A DNA stretch of 64,000 nucleotides from Syntrophaceae bacterium (lineage in GTDB: Bacteria > Desulfobacterota > Syntrophia > Syntrophales > UBA5619): the NCBI GenBank assembly GCA_003141195.1, contig PLLC01000024.1:26238-90237 (forward strand), in the 5' to 3' direction. Both the position numbers and the translations under genes were made by a program. Every line of letters begins with the position of its first letter. The first letter of the stretch is position 1. Of this stretch, positions 1 through 64,000 are shown piece after piece. Below the pieces are notes generated by a model. It ran no database searches, was not told the origin of the DNA, and saw only the letters and a program-made list of their open reading frames with translations.

Positions 1-106
1 CGACGCCGCCCTGATTGCCTCGATGGTCCACTACCGGACACATACCATCTCGGAAATCAAGAACTTTCTCCACGACCACGGTGTGAAGACAAGGCTGCAA
101 TGGTAG
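1..106 (+). CDS. hisF: 3' end of HisF-like imidazole glycerol phosphate synthase cyclase subunit (5' part outside window)
   Basis: Open frame from position 2 reads DAALIASMVHYRTHTISEIKNFLHDHGVKTRLQW, then TAG at 104-106. This resembles the conserved HisF C-terminus (ADAALAAS.FH....I.E.K.YL...G..VR). Absent from the ORF track because no start lies in the window. Confidence 0.5.
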   Translation, partial: DAALIASMVHYRTHTISEIKNFLHDHGVKTRLQW

Positions 107-209
107 GAAGGGAGGCTCTCCTCTGAAAAAACCCTCTAATCATGGGTAGTTGCCAATTTCATGATGGACCTTCGGAACTCTATTTAAGTATGATAAAGGA
201 GGTTGCGCG

Positions 210-1571
210 ATGCGGTGGAATCAGCGGGGAAGCAAAGGGATCCTGGCGGCATTCTGTGCATTGGCGGTTCTCATATCGCCGGCGTGGTTGATGGCCTGGA
301 GTGAGCATCCCCTCGTCACCTATCCCGTGCTGGCGGACATGCCCGGCGTGGCGGATGCCCAGGCCTTTGAAGTGGAAAGCATCGAGTCCTTCCTTAGTGC
401 AGAGGGGCCGAGGATCGAGGAACGGCTTGCTGAAGAGGAAGCCTGGGCGAAAAAAAATCTCGTCTGGTATCCCCCCCTTCCCGAGTCGCTCGTCTTCAAG
501 GCATCCGGCAGTCCCGACAACCTCCGGGAACGTTTCTGCTGGGCCATCCGTATCAATCCGCGGGTCAAATTCCCCCTTTACATGCAGCTCCTGCCCGGGA
601 ATCCGCCCGGGGAAAGGCCCACCTTGCGACCAGCCGACATCAGTTTCCTCGGGGATATTTCCGACTGGGATAAGACCCGTTTTGTCTCGCTGAAGGACGG
701 CGAGAGCGTGAGGTCGCTGGATGTGGTCGTCTCGGCCACGGACGAACCGGATCTCCTCGGTCTCGATATCGGGCTGTTTGAAGACAATTCCACGGATTTC
801 GGAAAGCGGTATGGATTCGGTCTCCAGCCCTTCGGCAATCCCAATCTGGAATACGGGAGCCAGGCGCCGTTCCACATGGGCTTTTACCATGAGTCCGGCA
901 TCATGTACTTCTTCGCGGGTTTCCTGAAAAAGAGCCTCCCGGAAGCACGGATCCATCTGTACAAGGGACTCGCCCAACTCGCCTTCGAGAGCGGGCATCC
1001 CTACTGGGGATGGCGGTTTACGGGTTTGGGCCTCCATTATCTGGCGGATCTGGCCCAGCCCTACCATGCCACCGCGCTGCCCGGCGTCAGTACCGTTCAC
1101 GCCCTCTGGATCAACACGATCGATATGCTCGGCATCCACGGCCCCAAGGCCGACGCGGTCCAGCTCGTGTCCAACCGGCATACGGCACTGGAGAAGTTTG
1201 CGCAGGTTTATCTTCAGAGGGCCTATCAAAAAGGGGAGAGCAACAACCTGATTCTGGCAGCCCTGCGCTCCGCCGCGGATGGAACCCCTTACGGGGACGG
1301 CGTCCCACGAAATGTGGTTTCCCGGCTGGCCCACGACAAGGCTGAACAAACGGACGAGATCTTGGAGCAAGCGATGCCGAAAAAGTTTGTTTCGGATCCC
1401 GGTTTCGAGCTGGGAACGAGCGCGGAGAGGAGGCAGATCGTGGAACGGGCTGTGAAGGAAAAGGGCCAGGCGGCAGTCGATCGATTGACCATGCTGCTCC
1501 GGGACCTGTTGACTCCCTTTGCCACCCATGGACGCAGCTATGTCCGGGCGGTCCTGAAAGCCGACCGCTGA
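210..1571 (+). CDS. secreted zinc-dependent phospholipase C / P1-nuclease superfamily protein
   Basis: 453-aa ORF with AAAGGAGG 6 nt upstream of the ATG. Signal peptide ends ...WLMA|WSEH, giving a mature N-terminal Trp as in PLC/P1 nucleases. GLHYLADLAQPYHAT resembles the HYLGD..QP.HA zinc-ligand motif of bacterial PLCs. Confidence 0.55.
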   Translation: MRWNQRGSKGILAAFCALAVLISPAWLMAWSEHPLVTYPVLADMPGVADAQAFEVESIESFLSAEGPRIEERLAEEEAWAKKNLVWYPPLPESLVFKASGSPDNLRERFCWAIRINPRVKFPLYMQLLPGNPPGERPTLRPADISFLGDISDWDKTRFVSLKDGESVRSLDVVVSATDEPDLLGLDIGLFEDNSTDFGKRYGFGLQPFGNPNLEYGSQAPFHMGFYHESGIMYFFAGFLKKSLPEARIHLYKGLAQLAFESGHPYWGWRFTGLGLHYLADLAQPYHATALPGVSTVHALWINTIDMLGIHGPKADAVQLVSNRHTALEKFAQVYLQRAYQKGESNNLILAALRSAADGTPYGDGVPRNVVSRLAHDKAEQTDEILEQAMPKKFVSDPGFELGTSAERRQIVERAVKEKGQAAVDRLTMLLRDLLTPFATHGRSYVRAVLKADR

Positions 1572-1697
1572 GCGGCCCGAAAACGGCCGCCGTCTGGACT
1601 CTCCCGCTTCTCTGTTGTGTCGAGGATCATCCGGAAACCTTCATCCAAGTCTACGAGGAACGATTCGAGCGGACCTATGGATTGAAAGCGCCGCCGT

Positions 1698-1756
1698 AAG
1701 GTGTCGATCAGCATCTTCAAGTTTGGCTTTCCGATCCGGTCGATCACCTCTTTCGC
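1698..1756. repeat. 59-bp near-identical copy (58/59) of an internal segment of the TIM-barrel gene at 6856-6914; gene-fragment relic
   Basis: Direct comparison: aaggtgtcgatcagcatcttca[a/g]gtttggctttccgatccggtcgatcacctctttcgc. The minus strand encodes AKEVIDRIGKPNLKMLIDT in both copies. Here it is flanked by a stop codon and unrelated sequence. Confidence 0.9.
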
Positions 1757-2084
1757 CGGCATTTAGTGGAAAGTACATGGACGTTAACCTGACGATCCGT
1801 TTCCCGTGCGGCTCCGGGGATGGCGATTACTGCACCGGGAACAAGTCTCTGTGTTTTCATGGTCCGGCGGTCGGTGACCGTCAACGATCTTGCTAACGGC
1901 AGACCGATTTTGTATAATGCACCAGCCATGAATCGGCCGGGGTCTTGTCATCAAAGGTTGCGTTATAGGCGTCGCCACTTCGGCGAGCCCTGTTGGTTTG
2001 CCTGTTGGACATCGATCCAGCCCCTTTGAACACCCCGGCCTAATGCTCTCTTCGATGGCAATTTCGTCGAGCGAGGGGTAGAAG

Positions 2085-3413
2085 ATGGACCGTAAAATCA
2101 TCGAGAGGTTATCTCCAAGATCATGGACACCCAGGTTGATCGTATTGATGTCGATCACCCTGGTCTCCCTTTTGCTGATCTATCACTTCGTCCGACCCAT
2201 TCCCCCGAATACCTTGACCATGACCACCGGGATGGAGGGAGGGTCGTTCGTTGTTTTCGCCGAGCGGTATCGGCAAGTGCTGGCCCGCGACGGCATCCGG
2301 GTCAAATTGCTTCCCTCGTCGGGGGTCGTTGAGAACCTGCGGCTGTTGAACGACGAATCGCACGGGGTTGATGCGTCTTTCGCCCAGGGGGCGATCGACA
2401 AGGGTGAGATCGCATCAAATCTGGTGTCACTGGGCAGCCTCACCTACACCCCCCTGTGGGTCTTTTATCGGGGTGATGAAACCCTCGATGACCTGTCGCA
2501 ACTCAGAGGGAAGCGGATCGGCATCGGACCCAAGGGAAGCGGCATCCAAAAGCTCTCTCTAAACCTGCTCAGGACCGCCAACGCAGCCGATCCCCCTACG
2601 GTCTTGTACGAGTATCCCTACAACACCGCCATGGAGGCGATCATGGCGGGCAGGGTGGATGCGGTCATGGCGTTGGGTTCGGCCGACAGCCAGATGGTGA
2701 TGAAGCTGCTCCATGCCAATGGGATCAAACTAATGAACTTCAGCCAGGCCGAGGCCTATACACGGCATTTCCCGGCACTGTCGCATGTGATTCTGCCCCG
2801 GGGGGTTTTGAGCCTGCCGAAGCGGTTTCCCCCTTCGGACATCCACCTATTGTCCCCGACGGCAAACCTCATCGTCCGCAAGAGTCTGCATCCCGCCCTG
2901 ATATATCTGCTTTTGAAGGCCTCGATGGAGATCCACAGCGGCGCGGGATGGGTTCATAAGGCGGGGGAATTCCCCTCGCTCAACAAGCAGGACTACCCGG
3001 TCAGCGAGCAGGCCGAGCGGTTTTATAAGTCGGGCGGCTCGCTGCTCTATCACTACCTTCCCTTCTGGGCCGCCACGTTCATCGACCGGATGATCCTGGT
3101 CCTGATTCCCCTGGGAATCCTTCTGTTCCCCGTCATTGGAATCATGCCGCGGATCTACCTCTGGCGAAACCGGTCGAAGTACTACCGCTGGTACCGTGAA
3201 CTGAGCAATATCGAGAAAGAATTGCTGGAGCATCCGCAACCGGAAATGCTCCAGAGTTTTCGGGCGCATCTTGAACGGATCGAAAAGGCCGTCAGCGATA
3301 TCCGCGTCTCGGTTGGTTTTTATGATCAGGTGTTCACGCTCAAAGAGCACATCCAGATGGTAAGGCAGAAACTGCTCCGTTTGAAGCACGAATCTCCGGA
3401 TAAGTTCGATTAA
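2085..3413 (+). CDS. TAXI-family (TRAP-associated) solute-binding domain protein with N- and C-terminal membrane segments
   Basis: 442-aa ORF. N-terminal TM helix, then TTGMEGGSFVVFAERYRQVLARDGIRVKLLPSSGVVENLRLL, typical of TAXI binding proteins. C-terminal hydrophobic helix plus coiled-coil tail. No TRAP permease gene adjacent. Confidence 0.6.
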   Translation: MDRKIIERLSPRSWTPRLIVLMSITLVSLLLIYHFVRPIPPNTLTMTTGMEGGSFVVFAERYRQVLARDGIRVKLLPSSGVVENLRLLNDESHGVDASFAQGAIDKGEIASNLVSLGSLTYTPLWVFYRGDETLDDLSQLRGKRIGIGPKGSGIQKLSLNLLRTANAADPPTVLYEYPYNTAMEAIMAGRVDAVMALGSADSQMVMKLLHANGIKLMNFSQAEAYTRHFPALSHVILPRGVLSLPKRFPPSDIHLLSPTANLIVRKSLHPALIYLLLKASMEIHSGAGWVHKAGEFPSLNKQDYPVSEQAERFYKSGGSLLYHYLPFWAATFIDRMILVLIPLGILLFPVIGIMPRIYLWRNRSKYYRWYRELSNIEKELLEHPQPEMLQSFRAHLERIEKAVSDIRVSVGFYDQVFTLKEHIQMVRQKLLRLKHESPDKFD

Positions 3414-3738
3414 TTTTTTGGTTTCCGGGTCTGGCCCATCGACGCCGGCCTGCAGGTCAGGTCGCCCAAGCCCGGATGATCTCCCGTCATGCCGTTGCGC
3501 CGGATCCGGTTGAGGCCCCGCAGTGACGCCAAGACCTGCAGAACGGTCCTCTTTTGTCCCGGTTCGGGCATTTCCCCTCCTACCTGTCGTATCTCACGCC
3601 GCATCTATGCAGGGTGTGCCATGTCCGGATCACCCCCGGTTTTAAAGGATCTGAGGTGGGCATGCGGACGAAATGAATCAGATAACCAGCGGTTAGTCAA
3701 GGAGTTTTTCTACCGGCAACGCTCGAAGGTGGAGAAGT

Positions 3739-4629
3739 TCATCGAGGGGATGGATCGCTGTATTTCTTCCGGATCAGGGCCTCCACTTCACGGATGTCCC
3801 GCCGGAAAGGGCCTTCCGCATCCATTTTCAGACTGGTCAGGGCGGCCGCCCAAATTATGGCTTCCTGTGGAGGCGCGCTGAGCCTGCGGGCCATGTAGGA
3901 GGCGATGCATGTATCCCCCCGGCCGCTGCGGCCCGTCAGCGTTTCAGGATGGAACCGGGCTTCATGAAAACGGTCCCCATCGTATACGAGAACCCCATCC
4001 CGGTGGGTCAGCACCACCTCTTTCGGACCCAGGTCGGCGATTTGTCCGGCTGCAACCCGCATATCCTTCTGCCCCGTGAGGTATTCGGCCTCCACGGCAT
4101 CGGTCTTCACGGTATCCACTTTGCTCAGGACCTTTTCTTTTTCCGGCCAGTCCTGAAAAACCATTCGACCCTCGTGAACCACGCGGACAAATCCCTGTAG
4201 ATCAATGGCGATCATGGCGTCTTTCTTCCGCAGCTCTTCGATCACGGTGAGCGGCACCTCGCCGCGGACCGAGGCGCCGACGACAAAGACCCTTGAGGCG
4301 ATCCCCTTCACCTCTGCAATCGTAAAAGGCCCCGCCGAACTGGTGACGTACAGAATGCGGTCATCCACGTTGGATGTCGGATACTCGAGGCGGAGGCAGG
4401 TCGAGTTGGGGGTCACTTTGGCAAATACGGCGACTCCCAGCGCTTTCAGTTCGTCTGCAACCTTCACATCCTCCCGGGCCAGACGGGTTATCGCGGCTAC
4501 CTTCAGCCCCATCCGGACCGCCGCATGGGATCCGTAATTGAAAGCGCCGCCGTCGACGACCCTCAGGCCTTCCGCGGAAACGATGGTGTCCTTGGTGTAA
4601 TGCCCCAGAAAGGCGATGTCGTAAACCAT
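3739..4629 (-). CDS. PfkB-family carbohydrate kinase (paralog 1)
   Basis: 296 aa. N-terminal DIAFLGHYTKD and C-terminal TGRSGRGDTCIASY (PfkB GAGD-type motif). Paralogous to 5544-6416 (shared WP.KEK...V...K.D and GRSGRGDTC/GRTGRGDTC). Confidence 0.8.
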   Translation of the reverse strand: MVYDIAFLGHYTKDTIVSAEGLRVVDGGAFNYGSHAAVRMGLKVAAITRLAREDVKVADELKALGVAVFAKVTPNSTCLRLEYPTSNVDDRILYVTSSAGPFTIAEVKGIASRVFVVGASVRGEVPLTVIEELRKKDAMIAIDLQGFVRVVHEGRMVFQDWPEKEKVLSKVDTVKTDAVEAEYLTGQKDMRVAAGQIADLGPKEVVLTHRDGVLVYDGDRFHEARFHPETLTGRSGRGDTCIASYMARRLSAPPQEAIIWAAALTSLKMDAEGPFRRDIREVEALIRKKYSDPSPR

Positions 4630-4656
4630 ATCCGTTGATTTCCAAAAAACGGGAAT

Positions 4657-5469
4657 TTACAAAAATTTCCGGATGGCGTCGATCCCTTTCTGTGCGACTT
4701 CTTCCGGCGGGCGGAACCAATACGCCGGTCTGAACATTTCCAGGGAAACGGGTCCGTCATAATGGATATTCTTCAGGCCGGCAACAATCTCCGCAAGAGG
4801 GATCACCCCTTCCCCCGGAAACAGCCGATGGGCGTCCTGCAATTCCGCTTTCGGCAATTTTTCGGCATCATTCATATGCAGGATGAATATCTTTTCCGGA
4901 TCCACATCCCGGATGGCGCCAACGGACGATCCCCCGGCGTAAAAATGAAAGGTATCCAGAACCAACCCGATATTCTCCCGATTCACCGCCTTGACGATCG
5001 CAAAGTCCTCTTCCAGGGTCGAAACGGAACACCAGCGGAAACCCAGGAACTCAAATGCAAACCTGACCTTGTAATCCCGAAATCGATCCGAGATTTCCAG
5101 AAGAACCCTAATCGATTCATCGAAGACTTCTTTGTCGGTCGCGCCTTTGGGTTTGGGGCTCGGAACGACCACGATAAAGGGGCAACTTAGGTAATCCGCC
5201 ATCTTGGCGTATCGTGCAATCAGGTTTAGCGTATTCGCTTTTTCCCATGAGGCGTTGAACGTGATGAACTCGACGGAGTTGATCGCCAGCGGCTTTACAT
5301 GCGCTTCCGCCAACAGCGTTCGCAGATCGTCCAGGCTGTGATCCAGGAGGTAGGCCTCCATCTTTTTTGCCCAGATTTCAATAAGATCGTAGCCCGCAAG
5401 GGAGGCTACCCGGATGTCTCCGGGAAGATCCGTTTTCATGGTAGAGGCGCCGTTGAATCCGATTTTCAT
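4657..5469 (-). CDS. sugar phosphate isomerase/epimerase (xylose isomerase-like TIM barrel), paralog 1
   Basis: 270 aa with AAAGGAGAA RBS. Pattern DLIEIW...FAFEF...LVLDTFHF...ILHMNDA is typical of the AP endonuclease 2/xylose isomerase-like TIM-barrel family. Confidence 0.8.
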   Translation of the reverse strand: MKIGFNGASTMKTDLPGDIRVASLAGYDLIEIWAKKMEAYLLDHSLDDLRTLLAEAHVKPLAINSVEFITFNASWEKANTLNLIARYAKMADYLSCPFIVVVPSPKPKGATDKEVFDESIRVLLEISDRFRDYKVRFAFEFLGFRWCSVSTLEEDFAIVKAVNRENIGLVLDTFHFYAGGSSVGAIRDVDPEKIFILHMNDAEKLPKAELQDAHRLFPGEGVIPLAEIVAGLKNIHYDGPVSLEMFRPAYWFRPPEEVAQKGIDAIRKFL

Positions 5470-5543
5470 GGTTGTTCTCCTTTAAAGTCATTCGCCGCAT
5501 CGCGGCCGTCCTGCAAGCCCCTGACCCGACAAGACCGGGACGG

Positions 5544-6416
5544 TCAGCGGGGAAGTGTTTTCATCCGCGCCAAAACCTCTTCTCGTGTCCCCAGGAAGGG
5601 ACCCGGTTTTTCCATCTTGAGGCTGGTGAGGGCGGCCGCATATCGCAACGACTCCTCGATTCCATGGGTCCGTCTCCAGCACACATAGGAGATAAAACAG
5701 GTATCGCCTCTTCCCGTTCTCCCCGAAAGATTGTCCGGGTTGAAGGGGGCACGGAACATCTTTTCCCCATTGTAAAGGATGACCTCCGAGGAATGGGTGA
5801 TCATCACCTCTTTTGCACCCAGGCGATGTAGGATTCCGGCTGCCTCCTCCCGATCGGACGTTCCTGTGGCCACCTCCGATTCCAGAGAGTCCGCCTTTAG
5901 ATATGTGACCAGCGGCAGAAATTTCTCTTTGTCGGGCCAGTCTTTAAAGGCAAACGTGCCGGCTTCGCTATACCGGAGCTTGGCCTGCAGATCCAGGGCG
6001 ACCTCCCCTTTCCGGGCAAGGTGAACGATCAAGGAATCCGGAAACTCTCCGACGAAAAGCCCCGCCAGAGAATAGATCTTTGCCTCCGCCGGAATATCCG
6101 CGGGATGGAAAGGGTCGGCCTGGGAGAGCAGCCGGACCTTTCTTCGATCCACGTCATCCGTTTCGAAAACATTCTCGATCGATGTCGTCCTGAGGCTTGG
6201 GATGGCCGTAACCTCGATGCCGTCTTTTTTGAGGCCGTCCAGAATCCCAAAATCCTTTGGGGCCAGTTTTGTGATGACGCAGAATCGGACATCGGACCGT
6301 CTGGCGGCAAAGGCGGAGAAGTAGGCCCCTCCGCCGATAAAGCCCGAGGCCTCTCCCTTGTAAACCAGAATATCACTCGTCACATGGCCGATAATTATGA
6401 TGTCGTAAGGGGGCAT
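5544..6416 (-). CDS. PfkB-family carbohydrate kinase (paralog 2)
   Basis: ORF track gives 5544-6497. The homologous N-terminus MPPYDIIIIGHVTSD starts at the ATG at 6416. C-terminal GRTGRGDTCFISY motif. Confidence 0.8.
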   Translation of the reverse strand: MPPYDIIIIGHVTSDILVYKGEASGFIGGGAYFSAFAARRSDVRFCVITKLAPKDFGILDGLKKDGIEVTAIPSLRTTSIENVFETDDVDRRKVRLLSQADPFHPADIPAEAKIYSLAGLFVGEFPDSLIVHLARKGEVALDLQAKLRYSEAGTFAFKDWPDKEKFLPLVTYLKADSLESEVATGTSDREEAAGILHRLGAKEVMITHSSEVILYNGEKMFRAPFNPDNLSGRTGRGDTCFISYVCWRRTHGIEESLRYAAALTSLKMEKPGPFLGTREEVLARMKTLPR

Positions 6417-6495
6417 ACCTTTACCCTTTCCGGAGAGTTTCCTGGATTTTCCTCCCCATCCCTTTTGAAAGCCTTGAAAATCTACCCTCTTTGTC

Positions 6496-6558
6496 ATTCC
6501 CGCGAAAGCGGGAATCCAGAAGGTCTTGAAAGGACTGGATTCCTGCTTCCGCAGGAAT
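6496..6558. repeat. pair of REP-like perfect 8-bp hairpins (ATTCCCGC-gaaa-GCGGGAAT and ATTCCTGC-ttcc-GCAGGAAT)
   Basis: Hairpin 1 at 6496-6515 and hairpin 2 at 6539-6558, in the 189-nt spacer between the TIM-barrel gene and the PfkB gene. A related hairpin lies at 45819-45840. Confidence 0.8.
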
Positions 6559-6605
6559 GAAGATTTGCCAAGTTTCGGCAGAAATTCAAAGGTCGCATTT
6601 TGTTT

Positions 6606-7421
6606 TTATAAACCAAGCTTTCCGAAATATTCGATCGTCAATCTCAAGCACTCGTCCGAAGTGGGTTTCGGCAGAATTTCGGCGCAGATCGCCCCCCGGT
6701 ATTTGATCCTTCGCAATGCACGGACGATTTTTTTGAAATCGATGTGGCCGCACCCGGGCGCCCACCGGTTGCTGTCCGCAAAATGCACATGGGAGATGTA
6801 ATCCCTGACGCCAAGGATGCTCCCGATGATATCCGGCTCCTCGATGTTCATGTGAAAGGTGTCGATCAGCATCTTCAGGTTTGGCTTTCCGATCCGGTCG
6901 ATCACCTCTTTCGCGGAGGCCGTATCGTTATAAAGGCTCGTTTCATAGCGATTGAGGGGTTCGAGGATGAGCGTAACGGCGGGATTGTAGTCCAGGCATT
7001 CCACCATGCACTCCTGCACACGTTCCTCCGCCTGGTTCGGATCCGCTCCCGGCTTCACCGTGCCCCGGATCAAGCCGATCGTAACCCGCGGAATTCCCAG
7101 TCTGGAGGCGAGATCCATTTGATCCTGGATCCGCTGAACGGCCTTCCTGCGGATCACCGGATCCGGGTCCGCGAAACTCAACCCCTCTTCTCCATAGGCC
7201 TGCCCCGTCCCGATGGTCGGAACAGGCAGCCGGTATTGATGCAACAGACTTCCAATCTCATCCGCGTCGATCCCGTGCGGATCCCGGATGTGAAGTTCGA
7301 CGGCGTCATAGCCCAACTCGGCCACTTTTCGGATGCTGTCCCGGAAATTCTCCTTGACGGCAAGGGCCGAAAAACGGGCGCCCGGGGTCGAGATGGCGAT
7401 ACACTTCTGCATCACAGTCAA
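6606..7421 (-). CDS. sugar phosphate isomerase/epimerase (xylose isomerase-like TIM barrel), IolO-like candidate, paralog 2
   Basis: 271 aa. TTG at 7421, or more likely ATG at 7412 preceded by GAGGGA. Motifs YDAVELH, LILEPLNRYE, MLIDTFHMNIEE, HVHFADSNR are typical of the family. Confidence 0.8.
   Translation of the reverse strand: MTVMQKCIAISTPGARFSALAVKENFRDSIRKVAELGYDAVELHIRDPHGIDADEIGSLLHQYRLPVPTIGTGQAYGEEGLSFADPDPVIRRKAVQRIQDQMDLASRLGIPRVTIGLIRGTVKPGADPNQAEERVQECMVECLDYNPAVTLILEPLNRYETSLYNDTASAKEVIDRIGKPNLKMLIDTFHMNIEEPDIIGSILGVRDYISHVHFADSNRWAPGCGHIDFKKIVRALRRIKYRGAICAEILPKPTSDECLRLTIEYFGKLGL
6856..6914. repeat. in-gene master copy of the 59-bp repeat found at 1698-1756
   Basis: 58/59 identity to 1698-1756 (single A/G difference at 1720 versus 6878). 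Confidence 0.9.
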
Positions 7422-7428
7422 GGTCCCT

Positions 7429-8544
7429 CTAAAATCCGATCCTCGGCAACTCGTAGACCGATTTCCAGCCCTCGCTCATGGGCTCTCTCAGGAACGGTTC
7501 CATATCCTTGGCGGTTCGCAGCGTCGTCTCTTCGACCGGGGGCACTTTCCCGGCAGGGAAGGCTTCCAGGATCTGATCGTTCACCAGGGTCAGATACTGC
7601 AGGATCGCGACGATCGGTCTTTTGGCCTTGCGTGCGGTGGCCAGGCTTGGTTTCCCCACGACCCCCTGCGGCGTGGCGGCCCGCTCGATCGGGGATTGGC
7701 CCTCGCCTTCGGACCAGCGGTGGGGACGGCGGAAGGGATCGACCGACTTGTCAAAATGGCCGTCCGGCAAATAGCTCCTCCCCTCCGCATCCTGAACCAC
7801 GCTCATGTCCACCATCCCGGGCGGGAAGAGCAGCAGACCCACGGATGTTTCTGCCTCGTCGGCATGGATGAAATGCGAATCGAGACTCAGGTCGTCGTCG
7901 GTCGGATAGAAGAATTCACGCACCGCCCGGTGCCAATCCAACACCCGGAAAATACCGGGCAGATGATAACGCTTCATGAATTCCTGCAACGCCGCTTCCA
8001 GCATCCACAACTGACCGTGGTTGTTGATGATGATCTGCTTGCGGAAACCGTCGTTCCACAGTCCGAGCATGACATAGATCAACGTCTCCCGGACCACCTC
8101 TTCCGGCATGATCACCGTCCCGGCCATTCCCATATGATGATAGGGATGACCGCCGTAATTGAGCGGCGGCAACGCCAGGTTGATCGGCTTTCCCTGCTTT
8201 GCGGTATAGCGCCGCACGCCTTCGGCAATCTGGGTCACCATGAACGTATCCAGTCCGCTGACCGTATGAATCCCATGGTTCTCGGTGCATCCCACCGGAA
8301 TCAGGACGATATCGTTTTTCCGTCTGTTCCGGATCAGTTCGTTTCGGACCGTCGTCTGGATATAGGTTCCCGCTTTGCCCAGCTCCGGCGCCGCGGGGAT
8401 GCCGTAATCCGCGAGAATCCGGTCGATCTCCGCCTCCGGCGCATCCCAAAGTCTCTTCTTCAGATGCCCCACGGTATTGTCTTCGAAGATGATGGCCGGG
8501 TTCTTCGTCGTCAGCCACACCTTGTCCCTGGCTTTTTCCGTCAT
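7429..8544 (-). CDS. creatininase/formamide-hydrolase family protein (IolN-like hydrolase candidate)
   Basis: 371 aa with AAGGAGG RBS. DIVLIPVGCTENHGIH matches the creatininase-family metal-binding motif (PvGs.EqHG.HLP). Confidence 0.7.
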   Translation of the reverse strand: MTEKARDKVWLTTKNPAIIFEDNTVGHLKKRLWDAPEAEIDRILADYGIPAAPELGKAGTYIQTTVRNELIRNRRKNDIVLIPVGCTENHGIHTVSGLDTFMVTQIAEGVRRYTAKQGKPINLALPPLNYGGHPYHHMGMAGTVIMPEEVVRETLIYVMLGLWNDGFRKQIIINNHGQLWMLEAALQEFMKRYHLPGIFRVLDWHRAVREFFYPTDDDLSLDSHFIHADEAETSVGLLLFPPGMVDMSVVQDAEGRSYLPDGHFDKSVDPFRRPHRWSEGEGQSPIERAATPQGVVGKPSLATARKAKRPIVAILQYLTLVNDQILEAFPAGKVPPVEETTLRTAKDMEPFLREPMSEGWKSVYELPRIGF

Positions 8545-8562
8545 GTGGTCCTCCTTATAATC

Positions 8563-9765
8563 TCAAAATCCATCGGCTACGTATGTAATCTTGCAATCCG
8601 TGCGGTTGGTGCGGAGCTGAACGATTTGTTCGGCAATCGCTTCCAGCCCGACCTTCTTCGTGATCAGAGGGGTCATATCCATCCCCGCGGCCATGCATTC
8701 GATGACCCGCGGGAAGGTCCCGTACCCGGAATGTCCCTGGGCGCCGACGATTCGCGATTTCTTGACCTGCAATACCTCACCGGTCACCGGTATCTTTGCA
8801 TCGGCCCGGGCCACGATCACGACCGTGCATCCGATCGTCTTTCCCCTCCAGATCGCCTGTTCAATGCCCGGGTAGACCACGGCCGGCAGGCCTGTTGCCT
8901 CGACATAGAGGTTTGCCCCCATGCCGTCCGTATACTCCAGCACCTTTTCCGTAAAATCTTCCTTCAGCGGATTGATGATGAAATCGGCGCCCATCTTCCT
9001 GCCCATTTCCGCCCGCTCTCGAACGGTCTCGGACAGGATGACCCTGGCCGCTCCCGCACGTTTCAGAACGGCGGCGGCGCCCATACCGATGGGGCCGCTG
9101 CCGCAGATCACGACGTTATCGCCCGGCCGGATGCCGCCGCCGCACTCGATCACGGCGTTGTAGGCAACGGAGGTGGGTTCCACCAGGCTGCCGGCCAGGA
9201 AGAGATCTTTGCCGGAGTACCTTCTCTTCAGCGGAGCGAGGCTCCAGACAACCCTGGAAGGCACCACAAGATATTTTGTGTACCCCCCGTGAATGTTGAA
9301 ACCGATCTCATTGAGCTGTTCGCATTGATTCGGGTATCCGTCAGCGCAGGGTTTGCACTGGCCGCACCAGAACATCTCCTCCACGGTGACTTCTTCCCCG
9401 GCCTCAAAGGCCCTGTTCGTACGTTTATTGCGGGCGTTTTTCCCTGCCGTGACGACGACGCCTGCAATTTCATGCCCCATAATCGCGGGGAACCCGGTCA
9501 ATCCCGGGTACAGGATGTAACCATCCCGGTCGGCTTCCGCCATATGCACGTCGCTGCCGCAGATACCGCAGGCTTTGACTTCGATCAGAACCTCCTCGAT
9601 ACCGGGCTCCGGCACATCGTATTCCCGGATCTCCATCCGCGGATTCTTCCAGACCTTGCTCCCGAGATAGGTCTGCGTATGATCAACATCTTTCGGTCCC
9701 AATACGAAATCCGGTTTCGGCACCCAATCCGCTATCAGGGTGACCCCTCTCATCTTTTCTGCCAT
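8563..9765 (-). CDS. zinc-dependent (MDR) alcohol/polyol dehydrogenase, IolM-like candidate
   Basis: ATG at 9765 preceded by GGGAGG (track start GTG at 9768). GICGSDVH zinc motif, second Cys cluster CGQCKPCADGYPNQC, Rossmann motif VICGSGPIG. Confidence 0.8.
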   Translation of the reverse strand: MAEKMRGVTLIADWVPKPDFVLGPKDVDHTQTYLGSKVWKNPRMEIREYDVPEPGIEEVLIEVKACGICGSDVHMAEADRDGYILYPGLTGFPAIMGHEIAGVVVTAGKNARNKRTNRAFEAGEEVTVEEMFWCGQCKPCADGYPNQCEQLNEIGFNIHGGYTKYLVVPSRVVWSLAPLKRRYSGKDLFLAGSLVEPTSVAYNAVIECGGGIRPGDNVVICGSGPIGMGAAAVLKRAGAARVILSETVRERAEMGRKMGADFIINPLKEDFTEKVLEYTDGMGANLYVEATGLPAVVYPGIEQAIWRGKTIGCTVVIVARADAKIPVTGEVLQVKKSRIVGAQGHSGYGTFPRVIECMAAGMDMTPLITKKVGLEAIAEQIVQLRTNRTDCKITYVADGF

Positions 9766-9829
9766 CACAACATACCTCCCTTGATCATTTCAGGTGGAAC
9801 GTCCCCCCCCCCTTTGATAGAGGAATACA

Positions 9830-10840
9830 TCAATCCCGTTTTATTTTCACAAAGCGACCGCTCTTGATGGACTCCAGCGCGGCATAACCCATGGCCACCG
9901 AGATTTTTCCATCCAACCCACCGACGGAGGGAGTCTTGTTATCCATAACGCACGTGACAAACTCGCTCATCTCGGCAAGATATGCTTCCTGATATCGTTC
10001 CAGGAAGAAATGGAGAGGCTTGTCGCTTTGTATCGAGTCGGCATTGTGAATCGTGACCTCGGTCGGCGTCTTGTTCCCTACGGCAACCGAACCCCCGGAA
10101 CCAAAGATTTCGACTCTCTGATCATAGCCATAGACCGCCTGCCGGCTGTTGTCGATCGTCCCCAAAGCCCCGCTTTGAAATTTGAGCAGCACCACGGCGG
10201 TATCGACATCCCCGCACTGCCCGATTGCAGGATCGATCAGACAATGACCCGTCGCCATCAGCTCCGTGACCTCCTCGCCCAGGAGGAAGCGAGCCATGTC
10301 AAAGTCGTGAATCATCATATCCAAAAACAGTCCGCCCGAAATTTTGACATAGTCGAGCGGCGGGGGTTGCGGATCCCTGCTCGAGATCCGGAGCAACTGG
10401 GGAACGCCTATCTTTCCGGATTCAACCAGCCTCCTCGCCCTTTGAAAACCGGGATCAAAACGCCGATTGAAACCGACCTGCAGCTTCACTTCCGCTTTCC
10501 GAACCGCCGCCAGCGCCTCATCAATCTTGTCCATTTCCAGCGCGATCGGCTTTTCACAGAAAATATGCTTTCCGGCCATCGCCGCCTCAATCATGATCCG
10601 GGCATGGGTATCCGTAGAGGAACAGATCACCACGGCCTGAATGTCGTCATTCACAAGCAGGCGGCGATAATCTGTTTCGCAGACGGGGATTTCCAGTTCG
10701 TCGGCAACCTTTTGCGCGGACTCTGCGACGACATCCGCGACCGCCAGTAATTTTGCACCGGGGATTTGAAATTTTAAATTCCGGGCATGGATCCGGCCGA
10801 TCCTCCCTGTCCCGATGACCGCAATATTGACTCTTTTCAT
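9830..10840 (-). CDS. iolG: Gfo/Idh/MocA oxidoreductase, myo-inositol 2-dehydrogenase-like
   Basis: 336 aa with AGAGGAG RBS. N-terminal VNIAVIGTGRIGRIHARNL Rossmann fold, EKP motif (FCEKPIAL), overall IolG-like layout. Confidence 0.7.
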   Translation of the reverse strand: MKRVNIAVIGTGRIGRIHARNLKFQIPGAKLLAVADVVAESAQKVADELEIPVCETDYRRLLVNDDIQAVVICSSTDTHARIMIEAAMAGKHIFCEKPIALEMDKIDEALAAVRKAEVKLQVGFNRRFDPGFQRARRLVESGKIGVPQLLRISSRDPQPPPLDYVKISGGLFLDMMIHDFDMARFLLGEEVTELMATGHCLIDPAIGQCGDVDTAVVLLKFQSGALGTIDNSRQAVYGYDQRVEIFGSGGSVAVGNKTPTEVTIHNADSIQSDKPLHFFLERYQEAYLAEMSEFVTCVMDNKTPSVGGLDGKISVAMGYAALESIKSGRFVKIKRD

Positions 10841-10896
10841 TACTCGCTCCTCTTTTCTCGTCTACATCATTCCGTCCGCTCGGTCAAGCCTTCGAG

Positions 10897-10936
10897 ACGG
10901 TATGCTGTTACGACGTCCAGGCATACCGTTTTTTTT
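10897..10936 (+). terminator. intrinsic-terminator-like hairpin oriented on the plus strand (9-bp stem ACGGTATGC/GCATACCGT followed by T8)
   Basis: Left arm 10897-10905, right arm 10921-10929, T run through 10936. Sits between two minus-strand genes, so the U-tract is on the non-coding orientation. Confidence 0.5.
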
Positions 10937-10942
10937 CGCTGT

Positions 10943-12046
10943 CTATGTAGGAAGAATATGAATCCGCTCCGGGTTGATCCGGAAGGAAACGTCCTTATTG
11001 TTCAGTTCTTCATTACCCGGATCGAAGATATCTACAATAAATTCCATTCCGAGCGATTCTATCCAATAGCGGACGCTCGATCCCTCGAAAATCGAATTGA
11101 CCACTCTTCCCCGAAAAACATTCTCCCCATTCCCCTGACCGCGCAAGGCGCTTTCAAGACGAATGGTTTCCGGTCGAACGCAGAGGGTTATATCGTCGCC
11201 GGGCTTGTAGGTCCTCTCCGCTTCTTTATCAGCGGGCACGACCAGCACCGGTTCCCCTCCGACCGAAACAAGGATGGTTCTCGATGAAGAGCTCGCAACC
11301 TTGCCCTTCATGAGGTTCACGATGCCGACAAAGGACGCGACAAAGGTATTTCTTGGACGATAATAGATCTCGAAAGGGGACCCATATTGAACGATTTTTC
11401 CCTCGTTCATGACCGCGATCCGGTCGGACAACGACAGCGCCTCGGCTTGGTCGTGAGTGACGTAGATTGTCGTAATCTTCAGCCGCCTTTGGAGCTGTCT
11501 TAGCTCAGCCCGAATATTTATTCTGAGCTTTGCATCGAGATTCGAGAGCGGTTCGTCGAGAAGAAGGATTTCGGGTTCCATGACGAGCGCCCGCGCGAGC
11601 GCGACCCGCTGCTGTTGACCGCCGCTGATCTGACCGGGAGTGCGATCGAGAAGAGCTTCAATCCCAAGATATCCAATCGTTTTTTGAAGCCTTTTTTCGA
11701 TATCCTCCCGCGTCATCTTCTGGATTCGGAGTCCGTAGGTGATATTTTCCCGAATCGTCATATGGGGAAACAGGGCATAGTCCTGAAAGACCATAACGGC
11801 GTTCCGGAGGTGGGAGGGAACATCGTTGATCAACCTGTCTCCCATGTAAAGATTCCCGTGCTCCACTTCATAGAACCCCGCGATCATTCTCAGCAGGGTC
11901 GTTTTTCCGCATCCCGATGGTCCAAGAAAGGTCGTAAAACTTCCCCGCGCAATATCGAGCGACACCGAATCGAGGGCCTTCGTTTTTCCGAAGGTTTTAT
12001 GGACATTTTCAATTCTCAAATGTATTTCATTCATGGCCATAGACAT
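10943..12046 (-). CDS. ABC transporter ATP-binding protein (importer 1)
   Basis: 367 aa. Walker A GPSGCGKTT, signature LSGGQQQRVALARAL, Walker B LLLDEPLSNLD, C-terminal TOBE-like domain. Alternative starts at 12040 and 12034. Confidence 0.9.
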   Translation of the reverse strand: MSMAMNEIHLRIENVHKTFGKTKALDSVSLDIARGSFTTFLGPSGCGKTTLLRMIAGFYEVEHGNLYMGDRLINDVPSHLRNAVMVFQDYALFPHMTIRENITYGLRIQKMTREDIEKRLQKTIGYLGIEALLDRTPGQISGGQQQRVALARALVMEPEILLLDEPLSNLDAKLRINIRAELRQLQRRLKITTIYVTHDQAEALSLSDRIAVMNEGKIVQYGSPFEIYYRPRNTFVASFVGIVNLMKGKVASSSSRTILVSVGGEPVLVVPADKEAERTYKPGDDITLCVRPETIRLESALRGQGNGENVFRGRVVNSIFEGSSVRYWIESLGMEFIVDIFDPGNEELNNKDVSFRINPERIHILPT

Positions 12047-12055
12047 CCTTCGAGA

Positions 12056-13666
12056 CTAGACCTTAAAGAGTTCGAACCTTTTTCCAAGCGCGAGTTTCGC
12101 GATTCCCAAAACCAGAAAAGCAATGATAAGAAGCGAACAGGTCAACGCGGCCGCCTTTCCATAGAAACCGTCGCTCACGAGATTCATGATGCTGAAGGTG
12201 GCTACGACATTCTTGGAAGTCGCAAGGAATACGATGACGCTCAAGGTCGTGATCGCCCGGATGAAAGAGACGATAAACGCGGAAAAGAAGGGCCCTTTGA
12301 TGAGAGGGATCTCGATTTCCTTGAAGATCCTCATGCTGCTTGCACCGAGATTACTTGCGGCCTCATGGAACGACGGGGAGATTTGCTGGAACGCGCCGAT
12401 TCCCGTTTGATATCCCATCGCGATATTCCAGAACATCAGACTCAAAATGATGATCGCGGCAGTGCCGTGCAAGTCGACCGGAGGGCGCGTAAAGGCTATG
12501 GAATACCCGATTCCGAGAAATATCCCCGGCAGAGCGGTGGGAAGGATGCATGTAAAGTCCACGAATCGTCGCAGGAAAAATTTCTTTCGCGAGACGAGGT
12601 ATGCGGCGACCATGGAAAACAGTGCGCTGCCACCCCCCGCGAGGAGCGAAAAGACGAGACTGTTTGTGACCTCCGTGGACCTCGAAAAGATTTCCCGGAC
12701 ATAGCGCAGGGTAGGAGTCCAGTCGAATCCCCATCCATTGACGAAGGCGCCCATGAACAGCGCAAGATACACGAGAAGGATGAGCAGTGAAAACACGGAG
12801 CAGAAAGCGAACAAGAACCATCTCATAAAGCTGCCTATTCTCCGGATATCGATCTGCGTGCTCTTCCCTGTAATCGTCACGTAGGACTTTTTCCCGACCC
12901 AGAGGCGCTGGAAAAGAAAGATGGAAAAGGAAGGGACCAAGAGAACAAGCGATAAGATGGCGGCGCCGGAGACGTCGGCCCATCCCTCGATCCTCATCCA
13001 TGCCTCCGTCGCGACCACCGAGAAATCGCCGGAAATCATAATCGGGTTCCCGAAATCGGCCAAGACCTGAATCGAAACAAGAAGGGCCGCCCCGGCGACT
13101 CCCGGCCGGGCAAGAGGAAAGGTGATCGTTTTGAAAAGGGTAAATCCCGTCGCTCCAAGGTTCCTCCCGGCATATTCGAGGCTCGGCGGAATCGATTGCA
13201 GGACCCCTTCCATCATAAGGGCCGCGATGGGAAAGAAGGCTATCGTCTGAGCAAGCCAGAGGCCGTGCCACCCAAAAATGTTGACGGACAACCCCAGCAG
13301 CTTCGCCGTGATGATTCCATTTTTCCCAAACATCATGATGTAGCTGAAAGCCACCATGAACGGAGGGGAGAACAGGGGAAGGAGGCTGATCAGCTTGAAA
13401 TATTTTCTCAGCGGAACATCCGTCCTGGCGATGGTATACGCAAAAACGAAACCGACGAAAGCGGAGGAGCTCGTCGACAAGACGACCATGAACAGGCTGT
13501 TGAAAATCGCTTTGATGTACCGGGGGTGCGAAAGGACGGTGATCAATTCTTTCCCGCTTGGATACAGGAAAACCCTGACAATCGGGTAGATGACGAATAG
13601 AAAGAGACACGAGATGATAAAGAGCATCACAACAGCAAGAAAGGGTTCCTTCGCAATGCGCTTCAT
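12056..13666 (-). CDS. ABC transporter permease, fused two-domain (FbpB/ThiP-like), importer 1
   Basis: 536 aa, about 12 hydrophobic segments, two BPD-transport (EAA-loop) repeats (LEYAGRNLGATGF..., FHEAASNLGASSMRIF...). Confidence 0.85.
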   Translation of the reverse strand: MKRIAKEPFLAVVMLFIISCLFLFVIYPIVRVFLYPSGKELITVLSHPRYIKAIFNSLFMVVLSTSSSAFVGFVFAYTIARTDVPLRKYFKLISLLPLFSPPFMVAFSYIMMFGKNGIITAKLLGLSVNIFGWHGLWLAQTIAFFPIAALMMEGVLQSIPPSLEYAGRNLGATGFTLFKTITFPLARPGVAGAALLVSIQVLADFGNPIMISGDFSVVATEAWMRIEGWADVSGAAILSLVLLVPSFSIFLFQRLWVGKKSYVTITGKSTQIDIRRIGSFMRWFLFAFCSVFSLLILLVYLALFMGAFVNGWGFDWTPTLRYVREIFSRSTEVTNSLVFSLLAGGGSALFSMVAAYLVSRKKFFLRRFVDFTCILPTALPGIFLGIGYSIAFTRPPVDLHGTAAIIILSLMFWNIAMGYQTGIGAFQQISPSFHEAASNLGASSMRIFKEIEIPLIKGPFFSAFIVSFIRAITTLSVIVFLATSKNVVATFSIMNLVSDGFYGKAAALTCSLLIIAFLVLGIAKLALGKRFELFKV

Positions 13667-13749
13667 GGATCTTTCCTAAATGATCATCGTTCAGGGTCGA
13701 TTTGATAAGCGGGCCGCGGGGCCCGCTATCTTTTACATATCCGCTATCT

Positions 13750-14781
13750 TTACATACCCGTTATCGACGCCCATTCCTTTTTCCACTTGTCCACGTTCTC
13801 GTCGGCCTTTTTCAGGTCCCAGGGAGCGAGCTTGACTTGTTCGAACGGGGGAACTCCCGCAGGCAATTCAACACCCCCCCGAACAGGGTACCGGTATCCG
13901 TTTCTGGCGTTGATCTTGCCTGCCGCCGGAGAGAGAAGGAAATCGAGAAATTTCTTCGCGGCTTCCGCATGAGGAGCCCCTTTCAAAACCGATGCCCCTC
14001 CGATTTCAAAGCCGGTATCCTTCGGAAAAACGACGACGATTGGAAGATTTCCCTGCATTTTCTGTTTAAGGGTATCGTGTCCCCATGCAAACCCTACGAT
14101 CGCTTCGCCTTGGGAAACAAGAGGTATGGATCCGTTCGCCCCTTTCGTATATTGAGCGACGTTCGGGTGAAGCTTTCTGATATAATCGAACCCGGCCCGT
14201 TCGCTTCCGAGCCGGAAGATCTGCGCCGCCATCATGAGATAGGCGCCACCGGTCGTAGCGGGATTGGATGCTATGACCCGTCCCTTGTATGCCGGATCGA
14301 GAAGATCGTCCCATGTCGTTGGGGGCTTGAGCCCCAACGGTTTTATCTTTTCGTTGTAGAGTTTCTCATTATACAAAAGACAGAGAGCTCCGAGGTACCA
14401 ACCGGTCCAATAACCGTCCGGGTCCATCAGGTTCGGATTGATACCGGCCTCTTTTATGACGGGAGATGTGTATTTTTGAAGGAAACCGCCGCGTGCCAGG
14501 TCGGAATGAAAATTTGAGTTTCCTCCGATTAACACATCCGCCCGCGGATTCGAGGCTTCGGTTTTAATGCGGGCGGCCACTGTCCCCGCCTGCTCGATCT
14601 GGAGAGCGATTTCAGCTGTAAATCCCGTTGCTTCCTTGAATGCCGCCGCTAACTCGCTTGTGGTCTTTTCATCGAGCGCAGCATAAATGACAACCTTCTT
14701 TTCCGCCGTTTCTCCCTGCCCCGCTCCGAACGCGCTCATAGCGATCAGAAACACAAGCAGCACCAAGAGCATCTTCTTCAT
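13750..14781 (-). CDS. ABC transporter periplasmic substrate-binding protein (family 1, Fbp/PotD-like), importer 1
   Basis: 343 aa with GAGGAGGGAG RBS and a signal peptide MKKMLLVLLVFLIAMSAFG. Paralogous to 18952-19959. Confidence 0.85.
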   Translation of the reverse strand: MKKMLLVLLVFLIAMSAFGAGQGETAEKKVVIYAALDEKTTSELAAAFKEATGFTAEIALQIEQAGTVAARIKTEASNPRADVLIGGNSNFHSDLARGGFLQKYTSPVIKEAGINPNLMDPDGYWTGWYLGALCLLYNEKLYNEKIKPLGLKPPTTWDDLLDPAYKGRVIASNPATTGGAYLMMAAQIFRLGSERAGFDYIRKLHPNVAQYTKGANGSIPLVSQGEAIVGFAWGHDTLKQKMQGNLPIVVVFPKDTGFEIGGASVLKGAPHAEAAKKFLDFLLSPAAGKINARNGYRYPVRGGVELPAGVPPFEQVKLAPWDLKKADENVDKWKKEWASITGM

Positions 14782-14852
14782 TTTACTCCCTCCTCATTCT
14801 TGATAAACTACCTGCTATTGACTTCTCGGCCCCGGAGGACCGAGAAACACCC

Positions 14853-15854
14853 TCAACACCCGCAGGAGTGTCGTATCTGCAGTTTTGTCGACAAGATGAT
14901 CCGAGATTCCAGTGCCCGTCCCCCTTCTATAATCTGGATGAGGTTTCCCACCGCCAGGTCCCCGATAGCGTGCATCGGTTGCTGAACGGTTGTAAGTGAA
15001 GGCTGAAGATATTCCGCGAAGAAATTATCGTCGAAACCCGTGATGGCAATGTCTTCCGGCACCCTCATGCCGATATCCTGGCAATACCTCATAACTCCGA
15101 GAGCCATGTGATCATTCGCCGCAAACACGACATCGGCCCTCTCGGTTTCAAGAAAGGTCCGCATCGCTTCGTATCCTGATTGACGAGAAAAATCGCCTCG
15201 AACGACAACGACATTCGCCGGGTCGATTCCTTGTTCACTCAATCCAATCTTGAATCCGTAAATCCGATCCTGGGAATCTAAACTTTCTTCGGGTCCCGTA
15301 ATGAAGAGGATTCTTTGAAAACCGTGCATCGCATAATGTTTGGCCATGAGTCGCGCGCCGCCGATGTTGTCGATGAGTATTGACGGGTGATCGTCGCTGA
15401 ACGGAGGCTTCCCGATGATAATATACGGGATCTTTCTTTTCTTGAGGCGGTTCAGAAATTCCAAGTCGAAAGAGGACGATCCCGCAAAGCGAAGAAGGAA
15501 GGCATCGACTCTCCGGCCTTCAATAAGATCGATGAGCGCTCTCTTCGTATTTCGCGTTTTGATAATGAGATTGTATCCCTTCTCTTCCGCCGCGGCATCC
15601 GCCCCCGCAATCAAAGCAGTATAATACTCCCTCACGACGTCCGGCAGAAGAATCGCGATCGTTCTTGAGTTGCCGCCGGAGAGAGCCCTTGCCATGAGGT
15701 TCGGCGTGTACCCGAGTTCCTGTACCGCCTTTTCGACTTTTTCGGCCGTGGAGGGCTTCACGATACCTTCTCGGTTGATGACCCGAGAGACCGTCGCCCG
15801 TGAGAATCCGCATTTTTCCGCGACAACATCTATCGTTATCTTTTGCATATTCAT
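14853..15854 (-). CDS. LacI-family transcriptional regulator
   Basis: 333 aa. N-terminal HTH TIDVVAEKCGFSRATVSRVIN followed by a periplasmic-binding-protein-like sugar-binding domain. Confidence 0.9.
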   Translation of the reverse strand: MNMQKITIDVVAEKCGFSRATVSRVINREGIVKPSTAEKVEKAVQELGYTPNLMARALSGGNSRTIAILLPDVVREYYTALIAGADAAAEEKGYNLIIKTRNTKRALIDLIEGRRVDAFLLRFAGSSSFDLEFLNRLKKRKIPYIIIGKPPFSDDHPSILIDNIGGARLMAKHYAMHGFQRILFITGPEESLDSQDRIYGFKIGLSEQGIDPANVVVVRGDFSRQSGYEAMRTFLETERADVVFAANDHMALGVMRYCQDIGMRVPEDIAITGFDDNFFAEYLQPSLTTVQQPMHAIGDLAVGNLIQIIEGGRALESRIILSTKLQIRHSCGC

Positions 15855-15867
15855 CCATGATTCAATT

Positions 15868-15881
15868 TGTAAACGCTTACA
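15868..15881. promoter_or_regulatory. LacI/CcpA-type palindromic operator TGTAAACGCTTACA
   Basis: Fits TGWAANCGNTNWCA. Lies 14-27 nt upstream of the LacI-family gene start (15854) on the minus-strand side. I saw no other copy in the window. Confidence 0.6.
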
Positions 15882-16058
15882 TTATGAATCATCCAATTCC
15901 CGTAGTCAAGCTTTTTTTTGGTATTCTAAGCTCCGAGTGAAACCCCTGAAGAAGCTTGAACGTTTTCAAAGCGGATTTCTAACGACCGTAGTATGAGCGC
16001 CCCCTCTCTCGAATCGGGGGGAGGAGAAGGGATCGGCGGAATGTTCCATATCTCAATC

Positions 16059-17141
16059 TCACGCCTTGATCAAATAAATATTCCTCAAATCAAAATTGAG
16101 GCACACCCGGTCACCCGTACGGAAGATGCCTGTCTTCAGCGGATTGGAAACCTGGATGGTAAAGACCTGACCCTCTGCGGTCACCTCGTAGTTCACTTCG
16201 GATCCCAGATAGGTGACCAGGGTCACCTCTCCGTTGCAGACCCCTTCCTGAGCGGACAGTTCGATCATCTCCGGCCGGATGACAAGGGTTACGGCATCCC
16301 CCTTCTTGAGATGAGGATACCTCTCAAAAGAGAATCTTCGGTTCCAGAATTCCACCTCCTGTCTTCCGTCGACACTTTCCAGGACATTGCCGGTCATAAA
16401 ATTCGTCTGTTTACCGATAAAATCGGCCACAAATTTCGTCCTCGGCCTTGAATAAATCTCCTCGGGCGTTCCGACCTGCTCGATTTCTCCCCGGTTCATC
16501 ACCACGATTCGATCGGAGAGGGTCATTGCCTCTTCCTGGTCGTGGGTGACATAGATGGATGTGATATTGGATTCCTGCTGAATTTTCCGGATGAAGATGC
16601 GCATCTTGATCCGCAGCTTGGCATCCAGATTGGAGAGCGGTTCGTCGAACAACAGCACCTTCGGTTCGTTGACCATCGCCCGGGCCAGGGCCACCCTCTG
16701 TTGCTGGCCGCCGGACAACTGGGCCACGGGCCGGTTCCCCAAACCGGCCAGGCCGACGAATTCAAGAATTTTCTCCACCCTCTTCCTGATCTCTCCCGTT
16801 GCAAGATCCCTGAATTCCAATCCGAAGGCCACATTTTTATAGATATTCATATGTGGGAAGAGGGCATAGCTCTGAAACACCATGCAGGTATCCCTTTTAT
16901 TGGCGGGGATGTCGTTGATCTTCACATCATCGAGATGAATATCGCCGGTGGTCGGGTTTTCAAAGCCGCCGATCATCCGTAAGATCGTCGTCTTGCCGCA
17001 GCCGGAAGGGCCGAGAAGCGTCAGGAACTCTCCCCGTTTCATTTCGAGGTTGAAATTCTTGACGGCGATCACCTTTTCATCCTGGTACGCACTGAGAAAC
17101 TCTTTCGTGAGATTCTTGATTTGCAAATAGGCCTGATTCAT
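16059..17141 (-). CDS. ABC transporter ATP-binding protein (importer 2)
   Basis: 360 aa. GPSGCGKTT, LSGGQQQRVALARAM, LLFDEPLSNLD. Paralog of 10943-12046. Confidence 0.9.
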   Translation of the reverse strand: MNQAYLQIKNLTKEFLSAYQDEKVIAVKNFNLEMKRGEFLTLLGPSGCGKTTILRMIGGFENPTTGDIHLDDVKINDIPANKRDTCMVFQSYALFPHMNIYKNVAFGLEFRDLATGEIRKRVEKILEFVGLAGLGNRPVAQLSGGQQQRVALARAMVNEPKVLLFDEPLSNLDAKLRIKMRIFIRKIQQESNITSIYVTHDQEEAMTLSDRIVVMNRGEIEQVGTPEEIYSRPRTKFVADFIGKQTNFMTGNVLESVDGRQEVEFWNRRFSFERYPHLKKGDAVTLVIRPEMIELSAQEGVCNGEVTLVTYLGSEVNYEVTAEGQVFTIQVSNPLKTGIFRTGDRVCLNFDLRNIYLIKA

Positions 17142-17165
17142 GCTGTGGCGGCTCCCCTGAATGGA

Positions 17166-18932
17166 TTATAGTGCCTCTGCCCTCTCGAACCTGATTCTTT
17201 GTTCCCCTTGCATCTGTTTGACAAGGAATTGAATCAACCACAAGGCCAACAGGATGAAGACGATGATCACCACGGAAAAAGCGGCCGCCTGGGAAAGATC
17301 GGAATTTTCAACCGAGCCGAGGATGGCGATGGTGATCAGGTTCCATTTCCCTGAAACGACAAAGATGACGGCGCTGACCGCGGTCATGCATTTCACAAAT
17401 GTAAAGGCCAGTCCGGCGTAAAACGCCGGCGTGATCAGGGGGAGGGTGATTCTCCGGAAGGTGGTCGCGCTGTCCGCACCCAGATCGGTCGCCGCCTCTT
17501 CAATGCTGGGATCGATCTGCTGGAGTTCGGCAATGCCGGTCTGAACGCCCACGGCCAGATCACGGAAAATGAAAAGCAGCACGATGATTGCCGCCGTGCC
17601 GGTCAACTTGAGAGGATATTCATTGAAAGCCAGGATATACCCGATTCCCACGACGGTTCCGGGAACGGCAAACGTCAGCAGCGATACCAGTTCCATCAGT
17701 CTCTTGCCCGGGAAATTCTTGCGAACCACCAGGAACGCGATGATCATCGCCAGGATCCCGGCAATCGGCGTTGCGATCGACGACAACAGCAACGTATCCC
17801 TGATAAACCCCCATCCTACGGTAAAAACATGTTTATAATTAACGAACGTCAAGGCATGGTTGGCGCCCCAGAGCTTCACGAAAGAGCCGAACAGGACCAT
17901 ACCGTAGAAGAGGAAGATGACCCCCGTCAGCAACAGGCAAAGTCCGAAGATTGAATATTTTGTGACCGGATGATCCATCTTGATCCGGGTGGACGAAGGT
18001 TTGCCGGTCACCGTAACATACGACTTTCGGCTCACCCAGTATTTTTGCAGGCCGAAGGCAATCAGGGATGGGATGAGGAGCAATATTGCCAGACCCGCAC
18101 CACTCCTCATATCATACATTCCAACAATCGTCAGGTAAGCCTGGGTGGCAAGGATGGTATAGTTTCCCGCGAGGATCATCGGATTCCCAAAATCGGCCAG
18201 CGACTGGCTGAAGACCAGGAGGATCGCGCTGGCAATCCCCGGGGTGGCAAGGGGCAGGGTAATCCGAGTGAACACCTTCCATTTCGGCGCGCCCAGATCC
18301 AGGGCCGCGTCTTCCAGGGCCGGGTCGATGGCCTGCAGGACGCCGTACAGCGTCAAATACGCGGTCGAGAAGTAGGTCAATGTCTCGACCACCAGCAGCC
18401 CGTAAAATCCGTAGATCTTGAAGTGAATAATATCATTCAAGATCATATTGCTGACGAACCCCTGCTTGCCGAACAATAAAATCGCGGATAGGGACATCAT
18501 GAAGGGGGGGGCGATGATCGGGAAGGTGGCGGTAACATTGAAGAAACGTTTCCAGGGAATGTCCACCCTGGTCACGGCATAGGCGAAAATGAAACCGATG
18601 ACCGTGCCCAGAATCGAGACGGCCGCACCCAGGGTCAGGCTGTGGATCAAGGGTTGAACGTTGTAACTTTTCGAAAGCAGTTCCGCGAAGACCTTCAGGC
18701 TGTAATGACCGTTTTCTTCAAAGCTCAACTGAAAAATTTTGAATAAGGGAAGAACGATAAACAGGAACAGAAAAACGCTGACCAGGGTAATCCCGAAGAG
18801 CAAGAGCGGCTCCCTCCACAGTTTCCGGATATCGGAGGGAATTCTCTTCAGATAGGCAACAGCCCGCACGCTTCTTGGCATGGATGCACGCGCCTCATTC
18901 CAGACCGAATAAAGAGAGAAGGGAGGGGACAA
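17166..18932 (-). CDS. ABC transporter permease, fused two-domain, importer 2
   Basis: 588-aa ORF from TTG at 18932 (GGGAGGGG just upstream). Alternative ATG at 18881. Two EAA-loop repeats (LEDAALDLGAPKW..., IEEAATDLGADSATTF...). Confidence 0.85.
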   Translation of the reverse strand: MSPPFSLYSVWNEARASMPRSVRAVAYLKRIPSDIRKLWREPLLLFGITLVSVFLFLFIVLPLFKIFQLSFEENGHYSLKVFAELLSKSYNVQPLIHSLTLGAAVSILGTVIGFIFAYAVTRVDIPWKRFFNVTATFPIIAPPFMMSLSAILLFGKQGFVSNMILNDIIHFKIYGFYGLLVVETLTYFSTAYLTLYGVLQAIDPALEDAALDLGAPKWKVFTRITLPLATPGIASAILLVFSQSLADFGNPMILAGNYTILATQAYLTIVGMYDMRSGAGLAILLLIPSLIAFGLQKYWVSRKSYVTVTGKPSSTRIKMDHPVTKYSIFGLCLLLTGVIFLFYGMVLFGSFVKLWGANHALTFVNYKHVFTVGWGFIRDTLLLSSIATPIAGILAMIIAFLVVRKNFPGKRLMELVSLLTFAVPGTVVGIGYILAFNEYPLKLTGTAAIIVLLFIFRDLAVGVQTGIAELQQIDPSIEEAATDLGADSATTFRRITLPLITPAFYAGLAFTFVKCMTAVSAVIFVVSGKWNLITIAILGSVENSDLSQAAAFSVVIIVFILLALWLIQFLVKQMQGEQRIRFERAEAL

Positions 18933-18951
18933 TCCCCTCCCTTCTCTTAGG

Positions 18952-19959
18952 TTACTTACCGATGATCTGACGCCATTTTTCGATCAATCGCTTGTTGTTA
19001 TTTCCCGACCATTCGGCGTCATAATTGATGAGCTTCAACTCGGATGCCTTCGTCGCTCCGGCCGCAACTTCAGCCTGAGGGTTCAGCGGAATCCGGAACC
19101 AGGCCTGCAGGAGGTCCTGCGCCCGCTTGGACAACACCCAATCAATGAATTTCTTGCCAAGCTCAGGTTCCGGTGCGCCTTTGATCAGCCCCACCACGCC
19201 AATCTCATACCCGGTTCCCTCGCTCGGGAACGTCGCTTTGATCGGATAGCCTTTGGAAGTCCCCTTGGCCAGGATATCGTGGGAGAAGGCAATCCCGATG
19301 GCGATCTCACCGAGCCCGGCCTGCGTGATACATGCCGAACCCGACGTGTTGTAATGATGAATATTGGGCTCTAACTTTTTCCAGTAATCAAACGCCTTAT
19401 CCTCTCCCATCAGTTGGACCAGGGTCGCCAGAGTGGTGTAGGAAGTTCCTGACGTATAGGGGTAGGCGATGGAAATATTGGCTTTGAACTCAGGCCGGAT
19501 CAGATCCTGCCAGGAGGTCGGGAAGGGCAGTTTGTTCTTTGCAAACCAGTTTGTATTGTTCCCGAAACCGATCGCCCCAAAATAAAAGCCGCTCCAGTTG
19601 TCCTGGAGATCCTTCAGCGTTCCCTTCAAAAAAGAAGCGCCGACGGGTGATGGATACGGGGTCAGCAGACCTTCTTTCCTGCCCGCGGTGAATTCGTCGC
19701 TGGACCCGCCGAACCAAACGCTCACCTGGGGGTTCTTCGCCTCTGCCTTGAGCCGGGTCAAGACCTCGCCCGCCGACAGTCGAACCCACTCCACCTTGAT
19801 GTTGGTATCTTTTGTAAAGGCTTCAACATAGATTTTCGCTTCATTCGGATCCAGGGCCGTGTACAGATGGAGCACATCGGCAGCCTTCGTCGTGGACTGA
19901 CCTCCCAAAATTGATAACAAGATGAATGAAATCGAAAGGATAACACGTATGCATTTCAT
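18952..19959 (-). CDS. ABC transporter periplasmic substrate-binding protein, importer 2
   Basis: 335 aa with AAGGGGGA RBS and a signal peptide MKCIRVILSISFILLSILGG. Paralog of 13750-14781. Confidence 0.85.
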   Translation of the reverse strand: MKCIRVILSISFILLSILGGQSTTKAADVLHLYTALDPNEAKIYVEAFTKDTNIKVEWVRLSAGEVLTRLKAEAKNPQVSVWFGGSSDEFTAGRKEGLLTPYPSPVGASFLKGTLKDLQDNWSGFYFGAIGFGNNTNWFAKNKLPFPTSWQDLIRPEFKANISIAYPYTSGTSYTTLATLVQLMGEDKAFDYWKKLEPNIHHYNTSGSACITQAGLGEIAIGIAFSHDILAKGTSKGYPIKATFPSEGTGYEIGVVGLIKGAPEPELGKKFIDWVLSKRAQDLLQAWFRIPLNPQAEVAAGATKASELKLINYDAEWSGNNNKRLIEKWRQIIGK

Positions 19960-20695
19960 GATTTTTCCCCCTTATGATTTCTCAAAGTCCATGGACCGCC
20001 ATTGGAATTCCCTCTTTTTTGACCGCACGGCAGGCCGATTCGGCCAATCTGCCAGCAAACGAAGACGATTTCACCGCCTTCACCCGTCAAGACCCCTGCC
20101 CAACCACACTGAATTTATCTTCCCGAAGGACGACCGCGCGTTCCAAGCCGGATAACAGAATGGTCAAAAATGTCATATGACCCTTTGCAAGCGGATGGCC
20201 TTCAGCCTGTTCCCTGTTCCGCCGGGTCGGAAATTCCGGAAGTGCTTGAATATGCGGAGATGTCTGTTCGAGAGGAGAACAACGGGCGGAGAATCCCTGA
20301 AAGGGCGCCTTCAAACAGAATTCTTGAGGTCAACATTGTTGTTGCCATACCTGCGAAGTTGATCAACATTCGTCGACAAGAAACTCTCGCAAGTCCAGAT
20401 TCTCACAAAAGTCAGGCGGAAAGAGAAATCTTAATCAAATCGTAGAAAATCAAACTCCTTACATGATCTTCAATGAAAACCAAATGCTGCATAGCACGTG
20501 TATAGGACCCCTGTAAAAAAGTCAACCGGTATTTTGATTTATGGTTTTGCCGAATGAGCTTAGATTTTTTGGGGGCTGATTGACCGAATACACGCTGATC
20601 CGGCCTTCGACGTTCAACCGAGTGACTATTTTCTGGAAAAGCAGGGGTCCAGTCTCCCCCAGTTCCTCCCTGTCAGCACCACTTGCTAATTGTCC

Positions 20696-20724
20696 TTGAC
20701 GGCATTATATTAATGCCATAAAAA
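20696..20724 (+). promoter_or_regulatory. candidate sigma70-type promoter (TTGACG-N17-TAAAAA) with embedded palindrome GGCATTA-tat-TAATGCC upstream of pdxS
   Basis: -35 at 20696-20701, palindrome at 20701-20717 filling the spacer, -10-like at 20719-20724, pdxS ATG at 20765. Confidence 0.35.
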
Positions 20725-20764
20725 AGAACGCAGATGATCAATCCCTCAGGGAGGTAAAAATATC

Positions 20765-21646
20765 ATGGAAGCAAAAAGATATGAACTGAATGTCCAACTG
20801 GCGCAGATGCTCAAAGGCGGCGTCATCATGGATGTGACCAATGTGGAGCAGGCGAAGATCGCCGAGGAGGCGGGCGCCGTGGCCGTCATGGCCCTGGAGA
20901 GGGTGCCGGCAGACATCCGGCGGGACGGTGGTGTGGCCCGGATGTCCGACCCGGCGATGATCGCGGAGATCAAGAAGGCCGTTTCCATCCCCGTCATGGC
21001 CAAGGCCAGGATCGGCCACTTCGTGGAGGCCCAGATCATCGAGGCCCTGAAGATCGACTACATCGACGAAAGCGAGGTCCTGACCCCCGCCGATGAAGAG
21101 TGCCACATCGACAAGACAAAATTTGCCATCCCCTTCGTCTGCGGCGCCCGGAACCTGGGCGAGGCGCTTCGCCGGATCGCCGAAGGTGCGGCGATGATCC
21201 GCACCAAGGGCGAGGCCGGGACGGGAAACGTCGTCGAGGCCGTCCGCCACATGAGGACGATGAACCGCGAGATCCGCCAGCTCGTAGCGATGCCGGTGGA
21301 AGAGGTGACCGGTTTCGCCAAGACGAACGGCATCCCCTATGAACTGGCCCTCAAGGTGAGGGAACTCGGCCGCCTGCCGGTCGTCAACTTTGCCGCGGGC
21401 GGGATTGCGACGCCGGCCGATGCGGCGCTCATGATGCAACTGGGTTGTGACGGGGTTTTCGTCGGCTCCGGGATCTTCAAATCGGCAACGCCCGCCGTGC
21501 GCGCCCGGGCAATCGTCAAGGCCACGGCCTATTTCAACGATCCGGCTAAAGTTCTCGAGGCCTCCATGAATCTTGGAGAGGCGATGCCCGGCCTGGAGAT
21601 CTCTGCCATCCCCAAGGAACAGCTCCTGGCCGGCCGCGGCTGGTAG
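20765..21646 (+). CDS. pdxS: pyridoxal 5'-phosphate synthase lyase subunit PdxS
   Basis: 293 aa with GGGAGG RBS. Highly conserved PdxS sequence ([41 protein letters not shown]...). Confidence 0.95.
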
Positions 21647-21669
21647 GAGAGGTCCTCAGGACGGAATCG

Positions 21670-22350
21670 ATGAGCCGCACGGAATGGAAGCCCCCCATCG
21701 CCGCAGGAAGGATGATCGGCGTCCTGGATCTCCAGGGGGACGTGTGCGAACACCTCGATCATCTGGGGCGCCTTGGCGTCGCCGCCCGGCCGGTGAAGCA
21801 GGCCGAAGACTTCGAAGGGCTGGCCGGCCTCATCCTGCCCGGCGGCGAGAGCACCTGTCTTGCTCGGCTTCTGCAAATCTTCAGCATCGATAAGATCATC
21901 ATCCGGAAATTCCACGAGGGGGTGAAACTCTGGGGCACCTGCGCGGGGGCGATTCTGCTTGCAAAATCGCTTTCGGGAGAGACACCCTACCTCCGCCTGA
22001 TCGACATCGAGGTCGCGAGAAACAGCTTCGGGAGCCAGTTGGACAGCTTCGCCAGCGAAGCCCCCATTCCGAAGCTTTCCCCAACACCCATCCCGCTCAC
22101 CTTTATCCGCGCCCCCAAGATCCTCAGCGTGGGGGAGGGGGTGGATGTCCTCCTCCGGATGGGCGATTTCATCGCGGCGGCTGAATCACCGGACGTTCTG
22201 GTGACCGTCTTTCATCCCGAACTGACGCCGTCTCTCGCCTTTCACCGCTATTTTGCTCGTAAATGCGGTCTTCAGCCGGGTACAGAAGAAACGGTAATAA
22301 ATCCTTCCTGGGACCGAACAAGCTGGATGCGACTCGCGCGGATCACTTAA
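21670..22350 (+). CDS. pdxT: pyridoxal 5'-phosphate synthase glutaminase subunit PdxT
   Basis: IGVLDLQGDV...LILPGGESTC...GTCAG...FHPE motifs. The canonical N-terminus would start at ATG 21712. Unusual roughly 30-aa C-terminal tail. Confidence 0.85.
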   Translation: MSRTEWKPPIAAGRMIGVLDLQGDVCEHLDHLGRLGVAARPVKQAEDFEGLAGLILPGGESTCLARLLQIFSIDKIIIRKFHEGVKLWGTCAGAILLAKSLSGETPYLRLIDIEVARNSFGSQLDSFASEAPIPKLSPTPIPLTFIRAPKILSVGEGVDVLLRMGDFIAAAESPDVLVTVFHPELTPSLAFHRYFARKCGLQPGTEETVINPSWDRTSWMRLARIT

Positions 22351-22961
22351 ATGGATAGAATTAGGTTGATACGGGATCGGATGGCGGAGGTCTTTTCGAC
22401 GTCTTTTGCCGCTTCATGGAAGGATTTCAGACGTTCGAGCCAGGCCAGCAGTGCCCTCTTCCAGCCGTTCCGCGAAGCGGTTTCCACGGCGGTCCGGAGG
22501 ATCACCTCCGTCTCCAATCCATGGCGGACGGCAAGACCCGATGCGATCAGGCGGGAGAGGGGGTCATCGATCGCGGAGCTGGAGCGGAGCGCGATCAGCA
22601 GCACCGTCACGAAGGGCGACAGTTCCGTCACGACGAAACCCATCAGCAGCCGTCCCAGGTAGTCGGTCAGTCCCAGGTTCTTGACCACCTGAAAGGCCAT
22701 GCCGTTGATCAGGGAACCGAAGATCACCGCCACGAAAAGAAACAGGGGCAGGATCTGAACCGAGGTGAAGTAGAACTGATGGATGAAAACCATGCGGGAA
22801 GCGCTGTTGTATGTCCGGCGATCGAAAGGATTGAGGAAGACCCGGGCAGCAAACGCAAGTGTGCCGCGCAACGAAGAGGTTTTGTGCATGGCGGCCTTGC
22901 CGATATTGCCAATGGCCTTGATCATAACGCAAATCGTCTCGGACGTTCCCGAGGAATGCAT
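22347..22961 (-). CDS. MlaE-family ABC permease-like protein, truncated/degenerate
   Basis: The first ~140 aa match the MlaE pattern (...FIHQFYFTSVQILPLFLFVAVIFGSLINGMAF...VTELSPFVTVLLIALRSSSAI). The last ~65 aa are hydrophilic and lack the two C-terminal TM helices. Its stop overlaps the pdxT stop (shared TTAA at 22347-22350). No MlaF/MlaD partners nearby. Confidence 0.45.
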   Translation of the reverse strand: MHSSGTSETICVMIKAIGNIGKAAMHKTSSLRGTLAFAARVFLNPFDRRTYNSASRMVFIHQFYFTSVQILPLFLFVAVIFGSLINGMAFQVVKNLGLTDYLGRLLMGFVVTELSPFVTVLLIALRSSSAIDDPLSRLIASGLAVRHGLETEVILRTAVETASRNGWKRALLAWLERLKSFHEAAKDVEKTSAIRSRINLILSI

Positions 22962-23164
22962 GCGGATTCCCTTCCCCGATCATCGCCTGTCCCGCGCTCA
23001 GACCGGAGAATAAGGTGAGGCTCTGTCCAGGAAGCGACAGCTTTTCATGTTGTGGTCCTTTTTTAACACAAGAAGGCTCCATGTGCAAATGAGATTCAAT
23101 GAAGGAATTTCTTTTTTTTACGGATCCTGCTATAGAAGCACAAAACGTTCATCAGGAGCAGACT

Positions 23165-23977
23165 ATGAAAATCGTGCGCTTTTTAACCGAAGAGGGAAAA
23201 ATCTGCCTGGGAAACATCGAGACGGATCGACCGGAAGAGGCCCGAATCGTGCGGGGCGACCTGTTCGGCAAACTTGAAATCACCGGGCAGACGGCCCGCA
23301 TTGGACGTCTCCTTTCCCCGCTGGATCCCCCCAATATCCTTGCCGTCGGACTCAATTACGGCCGCCATGCGGAAGAAACGAAAATCAGCCGACCGGAGAT
23401 TCCGGTCCTGTTCATCAAGGCGACAACGACCGTGATTGGGCCGGACGAGATGATCCTCTTGCCGTCGGTCGGACCGGACCGGGTCGATTACGAGGCGGAG
23501 CTTGCCGTGATCATCGGCCGGAGGGCAAAAAACGTGAGTCGCCAAGACGCCCTCGGGTATGTTCTGGGATATACCTGCGCAAATGATGTGAGCGCACGTG
23601 ACTGGCAGATTGAAAAACAGAAGAAACAATGGGCGCGGGGCAAGAGCTTCGATACCTTCTGCCCTCTCGGTCCCTGTCTGGTAACCGGGGATGAAATTTC
23701 AGATCCGAACGTCCTCGCCATCCGGGCGATCCTGAATGGTGAGGTCTTGCAGGATTCCAACACCTCCGACATGATTTTCGATGTGCAGGCGCTGATCAGC
23801 GATCTGAGCCAATCCTTTACGCTGCTTCCGGGGACCGTTATTCTGACCGGAACTCCCGGGGGGGTCGGTTTTACAAGGAAACCGCCGGTATTCCTTAGGG
23901 AAGGGGACGCGATCACTATCGAAATCGAGGGGATCGGAAGCCTCACCAATAGAGTCGGAAGGGAGTCAGGTGAATGA
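23165..23977 (+). CDS. fumarylacetoacetate hydrolase (FAH) family protein
   Basis: ATG at 23165 with AGGAG 6 nt upstream (track start 23099). Motifs GLNYGRHAEE, EAELAVIIGR, GKSFDTFCPLGP, GTPGGVG. Confidence 0.85.
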   Translation: MKIVRFLTEEGKICLGNIETDRPEEARIVRGDLFGKLEITGQTARIGRLLSPLDPPNILAVGLNYGRHAEETKISRPEIPVLFIKATTTVIGPDEMILLPSVGPDRVDYEAELAVIIGRRAKNVSRQDALGYVLGYTCANDVSARDWQIEKQKKQWARGKSFDTFCPLGPCLVTGDEISDPNVLAIRAILNGEVLQDSNTSDMIFDVQALISDLSQSFTLLPGTVILTGTPGGVGFTRKPPVFLREGDAITIEIEGIGSLTNRVGRESGE

Positions 23978-24066
23978 TAGTATTTTCGGGCTTCTGATTT
24001 AAAAATAATTCTGTTGAGCGTTGTTTTTAAAGCCCTCCGGTATGGGGCGATAATGGGCGTGGAGCA

Positions 24067-24094
24067 TTGACAAAATCTATTTGACGTTTATATT
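24067..24094 (+). promoter_or_regulatory. strong sigma70-like promoter TTGACA-N16-TATATT
   Basis: -35 at 24067-24072 and -10 at 24089-24094. Lies in the 400-nt gap between the FAH gene and htrA, about 210 nt upstream of the terminator at 24262-24312. Confidence 0.5.
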
Positions 24095-24261
24095 ACGCCG
24101 GTCGATTCAAGAATCGATACAACAGCCGATGTATGACGTTCTCGTAAACAGTATGAATAGCCGTTCTTCCGGGGGGATTTGTAAAAAGCTCCAGTGGTTC
24201 GACAGGTTCACCATGAAAGCAATACTCCTTGTCACACTGAGCTTGTCGAAGCGTGAGCAGA

Positions 24262-24312
24262 CCCTGTGTGTCGAAGGGATGGGGAATCCCAACGCCGAAC
24301 AGGGCTTTTTTT
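24262..24312 (+). terminator. intrinsic terminator (composite hairpin followed by T7)
   Basis: Outer stem CCCTGT (24262-24267)/ACAGGG (24299-24304), inner stem GGGAT (24276-24280)/ATCCC (24286-24290), then C and TTTTTTT (24306-24312). Confidence 0.6.
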
Positions 24313-24379
24313 AGATAACGCCAATATTATGAACAGCCGCGTTCAGAAAGAACAGCGGCGATCTATCAGGAGGTAGACA

Positions 24380-25864
24380 ATGAAAACGGAAAACAAGGGC
24401 CGAAAAACCTTCATCATGTTTCTCTTGGCATTTCTGATCGGGTTTTTCGTCGTTTCGGTCGTTGAGGTGCTTCGCTCCTCCTTTGCACCGTCGGGACCCG
24501 GGCCGGATGTCCAGGTGGCGTCGGCCGTTTCAACCGGTGATGTCTCGCACGCGCCCTTCTCCTTTGCGGATCTGGCCGAAAAGCTCAAACCCTCCGTCGT
24601 AAACATCAGTACGACCAAGACGGTGCGGAGCGGCGGATTCCGCTCCCCCTTCGGTCAGAGGTCACCTTTCGATCGTAATTTCGGCGGGGATGATTTCTTT
24701 GAGCGGTTTTTCGGAGACATGCCACAGCGTGAATTCAAACAGAAGAGCCTCGGCTCCGGGTTCATCATCAGCCATGACGGCTATATCTTCACAAACAACC
24801 ACGTCGTGGAGCAGGCCGATAAAATCCTGGTGAAGCTCTCCGACGGCAAGGAATACGAGGCGAAAGTCATTGGCAAGGACGCCAAGACCGACATCGCCCT
24901 GATCAAGATCAAACCGAACGACAGCCTGCCGGTCGCGGAAACGGGCGACTCGGAGAAGCTCAGGGTGGGAGACTGGGTTATAGCCATCGGGAACCCCTTC
25001 GGCCTGGAGCAGACCGTCACCGCCGGGATCGTCAGCGCAAAGGGCCGCGTGATCGGAGCGGGGCCGTATGACAATTTTATCCAGACCGACGCCTCCATCA
25101 ACCCGGGAAACAGCGGGGGACCTCTCTTCAACATGGAGGGCAAGGTGGTCGGCATCAACACGGCGATCGTTGCGCAGGGGCAGGGAATTGGGTTCGCCAT
25201 CCCGATCAGCATGGCGAAAACCATCCTGCCGGACCTGAAGGCCAAGGGGAAGGTGACCCGGGGATGGCTGGGGGTTTCCGTTCAGGAAATCAGTGAGGAT
25301 ATCGCCAAGAGCATGAAGATCAAAGACAAGAGCGGCGCCCTGATTTCGGATGTCTTCAAAGGGGATCCCGCCGACAAGGCAGGGCTCAAATCGGGGGATA
25401 TTGTAACCGAGATCAACGGCAAGCCGGTCAGGGACACGCATGAGTTGCTGCTGATGATCGCAGGATTCCGCATCGGCGAGACGATCAAGATCAAGATCGT
25501 CCGTGATGGCCAGGAAAAGGTCCTCCCCATTACGATCGCGGAAAGAACAGAAAAATCGGAGATGGCATTCGCTCAGCAGTCCGGAGAAGCGTTCGGCATG
25601 ACGGTCCAGGAAATCACACCGGAAATCGCCCAGCACCTCGGGCTTACCATCAAAAAGGGACTCATTGTCGTCGATGTCCAGGAAGGGACGGTCGCCGAGG
25701 AGATGGGAATCCAGCCGCAGGACATCATCCTTCAGGTAAACAAGGTCAAGGTCACGACCATGAAGGAGTATCAGAAGGAAATCGCAAAGGCGGGGGAAAA
25801 GGGCAGCATTCTCCTTCTGATCAAGCGGGGGAAGGCGACCTTCTTCGTGCCTCTGATGAAATGA
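24380..25864 (+). CDS. htrA: DegP/HtrA-family periplasmic serine endoprotease with two PDZ domains
   Basis: 494 aa with AGGAGG RBS and an N-terminal TM/signal. Catalytic motifs TNNHVV, DIALIKI, GNSGGPL. Two PDZ-like segments. Confidence 0.9.
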   Translation: MKTENKGRKTFIMFLLAFLIGFFVVSVVEVLRSSFAPSGPGPDVQVASAVSTGDVSHAPFSFADLAEKLKPSVVNISTTKTVRSGGFRSPFGQRSPFDRNFGGDDFFERFFGDMPQREFKQKSLGSGFIISHDGYIFTNNHVVEQADKILVKLSDGKEYEAKVIGKDAKTDIALIKIKPNDSLPVAETGDSEKLRVGDWVIAIGNPFGLEQTVTAGIVSAKGRVIGAGPYDNFIQTDASINPGNSGGPLFNMEGKVVGINTAIVAQGQGIGFAIPISMAKTILPDLKAKGKVTRGWLGVSVQEISEDIAKSMKIKDKSGALISDVFKGDPADKAGLKSGDIVTEINGKPVRDTHELLLMIAGFRIGETIKIKIVRDGQEKVLPITIAERTEKSEMAFAQQSGEAFGMTVQEITPEIAQHLGLTIKKGLIVVDVQEGTVAEEMGIQPQDIILQVNKVKVTTMKEYQKEIAKAGEKGSILLLIKRGKATFFVPLMK

Positions 25865-25883
25865 CGAAACCGGGGAAAGCCGG

Positions 25884-26534
25884 ATGAGCCGCCGAGAAGA
25901 ACTGCTGAAGATGTATGAACTGTTGAATGGGTATTTCGGTGATCTTCAATGGTGGCCCGCCGACGACCCCTTCGAGATCATGGTCGGGGCGATCCTGACC
26001 CAGAATACCGCCTGGACAAACGTCGAAAAGGCGATTCAAGCGCTGCGGGAGAGCCGGCTTCTCACTCCCGCGGCGCTTTCCTCTATACCGGAAGATGAAC
26101 TGGCCCGGATCATCCGACCGTCCGGTTATTATCATCTCAAGGCGGGAAGGCTGAAGGCTTTTGTCCGGTTTATGATGATGGAGTATTCCGGAAATGTCGA
26201 GACCATGAAGGTCGAGGACCTATCGCGGCTCCGCGATAAACTTCTCGGCGTAAAAGGCATTGGACCGGAAACCGCCGACAGCATCCTCCTTTACGCGTGT
26301 CAGAAGCCCGTCTTCATCAGTGATGCCTACACAAGGCGGATCCTTCTCCGCCACGGTATGATCGGAAATGATGCCGACTATCACTCAATCCAAGCGCTGT
26401 TCATGGATCATCTGCAGCCGGATGTCGCTCTCTTCAACCGGTATCACGCCCTGATCGTAAATACCGGCAAGACCTTCTGCCGGGGGACGGCGGAATGCGC
26501 GGCCTGTCCGCTTGCAATTTTGCAGGCAGGATAG
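25884..26534 (+). CDS. endonuclease III-related HhH-GPD domain protein
   Basis: 216 aa. ILTQNTAWTNVEKAI, helix-hairpin-helix LLGVKGIGPETADSILLY, C-terminal Cys cluster C..GTAECAACP. Confidence 0.75.
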   Translation: MSRREELLKMYELLNGYFGDLQWWPADDPFEIMVGAILTQNTAWTNVEKAIQALRESRLLTPAALSSIPEDELARIIRPSGYYHLKAGRLKAFVRFMMMEYSGNVETMKVEDLSRLRDKLLGVKGIGPETADSILLYACQKPVFISDAYTRRILLRHGMIGNDADYHSIQALFMDHLQPDVALFNRYHALIVNTGKTFCRGTAECAACPLAILQAG

Positions 26535-26565
26535 AGGACCCCGTAAGAAGGAGGGCGAAACAGCC

Positions 26566-27636
26566 ATGCATCTGAAAGACTACGCCGCCGTCATCCACCT
26601 GCACTCCGCCTATTCCTTTGACGGGCGCGCACCGATTACGGCAATTCTCGACGCGGCGAGACAAGGCGGCATCGACGTCCTCATGCTTACGGACCATTCG
26701 ACGCTCCGTGCCCGCGAGGAAGGATTCGAGGGATGGCATGATGGCATTCTCCTGATTGTCGGCGAGGAGATCGCGCCGCGTTTCAACCACTACCTGGGCT
26801 TTGGTCATCGTCAGGCGATCGCATGCGCGGAAGCGGAAAAGGAACCGGATCTCCCCCCGCAAACCTACATCGACCGAGTGCGGGCCGGAGGAGGGGTGGG
26901 TTTCATCGCCCATCCGGACCATAAAGGAACCCCATTGTTTCACGTGAAACATTACCCCTGGACCGATTGGTCCGTCACCGGCTACACGGGCATGGGCATC
27001 TGGGATTTCATGACGGATTGGCAGAACAGCCTTACCGGCCGTATTCGGGCCATCCTGAGCTACGCCTTTCCCGCCCTCTTTCTCCGCGGTCCCTCTCCGG
27101 CCACCCTCGAACGCTGGGACCGTCTCACGCAGGAGCGCCGCGTTGTCGGAATCGGCGAGCTGGACAACCACGACAGCCTGTGGCGTCGCTGGGAAATTCC
27201 CATCCCCGTATTTCCCTTCTCCAGGGTTTTCGGCCTCATCCGGACGCATATTCTCCTCGACGAACCTCTCTCAGGAGACGGTCGGGCGGACATCGCTACG
27301 ATTCTGTCTGCGCTGAGCAGGGGCCGCGTCTACGTTTCCTTCGACCATTTCCGACCGGCTTACGGATTCTCCCTCATCCTGGCCGAAGAAGGCAGAAAGG
27401 TCACGATGGGGGATGAATTCATTCTCCACCGCTCCGCGGAGCTTCGGGCCTTGTTTCCCCACCGGGCGCGGATTCGCCTGATCCGGAGCGGAAAACTTTT
27501 CCGTCAGTACACCGCGAAGGAACTTTGCGTGACCCTGCACGAACCGGGCGTTTACCGTGTCGAAGCCGACCTGATGGCCTTCGGCCGGTATCGCCCCTGG
27601 ATCTTTTCCAATCCGATCTACATAACCCGTCCATGA
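26566..27636 (+). CDS. PHP-domain (CehA/McbA-like) metallo-hydrolase
   Basis: ATG at 26566 with GGAGGG RBS (track start 26512). N-terminal HLHSAYSFDG...DVLMLTDH PHP motifs. Confidence 0.7.
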   Translation: MHLKDYAAVIHLHSAYSFDGRAPITAILDAARQGGIDVLMLTDHSTLRAREEGFEGWHDGILLIVGEEIAPRFNHYLGFGHRQAIACAEAEKEPDLPPQTYIDRVRAGGGVGFIAHPDHKGTPLFHVKHYPWTDWSVTGYTGMGIWDFMTDWQNSLTGRIRAILSYAFPALFLRGPSPATLERWDRLTQERRVVGIGELDNHDSLWRRWEIPIPVFPFSRVFGLIRTHILLDEPLSGDGRADIATILSALSRGRVYVSFDHFRPAYGFSLILAEEGRKVTMGDEFILHRSAELRALFPHRARIRLIRSGKLFRQYTAKELCVTLHEPGVYRVEADLMAFGRYRPWIFSNPIYITRP

Positions 27637-27664
27637 GGACGATGCATCAGGAAGGAGAAATAAC

Positions 27665-29116
27665 ATGGAAGACATTATGAGGGAGGGACCTGTTAATCCC
27701 GTTAAGATCCAGGACAACACATTCCGCGATGGCCATCAGTCCATCTATGCGACCCGGATGCGCACGGAGGACATGCTTCCCATCGCCGAGCAGATGGATG
27801 AGATGGGCTTCTGGGCGATGGAAGTCTGGGGGGGCGCAACCTTTGACACGATGCACCGCTTCCTCGGCGAAGATCCCTGGGAGAGACCGAAAATCCTGAA
27901 GAAGTACATCAGGAGGACCCCGTTCACGATGCTGCTTCGCGGGCAGAACCTGGTCGGCTACCGCAACTATCCAGACGACGTGGTCCGCGCATTCGTGGAC
28001 AAATCCTGCGAGGTCGGCATCGACATCTTCCGCGTCTTCGATGCCCTGAACGATATCCGGAATTTCGAGACCTGCGTGGAGCGGATCAAGGCGAACGGAA
28101 AGCTCTTTGAGGGCGCGATCTGCTACTCCCTGACGCAGCCCCACCTTGGCGGCGACGTCTTCAACATGGAATACTACCTCAAGATGGCCAGAGAATTAGA
28201 AGCGATGGGCGTCGACAGCATCTGCATCAAGGACATGGCCGGGATCGTATCCCCTTACGACATTTATGACCTGGTTACCGAACTGAAGAAGATCACCAAA
28301 ATTCCGCTGCATCTCCATACCCACTACACCAGCGGCATGGCCTCCATGTCCTACCTCAAGGCGATCGAAGCCGGCATCGACATCGTGGACACCTGCCTCG
28401 CCCCCTACGCCCTTCGGACCTCGATGCCTGCCGTCGAGCCACTCGTCGTTTCCCTCCAGGGGACAAAGCGTGACACGGGCCTGGATGTGCGCAAGCTGAT
28501 CCCGTTGGGCGAACATCTCGAGAAGATCGTCCCCAAATACCAGAAACATCTGGCAACGAACAAGCTCTCTCTGATCGACTCGGGTGTTCTGGCCCACCAG
28601 ATCCCCGGCGGGATGATCTCGAACCTGGTCAGCCAGCTCAAGGAGATGAACGCCCTGGATCGTCTGAACGAGGTCCATGCCGAGATCCCGAGTACGAGGA
28701 AGGATGCGGGCACGCCGCCCCTAGTCACCCCGACCTCCCAGATCGTCGGCGTGCAGGCGGTGATGAATGTGGTCGCCGGCCGGTACAAGATGGTGACCAA
28801 CCAATTCAAGGACCTGATCTATGGGCTCTATGGGAAGACCCCGACCCCCATCGATCCCGAGGTGCAGAAGCTCGTTCTGAAACACTACAAACGCGGCCAG
28901 ACTCCGGTCACCGGCCGGCCCGCCGATTACCTCGAACCGGAACTGGCGGAAGACAAGAAGAAGATCGGCGATCTCGCCAAGAACGATGAGGACCTGCTCA
29001 TTTACGCCCTCTACCCGGCGACCGGCGAACAGTTCTTGAAGTGGAAGTACGGCATCGAACCCATGCCGGAAAACATGAAACCGCCCCAAGCCCCGGAAGA
29101 GACCAAAGGAAAGTAG
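27665..29116 (+). CDS. oxaloacetate decarboxylase alpha / transcarboxylase 5S-type carboxyltransferase subunit, no biotinyl domain
   Basis: 483 aa with AAGGAG RBS. VKIQDNTFRDGHQS, EVWGGATFD, HLHTHYTSGMA motifs of the pyruvate carboxyltransferase domain. The protein ends without a C-terminal biotin-attachment (AMKM) domain. Confidence 0.8.
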   Translation: MEDIMREGPVNPVKIQDNTFRDGHQSIYATRMRTEDMLPIAEQMDEMGFWAMEVWGGATFDTMHRFLGEDPWERPKILKKYIRRTPFTMLLRGQNLVGYRNYPDDVVRAFVDKSCEVGIDIFRVFDALNDIRNFETCVERIKANGKLFEGAICYSLTQPHLGGDVFNMEYYLKMARELEAMGVDSICIKDMAGIVSPYDIYDLVTELKKITKIPLHLHTHYTSGMASMSYLKAIEAGIDIVDTCLAPYALRTSMPAVEPLVVSLQGTKRDTGLDVRKLIPLGEHLEKIVPKYQKHLATNKLSLIDSGVLAHQIPGGMISNLVSQLKEMNALDRLNEVHAEIPSTRKDAGTPPLVTPTSQIVGVQAVMNVVAGRYKMVTNQFKDLIYGLYGKTPTPIDPEVQKLVLKHYKRGQTPVTGRPADYLEPELAEDKKKIGDLAKNDEDLLIYALYPATGEQFLKWKYGIEPMPENMKPPQAPEETKGK

Positions 29117-29363
29117 GTTTCAAGTTCTGAATCATTAGCAAACCCCTCACATCCTCCAATCGACTGGGGAGCGCTTTCGGGCGCGCCTCAGCCGTTGGAC
29201 GACCTTCCAGATCCGGTATGTTCTCTGGAGATTTTGACCTTTCACGAGGGCGGCAAAGGTGATATAGGTTTCCCGCATGGGGGAAAGCGCGCCAGGCCCG
29301 GGAAACCAGGGACCTCACCGTAAGTAAGATCCGGGGTCCGCTGATCAAATCCGAAACCAATCC

Positions 29364-30059
29364 GTGGCCGTCATGATCAAAGATCTGTCCAGATTCGCCA
29401 TCCGCTACGGTCTGATCCCGATCGCCTACGGGATCCTCCGCCTCTATCTTCTTACGGTCCGGCTCCGTTCCGAACATGAAGAGGAACTATTTGACCATCT
29501 CCGTCAGGGCGGGAAGGGGATCGTCGCCGTCTGGCACCAGCGGATACTCCTCGTCGTCCGTTATGCCCGGCGTTTCGGCGAATTCACCCCGGTAGCGATG
29601 ATCAGCCAGAGCAGGGACGGTGACCTGATTGCGGATGTCTGCCGGCGGCTGAACTTCCGCCCCGTCCGCGGCTCCAGCTCCCGCGGCGGCCACGAGGCGC
29701 TTGCCGCGATGGTCACAGAGCTTTCGGTCCATCCCGTTGCCGTTCATGCCTTGGACGGCCCGCGCGGCCCGCGCGGCCTCATCAAGGCCGGCATCATCCG
29801 GATGGCCCAGCTCTCCGGCGCCCCGATTATCCCGGTCTATATCTCCGTGAACCGCGCCTGGACCCTCCGAAGCTGGGACCGATTCCTGATCCCGAAACCC
29901 TTCAGCACGGTCTGGGTTCGCTGGGACAAGCCGATCCCCGTTCCGGCGGAGCTGGATGATGCCGCCTTCGAGACTCTCCGTCTCAATATCGAAAAAAAGA
30001 CGCGGGACAACCAGGATGGGGACGACCGGAAGCACGGCTGGGGCGAAACCCTATTTTAG
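29364..30059 (+). CDS. DUF374 / lysophospholipid acyltransferase-like protein
   Basis: 231 aa (GTG 29364 or ATG 29373). VAVWHQRILL...ISQSRDGDLIA...RGSSSRGG pattern of the DUF374 family. Confidence 0.65.
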   Translation: MAVMIKDLSRFAIRYGLIPIAYGILRLYLLTVRLRSEHEEELFDHLRQGGKGIVAVWHQRILLVVRYARRFGEFTPVAMISQSRDGDLIADVCRRLNFRPVRGSSSRGGHEALAAMVTELSVHPVAVHALDGPRGPRGLIKAGIIRMAQLSGAPIIPVYISVNRAWTLRSWDRFLIPKPFSTVWVRWDKPIPVPAELDDAAFETLRLNIEKKTRDNQDGDDRKHGWGETLF

Positions 30060-30848
30060 CCCCAGCAGTAGTATCCCGCCATCGATAACAATTTCCGCTC
30101 CCGTGGTATAATTGGATGCTTCGGAAGCAAGGTAGAGGGCGGCGCCCACGATCTCATCGGGCTGGCCGATGCGGCCCGTGGGCAGCATCTTTTCCACCGC
30201 CGCTTTCGCCTTTTCGGCCTCTTCCGGCGTGAGGTGCGCCCAGTGGGAATTCATCATCTTGGTGCTGATGGGTCCCGGAGCGATGGTGTTGACCTGGATA
30301 TTCAAGGGGGCCAACTCACTGGCAAATGCCCTCGTAATCATCCGTACGCCGGCCTTGGAGACGGAATATACGCTCACACCGGGCTCAGGATTGAACCCGT
30401 CGACGGAGGCAATATTGATGATTTTCCCGCCACCCTGCTTTTTCATAATCCTGGCCACGGCCTGGCTGACGAAATAAACCCCTTTCAAGTTCAGGTTCAT
30501 AATCGTATCCCAGAGGCGCTCGTCGGATTCGAGAACGGAGCCGATGGCCGGACTGGCGCCGGCGTTGTTGACAAGGATATCGATCCGGCCGAACCGAGCC
30601 ATCACGGTGTTGACCATTTTTTGGATCTCATCCATCTTGCCCAAGTGGGCCGGGAGGGAAAACGCCTCGCCGCCGAAGGCTCTGATTTCGGCCGCCGTCG
30701 CTTCCAGATCCTGGGCCTTGCGGCTGGTGACGACCACTTTGGCCCCGCTTTTGGCGAAACCAAACGCTATCGCCTGGCCGATGCCGCGGCCGCCGCCGGT
30801 AACGACCGCTACTTTTCCTTTGAGTGAAAATTTGGATAGATCGAACAT
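30051..30848 (-). CDS. SDR-family oxidoreductase
   Basis: 265 aa with TAGGAGAA RBS. TGGGRGIG cofactor motif, NNAG, and the catalytic YSVSK (Y...K) motif. Confidence 0.9.
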   Translation of the reverse strand: MFDLSKFSLKGKVAVVTGGGRGIGQAIAFGFAKSGAKVVVTSRKAQDLEATAAEIRAFGGEAFSLPAHLGKMDEIQKMVNTVMARFGRIDILVNNAGASPAIGSVLESDERLWDTIMNLNLKGVYFVSQAVARIMKKQGGGKIINIASVDGFNPEPGVSVYSVSKAGVRMITRAFASELAPLNIQVNTIAPGPISTKMMNSHWAHLTPEEAEKAKAAVEKMLPTGRIGQPDEIVGAALYLASEASNYTTGAEIVIDGGILLLGLK

Positions 30849-30885
30849 CGTTTCATTCTCCTATAATATGCACTATTTACGTTTT

Positions 30886-30909
30886 CCCCTCCCCATTGAA
30901 GGGGAGGGG
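30886..30909. other. perfect 9-bp GC hairpin CCCCTCCCC-attgaa-GGGGAGGGG in intercistronic spacer
   Basis: Arms at 30886-30894 and 30901-30909, between the AbfD-like gene (ends 30953) and the SDR gene (starts 30848). T-run on the upstream side in plus orientation, so not a canonical minus-strand terminator. Confidence 0.7.
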
Positions 30910-30952
30910 TCGGTTCAGGATTATTCACCTTTGGGACCGTTTTTGTGCCCGG

Positions 30953-32467
30953 CTAACTTTCGTTTGCCTTTTTCGTCGTCTTCTTGCTGAAGACGTCGCG
31001 ATCTCCGCCGCTCATGCCGGCGATATATTTCACCAGCGTTTTCCGTGATTCGATATCGTACTGGGTCGTAATGGCGATCTGCTCCATAATCGGTGAGCCG
31101 CCGCCATGGTAGTTGCCCACGTTCATGATGCCGCCTGTCGCCGAGCAGAGAAAGTCGCCCAAATATCTCCAAAACTGGGCCTGATCCTCGGCCGACATGT
31201 TCGGATTCCGCTTGGTATACTTGAGGAGCATATCCCCGGTTTCCGGATTCTTGAAATCATTCTCGTGGGGGAACGTGGCCACAACGCCGCCCGCAATGTC
31301 GCAAAGGATCTCCGCCTCGCGCCAGACCGCTTCGCCCGACAGGCAACGACCGACGTTGCAGTAAATCGAATTTGGAATGTAAGAGCCGGGACCGTAAGGC
31401 ACGAAACCGATACCCGGTATGTAGACCTCGGGTTTTCCCAGATCGGATGCGGTATATCCCGCGGCGTAACCCAATTCGGCAGTCATGATGAGCTCCGCCA
31501 GCTTTTCCCGGACATGGGATTGCTTATGAATGTTGTTCACCTCGGCGGCAAGGGCGGCCATCCCCATGATCACATCGCCGATCGCAGGCTTGCAGCCTGA
31601 ATAGGAATGGCGGTGGAACAGGGCGAACAGGAGGGCCAATACGCCGCCGTGCTGATGTTCTCCGGCCAGGAAGACCCTTTCCCAGGGCACAAAGCAATTT
31701 TCAAAGATCATATAGGAATCGGTTGCACCCGGCACAAACCCGCGCTTGTAATGATCTCTCGGCCTCAAATTGTGGATGGTAACGACCTGTTTCAATCCTT
31801 CCCAGTCTCCCGGAACGGCGAAACCCACCGCGTAATCTTTGTCCTCGGCACGCAATGCGCGGGTGGGCAGCACCAGAACTTCATCGGCCACGGAGGCTTC
31901 CGAGATATGCACCTTGCAGCCTTCAACCACGATGCCGTCCTTCAGCCGCTCCTTGATCCGCACATACGCGCCGGGATTCGGCTGATCGGCAGGCCGGAGC
32001 ATCCGGTCGCCCTTTACGTCTGTCTGGGCGCAGCAGCCGATCAGGTCCTCCATCTGGAAGCGGGTGAGCCACTTCTTGAAGTTCTCATGGTACTGGGTGG
32101 CGCCGTTGTTCACCTTGTCCGCCTCATAGGAGACGTTGTACATCGCATTGGTGCCGTCAATCCCCATGCAGCGCTGGATGCAGCCGCCGACCTTCTGGCA
32201 GAGCATCCGGGTCATGTCCTGTTTCTTATGCAGGTCGTCCTTGTTCTGATGGATGTGTGTAAAACGGTTGATTCTCTCCCCTGTGAGGTGAGAAATCGCC
32301 GTGCAGAGCTCCTGATTCTCCAGTTTGGCCGCTTCATCATACGTCGTGCCGATGGTATTGAGGCAATCCATCTGCAGTTCATCCGTCCTGTCGATCAACT
32401 GGCCGTCGTAGTAAATGTTCCGTTTCATCTTGGCCAGCCCCTGAATGTAATCTTGCTTGGTTCTCAT
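30953..32467 (-). CDS. 4-hydroxybutyryl-CoA dehydratase/vinylacetyl-CoA isomerase (AbfD) family protein
   Basis: 504 aa with AAAGGAG RBS. Family-typical [4Fe-4S] ligand regions GGCIQRCMG and HRHSYSGCKP. 4-hydroxyphenylacetate hydroxylase-like fold signature throughout. Confidence 0.75.
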   Translation of the reverse strand: MRTKQDYIQGLAKMKRNIYYDGQLIDRTDELQMDCLNTIGTTYDEAAKLENQELCTAISHLTGERINRFTHIHQNKDDLHKKQDMTRMLCQKVGGCIQRCMGIDGTNAMYNVSYEADKVNNGATQYHENFKKWLTRFQMEDLIGCCAQTDVKGDRMLRPADQPNPGAYVRIKERLKDGIVVEGCKVHISEASVADEVLVLPTRALRAEDKDYAVGFAVPGDWEGLKQVVTIHNLRPRDHYKRGFVPGATDSYMIFENCFVPWERVFLAGEHQHGGVLALLFALFHRHSYSGCKPAIGDVIMGMAALAAEVNNIHKQSHVREKLAELIMTAELGYAAGYTASDLGKPEVYIPGIGFVPYGPGSYIPNSIYCNVGRCLSGEAVWREAEILCDIAGGVVATFPHENDFKNPETGDMLLKYTKRNPNMSAEDQAQFWRYLGDFLCSATGGIMNVGNYHGGGSPIMEQIAITTQYDIESRKTLVKYIAGMSGGDRDVFSKKTTKKANES

Positions 32468-32643
32468 CGTAATGCTCCTTTCTCAATGGCGTTGACTTAG
32501 ATGATTAACCGACCTACCTCATGCCAGGTCAATACCTGTTTCGATATCGTCTCAATCACCCACGGTTCATCCGGACAATCCCTCTGGATCTCCAATATGC
32601 CCCTCCCTAAACCCCCTGTTTGAGAACAGGGCAGGAGTCCCCC

Positions 32644-32877
32644 CTATTTCCGGTAGCCCCCGAGATTGGCCAAGGCGACGCTCTCCGGGCTGATCACGGA
32701 GAGATCGACCGCCACGTTGATGCAGGCGGTCCTTCCCAACGCGAAGGCCGCCTCCAGTGCCGGTCGGATCTCCTCCGGCCGCTCGACGGCCAGGCGTCTC
32801 GCAATCGCGTAACCGATACCGGTCTTCTTCCCCGCCCCGGTGACGAGCGCCGTCTTTCCCTTCAGATCCTCATACAT
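32644..32877 (-). pseudogene. chimeric 77-codon ORF: SDR N-terminus fused to the C-terminal tail of a thiamine-diphosphate enzyme (deletion scar)
   Basis: Residues 1-30 (MYEDLKGKTALVTGAGKKTGIGYAIARRLA) are an SDR Rossmann start. Residues ~33-77 (PEEIRPALEAAFALGRTACINVAVDLSVISPES...) look like the extreme C-terminus of acetolactate synthase/oxalyl-CoA decarboxylase-type enzymes. Confidence 0.45.
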
Positions 32878-32880
32878 GTT

Positions 32881-33645
32881 TCACCTCGTAAATACGGCCG
32901 CGCCGATCGCCCCGGTCACCTGGGCGTAGGGCGAGATGACGACCGGCATCCCGATCACCTTTTCCAGCGCCTGGACGACGCCTGCATTCCGGGCGACCCC
33001 TCCCGTCATCATCAGAGGCGCCGCAAGGCCGATCCGGTTCGCCATCGCCGAGACCCGGGAGGCGATCGCCTCATGGATCCCCGCGATGATGTTCTCACGC
33101 GTCTCTCCCCTCGCGATCAGCGAGATCACCTCCGACTCGGCGAAGACCGTGCAGAGGCTGCTGATCTTCGCCGGACGCTCCGCCCGGAGGGAGAGGGCTC
33201 CGAATTCGTCGAGATCCGCCTCCAGGGCGCGCGCCATCACCTCGAGGAAGCGTCCCGTCCCCGCCGCGCACTTGTCATTCATCGTGAAGTTCGTGACACG
33301 GCCGTTTTCGTCCATGACGACGGCCTTGCTGTCCTGCCCGCCGATGTCGATCAGCGACCGGACGGAAGGGTCGAGGAAGCGCGCTCCGGCGGCGTGACAC
33401 ATGATTTCGGTCACGGCCTTGTTGGCTATGGAGACACTCCTGCGGCCATAACCCGTAGCGACGATCCGGACGATGTCCGGAGGAACGAGGCCCAACTCCG
33501 CAAGGAGTTCCTCAAAGACGCGGCGTCCTGCCGCCTCGGCGTTGTAGCCGGTGAAGATCACCCTCGTTCCCAGAAGTTCGCCGTCCCGCAGGATGGCGGC
33601 CTTGGCGGTGATGGAGCCGATGTCGATCCCGGCCGTCAGGCTCAT
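32881..33645 (-). CDS. BcrAD/BadFG/HgdC-type ATPase (activase of CoA-substrate-specific radical dehydratases/reductases)
   Basis: True start MSLTAGIDIGS at ATG 33645 (track ORF extends to 33870), overlapping the upstream SDR stop as ATGA. Motifs IDIGGQDSK, NDKCAAGTGRFLE and SSLCTVFAESE (the two cluster-bridging Cys). Confidence 0.8.
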   Translation of the reverse strand: MSLTAGIDIGSITAKAAILRDGELLGTRVIFTGYNAEAAGRRVFEELLAELGLVPPDIVRIVATGYGRRSVSIANKAVTEIMCHAAGARFLDPSVRSLIDIGGQDSKAVVMDENGRVTNFTMNDKCAAGTGRFLEVMARALEADLDEFGALSLRAERPAKISSLCTVFAESEVISLIARGETRENIIAGIHEAIASRVSAMANRIGLAAPLMMTGGVARNAGVVQALEKVIGMPVVISPYAQVTGAIGAAVFTR

Positions 33646-34406
33646 ATCGCGGAGGCCCCCCCGTCCACCGTGATCGTCTGCCCGGTAATGTAATCCGTGT
33701 GCCGGGAAGCGAGGAGCAGGACAATGGGAACGAGATCCGCGGTCTCGGCGATGCGGCCCGCCGGGATCGCCTTGACGATCTGGTCGTGGATGGCCGGCGT
33801 CGACCAGAAGGGTTTGCTGAAATCGGTCCGCACCATCCCCGGGGCGACGGCGTTTACCTGGATATTGCAAGCGGCAAGTTCCGAGGCGAGGACCTTCGTA
33901 AGCATCTCGACGCCGGCCTTGGCGATCCCGTAGATCCCCATCGCAGGCGCCGCCCTGGTACCGGCAATCGACGAAATGTTGACGATCTTCCCCCGCTTCT
34001 TCTCCCGCATGATCCGGGCCGCCTTCCGCGCGCAGAGGAAGGTCCCGGTGAGGTTCCCCTCCATGATCTTGTTCCAGACGGGGAGATCCGTGTCCGTGAC
34101 GGAGGCCGTCAGGAGGTTCATCCCGACGTTGTTGACGAGGATGTCGAGACCGCCGAATTGACGGACAGCCTTGTCGAAGAGATTCTCCACGTCGCCTTCT
34201 TTGGCGATATGGGCGGCAACGGCGAGGAGCATCTCACCGCCGTTCAGCTTCTTCACGGCGGCCTTGAGGTTCTCCTCCTTCCGACCGCAGATGACGACCC
34301 GGGCGCCTTGCGCGAGGAAGTTTCGGGCCAGCTCCAGGCCGATTCCCCGGCTTCCCCCCGTCACGACGACCACCTTTTCCTCCAGACCATACGACATGCC
34401 GCTCAT
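33642..34406 (-). CDS. SDR-family oxidoreductase
   Basis: 254 aa with GGGAGGGAAG RBS. VTGGSRGIG, NNVG, and the catalytic YGIAK (Y...K) motif. Confidence 0.9.
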   Translation of the reverse strand: MSGMSYGLEEKVVVVTGGSRGIGLELARNFLAQGARVVICGRKEENLKAAVKKLNGGEMLLAVAAHIAKEGDVENLFDKAVRQFGGLDILVNNVGMNLLTASVTDTDLPVWNKIMEGNLTGTFLCARKAARIMREKKRGKIVNISSIAGTRAAPAMGIYGIAKAGVEMLTKVLASELAACNIQVNAVAPGMVRTDFSKPFWSTPAIHDQIVKAIPAGRIAETADLVPIVLLLASRHTDYITGQTITVDGGASAI

Positions 34407-34554
34407 CGCTTCCCTCCCGTTACGAATCCTAATGGAACACTTTAGCTATTCTAATTGCGAGAACATGATGTTAAATACCGACCCGGAACCGCCGGGAAAC
34501 CGTCACGACGGAAAAATATGCAAGAGATGACCTGCTGAGATTTTCTGATGATGC

Positions 34555-34583
34555 ACTATAGGTCAAATGGCTGCCGGTGTCAA
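34555..34583 (-). promoter_or_regulatory. sigma70-like promoter TTGACA-N17-TATAGT on the minus strand, upstream of the SDR-activase-AbfD-SDR cluster
   Basis: Minus strand reads TTGACA (34583-34578), 17-nt spacer, TATAGT (34560-34555). About 140-nt leader to the SDR ATG at 34406. Confidence 0.5.
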
Positions 34584-34653
34584 TGTTGATGAAAACGACA
34601 CCCCCCCTTTACAGGGATATCGATTCTATGCGACAATCGTTTGTCTGATCCCA

Positions 34654-35436
34654 TCACCGGCCCTGCGGATGGATCGGCGTGGGCTGGGCCCAGCGCTCTT
34701 TGTCCCCTTCGTAGAACCACTTGTCCGGAAAACCTCGGTGGCGGATGAAGATGGGATTCTCCGCCCAGCGGATCAGGTCCTCGTAAGCCTGGTGGATCTT
34801 CCGGAACATCACCGCGTCGCCCCCGAGATCGGGGTGGTGGATCTTGGCTTGGCGCCGGTAGGCGTCCCGGATGATCTTCCGGAGCTCGGGGGAATCGAGG
34901 TTCGACTTCTCCAGATTCAGATAGATGAGAGACGCCGGCCTGACGTCCGGCGTGTGCAGGATTTTCGGCTTGACGGCCTGCGGCGGTACGCGGTTTCGGG
35001 CGGCCTGATTGAGGACGTGGAGTGTGGCGAAATACCGTTTCTTCGTCCGCCGTTGCTCCGCCCACCAGGTCTCGCCCAGGATGTCCGCCATCCGGCCAAA
35101 ATCCTCGCCGGGATTTTTCCCCGGCGTTCGGGGGTAGAAAAAGCTGCAGATCTCCTTGTAACCATAAGGCAGGACGTCCATGATGATCAGAAGGTCCGAA
35201 AAGTAAAACGTGGCGTACCGCGCGTTGAGCGCCTGGAGGAGACCGCAGCGCATGTCGAGCCGCAGTCGGAGCTTCTGCCGGCAGTCGATGGAACAGTAGC
35301 GCCGCCGGCCGAGATGCTCCGTCGTCCCGCAGGATAGGCACCGCTTCAGTTCTTTTCCGTCCGTGATGGGGACGGGAAATACATCCATGGTTTTCTTCAT
35401 CCGACCATCCGCCGCGGCGGTCCTTTCTGCGCTCAC
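34654..35436 (-). CDS. J-domain (DnaJ-like) protein with N-terminal zinc-ribbon-like Cys motif
   Basis: HPD motif in KIIRDAYRRQAKIHHPDLGGDAVMFRKIHQAYEDL. N-terminal CLSCG...CSIDC. Start GTG 35436 or ATG 35400. Confidence 0.65.
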   Translation of the reverse strand: MSAERTAAADGRMKKTMDVFPVPITDGKELKRCLSCGTTEHLGRRRYCSIDCRQKLRLRLDMRCGLLQALNARYATFYFSDLLIIMDVLPYGYKEICSFFYPRTPGKNPGEDFGRMADILGETWWAEQRRTKKRYFATLHVLNQAARNRVPPQAVKPKILHTPDVRPASLIYLNLEKSNLDSPELRKIIRDAYRRQAKIHHPDLGGDAVMFRKIHQAYEDLIRWAENPIFIRHRGFPDKWFYEGDKERWAQPTPIHPQGR

Positions 35437-35548
35437 CGGCGAAAAAATTGCGGGATCATCCTATCACAAGAGGAAAAAGAAAGAAAAGCGGGATTCATCG
35501 GCGGCAACGGGTTGGCGAACCGCTGAATCTCAGGAAAGCCGAGGGAAC

Positions 35549-36523
35549 ATGACAAGCCTTCTCGACCGCCTTTACGCAAGCCAGTCCAACCGCCTCCTCT
35601 TCTTCAAGGACGGATGGGGGGATCTCCCCCGTCTCCGGGAGATCCAGCGGACCGGTGATCACCCCGGACCGCCGCGGCCCATTGAGGTCCGCTGGGAGGA
35701 GGCCGTGGAGACCGAAACCGCGCTGCTGCGCCGGGGCGCCTTCACATCCCCCTTCACCGACCTTCCCCTGCCTGCGGAGAGCCGGACTTCCTTCTTTGAG
35801 CTGGTCCTCCCCCCGAAAGCCTCCCGGGAAACGCCGATATGCATGCATTTTGCGGCGACCGGCGACGAGGGGTTCGCCCGACGCCGCCGGGCCCTTGCCC
35901 TTCCCCTCCTCCGCGAAGGGATCGGCTCCCTGATCCTGGAAAATCCCTATTACGGACGGCGGCGGCCGCCCGGCCAGCACAAAAAGATGCTAAACCGCTT
36001 CAGCGACCTGATGGCGATGGGGGGCGCCGCCGCGGAGGAGGGGCGCTCCCTGATGCAATGGCTCCGCCGGGAGGGTTACGAACATCTCGGGGTCTGCGGG
36101 ATCAGCATGGGGGGGAGCATGGCGGCCCGGGTCGCCGTCCTCGAGGAGACGCCGGTCGCCATGATCGGCTGCGTCACGGCCCATTCGGCGAGCGCCGTTT
36201 TCACCGAAGGGATTCTGAAGAACTACCTCGCATGGGAGGTCCTGAACCGGGAACTGGACAGTGATGGGCCGGCGATTGCGTTGATGCGGGAGCTTCTCGA
36301 CCTGACGGATCTGCGGCGGTTTCCACCCCTGCGGCGGCCGGAGGCGGCCTTCCTCGTCGCAGCGAGCCGCGACGCCTATATCCCGCCGGCCTCGGCGGCC
36401 ATGCTGCACGCCCACTGGCCCGGCTCGACGATGCGCTGGCTCGGCGCCGGCCACGTGGGGGCGTTTCTCTTCCACCGCAGCGATTTCCTGGCGGCGATCC
36501 GCGACGCCTTCGCCCGTCTGTAA
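35549..36523 (+). CDS. alpha/beta hydrolase (ABHD18/DUF2048-like)
   Basis: Start moved to ATG 35549 (MTSLLDRLY...; track ORF 35363). Nucleophile elbow GISMGG. LILENPYYGRRRP segment resembles ABHD18-type proteins. Confidence 0.6.
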   Translation: MTSLLDRLYASQSNRLLFFKDGWGDLPRLREIQRTGDHPGPPRPIEVRWEEAVETETALLRRGAFTSPFTDLPLPAESRTSFFELVLPPKASRETPICMHFAATGDEGFARRRRALALPLLREGIGSLILENPYYGRRRPPGQHKKMLNRFSDLMAMGGAAAEEGRSLMQWLRREGYEHLGVCGISMGGSMAARVAVLEETPVAMIGCVTAHSASAVFTEGILKNYLAWEVLNRELDSDGPAIALMRELLDLTDLRRFPPLRRPEAAFLVAASRDAYIPPASAAMLHAHWPGSTMRWLGAGHVGAFLFHRSDFLAAIRDAFARL

Positions 36524-36780
36524 CCGGATCGCGGTGATCCATAATCGCCTTGACGCCATATTCCTTTTGTAGCATTGCACTCCAAATCGCCAACTGCAGG
36601 GTCTCTCTTGCATTCCCTGCCCGTGCGGCCCGGACCGCCCTGAAAATGCCATCTCCGATGACCGCAATCCTTGATTGCCGCGTTGAACATTTTCGGCTAT
36701 CCTGAAAGAAACAGGGGGATGGCTACCCTTTTTTTCAGAAGCAAAGGGTGGTTTTGTCCCTGCATCCGGGAGGAGAGCCC

Positions 36781-37911
36781 ATGTCCGAAGTGATCGTCCG
36801 CAACGCGACCTATGAGAGCGACGCCCTCCGGCCCCTGATCTTCGGGATGATGGAGGCGATGGGGGGGAATGAGATCAGGAAGGAGAGCCGCGTCCTGATC
36901 AAACCGAATCTCCTCTCCCCGGCGCTTCCGCGCCAAGCCGTTCTCACACATCCCTCCATCATCCGGGCCGCCGTGGAATACTGCCTCGATCGCGGCGCCC
37001 GCCCGCTCGTTGCCGACAGCCCCGCGATAGGCTCATTCGATCTTATCCTTCGGATGAGCGGAATCCGCGACGCCCTCCGCGGGCTCGACTGCGAGTGCCG
37101 GCCGTTTCGGAATTCCGTCCGCGTTGACATCGGCGAGCCGTTCGGCGCAATCGAAATCGCCGAAGATGCCGTCCGGGCTGACTTCATCGTGAATCTCCCC
37201 AAGTTCAAGACCCACAGCCAGATGCTCCTCACCCTTGCCGTCAAGAACCTCTTCGGCTGCGTCGTCGGCTACCGGAAGCCGGAGTGGCACATGCGGGCCG
37301 GCGTCAACCGGCAGGCCTTCGCCCGGCTCATTGCCCGGATCGGTCGGACCCTCCGGCCGGCCTTCAACATCCTCGACGGCGTCCTGGCGATGGAAGGACA
37401 GGGGCCGGGACGGGGGGGCGTTCCGCGGGAGCTGGGCGTCGTGCTCGCCGGTTGCGATCCCTTCGCCGTCGATCGGGTCGTCTGCCGGATGCTCGATCTC
37501 GACCCGGAACAGGTCCCCGTCCTGAAGGCCGCCCGGGAGATGTGTTTCCCCACGCCGGAGGCGGAGCTCGACGGTTCCCTGCCCGCGATCCGGGATTTCC
37601 GCCTTCCCCGCCTGACCTCCCTCATCTACGGCCCGAAGTTCCTGCACGGCTTCATCCGGCGGCAGGTTCTCCAGCGGCCCGTCTGCGATCCCGCGGCCTG
37701 CCGCATGTGCGGGGAGTGCTGGAAGATCTGCCCGGCCGGCGCGATCACCCCGGAGGAGAATCCGCTTTGTTTCGACTACGACCGGTGCATCCGATGCTAT
37801 TGCTGCATCGAGGTGTGCCCCTTCGGCGCGCTCGACACCGCCGAGACCATAACCGGACGGATCGTCCGCGGCGCGGTTTCGCTCATTCTGCCGCCGGGGA
37901 AGACGAGATAA
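36781..37911 (+). CDS. DUF362 domain protein with C-terminal 2x[4Fe-4S] ferredoxin domain
   Basis: ATG 36781 preceded by GGGAGGAG. DUF362-like core (VLIKPNLL...). C-terminal CRMCGECWKICP and CIRCYCCIEVCP motifs. Confidence 0.75.
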   Translation: MSEVIVRNATYESDALRPLIFGMMEAMGGNEIRKESRVLIKPNLLSPALPRQAVLTHPSIIRAAVEYCLDRGARPLVADSPAIGSFDLILRMSGIRDALRGLDCECRPFRNSVRVDIGEPFGAIEIAEDAVRADFIVNLPKFKTHSQMLLTLAVKNLFGCVVGYRKPEWHMRAGVNRQAFARLIARIGRTLRPAFNILDGVLAMEGQGPGRGGVPRELGVVLAGCDPFAVDRVVCRMLDLDPEQVPVLKAAREMCFPTPEAELDGSLPAIRDFRLPRLTSLIYGPKFLHGFIRRQVLQRPVCDPAACRMCGECWKICPAGAITPEENPLCFDYDRCIRCYCCIEVCPFGALDTAETITGRIVRGAVSLILPPGKTR

Positions 37912-38000
37912 AAGGATTTTACCTTTCCCACGGTTTATGTTAGCAAGTAGAAAGTTTTAAAGGGACGCAGGACGGTGCGTGCGGCCGTAGAGGAGGATCC

Positions 38001-38717
38001 ATGGTCGAAAATTTCATAAATGGCCTGTCCGCCTACCTGCAGGGATCGGTTTCCCTGTCCTTTCTGGCCGTTTACCTCGGGGGGGTGCTGATCAGTTTCA
38101 CCCCCTGCGTCTACCCGGTCATTCCGATCACCGTCGCCTTCATCGGCGCCCGCGGGGACGGCTCGAAGAGCAGGGGATTCCTCCTCTCGCTGATCTACGT
38201 GACCGGCATGGCCGTCACCTATACGATCCTCGGCGCGGTCGCCGCGCTTTCCGGGAGGCTCTTCGGCCAGATCCAGAGCAACCCCTGGACCTATTTCCTG
38301 ATCGGGAACCTCTGCGTTCTCATGGGGTTGTCAATGCTCGACGTCTTCACCTTCACCGTCCGGACGCCCGCCTTCGTGACGCGGGCGCAGTCCCGGAAGC
38401 GGACGAAGGGGATCGCCGGCAGTTTTCTGGTGGGGGCGGCTTCGGGCCTGGTCATGGGTCCCTGCACGGCGCCGGCCCTCGCCGTCATCCTCGGCTACGC
38501 AGCAACACGGCAGAATTTGGCTCTCGCCTCGAGCCTGATGTTCGTCTTCGCCTTCGGGATGGGGACCCTGCTCATCCTCGTGGGGACGTTCGCCGGTCTT
38601 CTTGCCGCCATCCCCAAGTCGGGTGCGTGGATGGCCCGGATCAGCCGGGTCTTCGGTTGGATCCTGCTGGGAACGGGGGAATATTTTCTGATCAACGCCG
38701 GAATGCTCTGGTTATGA
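38001..38717 (+). CDS. ccdA: cytochrome c biogenesis/thiol-disulfide transporter CcdA (DsbD transmembrane domain family)
   Basis: 238 aa with GGAGGA RBS. Six TM helices. FTPCVYPVIPIT and MGPCTAPAL conserved Cys motifs. Confidence 0.85.
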   Translation: MVENFINGLSAYLQGSVSLSFLAVYLGGVLISFTPCVYPVIPITVAFIGARGDGSKSRGFLLSLIYVTGMAVTYTILGAVAALSGRLFGQIQSNPWTYFLIGNLCVLMGLSMLDVFTFTVRTPAFVTRAQSRKRTKGIAGSFLVGAASGLVMGPCTAPALAVILGYAATRQNLALASSLMFVFAFGMGTLLILVGTFAGLLAAIPKSGAWMARISRVFGWILLGTGEYFLINAGMLWL

Positions 38718-38727
38718 AGGAGATGCG

Positions 38728-39360
38728 ATGTTTTGTCCGGATATTCGAAAACAGATCTTGAACCCCGGTGGGATTGCCTCCCGCCGGTTCCCCGGCGGCG
38801 CGCGGCATGCCGCAGCGACGGCCGCAGCCGGGCGCTCTCTATCCGGATTCTGGTGGTTTGCCGCGGTTGTGATGATTGCATCCGTTTTGCTCCTCCCGTC
38901 GGACGGCCGTTCCTTCGGCCCGAAGCCGCCCGCAGTCCTGAAGACGGCGGCTTTTGTTGAGAAGGCCCCGGACTTCGTCCTCAAGGACCTGAACGGCCGG
39001 AAATTCCGTTTGGGCGACTTCAGGGGGAAACAGCCGGTCCTGATCATCTTCAGCGCGACCTGGTGCACCTTCTGCAGGGAGGAAATCCCCCATTTCAAAT
39101 CCATCCATGCGGCCTATGCGAAGCAGGGGTTGGAGATCGTCAACATCGACATCCAGGAATCGAAGGAGAAGGTGGCCAAATTCACCGCCAAGTATGGGCT
39201 TCCCTACCGCGTACTCCTGGACGAAGACGGTGTCGTGGGCGGCATATATGATATCCGTGGCGTTCCGTCGATGGTCCTCGTGGACCTAAACGGGAATATC
39301 CTCTGCCGCCAGTGTCAGCGGGTGGAGCCCCTCATCGAAACGCTCCTGAAAAAGAAGTGA
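38728..39360 (+). CDS. TlpA/ResA-like thioredoxin-fold thiol:disulfide oxidoreductase
   Basis: 210 aa with AAGGAG RBS. N-terminal membrane anchor. Active site WCTFC in FSATWCTFCREEIP. GVPSMVLVD cis-Pro loop. Confidence 0.85.
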   Translation: MFCPDIRKQILNPGGIASRRFPGGARHAAATAAAGRSLSGFWWFAAVVMIASVLLLPSDGRSFGPKPPAVLKTAAFVEKAPDFVLKDLNGRKFRLGDFRGKQPVLIIFSATWCTFCREEIPHFKSIHAAYAKQGLEIVNIDIQESKEKVAKFTAKYGLPYRVLLDEDGVVGGIYDIRGVPSMVLVDLNGNILCRQCQRVEPLIETLLKKK

Positions 39361-39375
39361 GGTGGAAAGGGATTC

Positions 39376-39705
39376 ATGGCGTCCGAATCGGAACCGAATG
39401 AACTCTATGGTCTGCAGACGGAAAACCGGCATTTGAAGGAGATGGTCGGCGCCCTGCGCGACGAGATGGAGAAGATGCGGATCGGCGAGCAGGAACGCCT
39501 CCAGAAGGCTCTGGCCGCGGCCAACGACGAGGTCGGCCAGCTCAAAAACATAATCTTCGCCCTCCGGGACGAATTGGAGCGCCGGAAGATCGAATCCGAA
39601 GAGAGATGCCACGCCATCGAACATGCCGCCCGCGACGAGGCGAAGCAGCTTCAAGAGATGATCCGGACGCTGAGAGAAAAACTGGAAGGCCATGAAAAAA
39701 GATAA
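39376..39705 (+). CDS. coiled-coil hypothetical protein
   Basis: 109 aa, heptad-rich and E/R/K/L-rich. Its stop overlaps the start of the downstream cyclase gene (ATG 39692). Confidence 0.5.
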   Translation: MASESEPNELYGLQTENRHLKEMVGALRDEMEKMRIGEQERLQKALAAANDEVGQLKNIIFALRDELERRKIESEERCHAIEHAARDEAKQLQEMIRTLREKLEGHEKR

Positions 39706-41975
39706 CCATCTGAAAAAACCGGCCGCAGGGCAGGAACGGCGCCGGAAGACCAACGAAGCGGAGCTCCTGCTCGACATCTCCAAGACGATCGCGGCGTTCG
39801 AGACCCTCGACGAGATCCTCAAATCCCTGGTGGAGATCACGACGAGGGAACTGAAGGCCGACCGGGGGACCATCTTCCTCAACGACAGCGAAACGGGCGA
39901 GCTTTACTCCCGCGTCGCCCAAGGAAATTTCCAGCGCGAGATCCGGATTCTGAACAATTCCGGCGTCGCCGGTCACGTCTTCACCACCGGGGAGGGGCTC
40001 ATCGTCCACAGCGCCTACGACGACCCCCACTTCAACCGCACCATCGATGAACAGACCGGTTATGTCACCAAAACGATCCTCTGCGTCCCCATCCGGACGA
40101 TCAAGGGGGAGAGCATCGGCGTTGCCCAGGCCCTGAACAAGAAGACGGGCCCGTTTCACGCCGGCCGACCGGCGCCTTCTGGAGGCGATGACGACGCAGG
40201 CCACGATCGCCCTGCAGAGCACGCAGTTCGTCGAGCGGATGAAACAATTCCGCCGGAAGGAAATGGAGTTCTTCAATGTCGTCTCCGATGTGACCGCCGA
40301 AATCGACCTGGGCGCCCTCCTCCAGAAGGTGATGTCCGAGGCGACAAGAATGCTGAATGCCGAGCGGGCAACCCTCTTTCTCAACGACGAAAAGACGAAC
40401 GAACTCTTCTCCAAGGTCGGCCTGGGACTGGCGGCGACGGAGATCCGCCTACCGAACCATCTCGGAATCGCGGGGGCGGTCTTCACCTCCCGGCAGACGG
40501 TGAACATTCCCTACGCTTACGCTGATCTGCGCTTCAACCCCGCCTTCGATAAAAAAACGGGGTTCTTCACCCGCTCCATCCTCTGCGTCCCGGTCATCAA
40601 CAAGGTCGGGAAGATTATCGGGGTAACCCAGGTATTGAACAAGCGGGGCGGCCCCTTCACCGCGGAGGACGAATCGCGGCTGAAGGCCTTCACCGCGCAG
40701 GTGTCGATCGCCCTGGAGAACGCCAAGCTCTTCGATGACGTCCAGAACATGAAGAACTACAGCGAGAGCATGTTGGAGAGCATGTCAAACGGCGTGATCA
40801 CCCTGAACGAGGATGAGAGGATCGTCACCTGCAATGCCGCCGGCCTACGGATCCTCCAGCTTGCCCCCGAGGCGATTCTCAAACGGAAGGCCGAGGATTT
40901 CTTCACCGGCGCCAACGCCTGGATCATCGAAAAGATCCGGCACGTCGAGGGAAGCGGCAAGCCGGACGTCATCATGGACGCAGAGGCGGAATTCGGAGGA
41001 ATCCGGATTTCCGTGAACCTGACGCTCCTCCCGCTCGTCAGCACCGCGAAGAAGAAGCTCGGCTCGATGATCATCATCGACGACATCACGAGCGAAAAGC
41101 GGATGAAATCGACCATGTCCCGCTACATGGATCCGGGGCTGGCCGATCAGATCCTCGAAGGCGGTGAAGAGGTTCTGGGCGGGAAGAGCACCGTGGCGAC
41201 GGTTCTCTTTTCGGACATCCGGGGGTTCACCACACTGACCGAGGAATTGGGTCCGCAAGGAACGGTCTCCCTGTTGAACGAGTATTTTACGATCATGGTG
41301 GACGGCATCCAGAAGGAGGGGGGGATGCTGGACAAGTTCATCGGGGACGCCATCATGGCCGCCTTTGGGGTGCCCATCCCTCATGAAGACGACGAGGACC
41401 GGGCCGTCCGGGCGGCGATCGGCATGATCCGTGCCCTGCATGTCTGGAACCGGCAGCGCGCGATCGAGGGGAAGAAACCGGTCGGGATGGGCATCGGCCT
41501 CAACACGGACACGATCGTCTCCGGAAACATCGGGTCGCCGAAGCGGATGGACTACACCCTGATCGGCGACGGCGTGAACCTTGCCTCCCGCCTGGAGAGC
41601 CTCTGCAAACATTACCATGCAAGCATCCTGATCAGCGAAAACACCGTCCGGCGCCTGAAGGGAACCTACCGGATCCGCGAGGTGGATCGGGTGCAGGTCA
41701 AGGGAAAGACACAGAGCGTCGAGGTCTATGAGGTCCTCGACTATTACACCGAAGAGACCTACCCCAACCTGATGGAGGTGGTGAACCACTTCCGGGACGG
41801 CCTGGCCCTATACCGCCGGAGGGAGTGGGACCGGGCGATTTCCAGATTCGACGAGGCCCTCCGCCTGAATCCGAACGAGAAGCTTTGCGGGATGTACGTT
41901 GAGCGTTGCGTCTGCTTCCGGGAGGAGCCTCCCGGCGACGACTGGGACGGCGGCTGGATCATGAAAACGAAGTAA
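39692..41975 (+). pseudogene. GAF-GAF-PAS class III adenylate cyclase, interrupted by a 1-nt frameshift near 40154-40157
   Basis: Track shows two overlapping ORFs (39692-40525 and 40188-41975). Frame 1 ends GAF1 at ...AQALNKKTGPF. The +1 frame continues TPADRRLLEAMTTQATIALQ, exactly parallel to the GAF2 end NKRGGPFTAEDESRLKAFTAQVSIALE. Cyclase motifs VLFSDIRGFT, KFIGDAIMA, GDGVNLASRLE. Confidence 0.75.
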
Positions 41976-42032
41976 TTATGGACAGCGCCCTATCCATTCC
42001 GCTGAAAATAAATAGGGCGCTGTCCATAATTA
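41973..42032. terminator. 21-bp perfect inverted repeat (hairpin) directly after the cyclase stop codon
   Basis: AATTATGGACAGCGCCCTAT (41974-41993) pairs with ATAGGGCGCTGTCCATAATT (42012-42031), plus T41973/A42032, with an 18-nt loop. Followed by ATAAAAAGG, with no U-tract. Confidence 0.5.
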
Positions 42033-42047
42033 TAAAAAGGAGACAAA

Positions 42048-42341
42048 ATGAGCGTACTCATTCATTTTTCGATCTTTCCCACCGACAAGCAAACGAGCGT
42101 CAGCCCCTATGTGGCCAGGGCCGTGAGAATCATCCGGGACAGCGGACTTCCTTACAAGCTGGGCCCAATGAGCACGGCCGTCGAGGGGGAGTGGGAGGAG
42201 GTCATGGGGGTGGTGGACCGCTGCTTCAAGGAGCTCCGGAAGGATTGCGGCAGGATCTACATGACCGTCCAGGCCGACTACCGCGAAGGGGCGGTGAACC
42301 GGATCGAGGGAAAGATCAAGTCGGTCGAGGCGAAATTTTGA
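42048..42341 (+). CDS. MTH1187/YkoF-like (UPF0045) thiamine-binding-fold protein
   Basis: 97 aa with AAAGGAG RBS. FSIFP....SVS.YVA.A...I..SGL.Y.L.PM.T..EGE pattern of the MTH1187 family. Confidence 0.75.
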   Translation: MSVLIHFSIFPTDKQTSVSPYVARAVRIIRDSGLPYKLGPMSTAVEGEWEEVMGVVDRCFKELRKDCGRIYMTVQADYREGAVNRIEGKIKSVEAKF

Positions 42342-42522
42342 GGGCTTCGGAAAAAGTCCCCCTGTTTTCGCAGGGGCAGGCTCCTGCTGCGCTCAAGATT
42401 CATCCCTCCCTTCGGAGGGGATATTTTCCCAGTCTAACGGAAGAATCTCCCCTCAGGCGGGTATGATATCCATAACATTTAATTTCAATCCGCATCCAAG
42501 AAAAACACATTGGCCGCTACCG

Positions 42523-43551
42523 CTATTTCTGACAGATCGGGCAGAGCCACGTTCCCCGCCCGCCCTGGTTGATTCGTTCAATGCTGCCGCCGCAGCGTCG
42601 GCAGGGCGCCCCCTGCCGCGAGTACACCTCGAGATGGTCCTGATTCGTTCCGCTGCAACCGAAAAGATCCCGCCAGTCGGAGACCGTCGTGCCGCGGCAG
42701 GCCACGGCCCGGCGGAAAATCGCCGCGGCCGCCTTCGCCACCTTCCGCCATTCCGCCGTCGCCAGACTGCACGCAGGCCGACGGGGGTCGATCCCCGCAG
42801 CGAAGAGGATCTCGCAGGCGTAGATGTTGCCGATCCCGGCGATGAGCCTCTGATCCATGAGAAAAGACTTCACCGGACGCCGCCGCGTCCGGGCGATCTC
42901 CCGGAGACGCTGCGCCGGAAGACCCTCCATGGGATCATCCGGAAGCGCTGGGGTGATCTCTTCCGGCTGCACGGCGAAGGTCGCGAAACGGCGCGGATCG
43001 ATCAACACCAGCGTTCCGGAGGAAAAGCCGATCACCAAGCGGCTGTAAGGAAAAAAGGGGGGACGGCGCCCGACTTTTTTAGCAAGGGGGGATGGCGCCC
43101 CTGTCTTCCGAACCCTGGTTTCCGGGAGAGATAAGGGTAGGGTTTCACCTTTCAGCGACACGCAATCCTTCCGCCTACGGGCACGAGGAGGAGGAAGTAT
43201 ATCGCCTTCCCGGCGGCCGTTGGAGGGCGGTGGCACATTGGCCGCCAGATAGAGAAGTCGGCCGGACATCCGGAGGTGGAGCGCCGCCGTCAGGCCGCCA
43301 TCCATTTGAATATGAATGTATTTTCCCCTGCGCGTCACCGCCGCGACACGCCGCCCAACCAGCCCCGCGACCTTCCCCGGGCCGGAGTCATCCGGAACGG
43401 CGGATTCTGGGAAAATGATGGCGCTGTCTCCCCTTTTTCGCTCGATATTCCCCAGGCGTGGATCCAGAACTTCGATCCGGAGGATTCTCTCGCCCGGAAG
43501 GACGGTGTTCAACTGGCGGCAGAGGGTCTCGACCTCGGGAAGTTCCGGCAT
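42523..43551 (-). CDS. mutM: formamidopyrimidine-DNA glycosylase (Fpg/MutM) with two Arg/Pro-rich insertions
   Basis: Canonical N-terminus MPELPEVE at ATG 43551 (track ORF to 43662). H2TH region MDQRLIAGIGNIYACEILF. C-terminal zinc finger CRRCGG...CPICQ. About 342 aa versus ~270 in E. coli. Confidence 0.85.
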   Translation of the reverse strand: MPELPEVETLCRQLNTVLPGERILRIEVLDPRLGNIERKRGDSAIIFPESAVPDDSGPGKVAGLVGRRVAAVTRRGKYIHIQMDGGLTAALHLRMSGRLLYLAANVPPPSNGRREGDILPPPRARRRKDCVSLKGETLPLSLPETRVRKTGAPSPLAKKVGRRPPFFPYSRLVIGFSSGTLVLIDPRRFATFAVQPEEITPALPDDPMEGLPAQRLREIARTRRRPVKSFLMDQRLIAGIGNIYACEILFAAGIDPRRPACSLATAEWRKVAKAAAAIFRRAVACRGTTVSDWRDLFGCSGTNQDHLEVYSRQGAPCRRCGGSIERINQGGRGTWLCPICQK

Positions 43552-43995
43552 CGTGCATCCTTCACTCGGCAGAACGGTGTTCAAATGGATATGAGAAATC
43601 GGGAGCTGCCCCCCCTTTTTCTGTCTGTTTTGTGATTCTAATCGATGGCACAAACATGTCAAGGGGAAAAGGGATGGGAAATAAATCGGAAGCGTTGGTT
43701 CTCTATTGTCGTCAACAGGAATAAGAAGTTCCGTATTAACTTTCTTAATATGTTACGATATGTTATATATCATTTCTATTCGCAGTCTGCGCGTCAGGAA
43801 GACATTTCCGCCGAAACAGGAACAGTATGTTCCTATGACGACGAGGCGAGTTCGTACAACATGCTGAAATAACGGCATGTTGTGCCAACGGCACGGATCT
43901 TCCAATACATGTCGGTATCGTTTGTCCGGCGGGCGGATTCAAGGCGGTTTGGCTGCGGGAAACCGGAGACGGACAAACGGCAAGGACGATGCGAC

Positions 43996-44244
43996 ATGGC
44001 TCTTCCCAGGAAAAAAACAGTCACCCTGACGGGGATCGTCATCCCGGCGGACTGGAACGACCGCCAGGAGGTGGTCGCCGCGGCCCTCGCCACGGCGGAC
44101 GAAAAGGAGTACCGGATCGCCGGAAATAAAAAAGGAAAAGAGCTGCTGGATGCGCTTCAGCGCCAGGTCGAGGCGACCGGCGCGCTGGAGCGGGATGAAA
44201 AAGGCAGGAACGTTATCACGATCAAACACTATATCGTCAAGTAA
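43996..44244 (+). CDS. small hypothetical protein (82 aa)
   Basis: ATG 43996 (MALPRKKTVTLTGIVIPADW...), inside track ORF 43882-44244. Preceded by a highly structured leader. No recognisable family. Confidence 0.4.
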   Translation: MALPRKKTVTLTGIVIPADWNDRQEVVAAALATADEKEYRIAGNKKGKELLDALQRQVEATGALERDEKGRNVITIKHYIVK

Positions 44245-44399
44245 ACAGAAGGTTTACGGCAATGAAGCCCCGTCAAAATTATTTATTGACAGGCCATTTC
44301 AAAAAGAGTAAAGCCTCAGCGAAAATGAACTGGGATGATCGCATCGTGACATTTGCATATAAAATACAGAGATCCCGGCAGCAATGACGATTTCTAACC

Positions 44400-44426
44400 A
44401 AAAGAGAGGTCTTGTCCTCTCTTTTT
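44400..44426 (+). terminator. intrinsic terminator/attenuator hairpin (10-bp stem plus T-tract) 30 nt upstream of kamA
   Basis: AAAAGAGAGG (44400-44409), loop tcttgt, CCTCTCTTTT (44416-44425), then T. The kamA RBS AGGAGG follows at 44443-44448. Confidence 0.65.
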
Positions 44427-44456
44427 GAGCATTCAGAAGACAGGAGGCATAAACAG

Positions 44457-45761
44457 ATGGAAAGTGAAGCACTTTTTGCTGAGGAGGCTGAACCTCCAGG
44501 TAGTAGGACCGGCAACGGTCTGCAACCCTACGATGGACATGTTGGCACGTCCATGAACGTTCTCTACACCCCCGCCGCGGTTCCGGCCAGGCCGGCGCCA
44601 ATGCTGCCCGCTTTCAGCGACAGCCGGGCGAGGGCCTTCCGGAAGCGTTTTTTCCCGAACACCACCCTCAAGGAATGGAACGACTGGCACTGGCAGCTTC
44701 GCAACCGCATCCGCGACGCGGAGACATTGGGGAGGATGATCCGCCTGTCGGAGGATGAGCTCCACGCCATGATCGGCGCGGCGGGCTCCCTCCCGCTCGC
44801 GATCACCCCTTACTACATGAGCCTGATCGATCCGTGGAACTCGCGTCAGGCCCTGCGCCGGACGGTCGTGCCCACCGTGCATGAGCATTTCCGCAGCAGC
44901 GGCGAGGCGGACGACCCGCTCCACGAGGATGAGGACAGCCCGGTTCCCGGGATCGTCCACCGCTATCCGGACCGCGTTTTGTTTCTGGTGACGGGGATTT
45001 GCTCGACCTACTGCCGATACTGCACCCGGTCGCGGATGGTCGGGCACCACGGCAATCAATGCCTCAACACTGAACAGTGGGAAAAGGGAATCGCGTACAT
45101 CGCAGCGCACCCGGAGGTGCGGGACGTCCTTCTCTCCGGCGGCGATCCGCTGACCATGGCCGACGAACAATTGGAGTGGCTGCTCGCGCATCTGCGTCGG
45201 ATCCCCCACGTGGAGCTGGTCCGGATCGGCACGAAGGCGCCGGTCGTTCTCCCACAGCGGATCACACCTGCCCTGGTCAGGATGCTCCGGCGCTATCATC
45301 CCCTCTGGATCAGCATCCACACGGCCCATCCGGACGAATTGACCCCGGATGTCGCCCGGGCGTGCACGCGCCTCGCCGACGCGGGAATCCCGCTCGGGAG
45401 CCAGACGGTCCTGCTTTCCGGAATCAACGACAACGTGGAGACGATGAAGCGCCTCGTCCACGGCCTGCTGAAGATCCGGGTCAAGCCCTACTACCTCTAC
45501 CAGTGCGACCCGATCCCCGGGTCTTCCCATTTCCGGACCCCGGTCTCGAAGGGGCTGGAGGTAATCCGGGGCCTGCGGGGATTCACCACCGGCTATGCGG
45601 TACCGACCTACGTCATCGACGCCCCCGGCGGCGGCGGGAAGATCCCGCTCCTTCCGGAATACGTCGAGGGACGCGAGGAGGGCGACCTGCTCCTGCGCAA
45701 CTACGAGGGGAAGGTCTTCCGCTATCCGGACTGTCCATCGACGGAAGGCGTCATCCACTGA
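44457..45761 (+). CDS. kamA: lysine 2,3-aminomutase (KamA/AblA-type radical SAM, PLP-dependent)
   Basis: ATG 44457 with AGGAGG 8 nt upstream (track start 44412 lies inside the terminator). CSTYCRYCTR radical SAM motif. Strong collinearity with clostridial LAM (EDSPVPGIVHRYPDRVLFL..., RVKPYYLYQCD, YVIDAPGGGGK). Confidence 0.85.
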   Translation: MESEALFAEEAEPPGSRTGNGLQPYDGHVGTSMNVLYTPAAVPARPAPMLPAFSDSRARAFRKRFFPNTTLKEWNDWHWQLRNRIRDAETLGRMIRLSEDELHAMIGAAGSLPLAITPYYMSLIDPWNSRQALRRTVVPTVHEHFRSSGEADDPLHEDEDSPVPGIVHRYPDRVLFLVTGICSTYCRYCTRSRMVGHHGNQCLNTEQWEKGIAYIAAHPEVRDVLLSGGDPLTMADEQLEWLLAHLRRIPHVELVRIGTKAPVVLPQRITPALVRMLRRYHPLWISIHTAHPDELTPDVARACTRLADAGIPLGSQTVLLSGINDNVETMKRLVHGLLKIRVKPYYLYQCDPIPGSSHFRTPVSKGLEVIRGLRGFTTGYAVPTYVIDAPGGGGKIPLLPEYVEGREEGDLLLRNYEGKVFRYPDCPSTEGVIH

Positions 45762-45818
45762 AATCCCGCGCCCCCGTTCCCCTTGCCGGGAGCGGAGGGC
45801 GCGGATTCCGGGTTATCG

Positions 45819-45840
45819 TTCCCACGTTGGAGCGTGGGAA
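45819..45840. repeat. REP-like 8-bp hairpin TTCCCACG-ttggag-CGTGGGAA
   Basis: In the 91-nt spacer between kamA and the first ATP-grasp gene. Same TTCC..C/G..GGAA architecture as the hairpins at 6496-6558. Confidence 0.75.
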
Positions 45841-45852
45841 TAAGGAATCAAT

Positions 45853-46836
45853 GTGAAGATCGGCATCACATACGACCTCCGGGATGATTATATCGCCGAA
45901 AGCTACACGGAGGAAGAGACTGCGGAGTTCGACCACCCGCGGACGATCGCTGCGATCGAGGAGGCCCTGCAATCGCTAGGTTACGAGACGGATCGGATCG
46001 GCCATATCCGGGCGCTGGCCCGGCGGCTCGTCGCGGGCGAGCGGTGGGACCTCGTCTTCAACATCGCCGAGGGGCTCCGGGGTTTCGGCCGCGAGGCACA
46101 GGTCCCGGCCCTCCTGGACGCCTGGGAAATCCCCTACACCTTTTCCGATCCGCTGGTGCTTTCGCTCACCCTGCACAAGGGGATGACCAAACGGGTGATC
46201 CGCGACCTCGGAATCCCGACGCCGGATTTCGCCGTCGTCGAGACGCCGGAGGAGATTGCAGCCGTGGCGCTCCCCTTTCCGCTCTTCGCCAAGCCGGTTG
46301 CGGAGGGAACGGGGAAGGGGGTCACCGCGGCCTCGAAGATCGAGGACCGGACGGAACTCGCGCGCATCTGCCGGGAATTGTTAGCAACTTTTTTTCAGCC
46401 CGTCCTGATCGAGACCTTTCTCCCGGGCAGGGAATTCACCGTCGGGATCATCGGGACCGGCACGGAGGCGTTCGTCCCCGGGGTGATGGAGGTTCATCTC
46501 ACGGAAAAGGCGGAGAAAGAGGTCTATTCCTACGCGAACAAGGAAGACTGGCACGGGCGGATCGAGTATCGTCTTGCCGCGGACGCAATGGCCCTGGCGG
46601 CGGAGAAAACGGCGCTGGCGGCCTGGCGCGGTCTCGGTTGTCGCGACGGGGGGAGGATCGACCTGCGCGCCGACGCAAACGGGGTGCCGAATTTCATCGA
46701 GGTGAACCCCCTGGCGGGGCTCCGACCCGAACACTCGGATCTGCCGATCCTCTGCGAGCTCGCCGGCATGCCCTACCGGGAGCTGATCGCCGGGATCATG
46801 CGCTCCGCCCTGAAACACATCGGAAACGGATCATGA
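45853..46836 (+). CDS. D-alanine--D-alanine ligase-like ATP-grasp enzyme (1)
   Basis: 327 aa, GTG start with AAGGAA RBS. ATP-grasp features FPLFAKPVAEGTGKGV, PGREFTVGIIG, RIDLR....VPNFIEVNPLAGL. Confidence 0.8.
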   Translation: MKIGITYDLRDDYIAESYTEEETAEFDHPRTIAAIEEALQSLGYETDRIGHIRALARRLVAGERWDLVFNIAEGLRGFGREAQVPALLDAWEIPYTFSDPLVLSLTLHKGMTKRVIRDLGIPTPDFAVVETPEEIAAVALPFPLFAKPVAEGTGKGVTAASKIEDRTELARICRELLATFFQPVLIETFLPGREFTVGIIGTGTEAFVPGVMEVHLTEKAEKEVYSYANKEDWHGRIEYRLAADAMALAAEKTALAAWRGLGCRDGGRIDLRADANGVPNFIEVNPLAGLRPEHSDLPILCELAGMPYRELIAGIMRSALKHIGNGS

Positions 46837-46846
46837 AAATATACGA

Positions 46847-46962
46847 CTTCGGAAAAGCTCCATATGCGGCGTTGTGCTTCCTCCTTCGTCGTTGCGGCGT
46901 ACATCAAAGTACGCCGCACTCCTCAGGGGTCGTGCGCCTTGCCTCTGGAGCTTTTTGCGAAG
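46847..46962. repeat. nested inverted-repeat element (outer ~16-bp stem, inner perfect 9-bp hairpin) between the two ATP-grasp genes
   Basis: Outer arms CTTCGGAAAAGCTCCA (46847-46862) and TGGAGCTTTTTGCGAAG (46946-46962), with a 1-nt bulge. Inner GCGGCGTAC (46894-46902) and GTACGCCGC (46909-46917). Confidence 0.75.
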
Positions 46963-47005
46963 CCGTCCCGGATGCAAAGCCTTACCGGTTTATGACGGGT
47001 TCATC

Positions 47006-48019
47006 ATGAAAATTGCCGTCATCCACGGAGAGGTGGCCGCAGGGGCAGGCCGGGACGAACGGGATGTCCTCACGCAGGTCGATTTCGTCTCCCGGGGACT
47101 TGTCGCCCTGGGCCATGAGCCCGTTGTCGTTCCTGCCTCCCTGAACCTCGAAGCGGTCGCGCAGACGCTTACGGATCTGCAGCCCGAGATGGTCTTCAAT
47201 CTCGTGGAGACGCTCGCCGGAAAGGGGAGTCTGATCCACATCGTTCCTTCCCTTCTCGACGCTCTGAAGATCCCTTACACCGGCGCGGGGACGGAGGCGA
47301 TGCTCCTCACGTCGAACAAACTCCTCGCGAAGCGTTGGCTCTCCGCCGCCGGTCTCCCGACGCCGGCGTGGTTCACGACCGCGGAAACGCATGAGGAATT
47401 GCGCGTGGAAGGGGCGTGGCTTGTCAAGTCGGCCTGGGAGCATGCCTCCATCGGCCTCGACGAGGATTCTGTCCTCTTCGGGGCGGACCGGAAGCGGCTC
47501 CTCGCGGAGATGGACGTCCGTAGGAACTCACTGGGCGGGGCCTGTCTGGCCGAGGCCTACATCGACGGCCGGGAATTGAACCTCTCGCTCCTCACGGGCG
47601 AGGGCGGGCCGGAGGTGCTCCCCCCAGCAGAGATTCGCTTCGATGCCTACCCGCCGGGGAAGGTCCGCGTCGTCGGCTACCGCTCGAAATGGGAGGAGGG
47701 GACGTTCGAATTCGCGAACACCCCCCGGATCTTCGAGTTTCCGGCGCAAGATGCCCCTCTCATCGCGAAACTGAAAGACCTTGCCCTCCGGTGCTGGAAT
47801 CTCTTCGATCTGCGGGGATACGCCCGGGTCGATTTCCGCGTGGACAGAGCGGGACGGCCCTGGATCCTCGAGGTGAACACGAACCCCTGTCTCTCGCCGG
47901 ACGCGGGCTTCTCCGCGGCGACCCTTCGCGCGGGCCTGACGTTCCCGGACGTCCTTTGCCGCATCATCAACAAGAGGGAACAGCTCCCGATGATCACCGT
48001 TCATCCTGTGGAGAAATAA
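47006..48019 (+). CDS. D-alanine--D-alanine ligase-like ATP-grasp enzyme (2)
   Basis: True start MKIAVIHGEV at ATG 47006 (track ORF from 46874 runs through the repeat element). ATP-grasp motifs WLVKSAWEHASIG, DGRELNLSLL, RVDFR...GRPWILEVNTNPCLS. Confidence 0.8.
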   Translation: MKIAVIHGEVAAGAGRDERDVLTQVDFVSRGLVALGHEPVVVPASLNLEAVAQTLTDLQPEMVFNLVETLAGKGSLIHIVPSLLDALKIPYTGAGTEAMLLTSNKLLAKRWLSAAGLPTPAWFTTAETHEELRVEGAWLVKSAWEHASIGLDEDSVLFGADRKRLLAEMDVRRNSLGGACLAEAYIDGRELNLSLLTGEGGPEVLPPAEIRFDAYPPGKVRVVGYRSKWEEGTFEFANTPRIFEFPAQDAPLIAKLKDLALRCWNLFDLRGYARVDFRVDRAGRPWILEVNTNPCLSPDAGFSAATLRAGLTFPDVLCRIINKREQLPMITVHPVEK

Positions 48020-48160
48020 CGGTCATGGTGGGGGCCCTGACAGGTTAAACGCGACATGATCCAACAAGGTCAAAAGGTTACAATACAGGCGCTTTGCACA
48101 GGGTGGAGAAATCCCCGTCCCGGCGAAGATCCTGTTCCAATCAACGAGGTGATAAGTAAC

Positions 48161-48508
48161 GTGCTGAAACCGCTTATATTGTTAACATTTTCAAACCTCT
48201 TCATGACGTTTGCGTGGTACGGCCACCTGAAGAACATGAACGGGAAGCCCCTGTTCCTGATCATCCTCCTGAGCTGGGGGATTGCCTTTTTCGAATACGT
48301 TCTCCAGGTGCCCGCGAACCGGATCGGTATCCATTATTTCAACCTGGGCCAATTGAAGGTCATCCAGGAGATCATTACGATGACCGTCTTTGCCGGCTTC
48401 GCCTTCTTCTTCATGAGGCAGCCCTTGAAACTGAATTACCTCTGGGCGGGATTCTGCCTCATCGGCGCGGCCTATTTCATGTTCCGGGGAGGCATACCCC
48501 ATGCCTGA
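48161..48508 (+). CDS. DUF486 / small DMT-superfamily membrane protein
   Basis: GTG 48161 with AGGTGA upstream (track ORF from 48056). LLTFSNLFMTFAWYGHLK is the family N-terminal signature. Four hydrophobic helices, 115 aa. Confidence 0.7.
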   Translation: MLKPLILLTFSNLFMTFAWYGHLKNMNGKPLFLIILLSWGIAFFEYVLQVPANRIGIHYFNLGQLKVIQEIITMTVFAGFAFFFMRQPLKLNYLWAGFCLIGAAYFMFRGGIPHA

Positions 48509-49025
48509 AAAAAATCGGGAGAGGTTCCCCCTTTTCATCACACACCGCGAGGATGTTCGGCCGGAGGACCGGCAGGCGGTCGGCCAACTCGTCCGCGCGA
48601 CGGGGTTCTTCTCGGAGGAGGAGGCGAACATTGCCGTGGAGCTCGTCGAGGAGCGGCTGGCCAAGGGCGATGCGAGCGGCTACTTCTTCCTCCTTGCCGA
48701 AGAGGGAAATCGTCTGCTCGGCTACACCTGCTTCGGCCCGATACCCGGCAGCGTTCACAGCTTCGACCTCTACTGGATCGCCGTGGATCCCGGGGAGCAG
48801 GGACGGGGGGTCGGACGGACGCTCATGGCCGCCGCGGAGCGGATCATGGCCGGGTGCGGGGCGCGCCGGCTTTACGCGGACACCTCTTCCCTCCCCCAGT
48901 ACGAGCCGACCCGCGCCTTCTACCTCGCCTGCGGCTACCTTGAGGAGGCCTTCCTGACCGACTTCTACGCCCCGGGAGACGGCAAGGTGATCTTCGTAAA
49001 GACCCTTCCCGCCTGCGCGCCCTGA
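48501..49025 (+). CDS. GNAT-family N-acetyltransferase
   Basis: 174 aa with GGGGAGG RBS. Start overlaps the DUF486 gene end by 8 nt. Acetyl-CoA motif VDPGEQGRGVGRTLM. Confidence 0.85.
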   Translation: MPEKNRERFPLFITHREDVRPEDRQAVGQLVRATGFFSEEEANIAVELVEERLAKGDASGYFFLLAEEGNRLLGYTCFGPIPGSVHSFDLYWIAVDPGEQGRGVGRTLMAAAERIMAGCGARRLYADTSSLPQYEPTRAFYLACGYLEEAFLTDFYAPGDGKVIFVKTLPACAP

Positions 49026-49155
49026 GGATCCGCATGAATATTCTTGCTTCCTTCCATACCAACTGGTAATAAATACCATTACCTTTGCTCATGCGAGATA
49101 GGATACCGCCCCCTGCTCCGGGTAACGGAGAGACCCTTCAAAAGGAGGCGGGGGT

Positions 49156-49181
49156 GCCGCTTGGATGCGGCTTTGCTTTTT
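49156..49181 (+). terminator. weak intrinsic terminator after the GNAT gene
   Basis: GCCGC-ttggat-GCGGC (49156-49171) followed by the T-rich tract TTTGCTTTTT. Confidence 0.35.
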
Positions 49182-49217
49182 GTATTGCACGACGATGAGG
49201 GAGGAGAGATCGGCGCC

Positions 49218-49838
49218 ATGAGATTCATTCCGAAGGAAGAAAAATTCTTCGACCTTTTTGAGGAGCTCGTCGGCCGGATCGAGGCCGGGGGGAAACTATT
49301 TTTGGAGATGGTGGAAAACGGCGCCTACAGCGAGGCGCAGGCTGCCCGCCTCAAGGAAATCGAGCACGAGGCAGACATCATCACCCACCAGACCTACGAG
49401 AAGATGCACACCACCTTCCTCACCCCGCTCGACCGCGAGGATATCTGCAACCTCGTCAATAAGATGGACAGCATCCTCGACATGACGGAGGCGGCCGCTG
49501 CCCGGATCATCCTCTACCGGGTGAAGGAGCCGTCGCCGACGATCGTCGATCAAGCCCGGGTCCTCAACGAGACGATCGTCAAGCTGAAGACAATCATCCA
49601 CGGCCTTCGGGACATGAAGCACGCCTCGATGATCCTCCAGACCTGCGTCGAGATCCACACCCTGGAAAACGCCGGGGATGTGATCCTGCGCACAACGATG
49701 GCCCATCTCTTCGAGAACGAACCGGACGTCCGCGAACTGATCAAGTGGAAAGAGATCCACGAGAGGATCGAAGAGGCGATCGATGTCTGCGAGGACGTCT
49801 CCAACATTGTGGAGGGGATCGTCCTGAAAAATGGCTGA
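49218..49838 (+). CDS. DUF47 (PhoU-like, TIGR00153) phosphate-transport accessory protein
   Basis: ATG 49218 with GAGGGAGGAGAG upstream (track ORF from 49044). MRFIPKEEKFFDLFEE... is typical. Overlaps the downstream PiT gene by 8 nt. Confidence 0.8.
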   Translation: MRFIPKEEKFFDLFEELVGRIEAGGKLFLEMVENGAYSEAQAARLKEIEHEADIITHQTYEKMHTTFLTPLDREDICNLVNKMDSILDMTEAAAARIILYRVKEPSPTIVDQARVLNETIVKLKTIIHGLRDMKHASMILQTCVEIHTLENAGDVILRTTMAHLFENEPDVRELIKWKEIHERIEEAIDVCEDVSNIVEGIVLKNG

Positions 49839-50823
49839 TGCGCTTCTCGTCATCTTCCTCGTTCTGACGGCGCTGGCGTTTGACTTCATCAACGGCTTCC
49901 ACGACTCGGCGAACGCCATCTCGACCATCGTCTCGACGCGGGTCCTCTCCCCCCGCCAAGCGGTTCTCTGGGCGGCCTTCTTCAATTTCATCGCCCTCTT
50001 CCTCGTCGGCGTTCCTGTCGCGAAGACGATCGGCACCGGGATCATTCGTCCCGATATCATCAGCGATGCGGTGATCTTCGCGGCGCTCGGCGGGGCGATC
50101 GCCTGGAACCTGATCACCTGGTACTTCGGCCTGCCGAGCAGCTCCTCCCATGCCTTGATCGGCGGCCTGATGGGCGTCGGATTCGTGAAGGGGGGGATGA
50201 AGGTCCTTGTCCTCTCCGGGATCACGAAGACGGCGATCTTCATCGTCCTCTCGCCTGCAATCGGCATGGTGCTGGGACTCGTCTTCATGGTCACCGTCCT
50301 GAACCTTTGCCGGAACTCCACAGTCTATCGGGCGGACCGGATCTTCCGGAGACTCCAACTGCTTTCCTCCGCTGTCTTCAGCATGGGACACGGGATGAAC
50401 GACGCCCAGAAGACGATGGGAATCATCGCGATGGTCCTTTTCGGCCGGGGGATTTCGGGGCCGGTTTTCCACATCCCCCTTTGGGTGGAAATCGTCTGCT
50501 ACACGACGATTGCGATGGGAACGATGGCGGGTGGATGGCGGATCGTCAAGACGATGGGAACCAAAATCACGAAACTCCGGCCGATGGGGGGATTCTGTGC
50601 GGAGGCGGCGGCCGCCGGGGCAATCATCGGGGCGTCGCTGGCCGGCATCCCCGTGAGTACGACCCACACGATCACCGGCGCTATCGTCGGCGTCGGCGCA
50701 ACGCACCGCATCACCGCGGTGCGTTGGGGGTTGGCGGGAACCATTGTCTGGGGTTGGGTTCTGACGATTCCTCTCACGGCGCTCATCTCCGCCGCGATTT
50801 ACACCCTCCTGACAGTCTGGTAA
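49831..50823 (+). CDS. pit: inorganic phosphate transporter, PiT (PHO4) family
   Basis: 330 aa. FDFINGFHDSANAI and GHGMNDAQKTMGII PiT signature repeats. About 10 TM helices. Confidence 0.9.
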   Translation: MADALLVIFLVLTALAFDFINGFHDSANAISTIVSTRVLSPRQAVLWAAFFNFIALFLVGVPVAKTIGTGIIRPDIISDAVIFAALGGAIAWNLITWYFGLPSSSSHALIGGLMGVGFVKGGMKVLVLSGITKTAIFIVLSPAIGMVLGLVFMVTVLNLCRNSTVYRADRIFRRLQLLSSAVFSMGHGMNDAQKTMGIIAMVLFGRGISGPVFHIPLWVEIVCYTTIAMGTMAGGWRIVKTMGTKITKLRPMGGFCAEAAAAGAIIGASLAGIPVSTTHTITGAIVGVGATHRITAVRWGLAGTIVWGWVLTIPLTALISAAIYTLLTVW

Positions 50824-50827
50824 TTGC

Positions 50828-50862
50828 GTACGGACGCCGTACTTAATTCTTCCGGAATTAAG
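50828..50862. terminator. two adjacent hairpins between convergent pit and HAD genes
   Basis: GTACGG-acg-CCGTAC (50828-50842) and CTTAATTC-ttccg-GAATTAAG (50842-50862). Confidence 0.4.
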
Positions 50863-50911
50863 GGCAAAGCATGATCGAATATCAATAAGTTATCTTCACC
50901 CTTCGACAAGC

Positions 50912-51730
50912 TCAGGGTGACATCTTCAACTTTTTACGAAGCCGTAAAGTCCCCGGAATACCAGAATTCAACAGGTCGGCAATGCTCTGGAGGACATAGT
51001 CGGGACGGACGGGGGAGGCCTCCAGCATCTTTGCGTCGGTGACGCCGGTCATGACGAGGGCCGTCTTCATGCCCGCCTCCAGCCCCATGCGGATATCCGT
51101 TTCCAGACGGTCGCCGATGAGGATGCATTCCGCGGCTCCCAGCCCCATCACCTCCAGGGCCGTCTGCACGGTGATGGGTGAGGGTTTGCCCACGATGATC
51201 TCGACGGATTTCTGCGTCACCGCCTCCAGGGCGGCGATGATCCCGGCGCAGTCGGGAAGCTCCCCGCCTTCCACGGGGCAGGTCCGGTCGGGGTTGGTGG
51301 CGATGAAGTGGGCCCCTTTTTTGATTGCCTGGAAGGCGATGTTGAACTTCCGGTAATCGAAGGTCCGATCGAAGGCGGCCACGACGTATTCGATCTCATG
51401 GGGATCCTCGGTCAGACGGAAACCGGCCTTGGCCATCTCCGCCACAAAGGGGAGCTCCCCCATGACGAAGACCTTCGCATCCGGCGCAACCCTCTGCAGA
51501 TAACGGATCAGCACGAAGGTCGAGTTGACCACCTCCGAAGGCGTCGTGGGGATGCCGAGGCGCGTCAGTTTGGCCGCATAGTCCTCACGGGTATAGAGGG
51601 GCTTGTTGGAGAGAAAGACGACTTTTCTGCCCCCTTCCCGCAACAGGCGGATGATCCGGTCGGCGCCGGGGATCAGGCGCTCTCCCAGATAGACCGTCCC
51701 GTCCAGATCGAAGATGAATCCCTTGAACAT
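50912..51730 (-). CDS. HAD-IIA family phosphatase (NagD-like)
   Basis: 272 aa. FDLDGTVY motif I, FLSNK motif II, GDRLETDI motif IV. Its ATG directly abuts the permease stop (TAAATG). Confidence 0.85.
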   Translation of the reverse strand: MFKGFIFDLDGTVYLGERLIPGADRIIRLLREGGRKVVFLSNKPLYTREDYAAKLTRLGIPTTPSEVVNSTFVLIRYLQRVAPDAKVFVMGELPFVAEMAKAGFRLTEDPHEIEYVVAAFDRTFDYRKFNIAFQAIKKGAHFIATNPDRTCPVEGGELPDCAGIIAALEAVTQKSVEIIVGKPSPITVQTALEVMGLGAAECILIGDRLETDIRMGLEAGMKTALVMTGVTDAKMLEASPVRPDYVLQSIADLLNSGIPGTLRLRKKLKMSP

Positions 51731-53443
51731 TTAGCCGAAGACGCCTCCCATCTTGGAGCCGGCCATGCGGTTGATGATGAACAGGCAGGCGGCGCCGAGG
51801 ATCAGCAGAATGAAACCGAGGGCGGCCGCCTCGTTGACGGAGCCGCCGATATAGAAGTTGAAGATGCCCACCGTCATCATCTCATGGCCTGGCACCACCA
51901 GAAGCAAAGTGGCCGACTGCTCCTGGAGGGCCAGGATGAAGGAGTAGAGTGAGCCCACCAGGACCCCCTTCCAGATCAGGGGCAGCGTGACGTCCTTGAA
52001 GGTCATCGTCTTCGTGGCGCCGACACTTTCCGCCGCCTCCTCGAAGGAGCGGTGGACGATCAGCAGCGAGGCGAAGGTTCCCCGCACCGTATAGGGGAGG
52101 CGCCGGACCGCCAGGACGATGGGAATGATGATCCACATGCCGATGAGGGCCGTACCCATGAACGGAAAGGGGTCCCGGAAGGCGCGCATGTAGGCGATGC
52201 CGATGCCGGTCCCCGGCAGGGCCAGGATCAGCGTCGTCAGCGAATCCAGAACCCCCCGCCCCGGAAGTTTGGTCCGGGACATCACCCAGGCCACGGGCAC
52301 CCCCACGGCGATACAGATCACGACCGATATCCCCGAATAGAGCAGGCTGTTGATGATGAACTTGGGCGTTTCGATGGCCACCCGCTCGAAATACTGGAGC
52401 GTGTACTTCACCGGAATGGGGGTCAGCGCCCAGCCCTTGCCGAAGGAATCCAGCGCCAGCCCGAGATAGGGGATAAAGGCCAGGATCAGGATGGATATGA
52501 GGAAGGCAATCGCCCCCGCCTGCGCCGGGGGAGAGAGTTTCTTCCGCTCGATCACCGAATAGGAGAGGGAGCTGTAATCCTTGATTGATACGTACTTCTT
52601 GGCGATGATCAAAAACAGGATGGCCAGGATCACCATAATGGCCGAAATGACGATTCCCATCTTGAAGAGCCGCCGGTCCACAAACTGGACGATGTTCAGA
52701 TAGGCCTGGGAGGCGAGCAGGTCGGAGATTCCGACCACCATCGGCGTGGCGAAATCGGCAAAGGTCCAGATGAAGACCAGAAGCGCCCCGGAGACGTACC
52801 CGGGGGTGGTCAGCGGGAAGGTGATGTCCCAGAACTTGCGGATCCCGCGCGATCCGACGCTCTCGGCCGCCTCGTCCAGAGAGGGCGATATCTTCCCCAT
52901 GGCGTCAACGATGGAGAGCGTCATCAGCGGAAACAGGTGCAGCGTCTCCACCAGGAGCACCCCGTGGAGCCCGTACATGAAGTTGATCGGATGCTGGAGG
53001 CCGAAATAGTCCTGAAGGATGATGTTGACTGTTCCGGCGCGGCCCAGGATGAAGACGAAACCCATAACGCCGACCAGGGGGGGCATGATCATCGGGATGA
53101 TCGTCAGATACGAGAAGAGCCCCCGGCCGGGAAAATCGTACCGCAAGAGCAAAAACGCGATGGCGATGCCGATGATAGAGGTGGTGATCACGGTGGCCAC
53201 GCCGAGGATCAGGGAGTTGATCAGGGTCTTCAGGTAGAAGGCGTCGGTGAAGAAATCCTGGAAATTCGAGATGGTGAAGACACCCGCCTCGGTCGTGAAA
53301 CTGTCGTAGAAGAGCCGGATCAGCGGATAGATCAGAAAGATGATGAAAAAGGCCCAGATGGCGGCATAACCCAGAACGCCGCTTATCTTCATCTCCGACC
53401 AGACACTGGGCTTGGGCAGGGCAACGGTGTTTTTGATTTCCAC
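51731..53443 (-). CDS. ABC transporter permease, fused two-domain, importer 3
   Basis: 570 aa, GTG start with GAGAGGA RBS (alternative ATG 53392). Two EAA-loop repeats (LDEAAESVGSRGIRKF..., FEEAAESVGATKTMTF...). Confidence 0.85.
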   Translation of the reverse strand: MEIKNTVALPKPSVWSEMKISGVLGYAAIWAFFIIFLIYPLIRLFYDSFTTEAGVFTISNFQDFFTDAFYLKTLINSLILGVATVITTSIIGIAIAFLLLRYDFPGRGLFSYLTIIPMIMPPLVGVMGFVFILGRAGTVNIILQDYFGLQHPINFMYGLHGVLLVETLHLFPLMTLSIVDAMGKISPSLDEAAESVGSRGIRKFWDITFPLTTPGYVSGALLVFIWTFADFATPMVVGISDLLASQAYLNIVQFVDRRLFKMGIVISAIMVILAILFLIIAKKYVSIKDYSSLSYSVIERKKLSPPAQAGAIAFLISILILAFIPYLGLALDSFGKGWALTPIPVKYTLQYFERVAIETPKFIINSLLYSGISVVICIAVGVPVAWVMSRTKLPGRGVLDSLTTLILALPGTGIGIAYMRAFRDPFPFMGTALIGMWIIIPIVLAVRRLPYTVRGTFASLLIVHRSFEEAAESVGATKTMTFKDVTLPLIWKGVLVGSLYSFILALQEQSATLLLVVPGHEMMTVGIFNFYIGGSVNEAAALGFILLILGAACLFIINRMAGSKMGGVFG

Positions 53444-53461
53444 GTTCGGTGTCCTCTCTTC

Positions 53462-54559
53462 TCAGGCGGGGATCCCCAGGGTGATCTGGATGGGAAAACG
53501 CACATGCACCTTCTCGCCAACGGGGAAGGGCTGCTGGTTCCAGGGGTTCTGCACGTCGACCTTGAAGAGGGTCTCCGGATCCAGCTCGATGTCATAGCGG
53601 ATGGTGTTGCCGATATAGGAGGCAAAGCTCACCTTCCCGGCGATCAGGTTCATGTCGTCGCTCGATTCGTCGGAGTTGCAGATGGAGGCGACCTCGGGGC
53701 GGACGGTGACCTTGCAGGCATCTCCGGTCTTGAACCGGCCCTCATAGACGCATTTGATAAGACCGAAGCGGGTCTGTACGGCCATCCAGCCTTTCGCCTC
53801 CTGGATCTCCTTCACCTGGCCGGCGATCAGGTTGTTGATGCCGATGAAATCGGCCACAAAGGGGTTTTCCGGTCTTTGATAGAGGTCCCGGGGGGAACCG
53901 AGCTGCTGAAGCTTCCCGTGATCGATGACGGCGATGCGGTCCGAGAGAGTCAGCGCCTCTTCCTGATCGTGGGTCACATAGATGGCGGTGATGGCCAGAT
54001 CCTTCTGGAGCTTCCGGATTTCGGCGCGCACCTGCTGGCGGATCTTGGCATCCAGGTTGGAGAGGGGCTCGTCGAGCAGAAGCACGTCCGGGTTGAGAAC
54101 CAGGGCGCGCGCCAGGGCCACGCGCTGCTGCTGACCGCCCGAGAGCTGACCGGGATACCGCTTTTCGAGGCCCGTCAGATTGACCAGCGAGAAGGCGCGG
54201 TTTACCTTCTTTTTCATTTCCACGTGGGCCGTTTTCTTGATCTTGAGGCCGTAGGCCACATTGTCGAAGATGGTCATGTGCGGCCAGAGGGCATAGTTCT
54301 GAAAGACCATGCCGATGTTCCGTTCATAGGGGGGAATGGCCGAAACCTCTCGGTCGCCGAAGTAGATCTCTCCGCAATCGGGCTTGTGAAAGCCGCCGAT
54401 GAGACGGAGGATCGTCGTCTTGCCGCAACCCGAAGGACCCAGGAGCGTAAAGAGCTCGCCGTCCTGGATATCCAGGGACACGTGGCTAACCGCCTCCAGG
54501 GTTCCGAACCTTTTCACCATGTCTTTCAACTGGATGTTCATCGTTCGACCCTTATCCAT
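53462..54559 (-). CDS. ABC transporter ATP-binding protein, importer 3
   Basis: GPSGCGKTT, LSGGQQQRVALARAL, LLLDEPLSNLD. ATG 54559, or ATG 54541 (MNIQLKDMVKRFG). Confidence 0.9.
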   Translation of the reverse strand: MDKGRTMNIQLKDMVKRFGTLEAVSHVSLDIQDGELFTLLGPSGCGKTTILRLIGGFHKPDCGEIYFGDREVSAIPPYERNIGMVFQNYALWPHMTIFDNVAYGLKIKKTAHVEMKKKVNRAFSLVNLTGLEKRYPGQLSGGQQQRVALARALVLNPDVLLLDEPLSNLDAKIRQQVRAEIRKLQKDLAITAIYVTHDQEEALTLSDRIAVIDHGKLQQLGSPRDLYQRPENPFVADFIGINNLIAGQVKEIQEAKGWMAVQTRFGLIKCVYEGRFKTGDACKVTVRPEVASICNSDESSDDMNLIAGKVSFASYIGNTIRYDIELDPETLFKVDVQNPWNQQPFPVGEKVHVRFPIQITLGIPA

Positions 54560-54796
54560 CCAACCTTTTGGTTATTCCCACCGGTTATTCCCGCAAAAAC
54601 GGGAAGCCATGAATCCTCACCCCCATCGCCTCATCCGCCGGCTGCAATCCAGCCCCTGCCGCAGCCCTCCACCCGCACCGGAAGGCTGAGGGCCCTCCGG
54701 CGCGGGTGGCAGCATGAAGTTTGTATGAAGAACGGACCCAAGGAAACTCCCCAAAAATGATCGGGGAGCTTCCCGGCCTTGTCCGTGACTTGAATG

Positions 54797-55921
54797 CTAT
54801 TTCTTGATGATTTCCTTGTACTTCTCGGCGATCTCCTTACGGAAGTAGGAGTTGACCTCCTCGTTCCGCTTTTTCTCGCCGGCGACATCGGGGTCGTAAA
54901 TATTGCCGACCTGGATGTCATAGAAAGAGCGGATGCCGGCCGTGAACTGGACCGCCTTCTCCGCGTCGGAGCCGGCCGCCCCCTGCACCTTGTATTTGGA
55001 CGTAATGGGATAGAGACCGCGACTCATGAAGATCCTCTGCCCTTCCTCGGTCAGGAGGAACTCGATGAAGGCATGGGCCGCCTTGGGGTGGGGGGCGCCC
55101 TTGAGCACCGCCATCGGCTCGGGGGTCACGTAGGCGTTCTTGGGGTAAACAAACATCAAGTCATAGCCGCCGAGAACTTCGGCAAAGGCCATATAACTGG
55201 GGACCGCCACACCGACGGCGAACTCACCTTTGGCCACCACGCTCGGCACGTCGCGGGAACGGGCCGTGAAGATTCCCGTGTTGGCCGCCAGTTTGGTCAG
55301 CCAGTCCCATCCCTTTTCCCAGCCGTACATGGCCAGGATCACCTCGTAGCTCGCATGGCTCGAGCTCGACCGGTCCGGCGTGCACTGGGCAATCTGGCCT
55401 TTCAGTTTGGGATTGAGCAGATCGTTCCAGTCCTTGATCTCGACGCCGAGCCGTTTGAGCAGCTTCGGCTGATAGATCAGACCGTAGGGTTCGAGCATGG
55501 TTCCCACCCAGTACCCTTTGGCATCCTTCAGGGGAAGCCCGACGGGCTTGCCGATGGTGGCCGGGATCTCGTCCCACATCGCCTTGGGGATGGTCACCTT
55601 GTCCAGGAGACCCTGATCGGCCAGCAGGTCGAACAGGGTTCCCTCGCCGCCCCAGAAGACGTCCGCCTGAGGCTTCCCTTTCCACTCAACGATCTGGCCA
55701 TAAGCGACCGGCGTACCCTGCGGCATGGCGCTGGTCTTGAGATCCACGTTATACTTCTTCTTCACAAAGTCCGCGAAGGCCTTCAGGGCCGGATCATGGA
55801 CGTCCTTGGAGACCGGGGTAATGAGATAAAACTCATTTTCGATCGCCTGGGCGAAACTGATCCCTGTCAGACAGAAGAAACCCATGACCGTTAGGGCAAT
55901 GACCACTGCAAAACGTTTCAT
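54797..55921 (-). CDS. ABC transporter periplasmic substrate-binding protein, importer 3
   Basis: ATG 55921 with AAGGAGG RBS (track ORF to 55972). Signal peptide MKRFAVVIALTVMGFFCLTGISFAQA. Confidence 0.85.
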   Translation of the reverse strand: MKRFAVVIALTVMGFFCLTGISFAQAIENEFYLITPVSKDVHDPALKAFADFVKKKYNVDLKTSAMPQGTPVAYGQIVEWKGKPQADVFWGGEGTLFDLLADQGLLDKVTIPKAMWDEIPATIGKPVGLPLKDAKGYWVGTMLEPYGLIYQPKLLKRLGVEIKDWNDLLNPKLKGQIAQCTPDRSSSSHASYEVILAMYGWEKGWDWLTKLAANTGIFTARSRDVPSVVAKGEFAVGVAVPSYMAFAEVLGGYDLMFVYPKNAYVTPEPMAVLKGAPHPKAAHAFIEFLLTEEGQRIFMSRGLYPITSKYKVQGAAGSDAEKAVQFTAGIRSFYDIQVGNIYDPDVAGEKKRNEEVNSYFRKEIAEKYKEIIKK

Positions 55922-56397
55922 GATATCTACCTCCTTATTTATGGTTGCTGCCTTGAACATCTTGAACATCACTTTCCCCTCTTAGGTTGAGGGGTTCTCA
56001 TAGAAATTCAGATATTTCCGAACCTTTTTTGCTGTCCGGTTTTCACCAATGCGACATAACCCCAAAAAGAAAAAAATGTCAAGCGAAACCGGTCCGGACG
56101 ATGTGATGTCCGTCGTCTTCCTCGGCGCTTCAAAATTCGCGGCGCGGCTCTTCGACAATTATCTCCAAATAATCTTAATTTTGACATGATATGCGGAAAA
56201 GAAAAAAATGGTTGCGTTATGTTTGTCAAGAGATTTATAGATATTCCGCCGTATTTAAAATGGGATAGAGGGATCCGGCATTCCATGAGTGCTAAGGATA
56301 CGATTGCACAGTTAAGGTCTGGAGTCCTGAATATGCTCCCGAGTGGTGGAGATATACGGAAACTATAAAATAACTTGTTAGACGATGATAAAACAAT

Positions 56398-57186
56398 ATG
56401 GGAGAAGACATGAATAAATGCAATAAATGCGGCAAAGATGTCGATTACTCTTTTAGATATTGTCCATCGTGTGGCGGTCAGCTTTACGTTTCGCTGGACG
56501 CATCGAATGCAAAGCCAGAGATGTTCATAGATTTATTCAACTCGTTATATAATCTTTTGGCAGATAAAAATAATGATAGACGGTCTAAATACTTACCTAT
56601 TCTTAGCGAAAACATCATCGCAAGAAGATGTAAGCTTGAATACGAAGATGATTATCGAGACATGATACAAAACCTAGGTATGAAATTTGTCCCGCCCGAT
56701 GCCACCACGTATATGTATTATTTATCTCTCACAAACACGCTTGCGGGATATACTTATCGTTCTATAGAGGAGTTAATTGTAAAAAGAAAAAGTGAGATGT
56801 TATCGGAAACAGAAAAGCATCAATTAATGTCTTCATTATTCAAAGAGGCTGAGCACGATTTAAAAAATTCCTGTTATAAAGCCCTGGATCCAGTTAATTT
56901 TGTAGACAATAGAGTCCTGTTTTGTTTGTCAGTGAGATGGAAGAATGGCCAATTGAAGTATCTGCTTGCCGACGATATATATCAGCGTGAATGGTTCTTC
57001 AATATTTTGTCGCAAAACATCGCAAAGAGCATGAAATATCATGAGAAAATATTTAAGATTCTCATACCGTGTGCGGATGTGACGGCAATCGTCAATAGGA
57101 AGCGGGAAGCGATAGAGCAGAGTGCAGAACAGGACCTCTTATTCGGCTATATTGTAAAACTGTGCGAGTCCCTGAGCCCCTATTGA
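56398..57186 (+). CDS. hypothetical protein with N-terminal zinc ribbon (cassette 1, AT-rich)
   Basis: CNKCGK-x11-CPSCGG motif. ATG 56398, or 56410 (GGGAGAAG upstream). Region is about one-third G+C (20/60 in 56401-56460). Confidence 0.6.
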   Translation: MGEDMNKCNKCGKDVDYSFRYCPSCGGQLYVSLDASNAKPEMFIDLFNSLYNLLADKNNDRRSKYLPILSENIIARRCKLEYEDDYRDMIQNLGMKFVPPDATTYMYYLSLTNTLAGYTYRSIEELIVKRKSEMLSETEKHQLMSSLFKEAEHDLKNSCYKALDPVNFVDNRVLFCLSVRWKNGQLKYLLADDIYQREWFFNILSQNIAKSMKYHEKIFKILIPCADVTAIVNRKREAIEQSAEQDLLFGYIVKLCESLSPY

Positions 57187-57217
57187 AACCAAGAAAAGAC
57201 AATAAATTGAAAGGAAT

Positions 57218-57304
57218 GACTAACCAGACAATCAACCCGACCGAGAATTCCATCCGTGCAAACAGCCACACCCCGTGGCCCGGCGGGTTATCTCTACGTT
57301 AGAG
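57218..57304 (+). repeat. attC-like site 1 (87 bp) GACTAAC...GTTAGAG
   Basis: Arms 57220-57243 and 57281-57302 pair as CTAAC, AGA, A, AACCCG and CCG with bulges. The next ORF starts 13 nt after the GTTAGAG core. Confidence 0.55.
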
Positions 57305-57317
57305 GAAAAGGTACGAC

Positions 57318-58133
57318 GTGCAAGAGTCAGAATATCGAAGCTTATTGAAGATCCTCATTGACGTGGCCGACGAGAACAAGGGAACAGCGGCTGGTGAGGA
57401 CGATCGAGTCCTGGACGCTGAGGGCTTGGCCCTTAAGTTCGTTTTTCATGCCGCGTCGGCCTTGTATCTGTACCGGAGCACGTCTCTCGCAGAGCTCGGC
57501 GCGAGTTTTTTCGACCCGGGATCGGTGAACGTCGTGTGTCGCGCTGCGCTAGAGACCTTCCTTGTTTTCCATTACCTGTTCGCTGAGCCGACGACCGACG
57601 ATGATCAGAACTGTCGCTACATGGCGTGGGTGTTAGCGAGGTATCTTGAGAGGCAACAATTCCCGGTCTGGTCAGCCGAAGGTAAAGCGGTTCTGGAACG
57701 CGAGGCGCAGCTCATCGCCCCCTTGACCGACAAGCTGAAGGGTAACGCTGTCTTCGCCGCCCTCTCGGCACGGCATCAGAAGATGCTACTGAAGGGGGAG
57801 TGGAGACTTCAGTACTGGACGGAAATCGGCCGATCCGCGGGCCTTCACGACATCCACGCGAAGGCGTTTTATGCGTACCTCTGCGGCTACGCTCATGCTG
57901 GAAACTTGAGCATCCTCCAGATACGACAAGCGAATACAGCGGCCTTACAGCGGTCCCTGTGCGCAAGCTCGATGACGCTTGTCTCGATTGCGATGGCGAA
58001 CATGGTAAAGGCGTACTGCGCGTTCTTCCCAAAGTCAATGGAACGCCTGAATCAGGAACCGGCCAGCGTCAGCCTTGTCGAAGTCTGGATCGGAGTCGGC
58101 CGCTCGGCACCCGAAGACATCCTCAACGAATGA
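57318..58133 (+). CDS. hypothetical all-helical protein (cassette 2)
   Basis: 271 aa, GTG start with GAGGAAAAGG upstream. No family recognised. Confidence 0.6.
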   Translation: MQESEYRSLLKILIDVADENKGTAAGEDDRVLDAEGLALKFVFHAASALYLYRSTSLAELGASFFDPGSVNVVCRAALETFLVFHYLFAEPTTDDDQNCRYMAWVLARYLERQQFPVWSAEGKAVLEREAQLIAPLTDKLKGNAVFAALSARHQKMLLKGEWRLQYWTEIGRSAGLHDIHAKAFYAYLCGYAHAGNLSILQIRQANTAALQRSLCASSMTLVSIAMANMVKAYCAFFPKSMERLNQEPASVSLVEVWIGVGRSAPEDILNE

Positions 58134-58140
58134 CAGCGGC

Positions 58141-58199
58141 GGCTAACAAATCAATCCAGCGGATGCGGTAAACCGCCCCGCTGATTTCAGGAGTTAGGA
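58141..58199 (+). repeat. attC-like site 2 (59 bp) GGCTAAC...GTTAGGA
   Basis: Starts 8 nt after the stop codon. CTAAC/GTTAG and CAGCGG/CCGCTG pairings with an unpaired middle and a small central hairpin GCGG-taaa-CCGC. Confidence 0.55.
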
Positions 58200-58218
58200 C
58201 CCGAAAGTCCTGAAGGGT

Positions 58219-58959
58219 GTGTTGCCTGTGAACCGTTTTGCCGCATACTCTATGATGGCTATGGCTATCCTCATCGGCGGGGGGTCGCTCCTTCTTTTCG
58301 GAGTATTTCTGGTCATCGGGCCCATCACCATAGTCCGTTTTTGTGCCACGGAACACCAGGCACTCCTGTGGAACGGATTGCTGTCCGTCCTATTCTTCAT
58401 TCAGCATAGCGGAATGATACGGCAGTCGTTTCGTACCTGGCTCTCTTCCGTTATACCCAGCCATTACCACCCGGCAACCTACGCCATCGCATCCGGCATA
58501 GCACTGACAGCCGCGGTGCTCCTTTGGCAACCGTCCCAAACGGTTCTCTATCAGGCTGAGGGCCTGCTTCGCTTGCTGACACGCGCTGTCTCCGTATTTG
58601 CCATTGTGGGCTTCTCGTGGGGGGTGCGGGCCCTCGGAAACTTTGACACCTTTGGTCTAAATCCCATCAGGGCTTATCTGCGCGGCAAGCAACTCCGAGC
58701 ACCAAATGTCATCGTCCGCGGTCCATATCTCTGGGTCCGCCATCCCCTCTATTTTTTCATGCTCGTTCTCATCTGGTCATTACCCGACGTAAGTTTGGAC
58801 CGCTTGCTTTTCAATGTGCTTTGGACCCTCTGGGTTGTTCTCGGCACGTACCTTGAGGAAAAAGATCTTGTCGCTGAGTTTGGTGAAAAGTACCGTCACT
58901 ACCAAAAGACCGTCCCGATGCTTTTCCCGTGGCGGTTTCCCCGAGGCTCCAAGCTGTGA
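58219..58959 (+). CDS. ICMT/PEMT-like membrane methyltransferase family protein (cassette 3)
   Basis: 246 aa, multiple TM helices. C-terminal RGPYLWVRHPLYFF...LEEKDLVAEFGEKYRHYQKTVPMLFP matches the isoprenylcysteine carboxyl methyltransferase-like signature. Alternative start ATG 58252. Confidence 0.65.
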   Translation: MLPVNRFAAYSMMAMAILIGGGSLLLFGVFLVIGPITIVRFCATEHQALLWNGLLSVLFFIQHSGMIRQSFRTWLSSVIPSHYHPATYAIASGIALTAAVLLWQPSQTVLYQAEGLLRLLTRAVSVFAIVGFSWGVRALGNFDTFGLNPIRAYLRGKQLRAPNVIVRGPYLWVRHPLYFFMLVLIWSLPDVSLDRLLFNVLWTLWVVLGTYLEEKDLVAEFGEKYRHYQKTVPMLFPWRFPRGSKL

Positions 58960-59013
58960 AATGCATGGTGGTCGCCTCCGGGGTGTTCACGCGCCTGACA
59001 AGGCGCTCAAGAG

Positions 59014-59071
59014 GGGCAACCACGGGGCAAGTTCACCGGTTTTGTCCGAAAGACCGTGGCCGTGGTTGCTC
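59014..59071 (+). repeat. attC-like site 3 (58 bp) GGGCAAC...GTTGCTC
   Basis: Perfect 10-bp arms GCAACCACGG (59016-59025) and CCGTGGTTGC (59060-59069). The cores deviate more from consensus than at the other sites. Confidence 0.4.
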
Positions 59072-59105
59072 ACGGGTTATCGGCACAGTATGAGCAAAGG
59101 AGAAA

Positions 59106-59618
59106 ATGAAATACGTGACTGACAGCATGAGGCCGGAAGACTGGGAACAAGTCCGTTCGATCTATCTCGAAGGCATTAGCACGGGCAATTCCACATTCGA
59201 GGCCGATGCTCCCGATTGGGGCAAATGGGATTCCGCTCACCTATCTGAGCATAGGTTGGTCATCAGGGCAGGTAATAGCGTTCTGGCATGGGCCGCACTC
59301 AGCCCCGTGTCCGGTCGCTGTGTCTACTCAGGGGTGGCGGAACTCAGTCTGTATGTAGCAGCCGGGCATAGAGGCAAAGGCATAGGGTCGGCCCTTCTTG
59401 GGGCCTTGATAGACTCATCGGAAAAGGCGGGGATATGGACGCTGCAAGGCGGTATCTTCCCCGAGAACGCAGCGAGCCGCGGTATGGTTAGAAAACATGG
59501 ATTCAGGGAAATCGGAAGACGTGAAAAGATAGGCAAGATGACTCACGGCAACCTTGCCGGAACCTGGCGAGATGTTATCTTGGTGGAACGACGAAGCGCA
59601 GTCACGGGCATAGACTGA
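59106..59618 (+). CDS. GNAT acetyltransferase, phosphinothricin/methionine-sulfoximine N-acetyltransferase-like (cassette 4)
   Basis: 170 aa with AAAGGAG RBS. YLEGI.TGN.TFE...P.W..W and AELSLYV...HRGKGIG pattern of PAT-type GNATs. Confidence 0.75.
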   Translation: MKYVTDSMRPEDWEQVRSIYLEGISTGNSTFEADAPDWGKWDSAHLSEHRLVIRAGNSVLAWAALSPVSGRCVYSGVAELSLYVAAGHRGKGIGSALLGALIDSSEKAGIWTLQGGIFPENAASRGMVRKHGFREIGRREKIGKMTHGNLAGTWRDVILVERRSAVTGID

Positions 59619-59623
59619 AGATC

Positions 59624-59686
59624 TCATAACCATCGGCTGCATCTGATCTCCCGGAAAGCGGGCTCCAGGTGAGCCGTATGTTGGCC
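59624..59686 (+). repeat. attC-like site 4 (63 bp) TCATAAC...GTTGGCC
   Basis: AAC(C)AT-CGGCT pairs with AGCCG(T)AT-GTT with single-base bulges on both arms. Central hairpin CCCG-gaaa-CGGG. Confidence 0.5.
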
Positions 59687-59706
59687 GAATAGAGACAGGA
59701 GTGACT

Positions 59707-60204
59707 ATGGAGTTGGTGGAAAACAGTCCGCTCGATACAGGTAAGATCGCCTCCCTCATATCGACCAGGGATGACATGTTCCTCGTGTGGCCTATCGCTA
59801 AATGGCCATTCGACCACCGACAGTGGGCGGAGGCGCTTGATCCTGGAAAGGGAAACGTTTCTTTCATCATCCGCGAAGGAGGCAAACCAGTAGGACATGC
59901 CGCGCTTCTAAACAAGGGGGTGCCGGACACCTGTATGGTCTCATTCCTGTATCTGCTCCCCGAGTATAGGTCCCAAGGCTTGGGGCGTCGTATGGTTGCT
60001 GCATTGGAAGACTACGCCATACACACGTTTGGCGCGAAGAGGTTGCGCCTCGTCGTGCGCGACTACAATTCCCGAGCCCTCAAATGCTATCTGCATTGTG
60101 GATTCAAGGAAACCGGACGGGATGGCACTCTAATAACCATGGAGAAGGATTTGCAGGAGGGAATTGCAGGAGGCCAACCAGCGGGTGCAGGCGATGCTTT
60201 ATAG
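59707..60204 (+). CDS. GNAT-family N-acetyltransferase (cassette 5)
   Basis: ATG 59707 with AGGAG 6 nt upstream (track GTG 59701). Acetyl-CoA motif LPEYRSQGLGRRMV. Confidence 0.8.
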   Translation: MELVENSPLDTGKIASLISTRDDMFLVWPIAKWPFDHRQWAEALDPGKGNVSFIIREGGKPVGHAALLNKGVPDTCMVSFLYLLPEYRSQGLGRRMVAALEDYAIHTFGAKRLRLVVRDYNSRALKCYLHCGFKETGRDGTLITMEKDLQEGIAGGQPAGAGDAL

Positions 60205-60228
60205 TGCGCCTGACCTGCGTCGTTAGAT
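60172..60228 (+). repeat. attC-like site 5 (57 bp) GGCCAAC...GTTAGAT, overlapping the 3' end of the GNAT gene
   Basis: Consensus R' core GTTAGAT at 60222-60228. Internal hairpin CAGGCG (60188-60193)/CGCCTG (60207-60212). Confidence 0.5.
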
Positions 60229-60263
60229 GAACTTGATTAGCCATTTAAAACGAAGGAGGCGTT

Positions 60264-60500
60264 ATGAAAATTTTTATTGAATATTGTGTTGCTTGAAACT
60301 TTCTTCCTCAAGCTTCCCGGGTGGAAGAAGAATTGAAGACAAATTATCCTGATTCAAATATTAAATTGATCGAAGGCGGAGGCGGTATTTTCGATGTAAA
60401 GTGTAACGGCAAGTTGATTTACTCTAAACAGAATATTGAAGGACAGCGATTTCCCAATGAGGGAGAAATCACCAGGTTGATCCAACAAGAGATGGGCTGA
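60264..60500 (+). CDS. SelW/Rdx-family selenoprotein (78 aa) with in-frame UGA-Sec at codon 11 (cassette 6)
   Basis: GAAGGAGG RBS 4 nt upstream of ATG 60264. Translation MKIFIEYCVA-U-NFLPQASRVEEELKTNYPDSNIKLIEGGGGIFDVKCNGKLIYSKQNIEGQRFPNEGEITRLIQQEMG*. CxxU redox motif and G..G.F.V...G.L..SK....RFP pattern of the Rdx family. Hairpin 4 nt after the UGA. Missed by the ORF track because of the TGA at 60294-60296. Confidence 0.7.
60301..60329 (+). promoter_or_regulatory. candidate bacterial SECIS hairpin
   Basis: TTCTTCC (60301-60307) pairs with GGAAGAA (60323-60329). The 15-nt loop contains GGG. Begins 4 nt downstream of the in-frame UGA. Confidence 0.5.
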
Positions 60501-60598
60501 CTTTTAACGGAAATAGGCAAAAGGGTCGCCTTTAACATTTGAATTTTGGTTGAAACAAATGGGGGTAATTATAGTAAACTCTATAATGACAATGAGTT

Positions 60599-60661
60599 GC
60601 CTAACTATGCCATGCATCGAATCGGCCATAAAGCGGCCTCTCGCTGAGCTTTGTGTTAGCC
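60599..60661 (+). repeat. attC-like site 6 (63 bp) GCCTAAC...GTTAGCC
   Basis: Consensus R'' core GCCTAAC. Internal pairing is weaker (GGCC/GGCC and CGA segments). The next ORF starts 22 nt after the core. Confidence 0.4.
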
Positions 60662-60683
60662 GTGTAGGTCGGAGAGCAGAGGA

Positions 60684-61334
60684 ATGAGGGGGCAGTCCGA
60701 GAAGCCGACAACCATCATCGCAGTTCGCCACGGTGAGACCGAATGGAACCGTGTCGGTCGCCAACAAGGTCATCTCGACAGTCCGCTCACACCGCTCGGC
60801 AAGCAGCAAGCTCTGTCGATGGCCGACGCACTATCCAGCAGGTCTGTGCAGTTGCTCTACTCCAGCGACCTCGGCAGAGCTCAGGAAACCGCCACGATTA
60901 TTGCGGCGCGGCTGAACCTGCAGGTTCGCACGGATGCGCGCCTGCGTGAACGAAATCTGGGGATACTGGAAGGCCAGACAATGTCTCAGTTTCGCGAGAA
61001 GCATCCGCCGGAAGCCGCCTCGCTTGCTTCGGGGGACCCGGATTTCGCGTTGCCGTGCGGAGAGAGTGCACGCCAGAGGTTTGTGAGGAATGTCGAATGT
61101 GTGGAGGAAATCGCACGCAAGCATGCTGGCAATACGGTCTTGGTTGTGGCACATGGTGGCGTACTAAACAGCTTCTTCCACAAGGCGGTGCAACTGCCGC
61201 TGGAAACCCGACGATCTTTTTCGCTATTCAACGCGGCAGTGAATGTGTTCACGGTTGCGGATTCGGGTTGGCGTCTGGAGACGTGGGGCGATGTCTCGCA
61301 TCTTCGAACAATCCCAACGCTTGATGACGCATAG
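60684..61334 (+). CDS. histidine phosphatase (phosphoglycerate mutase-like) family protein (cassette 7 or first post-array gene)
   Basis: 216 aa. RHGETEWN catalytic motif and a distal VVAHGG motif. Confidence 0.85.
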   Translation: MRGQSEKPTTIIAVRHGETEWNRVGRQQGHLDSPLTPLGKQQALSMADALSSRSVQLLYSSDLGRAQETATIIAARLNLQVRTDARLRERNLGILEGQTMSQFREKHPPEAASLASGDPDFALPCGESARQRFVRNVECVEEIARKHAGNTVLVVAHGGVLNSFFHKAVQLPLETRRSFSLFNAAVNVFTVADSGWRLETWGDVSHLRTIPTLDDA

Positions 61335-61417
61335 TCGGCAGAACGTTCACTTGTGCGGAACAGGGCTAACATGCGGGTGGAGCACGACAAAACGGGGGCA
61401 AAGTCGGTCAAAACCGT

Positions 61418-61460
61418 TTGACACCCCCCGGGGCATCCCTTATACTGCGGATCACGTGAT
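61418..61460 (+). promoter_or_regulatory. sigma70-like promoter TTGACA-N17-TATACT followed by perfect 10-bp palindrome ATCACGTGAT
   Basis: -35 at 61418-61423, -10 at 61441-61446, palindrome at 61451-61460 around the expected transcription start. NUDIX ATG at 61499. Confidence 0.5.
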
Positions 61461-61498
61461 GGGTCCCATCCGGGGGGTGGTCAGGAAATGAGCAACGA

Positions 61499-61906
61499 AT
61501 GCATATCCACGTGACCTGCGCGATCATCGAGCGGGACGGTCTCGTCCTGGCCGCCCGGCGGAGCCGATCCATGCGCATGCCCCTCAAATGGGAATTCCCC
61601 GGTGGAAAGATCGAGCCGGGGGAGAGCCCGGAGGCGTGCCTCCACCGGGAGTTGATGGAGGAGATGGAGCTCCGCGTTGCCGTGAAGCGGGAGATGCCGC
61701 CCTCGACGCACGAATACCCGGCCTTCACGGTCACCCTGCATCCCTTCGTCTGCGAGATCCTCTCCGGGGAGATGACCCTGAACGAGCACCATGCCATCGC
61801 CTGGCTCAAACCGGAGGAATTGCCGGCCCTCGACTGGGTTGAAGCGGACCGGACGGTCGTCGCGACGTACCGGCGGAGAATCCGCGGGACGGACATTGCG
61901 GAGTGA
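61499..61906 (+). CDS. NUDIX hydrolase (MutT-like)
   Basis: 135 aa. Nudix box GGKIEPGESPEACLHRELMEEMEL. Confidence 0.9.
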   Translation: MHIHVTCAIIERDGLVLAARRSRSMRMPLKWEFPGGKIEPGESPEACLHRELMEEMELRVAVKREMPPSTHEYPAFTVTLHPFVCEILSGEMTLNEHHAIAWLKPEELPALDWVEADRTVVATYRRRIRGTDIAE

Positions 61907-61931
61907 GACCTTTGGAAATCATGATCCCTCC

Positions 61932-61974
61932 GCGCGCTGGATATTTTTCGACCCGAAAAATCTCCAATGCGCGC
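61932..61974. other. long imperfect hairpin after the NUDIX gene
   Basis: GCGCGC-TGGA-T-A-TTTTT-C pairs with G-AAAAA-T-C-TCCA-(AT)-GCGCGC around a GACCC loop. No U-tract follows. Confidence 0.6.
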
Positions 61975-62111
61975 TTCCGGAATTAAGATTTCCAAGTTGC
62001 GCAAAAGTAGCGGAATGATTTTGAATCTCTCCAGATCGGATTCGCCGAAGCCTGCCGCGGGGAGGTTCATTTACGGAGTGAAGCGGAATTTTCAGAAAGG
62101 GGAAAAGCACC

Positions 62112-62987
62112 ATGATGGATATCAGTGATCGGAATCCGAACGAGGAGAGAAGTCTCTCCAGGCGAATGTTTCTGAAGATTGGCGGGTGGTTGATCATGGC
62201 GGCGGGTATTTTGAGAATACCGGGAATCGCCCTTGCCCAGGAAAAGTCGGAAGTGATTTCCGAGAATGTTCGGTTTCCGGGTAAAGGGGGAATGGTGGGC
62301 GGGTATCTTTCCCGACCTGCCGGGAAAGGACCCTTCCCGGGGGTTATCGTGATCCATGAAAACAGGGGTGTCACGGATTATATTCGGGACGTGACCCAAA
62401 ATCTTGCGAAAGAGGGGTATGTCGGCCTTTCGGTGAACCTTGTTTCCCGAAGCCTCGGACCGGATTATCCCGGCGGTTCGGATGAAGCCATGAAGGCCCT
62501 CGGCCAATTATCGGATGCCGATGCGATGGCGGATCTGGACGCCGGCATGGAGTACCTTCAAAAACAGCCGGTCGTATTCACCAACTCCATCGGTTGCATG
62601 GGGTTTTGCATGGGGGGAAGATTCTCCCTCCTCTTCGCCGAGCACAGAAAAGACTTGAAGGCGGCGGTGGTCTTTTATGGCCGTACGATCAACAAAATAA
62701 CCCCGCTGCAACCCCATTCACCTATGGATCTGGTGCCGGAACTGGCGGCCCCGCTGCTCGGAAATTACGGGGCTTCGGACGCGGGCATCCCGGTCGACGA
62801 TGTCAGAAAGCTCGAAGAGGCGCTGAAGAAGAGCAACAAGACCTTTGATATCAAAATATATCCGGATGCAAAACACGCGTTTCACCAGGAGGGCCCGAAT
62901 TACCATGCGGAAGCGGCAAAGGACGCCTGGAAACGGTCCGTAAACTGGCTGGCAAAATACCTGAAGCCGCAACCCCCGAAAGGATAG
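62112..62987 (+). CDS. dienelactone hydrolase family protein with twin-arginine (Tat) signal
   Basis: 291 aa. SRRMFLKIGG Tat motif. GVIVIHENRGV and GCMGFCMGG nucleophile region typical of DLH. Confidence 0.85.
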   Translation: MMDISDRNPNEERSLSRRMFLKIGGWLIMAAGILRIPGIALAQEKSEVISENVRFPGKGGMVGGYLSRPAGKGPFPGVIVIHENRGVTDYIRDVTQNLAKEGYVGLSVNLVSRSLGPDYPGGSDEAMKALGQLSDADAMADLDAGMEYLQKQPVVFTNSIGCMGFCMGGRFSLLFAEHRKDLKAAVVFYGRTINKITPLQPHSPMDLVPELAAPLLGNYGASDAGIPVDDVRKLEEALKKSNKTFDIKIYPDAKHAFHQEGPNYHAEAAKDAWKRSVNWLAKYLKPQPPKG

Positions 62988-62996
62988 ATTCATCCG

Positions 62997-64000
62997 TGGA
63001 GGACGACCTGAGCCTGTTGATCAAACCCGTCTCCGCGGACTGCAACATGCGTTGCCGGTATTGCTTTTACCGGCGAACGACGGATCCCTATCGTTCCGAA
63101 GAGCGTCACATCATGGATGATATGACGCTCAAAACGATGATCTCTCAGTATATGAAATCGGCCGGAAGGTGCGCCTCGTTTGGCTGGCAGGGCGGGGAAC
63201 CGCTTCTGGCCGGCATCGGTTTTTTTAAGAGGGTTGTCGCCTATCAGCAAGCCTACGGCCTTTCGGGGCAACTGGTCGGCAACAACCTGCAGACCAACGG
63301 TCTTTTGATCGATGAGGCGTGGGCAAAATTCTTCCGGCAGTATAACTTCTTCATCGGTGTGAGCCTGGACGGTCCGGAGGAAGTTCACAATCGCTACCGT
63401 CACTCCGCAAACGGAAATGACGGTTTTCAGCGGACCCTGAAAGGAATCCGGACCCTCAGGGATCACCGGGTGGAATTCAGCATTCTTTCCGTGGTTAACG
63501 ATGTGACGGCGAAGAAACCGGCGGAACTCTATGATTTCTTCATCCGAAACGGGCTCGACCGGCTGCAGTTCATCCCCTGCCTTGAGATCAATGGCGAAAC
63601 CGGGAAGGTACAGGACTACTCGGTCACGGTGCAGGATTACCGGGATTTTCTCTGCACCCTGTTCGATCTCTGGTACAACCACGGCCGACCGGTGGCCTCG
63701 ATAAGGCTTTTTGAAAATATCCTGGCCATCTATCTGGGCCGGGACCCGGAGATCTGCGCCTTCAAGGACCGGTGCGGCAGCTATCGGGTCGTTGAATACA
63801 ATGGCGATGTCTATCCCTGTGATTTTTTTGTGGAAGATCAATGGATGTTGGGGAATTTGCTGGATACGTCGATCCACGATCTGCTGAAGAAGCGGAAGAG
63901 CCGGGAATTCAACGGCCGAAAAATGGAGGGATCGCCCGTCTGTAAACCCTGTGAATGGAATTTCATCTGTCATTTCGGCTGTCAGCATTACCGCTTGTCT
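62997..64000 (+). CDS. radical SAM/SPASM-domain maturase (anaerobic sulfatase-maturating enzyme-like), 3'-truncated by window edge
   Basis: Open frame from GTG 62997 to the window end with no stop: VEDDLSLLIKPVSADCNMRCRYCFY... (CxxxCxxC), GGEPLL, later C-rich SPASM region CAFKDRCGS...YPCDFF...CKPCEWNFICHFGC. The track only lists the antisense ORF 62990-63988. Confidence 0.75.

Follow-up and report, generated by a model that had tools for sequence, protein, structure and literature searches.

The window, as the 64-kb stretch of DNA analysed here is called, carries on its forward strand an array of co-oriented, small and functionally unrelated genes (56376..62987), within which a 78-codon frame at 60264..60500 (+) was recognized from its translation and profile scores as a putative selW-like selenoprotein gene. 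The frame begins at ATG 60264, 4 nt downstream of a Shine-Dalgarno sequence read directly from the DNA (GAAGGAGG, 60252..60259, +), and AAGGAGGCGTTATG is kept at this site in nearly all close homologues. The predicted selenocysteine (Sec) codon is codon 11, the UGA at 60294..60296 (+), and the terminal stop is TGA 60498-60500. The codons TGT GTT GCT TGA (60285..60296, +) would encode the redox motif Cys8-Val-Ala-Sec11, with the Cys codon TGT at 60285-60287, and the 78-residue product reads MKIFIEYCVA-U-NFLPQ...GEITRLIQQEMG. The ribosome-binding site, start, cysteine codon, in-frame TGA and stop named in the original prediction all lie exactly at these positions. At this locus a mechanical list of open reading frames holds only a 59-aa restart from GTG 60321; gene finders miss the selW-like gene because its Sec codon reads as a stop.

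The similarity to the Rdx family that had been claimed for the product is borne out by profile searches. Pfam Rdx (PF10262, curated cut-off 22.6 bits) matches the full product with 67.1 bits over profile positions 2-73 of 74, and the portion following the UGA scores 41.4 bits by itself. TIGR02174 gives 57.4 bits (cut-off 34.2) and NCBIfam NF041051 gives 97.6 bits, above its equivalog cut-off of 88. A profile of the clade also matches Rdx proteins of solved structure, and the alignment places U on the second Cys of their CxxC (CEPC in MIEN1, CTQC in SAV_2001), in agreement with the CxxU originally read at the N-terminus. An AF2 model of homologue P0002, which is 87% identical to the window protein and stands in for it here, has a pLDDT of 91.9 and the order beta-alpha-beta-beta-beta-alpha, with residues 8-11 running from the tail of beta1 (2-8) into the loop ahead of alpha1 (14-27). 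The best 23 PDB matches of this model are Rdx-family or SelW-related throughout (TM <=0.85); they include 2oka, 3dex, 2fa8 and 2obk (TM 0.80-0.85), and mouse SelW (2npb) and 2p0g also match. Compared with the solved Rdx proteins (2fa8 Atu0228, 2oka, 2obk, 2ojl, 2p0g, 3dex) and mouse SelW 2npb as a set, the homologue model gives TM 0.73-0.85 and an rmsd of ~2 A over 76-80 residues, with CxxC or CxxU at the same place and a sequence identity of only 22-27%. The solved bacterial Rdx structures are Cys forms of ~100 residues, whereas the window protein is a predicted Sec form of 78. On the combined grounds of sequence and homologue model, 60264-60500 is thus read as a SelW/Rdx-family selenoprotein gene with CxxU.

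Bacterial selenoproteins of the SelW-like kind have been on record since 2005, and Cys-containing forms are rare or absent among close relatives in a family of patchy distribution (Zhang, Gladyshev and colleagues 2005-2008; PMC1088965, PMC1794560). The window protein shares with this family its CxxU, size, fold, membership at curated thresholds, rarity of Cys forms and patchy spread, and nothing essential differs. Its own clade has its centre among anaerobic Thermodesulfobacteriota (Syntrophales, Syntrophorhabdaceae, Desulfobacterales), is richer in AT than its hosts and comes with attC-like sites. In so familiar a family there is little to learn from the gene as such: the protein is unremarkable, and what is new, to a modest degree, is its packaging as a cassette.

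The array starts with GTTAGAC (56376-56382) after a conserved leader and was found by Pfam to contain, in order, genes for a Zn-ribbon protein, DUF5677, an NnrU-like protein, two GNAT acetyltransferases, SelW, a His-phosphatase, a NUDIX protein and a dienelactone hydrolase. Gene GC within it ranges from 0.38 to 0.65, the selW-like gene standing at 0.38 against 0.57 for the window. The ABC-transporter operon directly upstream is common to the window, a syntenic Syntrophales MAG (L003) and L085, with 91-92% identity, and comparison of these three syntenic relatives showed that array content differs at one and the same chromosomal locus. The breakpoints among them fall at GTT boxes (56376-56378, 58193 and 60222), and identity to L003 and L085 picks up again exactly at GTTAGGA 58193. 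A metagenome contig (L081) matches the window at 99.8% identity and has an intact ORF. A block of the two GNAT genes (59018..60219, +) is found in the window/L081 lineage only; L003, L085, L099, L107 and L143 have no such block separating selW from the NnrU-like unit. A simple cassette insertion of both GNAT genes was considered for this block and rejected; its right junction fits, but its left junction lies inside an attC, away from the R' box. The conserved leader has only a promoter-like site, at 56181-56209; selW is probably transcribed from upstream, because no such site directly precedes it.

In integron cassettes a short and usually promoterless ORF, oriented like its neighbours, precedes an imperfect palindrome of boxes R''/L''/L'/R' with extra bases in L'', and the cassettes are joined at G/TT. 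Sites of this kind were found on both sides of the selW-like gene. The attC-like site of the preceding (second GNAT) cassette, at 60172..60228 (+), consists of R'' GGCCAAC, a 5-nt spacer, L'' GGT(G)CAGGCG with one extra base, a loop, L' CGCCTGACC, a 6-nt spacer and R' GTTAGAT, and its bottom strand folds as single-stranded DNA with paired R boxes and a bulged L stem. The attC-like site of the selW cassette itself, at 60599..60661 (+), runs from R'' GCCTAAC to R' GTTAGCC, folds with its R boxes paired, the spacer single-stranded, the L stem bulged and a hairpin at the tip, and is kept in L081, L085 and L089. The fold z-scores of both are only -0.6 to -0.8, and other sites are much more canonical, among them those at 57218-57304 and 58141-58199 and those in L090, L092 and L094. 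The site 3' of the Zn-ribbon gene (57218..57304, +; GACTAAC ... GTTAGAG) has two extra bases in L'', a fold z of -2.47 and no mismatches in a geometry scan. The site at 58141..58199 (+) is of textbook form (GGCTAAC-AAATC-AATC(C)AGCGG...CCGCTGATT-TCAGGA-GTTAGGA; fold z = -2.24), and its L-box motif recurs beside selW in L090, L093 and L092, where none would be expected by chance. The sequence at 60502-60555 (TTTTAAC...GTTGAAA) was also tried as attC of the selW cassette and rejected, for it has no attC-like fold; the conserved cTTTTAAC is simply the immediate 3' flank of the gene.

With the R' boxes as boundaries, the selW cassette would span 433 bp (60223..60655, +), from TTAGAT through the leader, the gene and a 98-nt spacer to the G of R' in its own attC, and this segment is kept whole in the sister genomes L081, L085 and L089. 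In unrelated contigs a shorter unit of ~290 bp is shared: homology begins at 60218-60222, at the GTT of R' (G60222/T60223), and stops just past the stop codon (60503-60512), so that gene and attC are not conserved together across variants. This unit sits behind at least six different attC-like sites in such contigs, each joined at GTT, and at the L092 locus a textbook attC follows the selW stop by ~70 nt. The gene has 88-91% nucleotide identity to copies from MAGs that bear the labels Cloacimonadota, Syntrophorhabdaceae and Desulfobacteraceae, with locus GC contents of 0.36-0.46. The flanking attC-like sites (60172-60228, 60599-60661) and the comparative junctions at GTT support the proposal that selW is carried on a cassette, and we consider it likely that the gene is an attC-bounded cassette.

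The strongest alternative is that a real SelW-like selenoprotein gene lies in an ordinary variable islet, in which the repeats are terminators, REP-like elements or chance palindromes and content varies by homologous or illegitimate recombination. It draws on several observations: neither integrase nor attI was found in the 56 kb upstream or in the fetched flanks of homologues; a window-wide attC geometry scan returned 11 matches against 6.4 +/- 2.9 expected, which is not significant; simpler and looser R-box scans match inside genes as well; the spacers 58972-59050 and 60500-60557 have no attC-like fold; one junction falls inside a hairpin; and many selW homologues stand alone, outside recognizable arrays. 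Because the scans gave intragenic false positives and no window-wide enrichment, the comparative junctions were relied on instead, and these speak against the islet. At three junctions of the window, and likewise at the upstream sites in unrelated contigs, the breakpoints lie 0-2 nt from a GTT box ending an imperfect palindrome; several sites show the exact R''-5nt-L''(bulge)...L'-5/6nt-R' layout; and the attC-like sites tied to junctions lack a terminator T-run. We therefore regard an ordinary islet as unlikely, though it keeps more weight than any other alternative.

The kind of array is a separate matter. A search with a Pfam-validated IntI1 probe turned up no integron integrase, either in the window or, at 160 or more loci, in the 10 kb around selW. 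Weak matches in L126 and L128-L130 were rejected as a 60-aa recombinase remnant among polysaccharide genes. Neither attI nor a demonstrable Pc was found at the array head, where a complete integron would have them and where the ABC-transporter operon lies instead. With neither integrase nor attI found, the array is classed as an integrase-less attC array, for which CALIN is the name used by IntegronFinder, and not as a complete integron. It resembles integron and CALIN arrays in its ORF-plus-palindrome layout, its G/TT junctions, its typical cargo (GNAT, NUDIX, hydrolases) and the variation of its content between close relatives. It differs in having no intI, attI or demonstrable Pc, in having some spacers without canonical attC, and in that the attC site accompanying selW changes from lineage to lineage.

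Within the gene, TGA occupies the Sec position in 159 of 159 homologous loci (79 of 79 from genomes and 80 of 80 from metagenomes), which were retrieved by peptide patterns leaving out the Sec codon and extend to ~40% identity and several phyla. The protein sequence is kept on both sides of it, and the pattern MxIxIEYC..U.NxLP is conserved.

Behind the UGA, a bacterial SECIS-like hairpin was found at 60312..60328 (+), starting 15 nt 3' of the codon, with a stem of 60313-60317/60323-60327, a closing position G60312/A60328 and a loop CGGGU at 60318-60322. RNAalifold recovers it from the close clade and, independently, from the full set of 80 sequences. Stem covariation is 0.34, compared with at most 0.088 in slid controls, is equalled by none of 500 shuffles and involves 83 doubly changed cells; compensatory pairs include GCUUCC/GGAAGC, GCCGCC/GGCGGC and GCUGAC/GUCAGC, and the encoded amino acids change too. 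All six stem pairs form in 65 of the 80 metagenome loci, and loop positions 2 (G) and 5 (U) show conservation of 90% or more. An Rfam search at gathering and permissive thresholds matched neither a SECIS nor an attC family. The hairpin shares with bacterial SECIS elements its place within the ORF 3' of the UGA, the 5-nt apical loop, the conserved G2 and U5 and the compensated stem. The SECIS of fdhF has 11-nt spacing and a bulged U, whereas the element predicted here is a simple 6-bp stem (5 bp in the window) 15 nt after the UGA. That 60264-60500 is a selenoprotein gene with a SECIS is considered very probable.

A SECIS had been expected just downstream of the UGA, and a hairpin does exist there, but the one originally marked, of 7 bp (60301..60329, +; 60301-60307 with 60323-60329), is the wrong one. 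The fold of 60285-60345 is at chance level (z = -0.26; 65 of 200 shuffles fold equally well), and across 80 homologues the 7-bp pairs reach a covariation of 0.129, compared with 0.189 at slide -2. Unconserved and no better than slid controls, this hairpin was rejected as the SECIS. It is an alternative peculiar to the window lineage and in competition for the 3' arm of the SECIS, GGAAG being common to both. Codon 22 is GCN in 18 of 19 close homologues and GAA in the window lineage, and the 7-bp hairpin is confined to that lineage because this change (A22E) created it.

The competing hairpin gives substance to a second alternative, in which the gene is intact and yet poorly decoded or not decoded in this host, either because the Sec machinery is missing or because A22E weakens the SECIS and adds a competitor, so that translation mostly stops after 10 residues. 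The SECIS closing pair G60312/A60328 is mismatched in the window lineage only (1 of 20 close sequences), the SECIS core is weaker there (-5.1 versus -7.2 kcal/mol), and the 7-bp hairpin, at -8.3 kcal/mol, is more stable than that core; moreover, neither selA, selB, selD nor tRNA-Sec is present within the 64-kb window, which also yielded no convincing further selenoprotein gene. Against this, the GGAAGA variant of the 3' arm persists in four metagenome contigs and in the nearly identical L081, with the ORF otherwise intact; a ribosome paused at the UGA should, judging from its known footprint, hold 60301-60307 in the mRNA channel and leave the SECIS free; and relatives of the host are rich in selenoproteins, with 19 listed for Syntrophus aciditrophicus, SelD among them (PMC1794560). 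Failed or poor decoding is accordingly judged improbable, somewhat more so than the islet. That the A22E hairpin tunes Sec insertion is a secondary possibility.

Far less credible is a UGA acting as a true stop, which would make the locus a pseudogene or leave the 59-aa protein from GTG 60321 as the real product. Public gene calls do yield products of 55-65 aa; however, the 10 codons before the UGA, the CxxU and the Shine-Dalgarno sequence are conserved across phyla, no other stop and no sense codon ever takes the place of TGA, GTG 60321 has no Shine-Dalgarno sequence, and the 59-aa form would lack strand 1 and the redox motif. Reading of the UGA as Trp, Gly or Cys through an alternative genetic code has next to no likelihood: the W that stands at the Sec position throughout the 'full-length' database versions of the protein comes from code-4 calls of TGA on short contigs, the hosts (Syntrophales, Desulfobacterales, Planctomycetota and others) are not known to depart from the standard bacterial code, TGA ends ordinary genes in the window, such as the Zn-ribbon gene, and selW itself, and a conserved, covarying hairpin lies behind this one UGA.

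Our preferred reading, to which we assign a probability of roughly 80%, is that the locus holds a functional-looking SelW-like selenoprotein gene travelling as an integron-type cassette in a CALIN-like array. Translation would start at ATG 60264 behind its strong Shine-Dalgarno sequence, and the UGA at codon 11 would be recoded as selenocysteine, the in-ORF hairpin (60313-60317/60323-60327, loop CGGGU) being presented to SelB with Sec-tRNA(Sec), as the E. coli fdhF case would suggest. The product is modelled as a thioredoxin-like beta-alpha-beta-beta-beta-alpha protein in which Cys8-x-x-Sec11, at the end of strand 1, would be the thiol/selenol redox centre. Gene, 41-nt leader and SECIS would together form the ~290-bp unit that moves as an integron-type cassette, and selW would now sit between two attC-like sites in a chromosomal, co-oriented cassette array with no integrase nearby. 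The cassette is self-contained, since it has its SECIS within the ORF, but, as the original prediction rightly remarked of the need for Sec machinery, it can serve only a host with selABCD. Whether the ~290-bp unit is a genuine integron cassette that integrases now shuffle among Sec-decoding anaerobes (Syntrophales, Syntrophorhabdaceae, Desulfobacterales, Cloacimonadota) is, in our estimate, evenly balanced.

For annotation, gene calls reduce the selW-like gene and hundreds of its public relatives to fragments of 55-65 aa or put Trp at the Sec codon, and read-through of the UGA brings back strand 1 together with the catalytic CxxU. The locus offers an example of a selenoprotein gene with its own in-ORF SECIS that appears to move, cassette-sized, between distantly related anaerobes, and such movement fits the patchy SelW-like distribution of earlier surveys, for which it would provide a concrete vehicle. 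It also suggests that integron-type arrays can hold cargo that works only with an accessory decoding system of the host. No report of a selenoprotein as integron cargo was found in the searchable literature; if genuinely shuffled, this would be the first selenoprotein cassette described, and its usefulness, hence its retention, would hinge on whether the recipient has selABCD, a multi-gene trait in its own right. The host is a plausible one for such a gene: Syntrophus, a relative, is selenoprotein-rich (PMC1794560), and the syntenic MAG is assigned to the Syntrophales.

Direct reading of the sequence placed the ribosome-binding site GAAGGAGG of the selW gene (60264-60500, plus strand) at 60252-60259 and its ATG at 60264, where the original prediction had put them, and the codons TGT GTT GCT TGA (Cys-Val-Ala-stop) at 60285-60296, after which the frame stays open to the TGA at 60498-60500, again as proposed. 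The translation consists of MKIFIEYCVA, the in-frame stop and NFLPQASRVEEELKTNYPDSNIKLIEGGGGIFDVKCNGKLIYSKQNIEGQRFPNEGEITRLIQQEMG, and the sole entry of the mechanical ORF list at this place is a 59-aa restart at GTG 60321. With U written as C, the read-through product scored 67.1 bits against the Pfam Rdx profile (cut-off 22.6; profile positions 2-73 of 74 covered), in line with the predicted SelW/Rdx membership, 57.4 bits against TIGR02174 and 97.6 bits (cut-off 88) against the NCBIfam equivalog NF041051, 'SelT/SelW/SelH family (seleno)protein'. A profile of the selW clade matched the solved Rdx proteins 2ljk, 3dex, 2fa8, 2oka, 2obk, 2ojl and 2p0g, and aligned the second Cys of their CxxC motif with the UGA column of selW. 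The AlphaFold model of a homologue 87% identical to the selW product (pLDDT 91.9), with the order beta(2-8)-alpha(14-27)-beta-beta-beta-alpha(68-77), superposed on solved Rdx structures with TM 0.80-0.85 and also matched mouse SelW (2npb). Together, profile scores, CxxC alignment and model superposition establish the selW product as a member of the SelW/Rdx family.

A protein search returned 219 relatives: all 'full-length' ones carry W at position 11, which means that the TGA of short contigs was translated with code 4, and the remainder are 55-65-aa restarts, several of which bear the JGI name 'selT/selW/selH-like putative selenoprotein'. At the DNA level, loci were retrieved by peptide patterns without codon 11. 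This codon was TGA in all 79 usable loci from species-representative genomes and in 80/80 metagenome loci, at protein identities from 95% down to about 40%, and solved relatives have Cys there, as a selenocysteine reading would predict. The hosts are MAGs labelled Syntrophales, Syntrophorhabdaceae, Desulfobacterales, Cloacimonadota, Planctomycetota, Gammaproteobacteria, Acidobacteriota and others. The segment M-x-I-x-I-E-Y-C before the UGA is as conserved as the residues after it, and elsewhere in the window TGA is an ordinary stop. An invariant TGA with conservation on both sides is, at the level of sequence, what classically marks a selenoprotein gene, and its presence in all loci is consistent with the report that Cys homologues of SelW-like proteins are few or absent in Sec-using organisms (PMC1794560). 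Proteins P0001-P0022 and P0048 (gene calls from ENA and from JGI, on short metagenome contigs) have Trp at the Sec codon, apparently through genetic code 4; such Trp-for-Sec calls are a systematic annotation artefact, and mining them could bring selenoprotein genes to light.

A SECIS was expected after the UGA and is found there, in the form of a hairpin other than the one proposed. Alignment of homologue RNAs revealed a conserved 6-bp stem starting 15 nt after the UGA with a 5-nt loop (stem 60312-60317/60323-60328, loop 60318-60322), which reads GCUUCC-CGGGU-GGAAGC in close relatives and GCCGCC-AGUUU-GGCGGC, GCUGAC-CGUGU-GUCAGC or GCGGUC-AGUCU-GGCUGC in distant ones. Because the arms fall in coding codons (Ala-Ser and Val-Glu-Ala), the protein sequence shifts along with the pairing: amino acids change (Ala-Ala, Ala-Asp and others) and pairing is kept. 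Covariation of the helix was 0.34 versus a slid-partner maximum of 0.088 (ungapped alignment, n = 80), a value attained by 0 of 500 shuffles, and 83 cells were doubly changed; RNAalifold, run independently, gave the same helix. G at loop position 2 and U at position 5 each occur in at least 90% of sequences, and six of six stem pairs are present in 65 of the 80 metagenome loci and five of six in 14. The 7-bp hairpin originally proposed (60301-60307/60323-60329) exists and was rejected as the SECIS: it is confined to the window lineage, its covariation of 0.129 lies below two of its own slid controls, and RNA folding around it was no better than that of shuffled sequence (z = -0.26). Codon 22 is GAA (Glu) in the window versus GCN (Ala) in 18 of 19 close homologues, by which the SECIS loses its closing G-C pair (G60312/A60328) and complementarity to the upstream UUCUUCC is lengthened. 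Folding energies are -5.1 kcal/mol for the window SECIS core, -7.2 for that of the homologous locus L001 and -8.3 for the competing hairpin of the window. We infer that the competing hairpin matters little during decoding, since 60301-60307 should be inside the mRNA channel, and unpairable, while the ribosome stands at the UGA.

The window contains no tRNA, no SelD-like sequence and no other credible in-frame-TGA gene. A Sec-competent host is likely by analogy, since 19 selenoproteins, SelD included, are listed for Syntrophus aciditrophicus and selenoprotein use is richest in Deltaproteobacteria (PMC1794560). Sec machinery is visibly near a selW-like gene in only one fetched locus, L069 from a Planctomycetales MAG, where a selD homologue (14997-16040, minus strand; 39% identical to the E. 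coli SelD probe) lies about 5 kb away.

The GC content of selW is 38% versus 57% for the window, and the gene belongs to an array of nine co-oriented small genes with unrelated functions and GC of 0.38 to 0.65: Zn-ribbon, DUF5677, NnrU-like, GNAT, GNAT, SelW, histidine phosphatase, NUDIX and dienelactone hydrolase (DLH). The first (56398-57186, plus strand; GC 38%, as in selW) encodes a 262-aa protein with an N-terminal zinc ribbon. Spacers at 57218-57304, 58141-58199, 60172-60228 and 60599-60661 are attC-like: folded as single-stranded DNA, each closes with a CTAAC/GTTAG stem at its ends, inside which come an unpaired spacer, an inner stem with a bulge and a loop that varies. In three of the four the layout is exactly R''(7)-5 nt-L'', L'' having one or two extra bases, followed by L'-6 nt-R'(7). 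A scan of the window for attC geometry is statistically unconvincing (11 matches versus 6.4 +/- 2.9 expected, with intragenic false positives). Sigma-70-like matches lie at 56181-56209 (plus strand; TTGACA-17-AAAAAT, 10/12), in the conserved leader before the first cassette, and at 61418-61446 (plus strand; TTGACA-17-TATACT, 11/12), before the NUDIX gene; none was found directly before selW. The match in the leader could play a Pc-like array-promoter role.

The window was compared with two syntenic relatives: L003, which is a MAG from Syntrophales, and L085, a metagenome contig of 23.6 kb. The synteny with L003 assigns the host to Syntrophales. All three share an ABC-transporter operon (91-92% identity) and a conserved leader, and part ways within 2 nt of the GTT at 56376-56378 into different first genes; identity resumes exactly at GTTAGGA 58193, preceded by differing hairpin bodies. 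The first slot holds the Zn-ribbon gene in the window, a 312-aa ORF in L003 and DUF1016/YhcG in L085. The two GNAT genes (59018-60219) are missing in L003, L085, L099, L107 and L143, where identity returns at GTT 60222; L081, a sister-strain contig, is 99.8% identical to the window. On its left side the GNAT block joins within an attC, which may be a hybrid or rearranged site; the block is not a simple R'-box insertion, because the 3' attC half is swapped for a different hairpin. The attC-like site after the NnrU-like gene (window 58978-59071; L003 6290-6360, L085 7150-7225, and 140 nt before the selW ATG in L099, L107 and L143) is common to the five relatives only up to ...GCTCAAGAGGGGC (59017). 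The relatives continue with GCGGCAAAAAGCCGCC...GTTAGAT, in place of which the window has a perfect 10-bp hairpin, GCAACCACGG...CCGTGGTTGC (59016-59069), and then the GNAT genes. The last 86 bp of the leader, ending ...AACTTGTT (window equivalent 56294-56379), occur twice in L085 (4502-4587 and 6148-6233), flanking the DUF1016/YhcG gene; the end of the leader looks like a recombination site in its own right, duplicated there through cassette insertion. In L097 (1-110), the NnrU-like 3' end almost abuts the selW ribosome-binding site, the attC and GTTAGAT leader between them being deleted. In L003 (6600-8538), the last few selW codons are replaced (...LIEQNTV, then a stop), followed by AT-rich DNA and a hipA toxin gene (7213-8538), which occupy the place of the histidine phosphatase, NUDIX and DLH genes; this selW end is another rearrangement breakpoint, within the cassette.

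In about a dozen comparisons with unrelated contigs, nucleotide homology to the selW unit (leader and gene) starts at 60218-60222, and the unit stands behind at least six different attC-like sites. Textbook attC-like sites precede selW in L090 and L093 (GCCCAAC-CAGGC-AATC(C)AGCCG...CGGCTGATT-TTATC-GTTGATG) and in L094 (GGCCAAC-AATTA-GAGC(C)ACCGG...CCGGTGATC-TTTTC-GTTAGAT), and an equally canonical one lies about 70 nt past the selW stop in L092, its L boxes matching window 58153-58186, a motif with a chance expectation of zero. The unit is 88-91% nucleotide-identical across hosts with flanking GC of 0.36 to 0.57, which points to recent transfer. Downstream, homology ends at 60503-60512 in unrelated contexts, so selW is paired with differing attC sites by lineage. 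The lack of an integrase (none in the window, and none within 10 kb of selW in any fetched locus), the varying attC partners, the GNAT junction inside an attC and the many solitary homologues count against a complete integron, and the array is headed by the ABC operon. The original cassette claim is supported by attC-like folds on the flanks and by junctions at GTT in relatives and unrelated contigs, the comparative junctions being the decisive sequence evidence; we put at roughly three in four the probability that selW is here a cassette bounded by attC sites (60223-60655), within a chromosomal array that is CALIN-like and lacks an integrase. The kind of protein is already known, bacterial SelW-like proteins having been catalogued since 2005 and having outnumbered every other selenoprotein family in the Sargasso Sea survey (PMC1088965, PMC1794560, PMC2398784), and NCBI and JGI models already name them. 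The cassette context is mildly novel: the full-text literature searched contained no relevant report of integron, gene-cassette or attC cargo with a selenoprotein or selenocysteine, and cassette packaging of selW appears unreported within it.

Beyond the array, an open frame at 62996-64000 (plus strand) runs past the window end and encodes a radical-SAM/SPASM-type protein with a CNMRCRYC motif, a counterpart of which follows DLH in L085; a 332-aa minus-strand ORF (62990-63988) has no Pfam match and is probably spurious. A lysine-2,3-aminomutase-like radical-SAM gene followed by two ATP-grasp genes (D-Ala-D-Ala ligase C-terminal type) forms a small, biosynthetic-looking cluster at 44412-48019 (plus strand), unrelated to selW. 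The 12-nt motif TGGCCCGACCYC, with 0 matches in the window even allowing one mismatch, has seven copies in the fetched loci (about 2 Mb), none farther than about 130 nt from selW: singly in L004 (5752-5763), L009 (10326-10337) and L122 (867-878), and as an inverted pair enclosing the selW-like gene in L005 (6416-6427, plus; 6731-6742, minus) and L100 (9961-9972, plus; 10276-10287, minus). It could be part of a second attC family or of another small mobile element.
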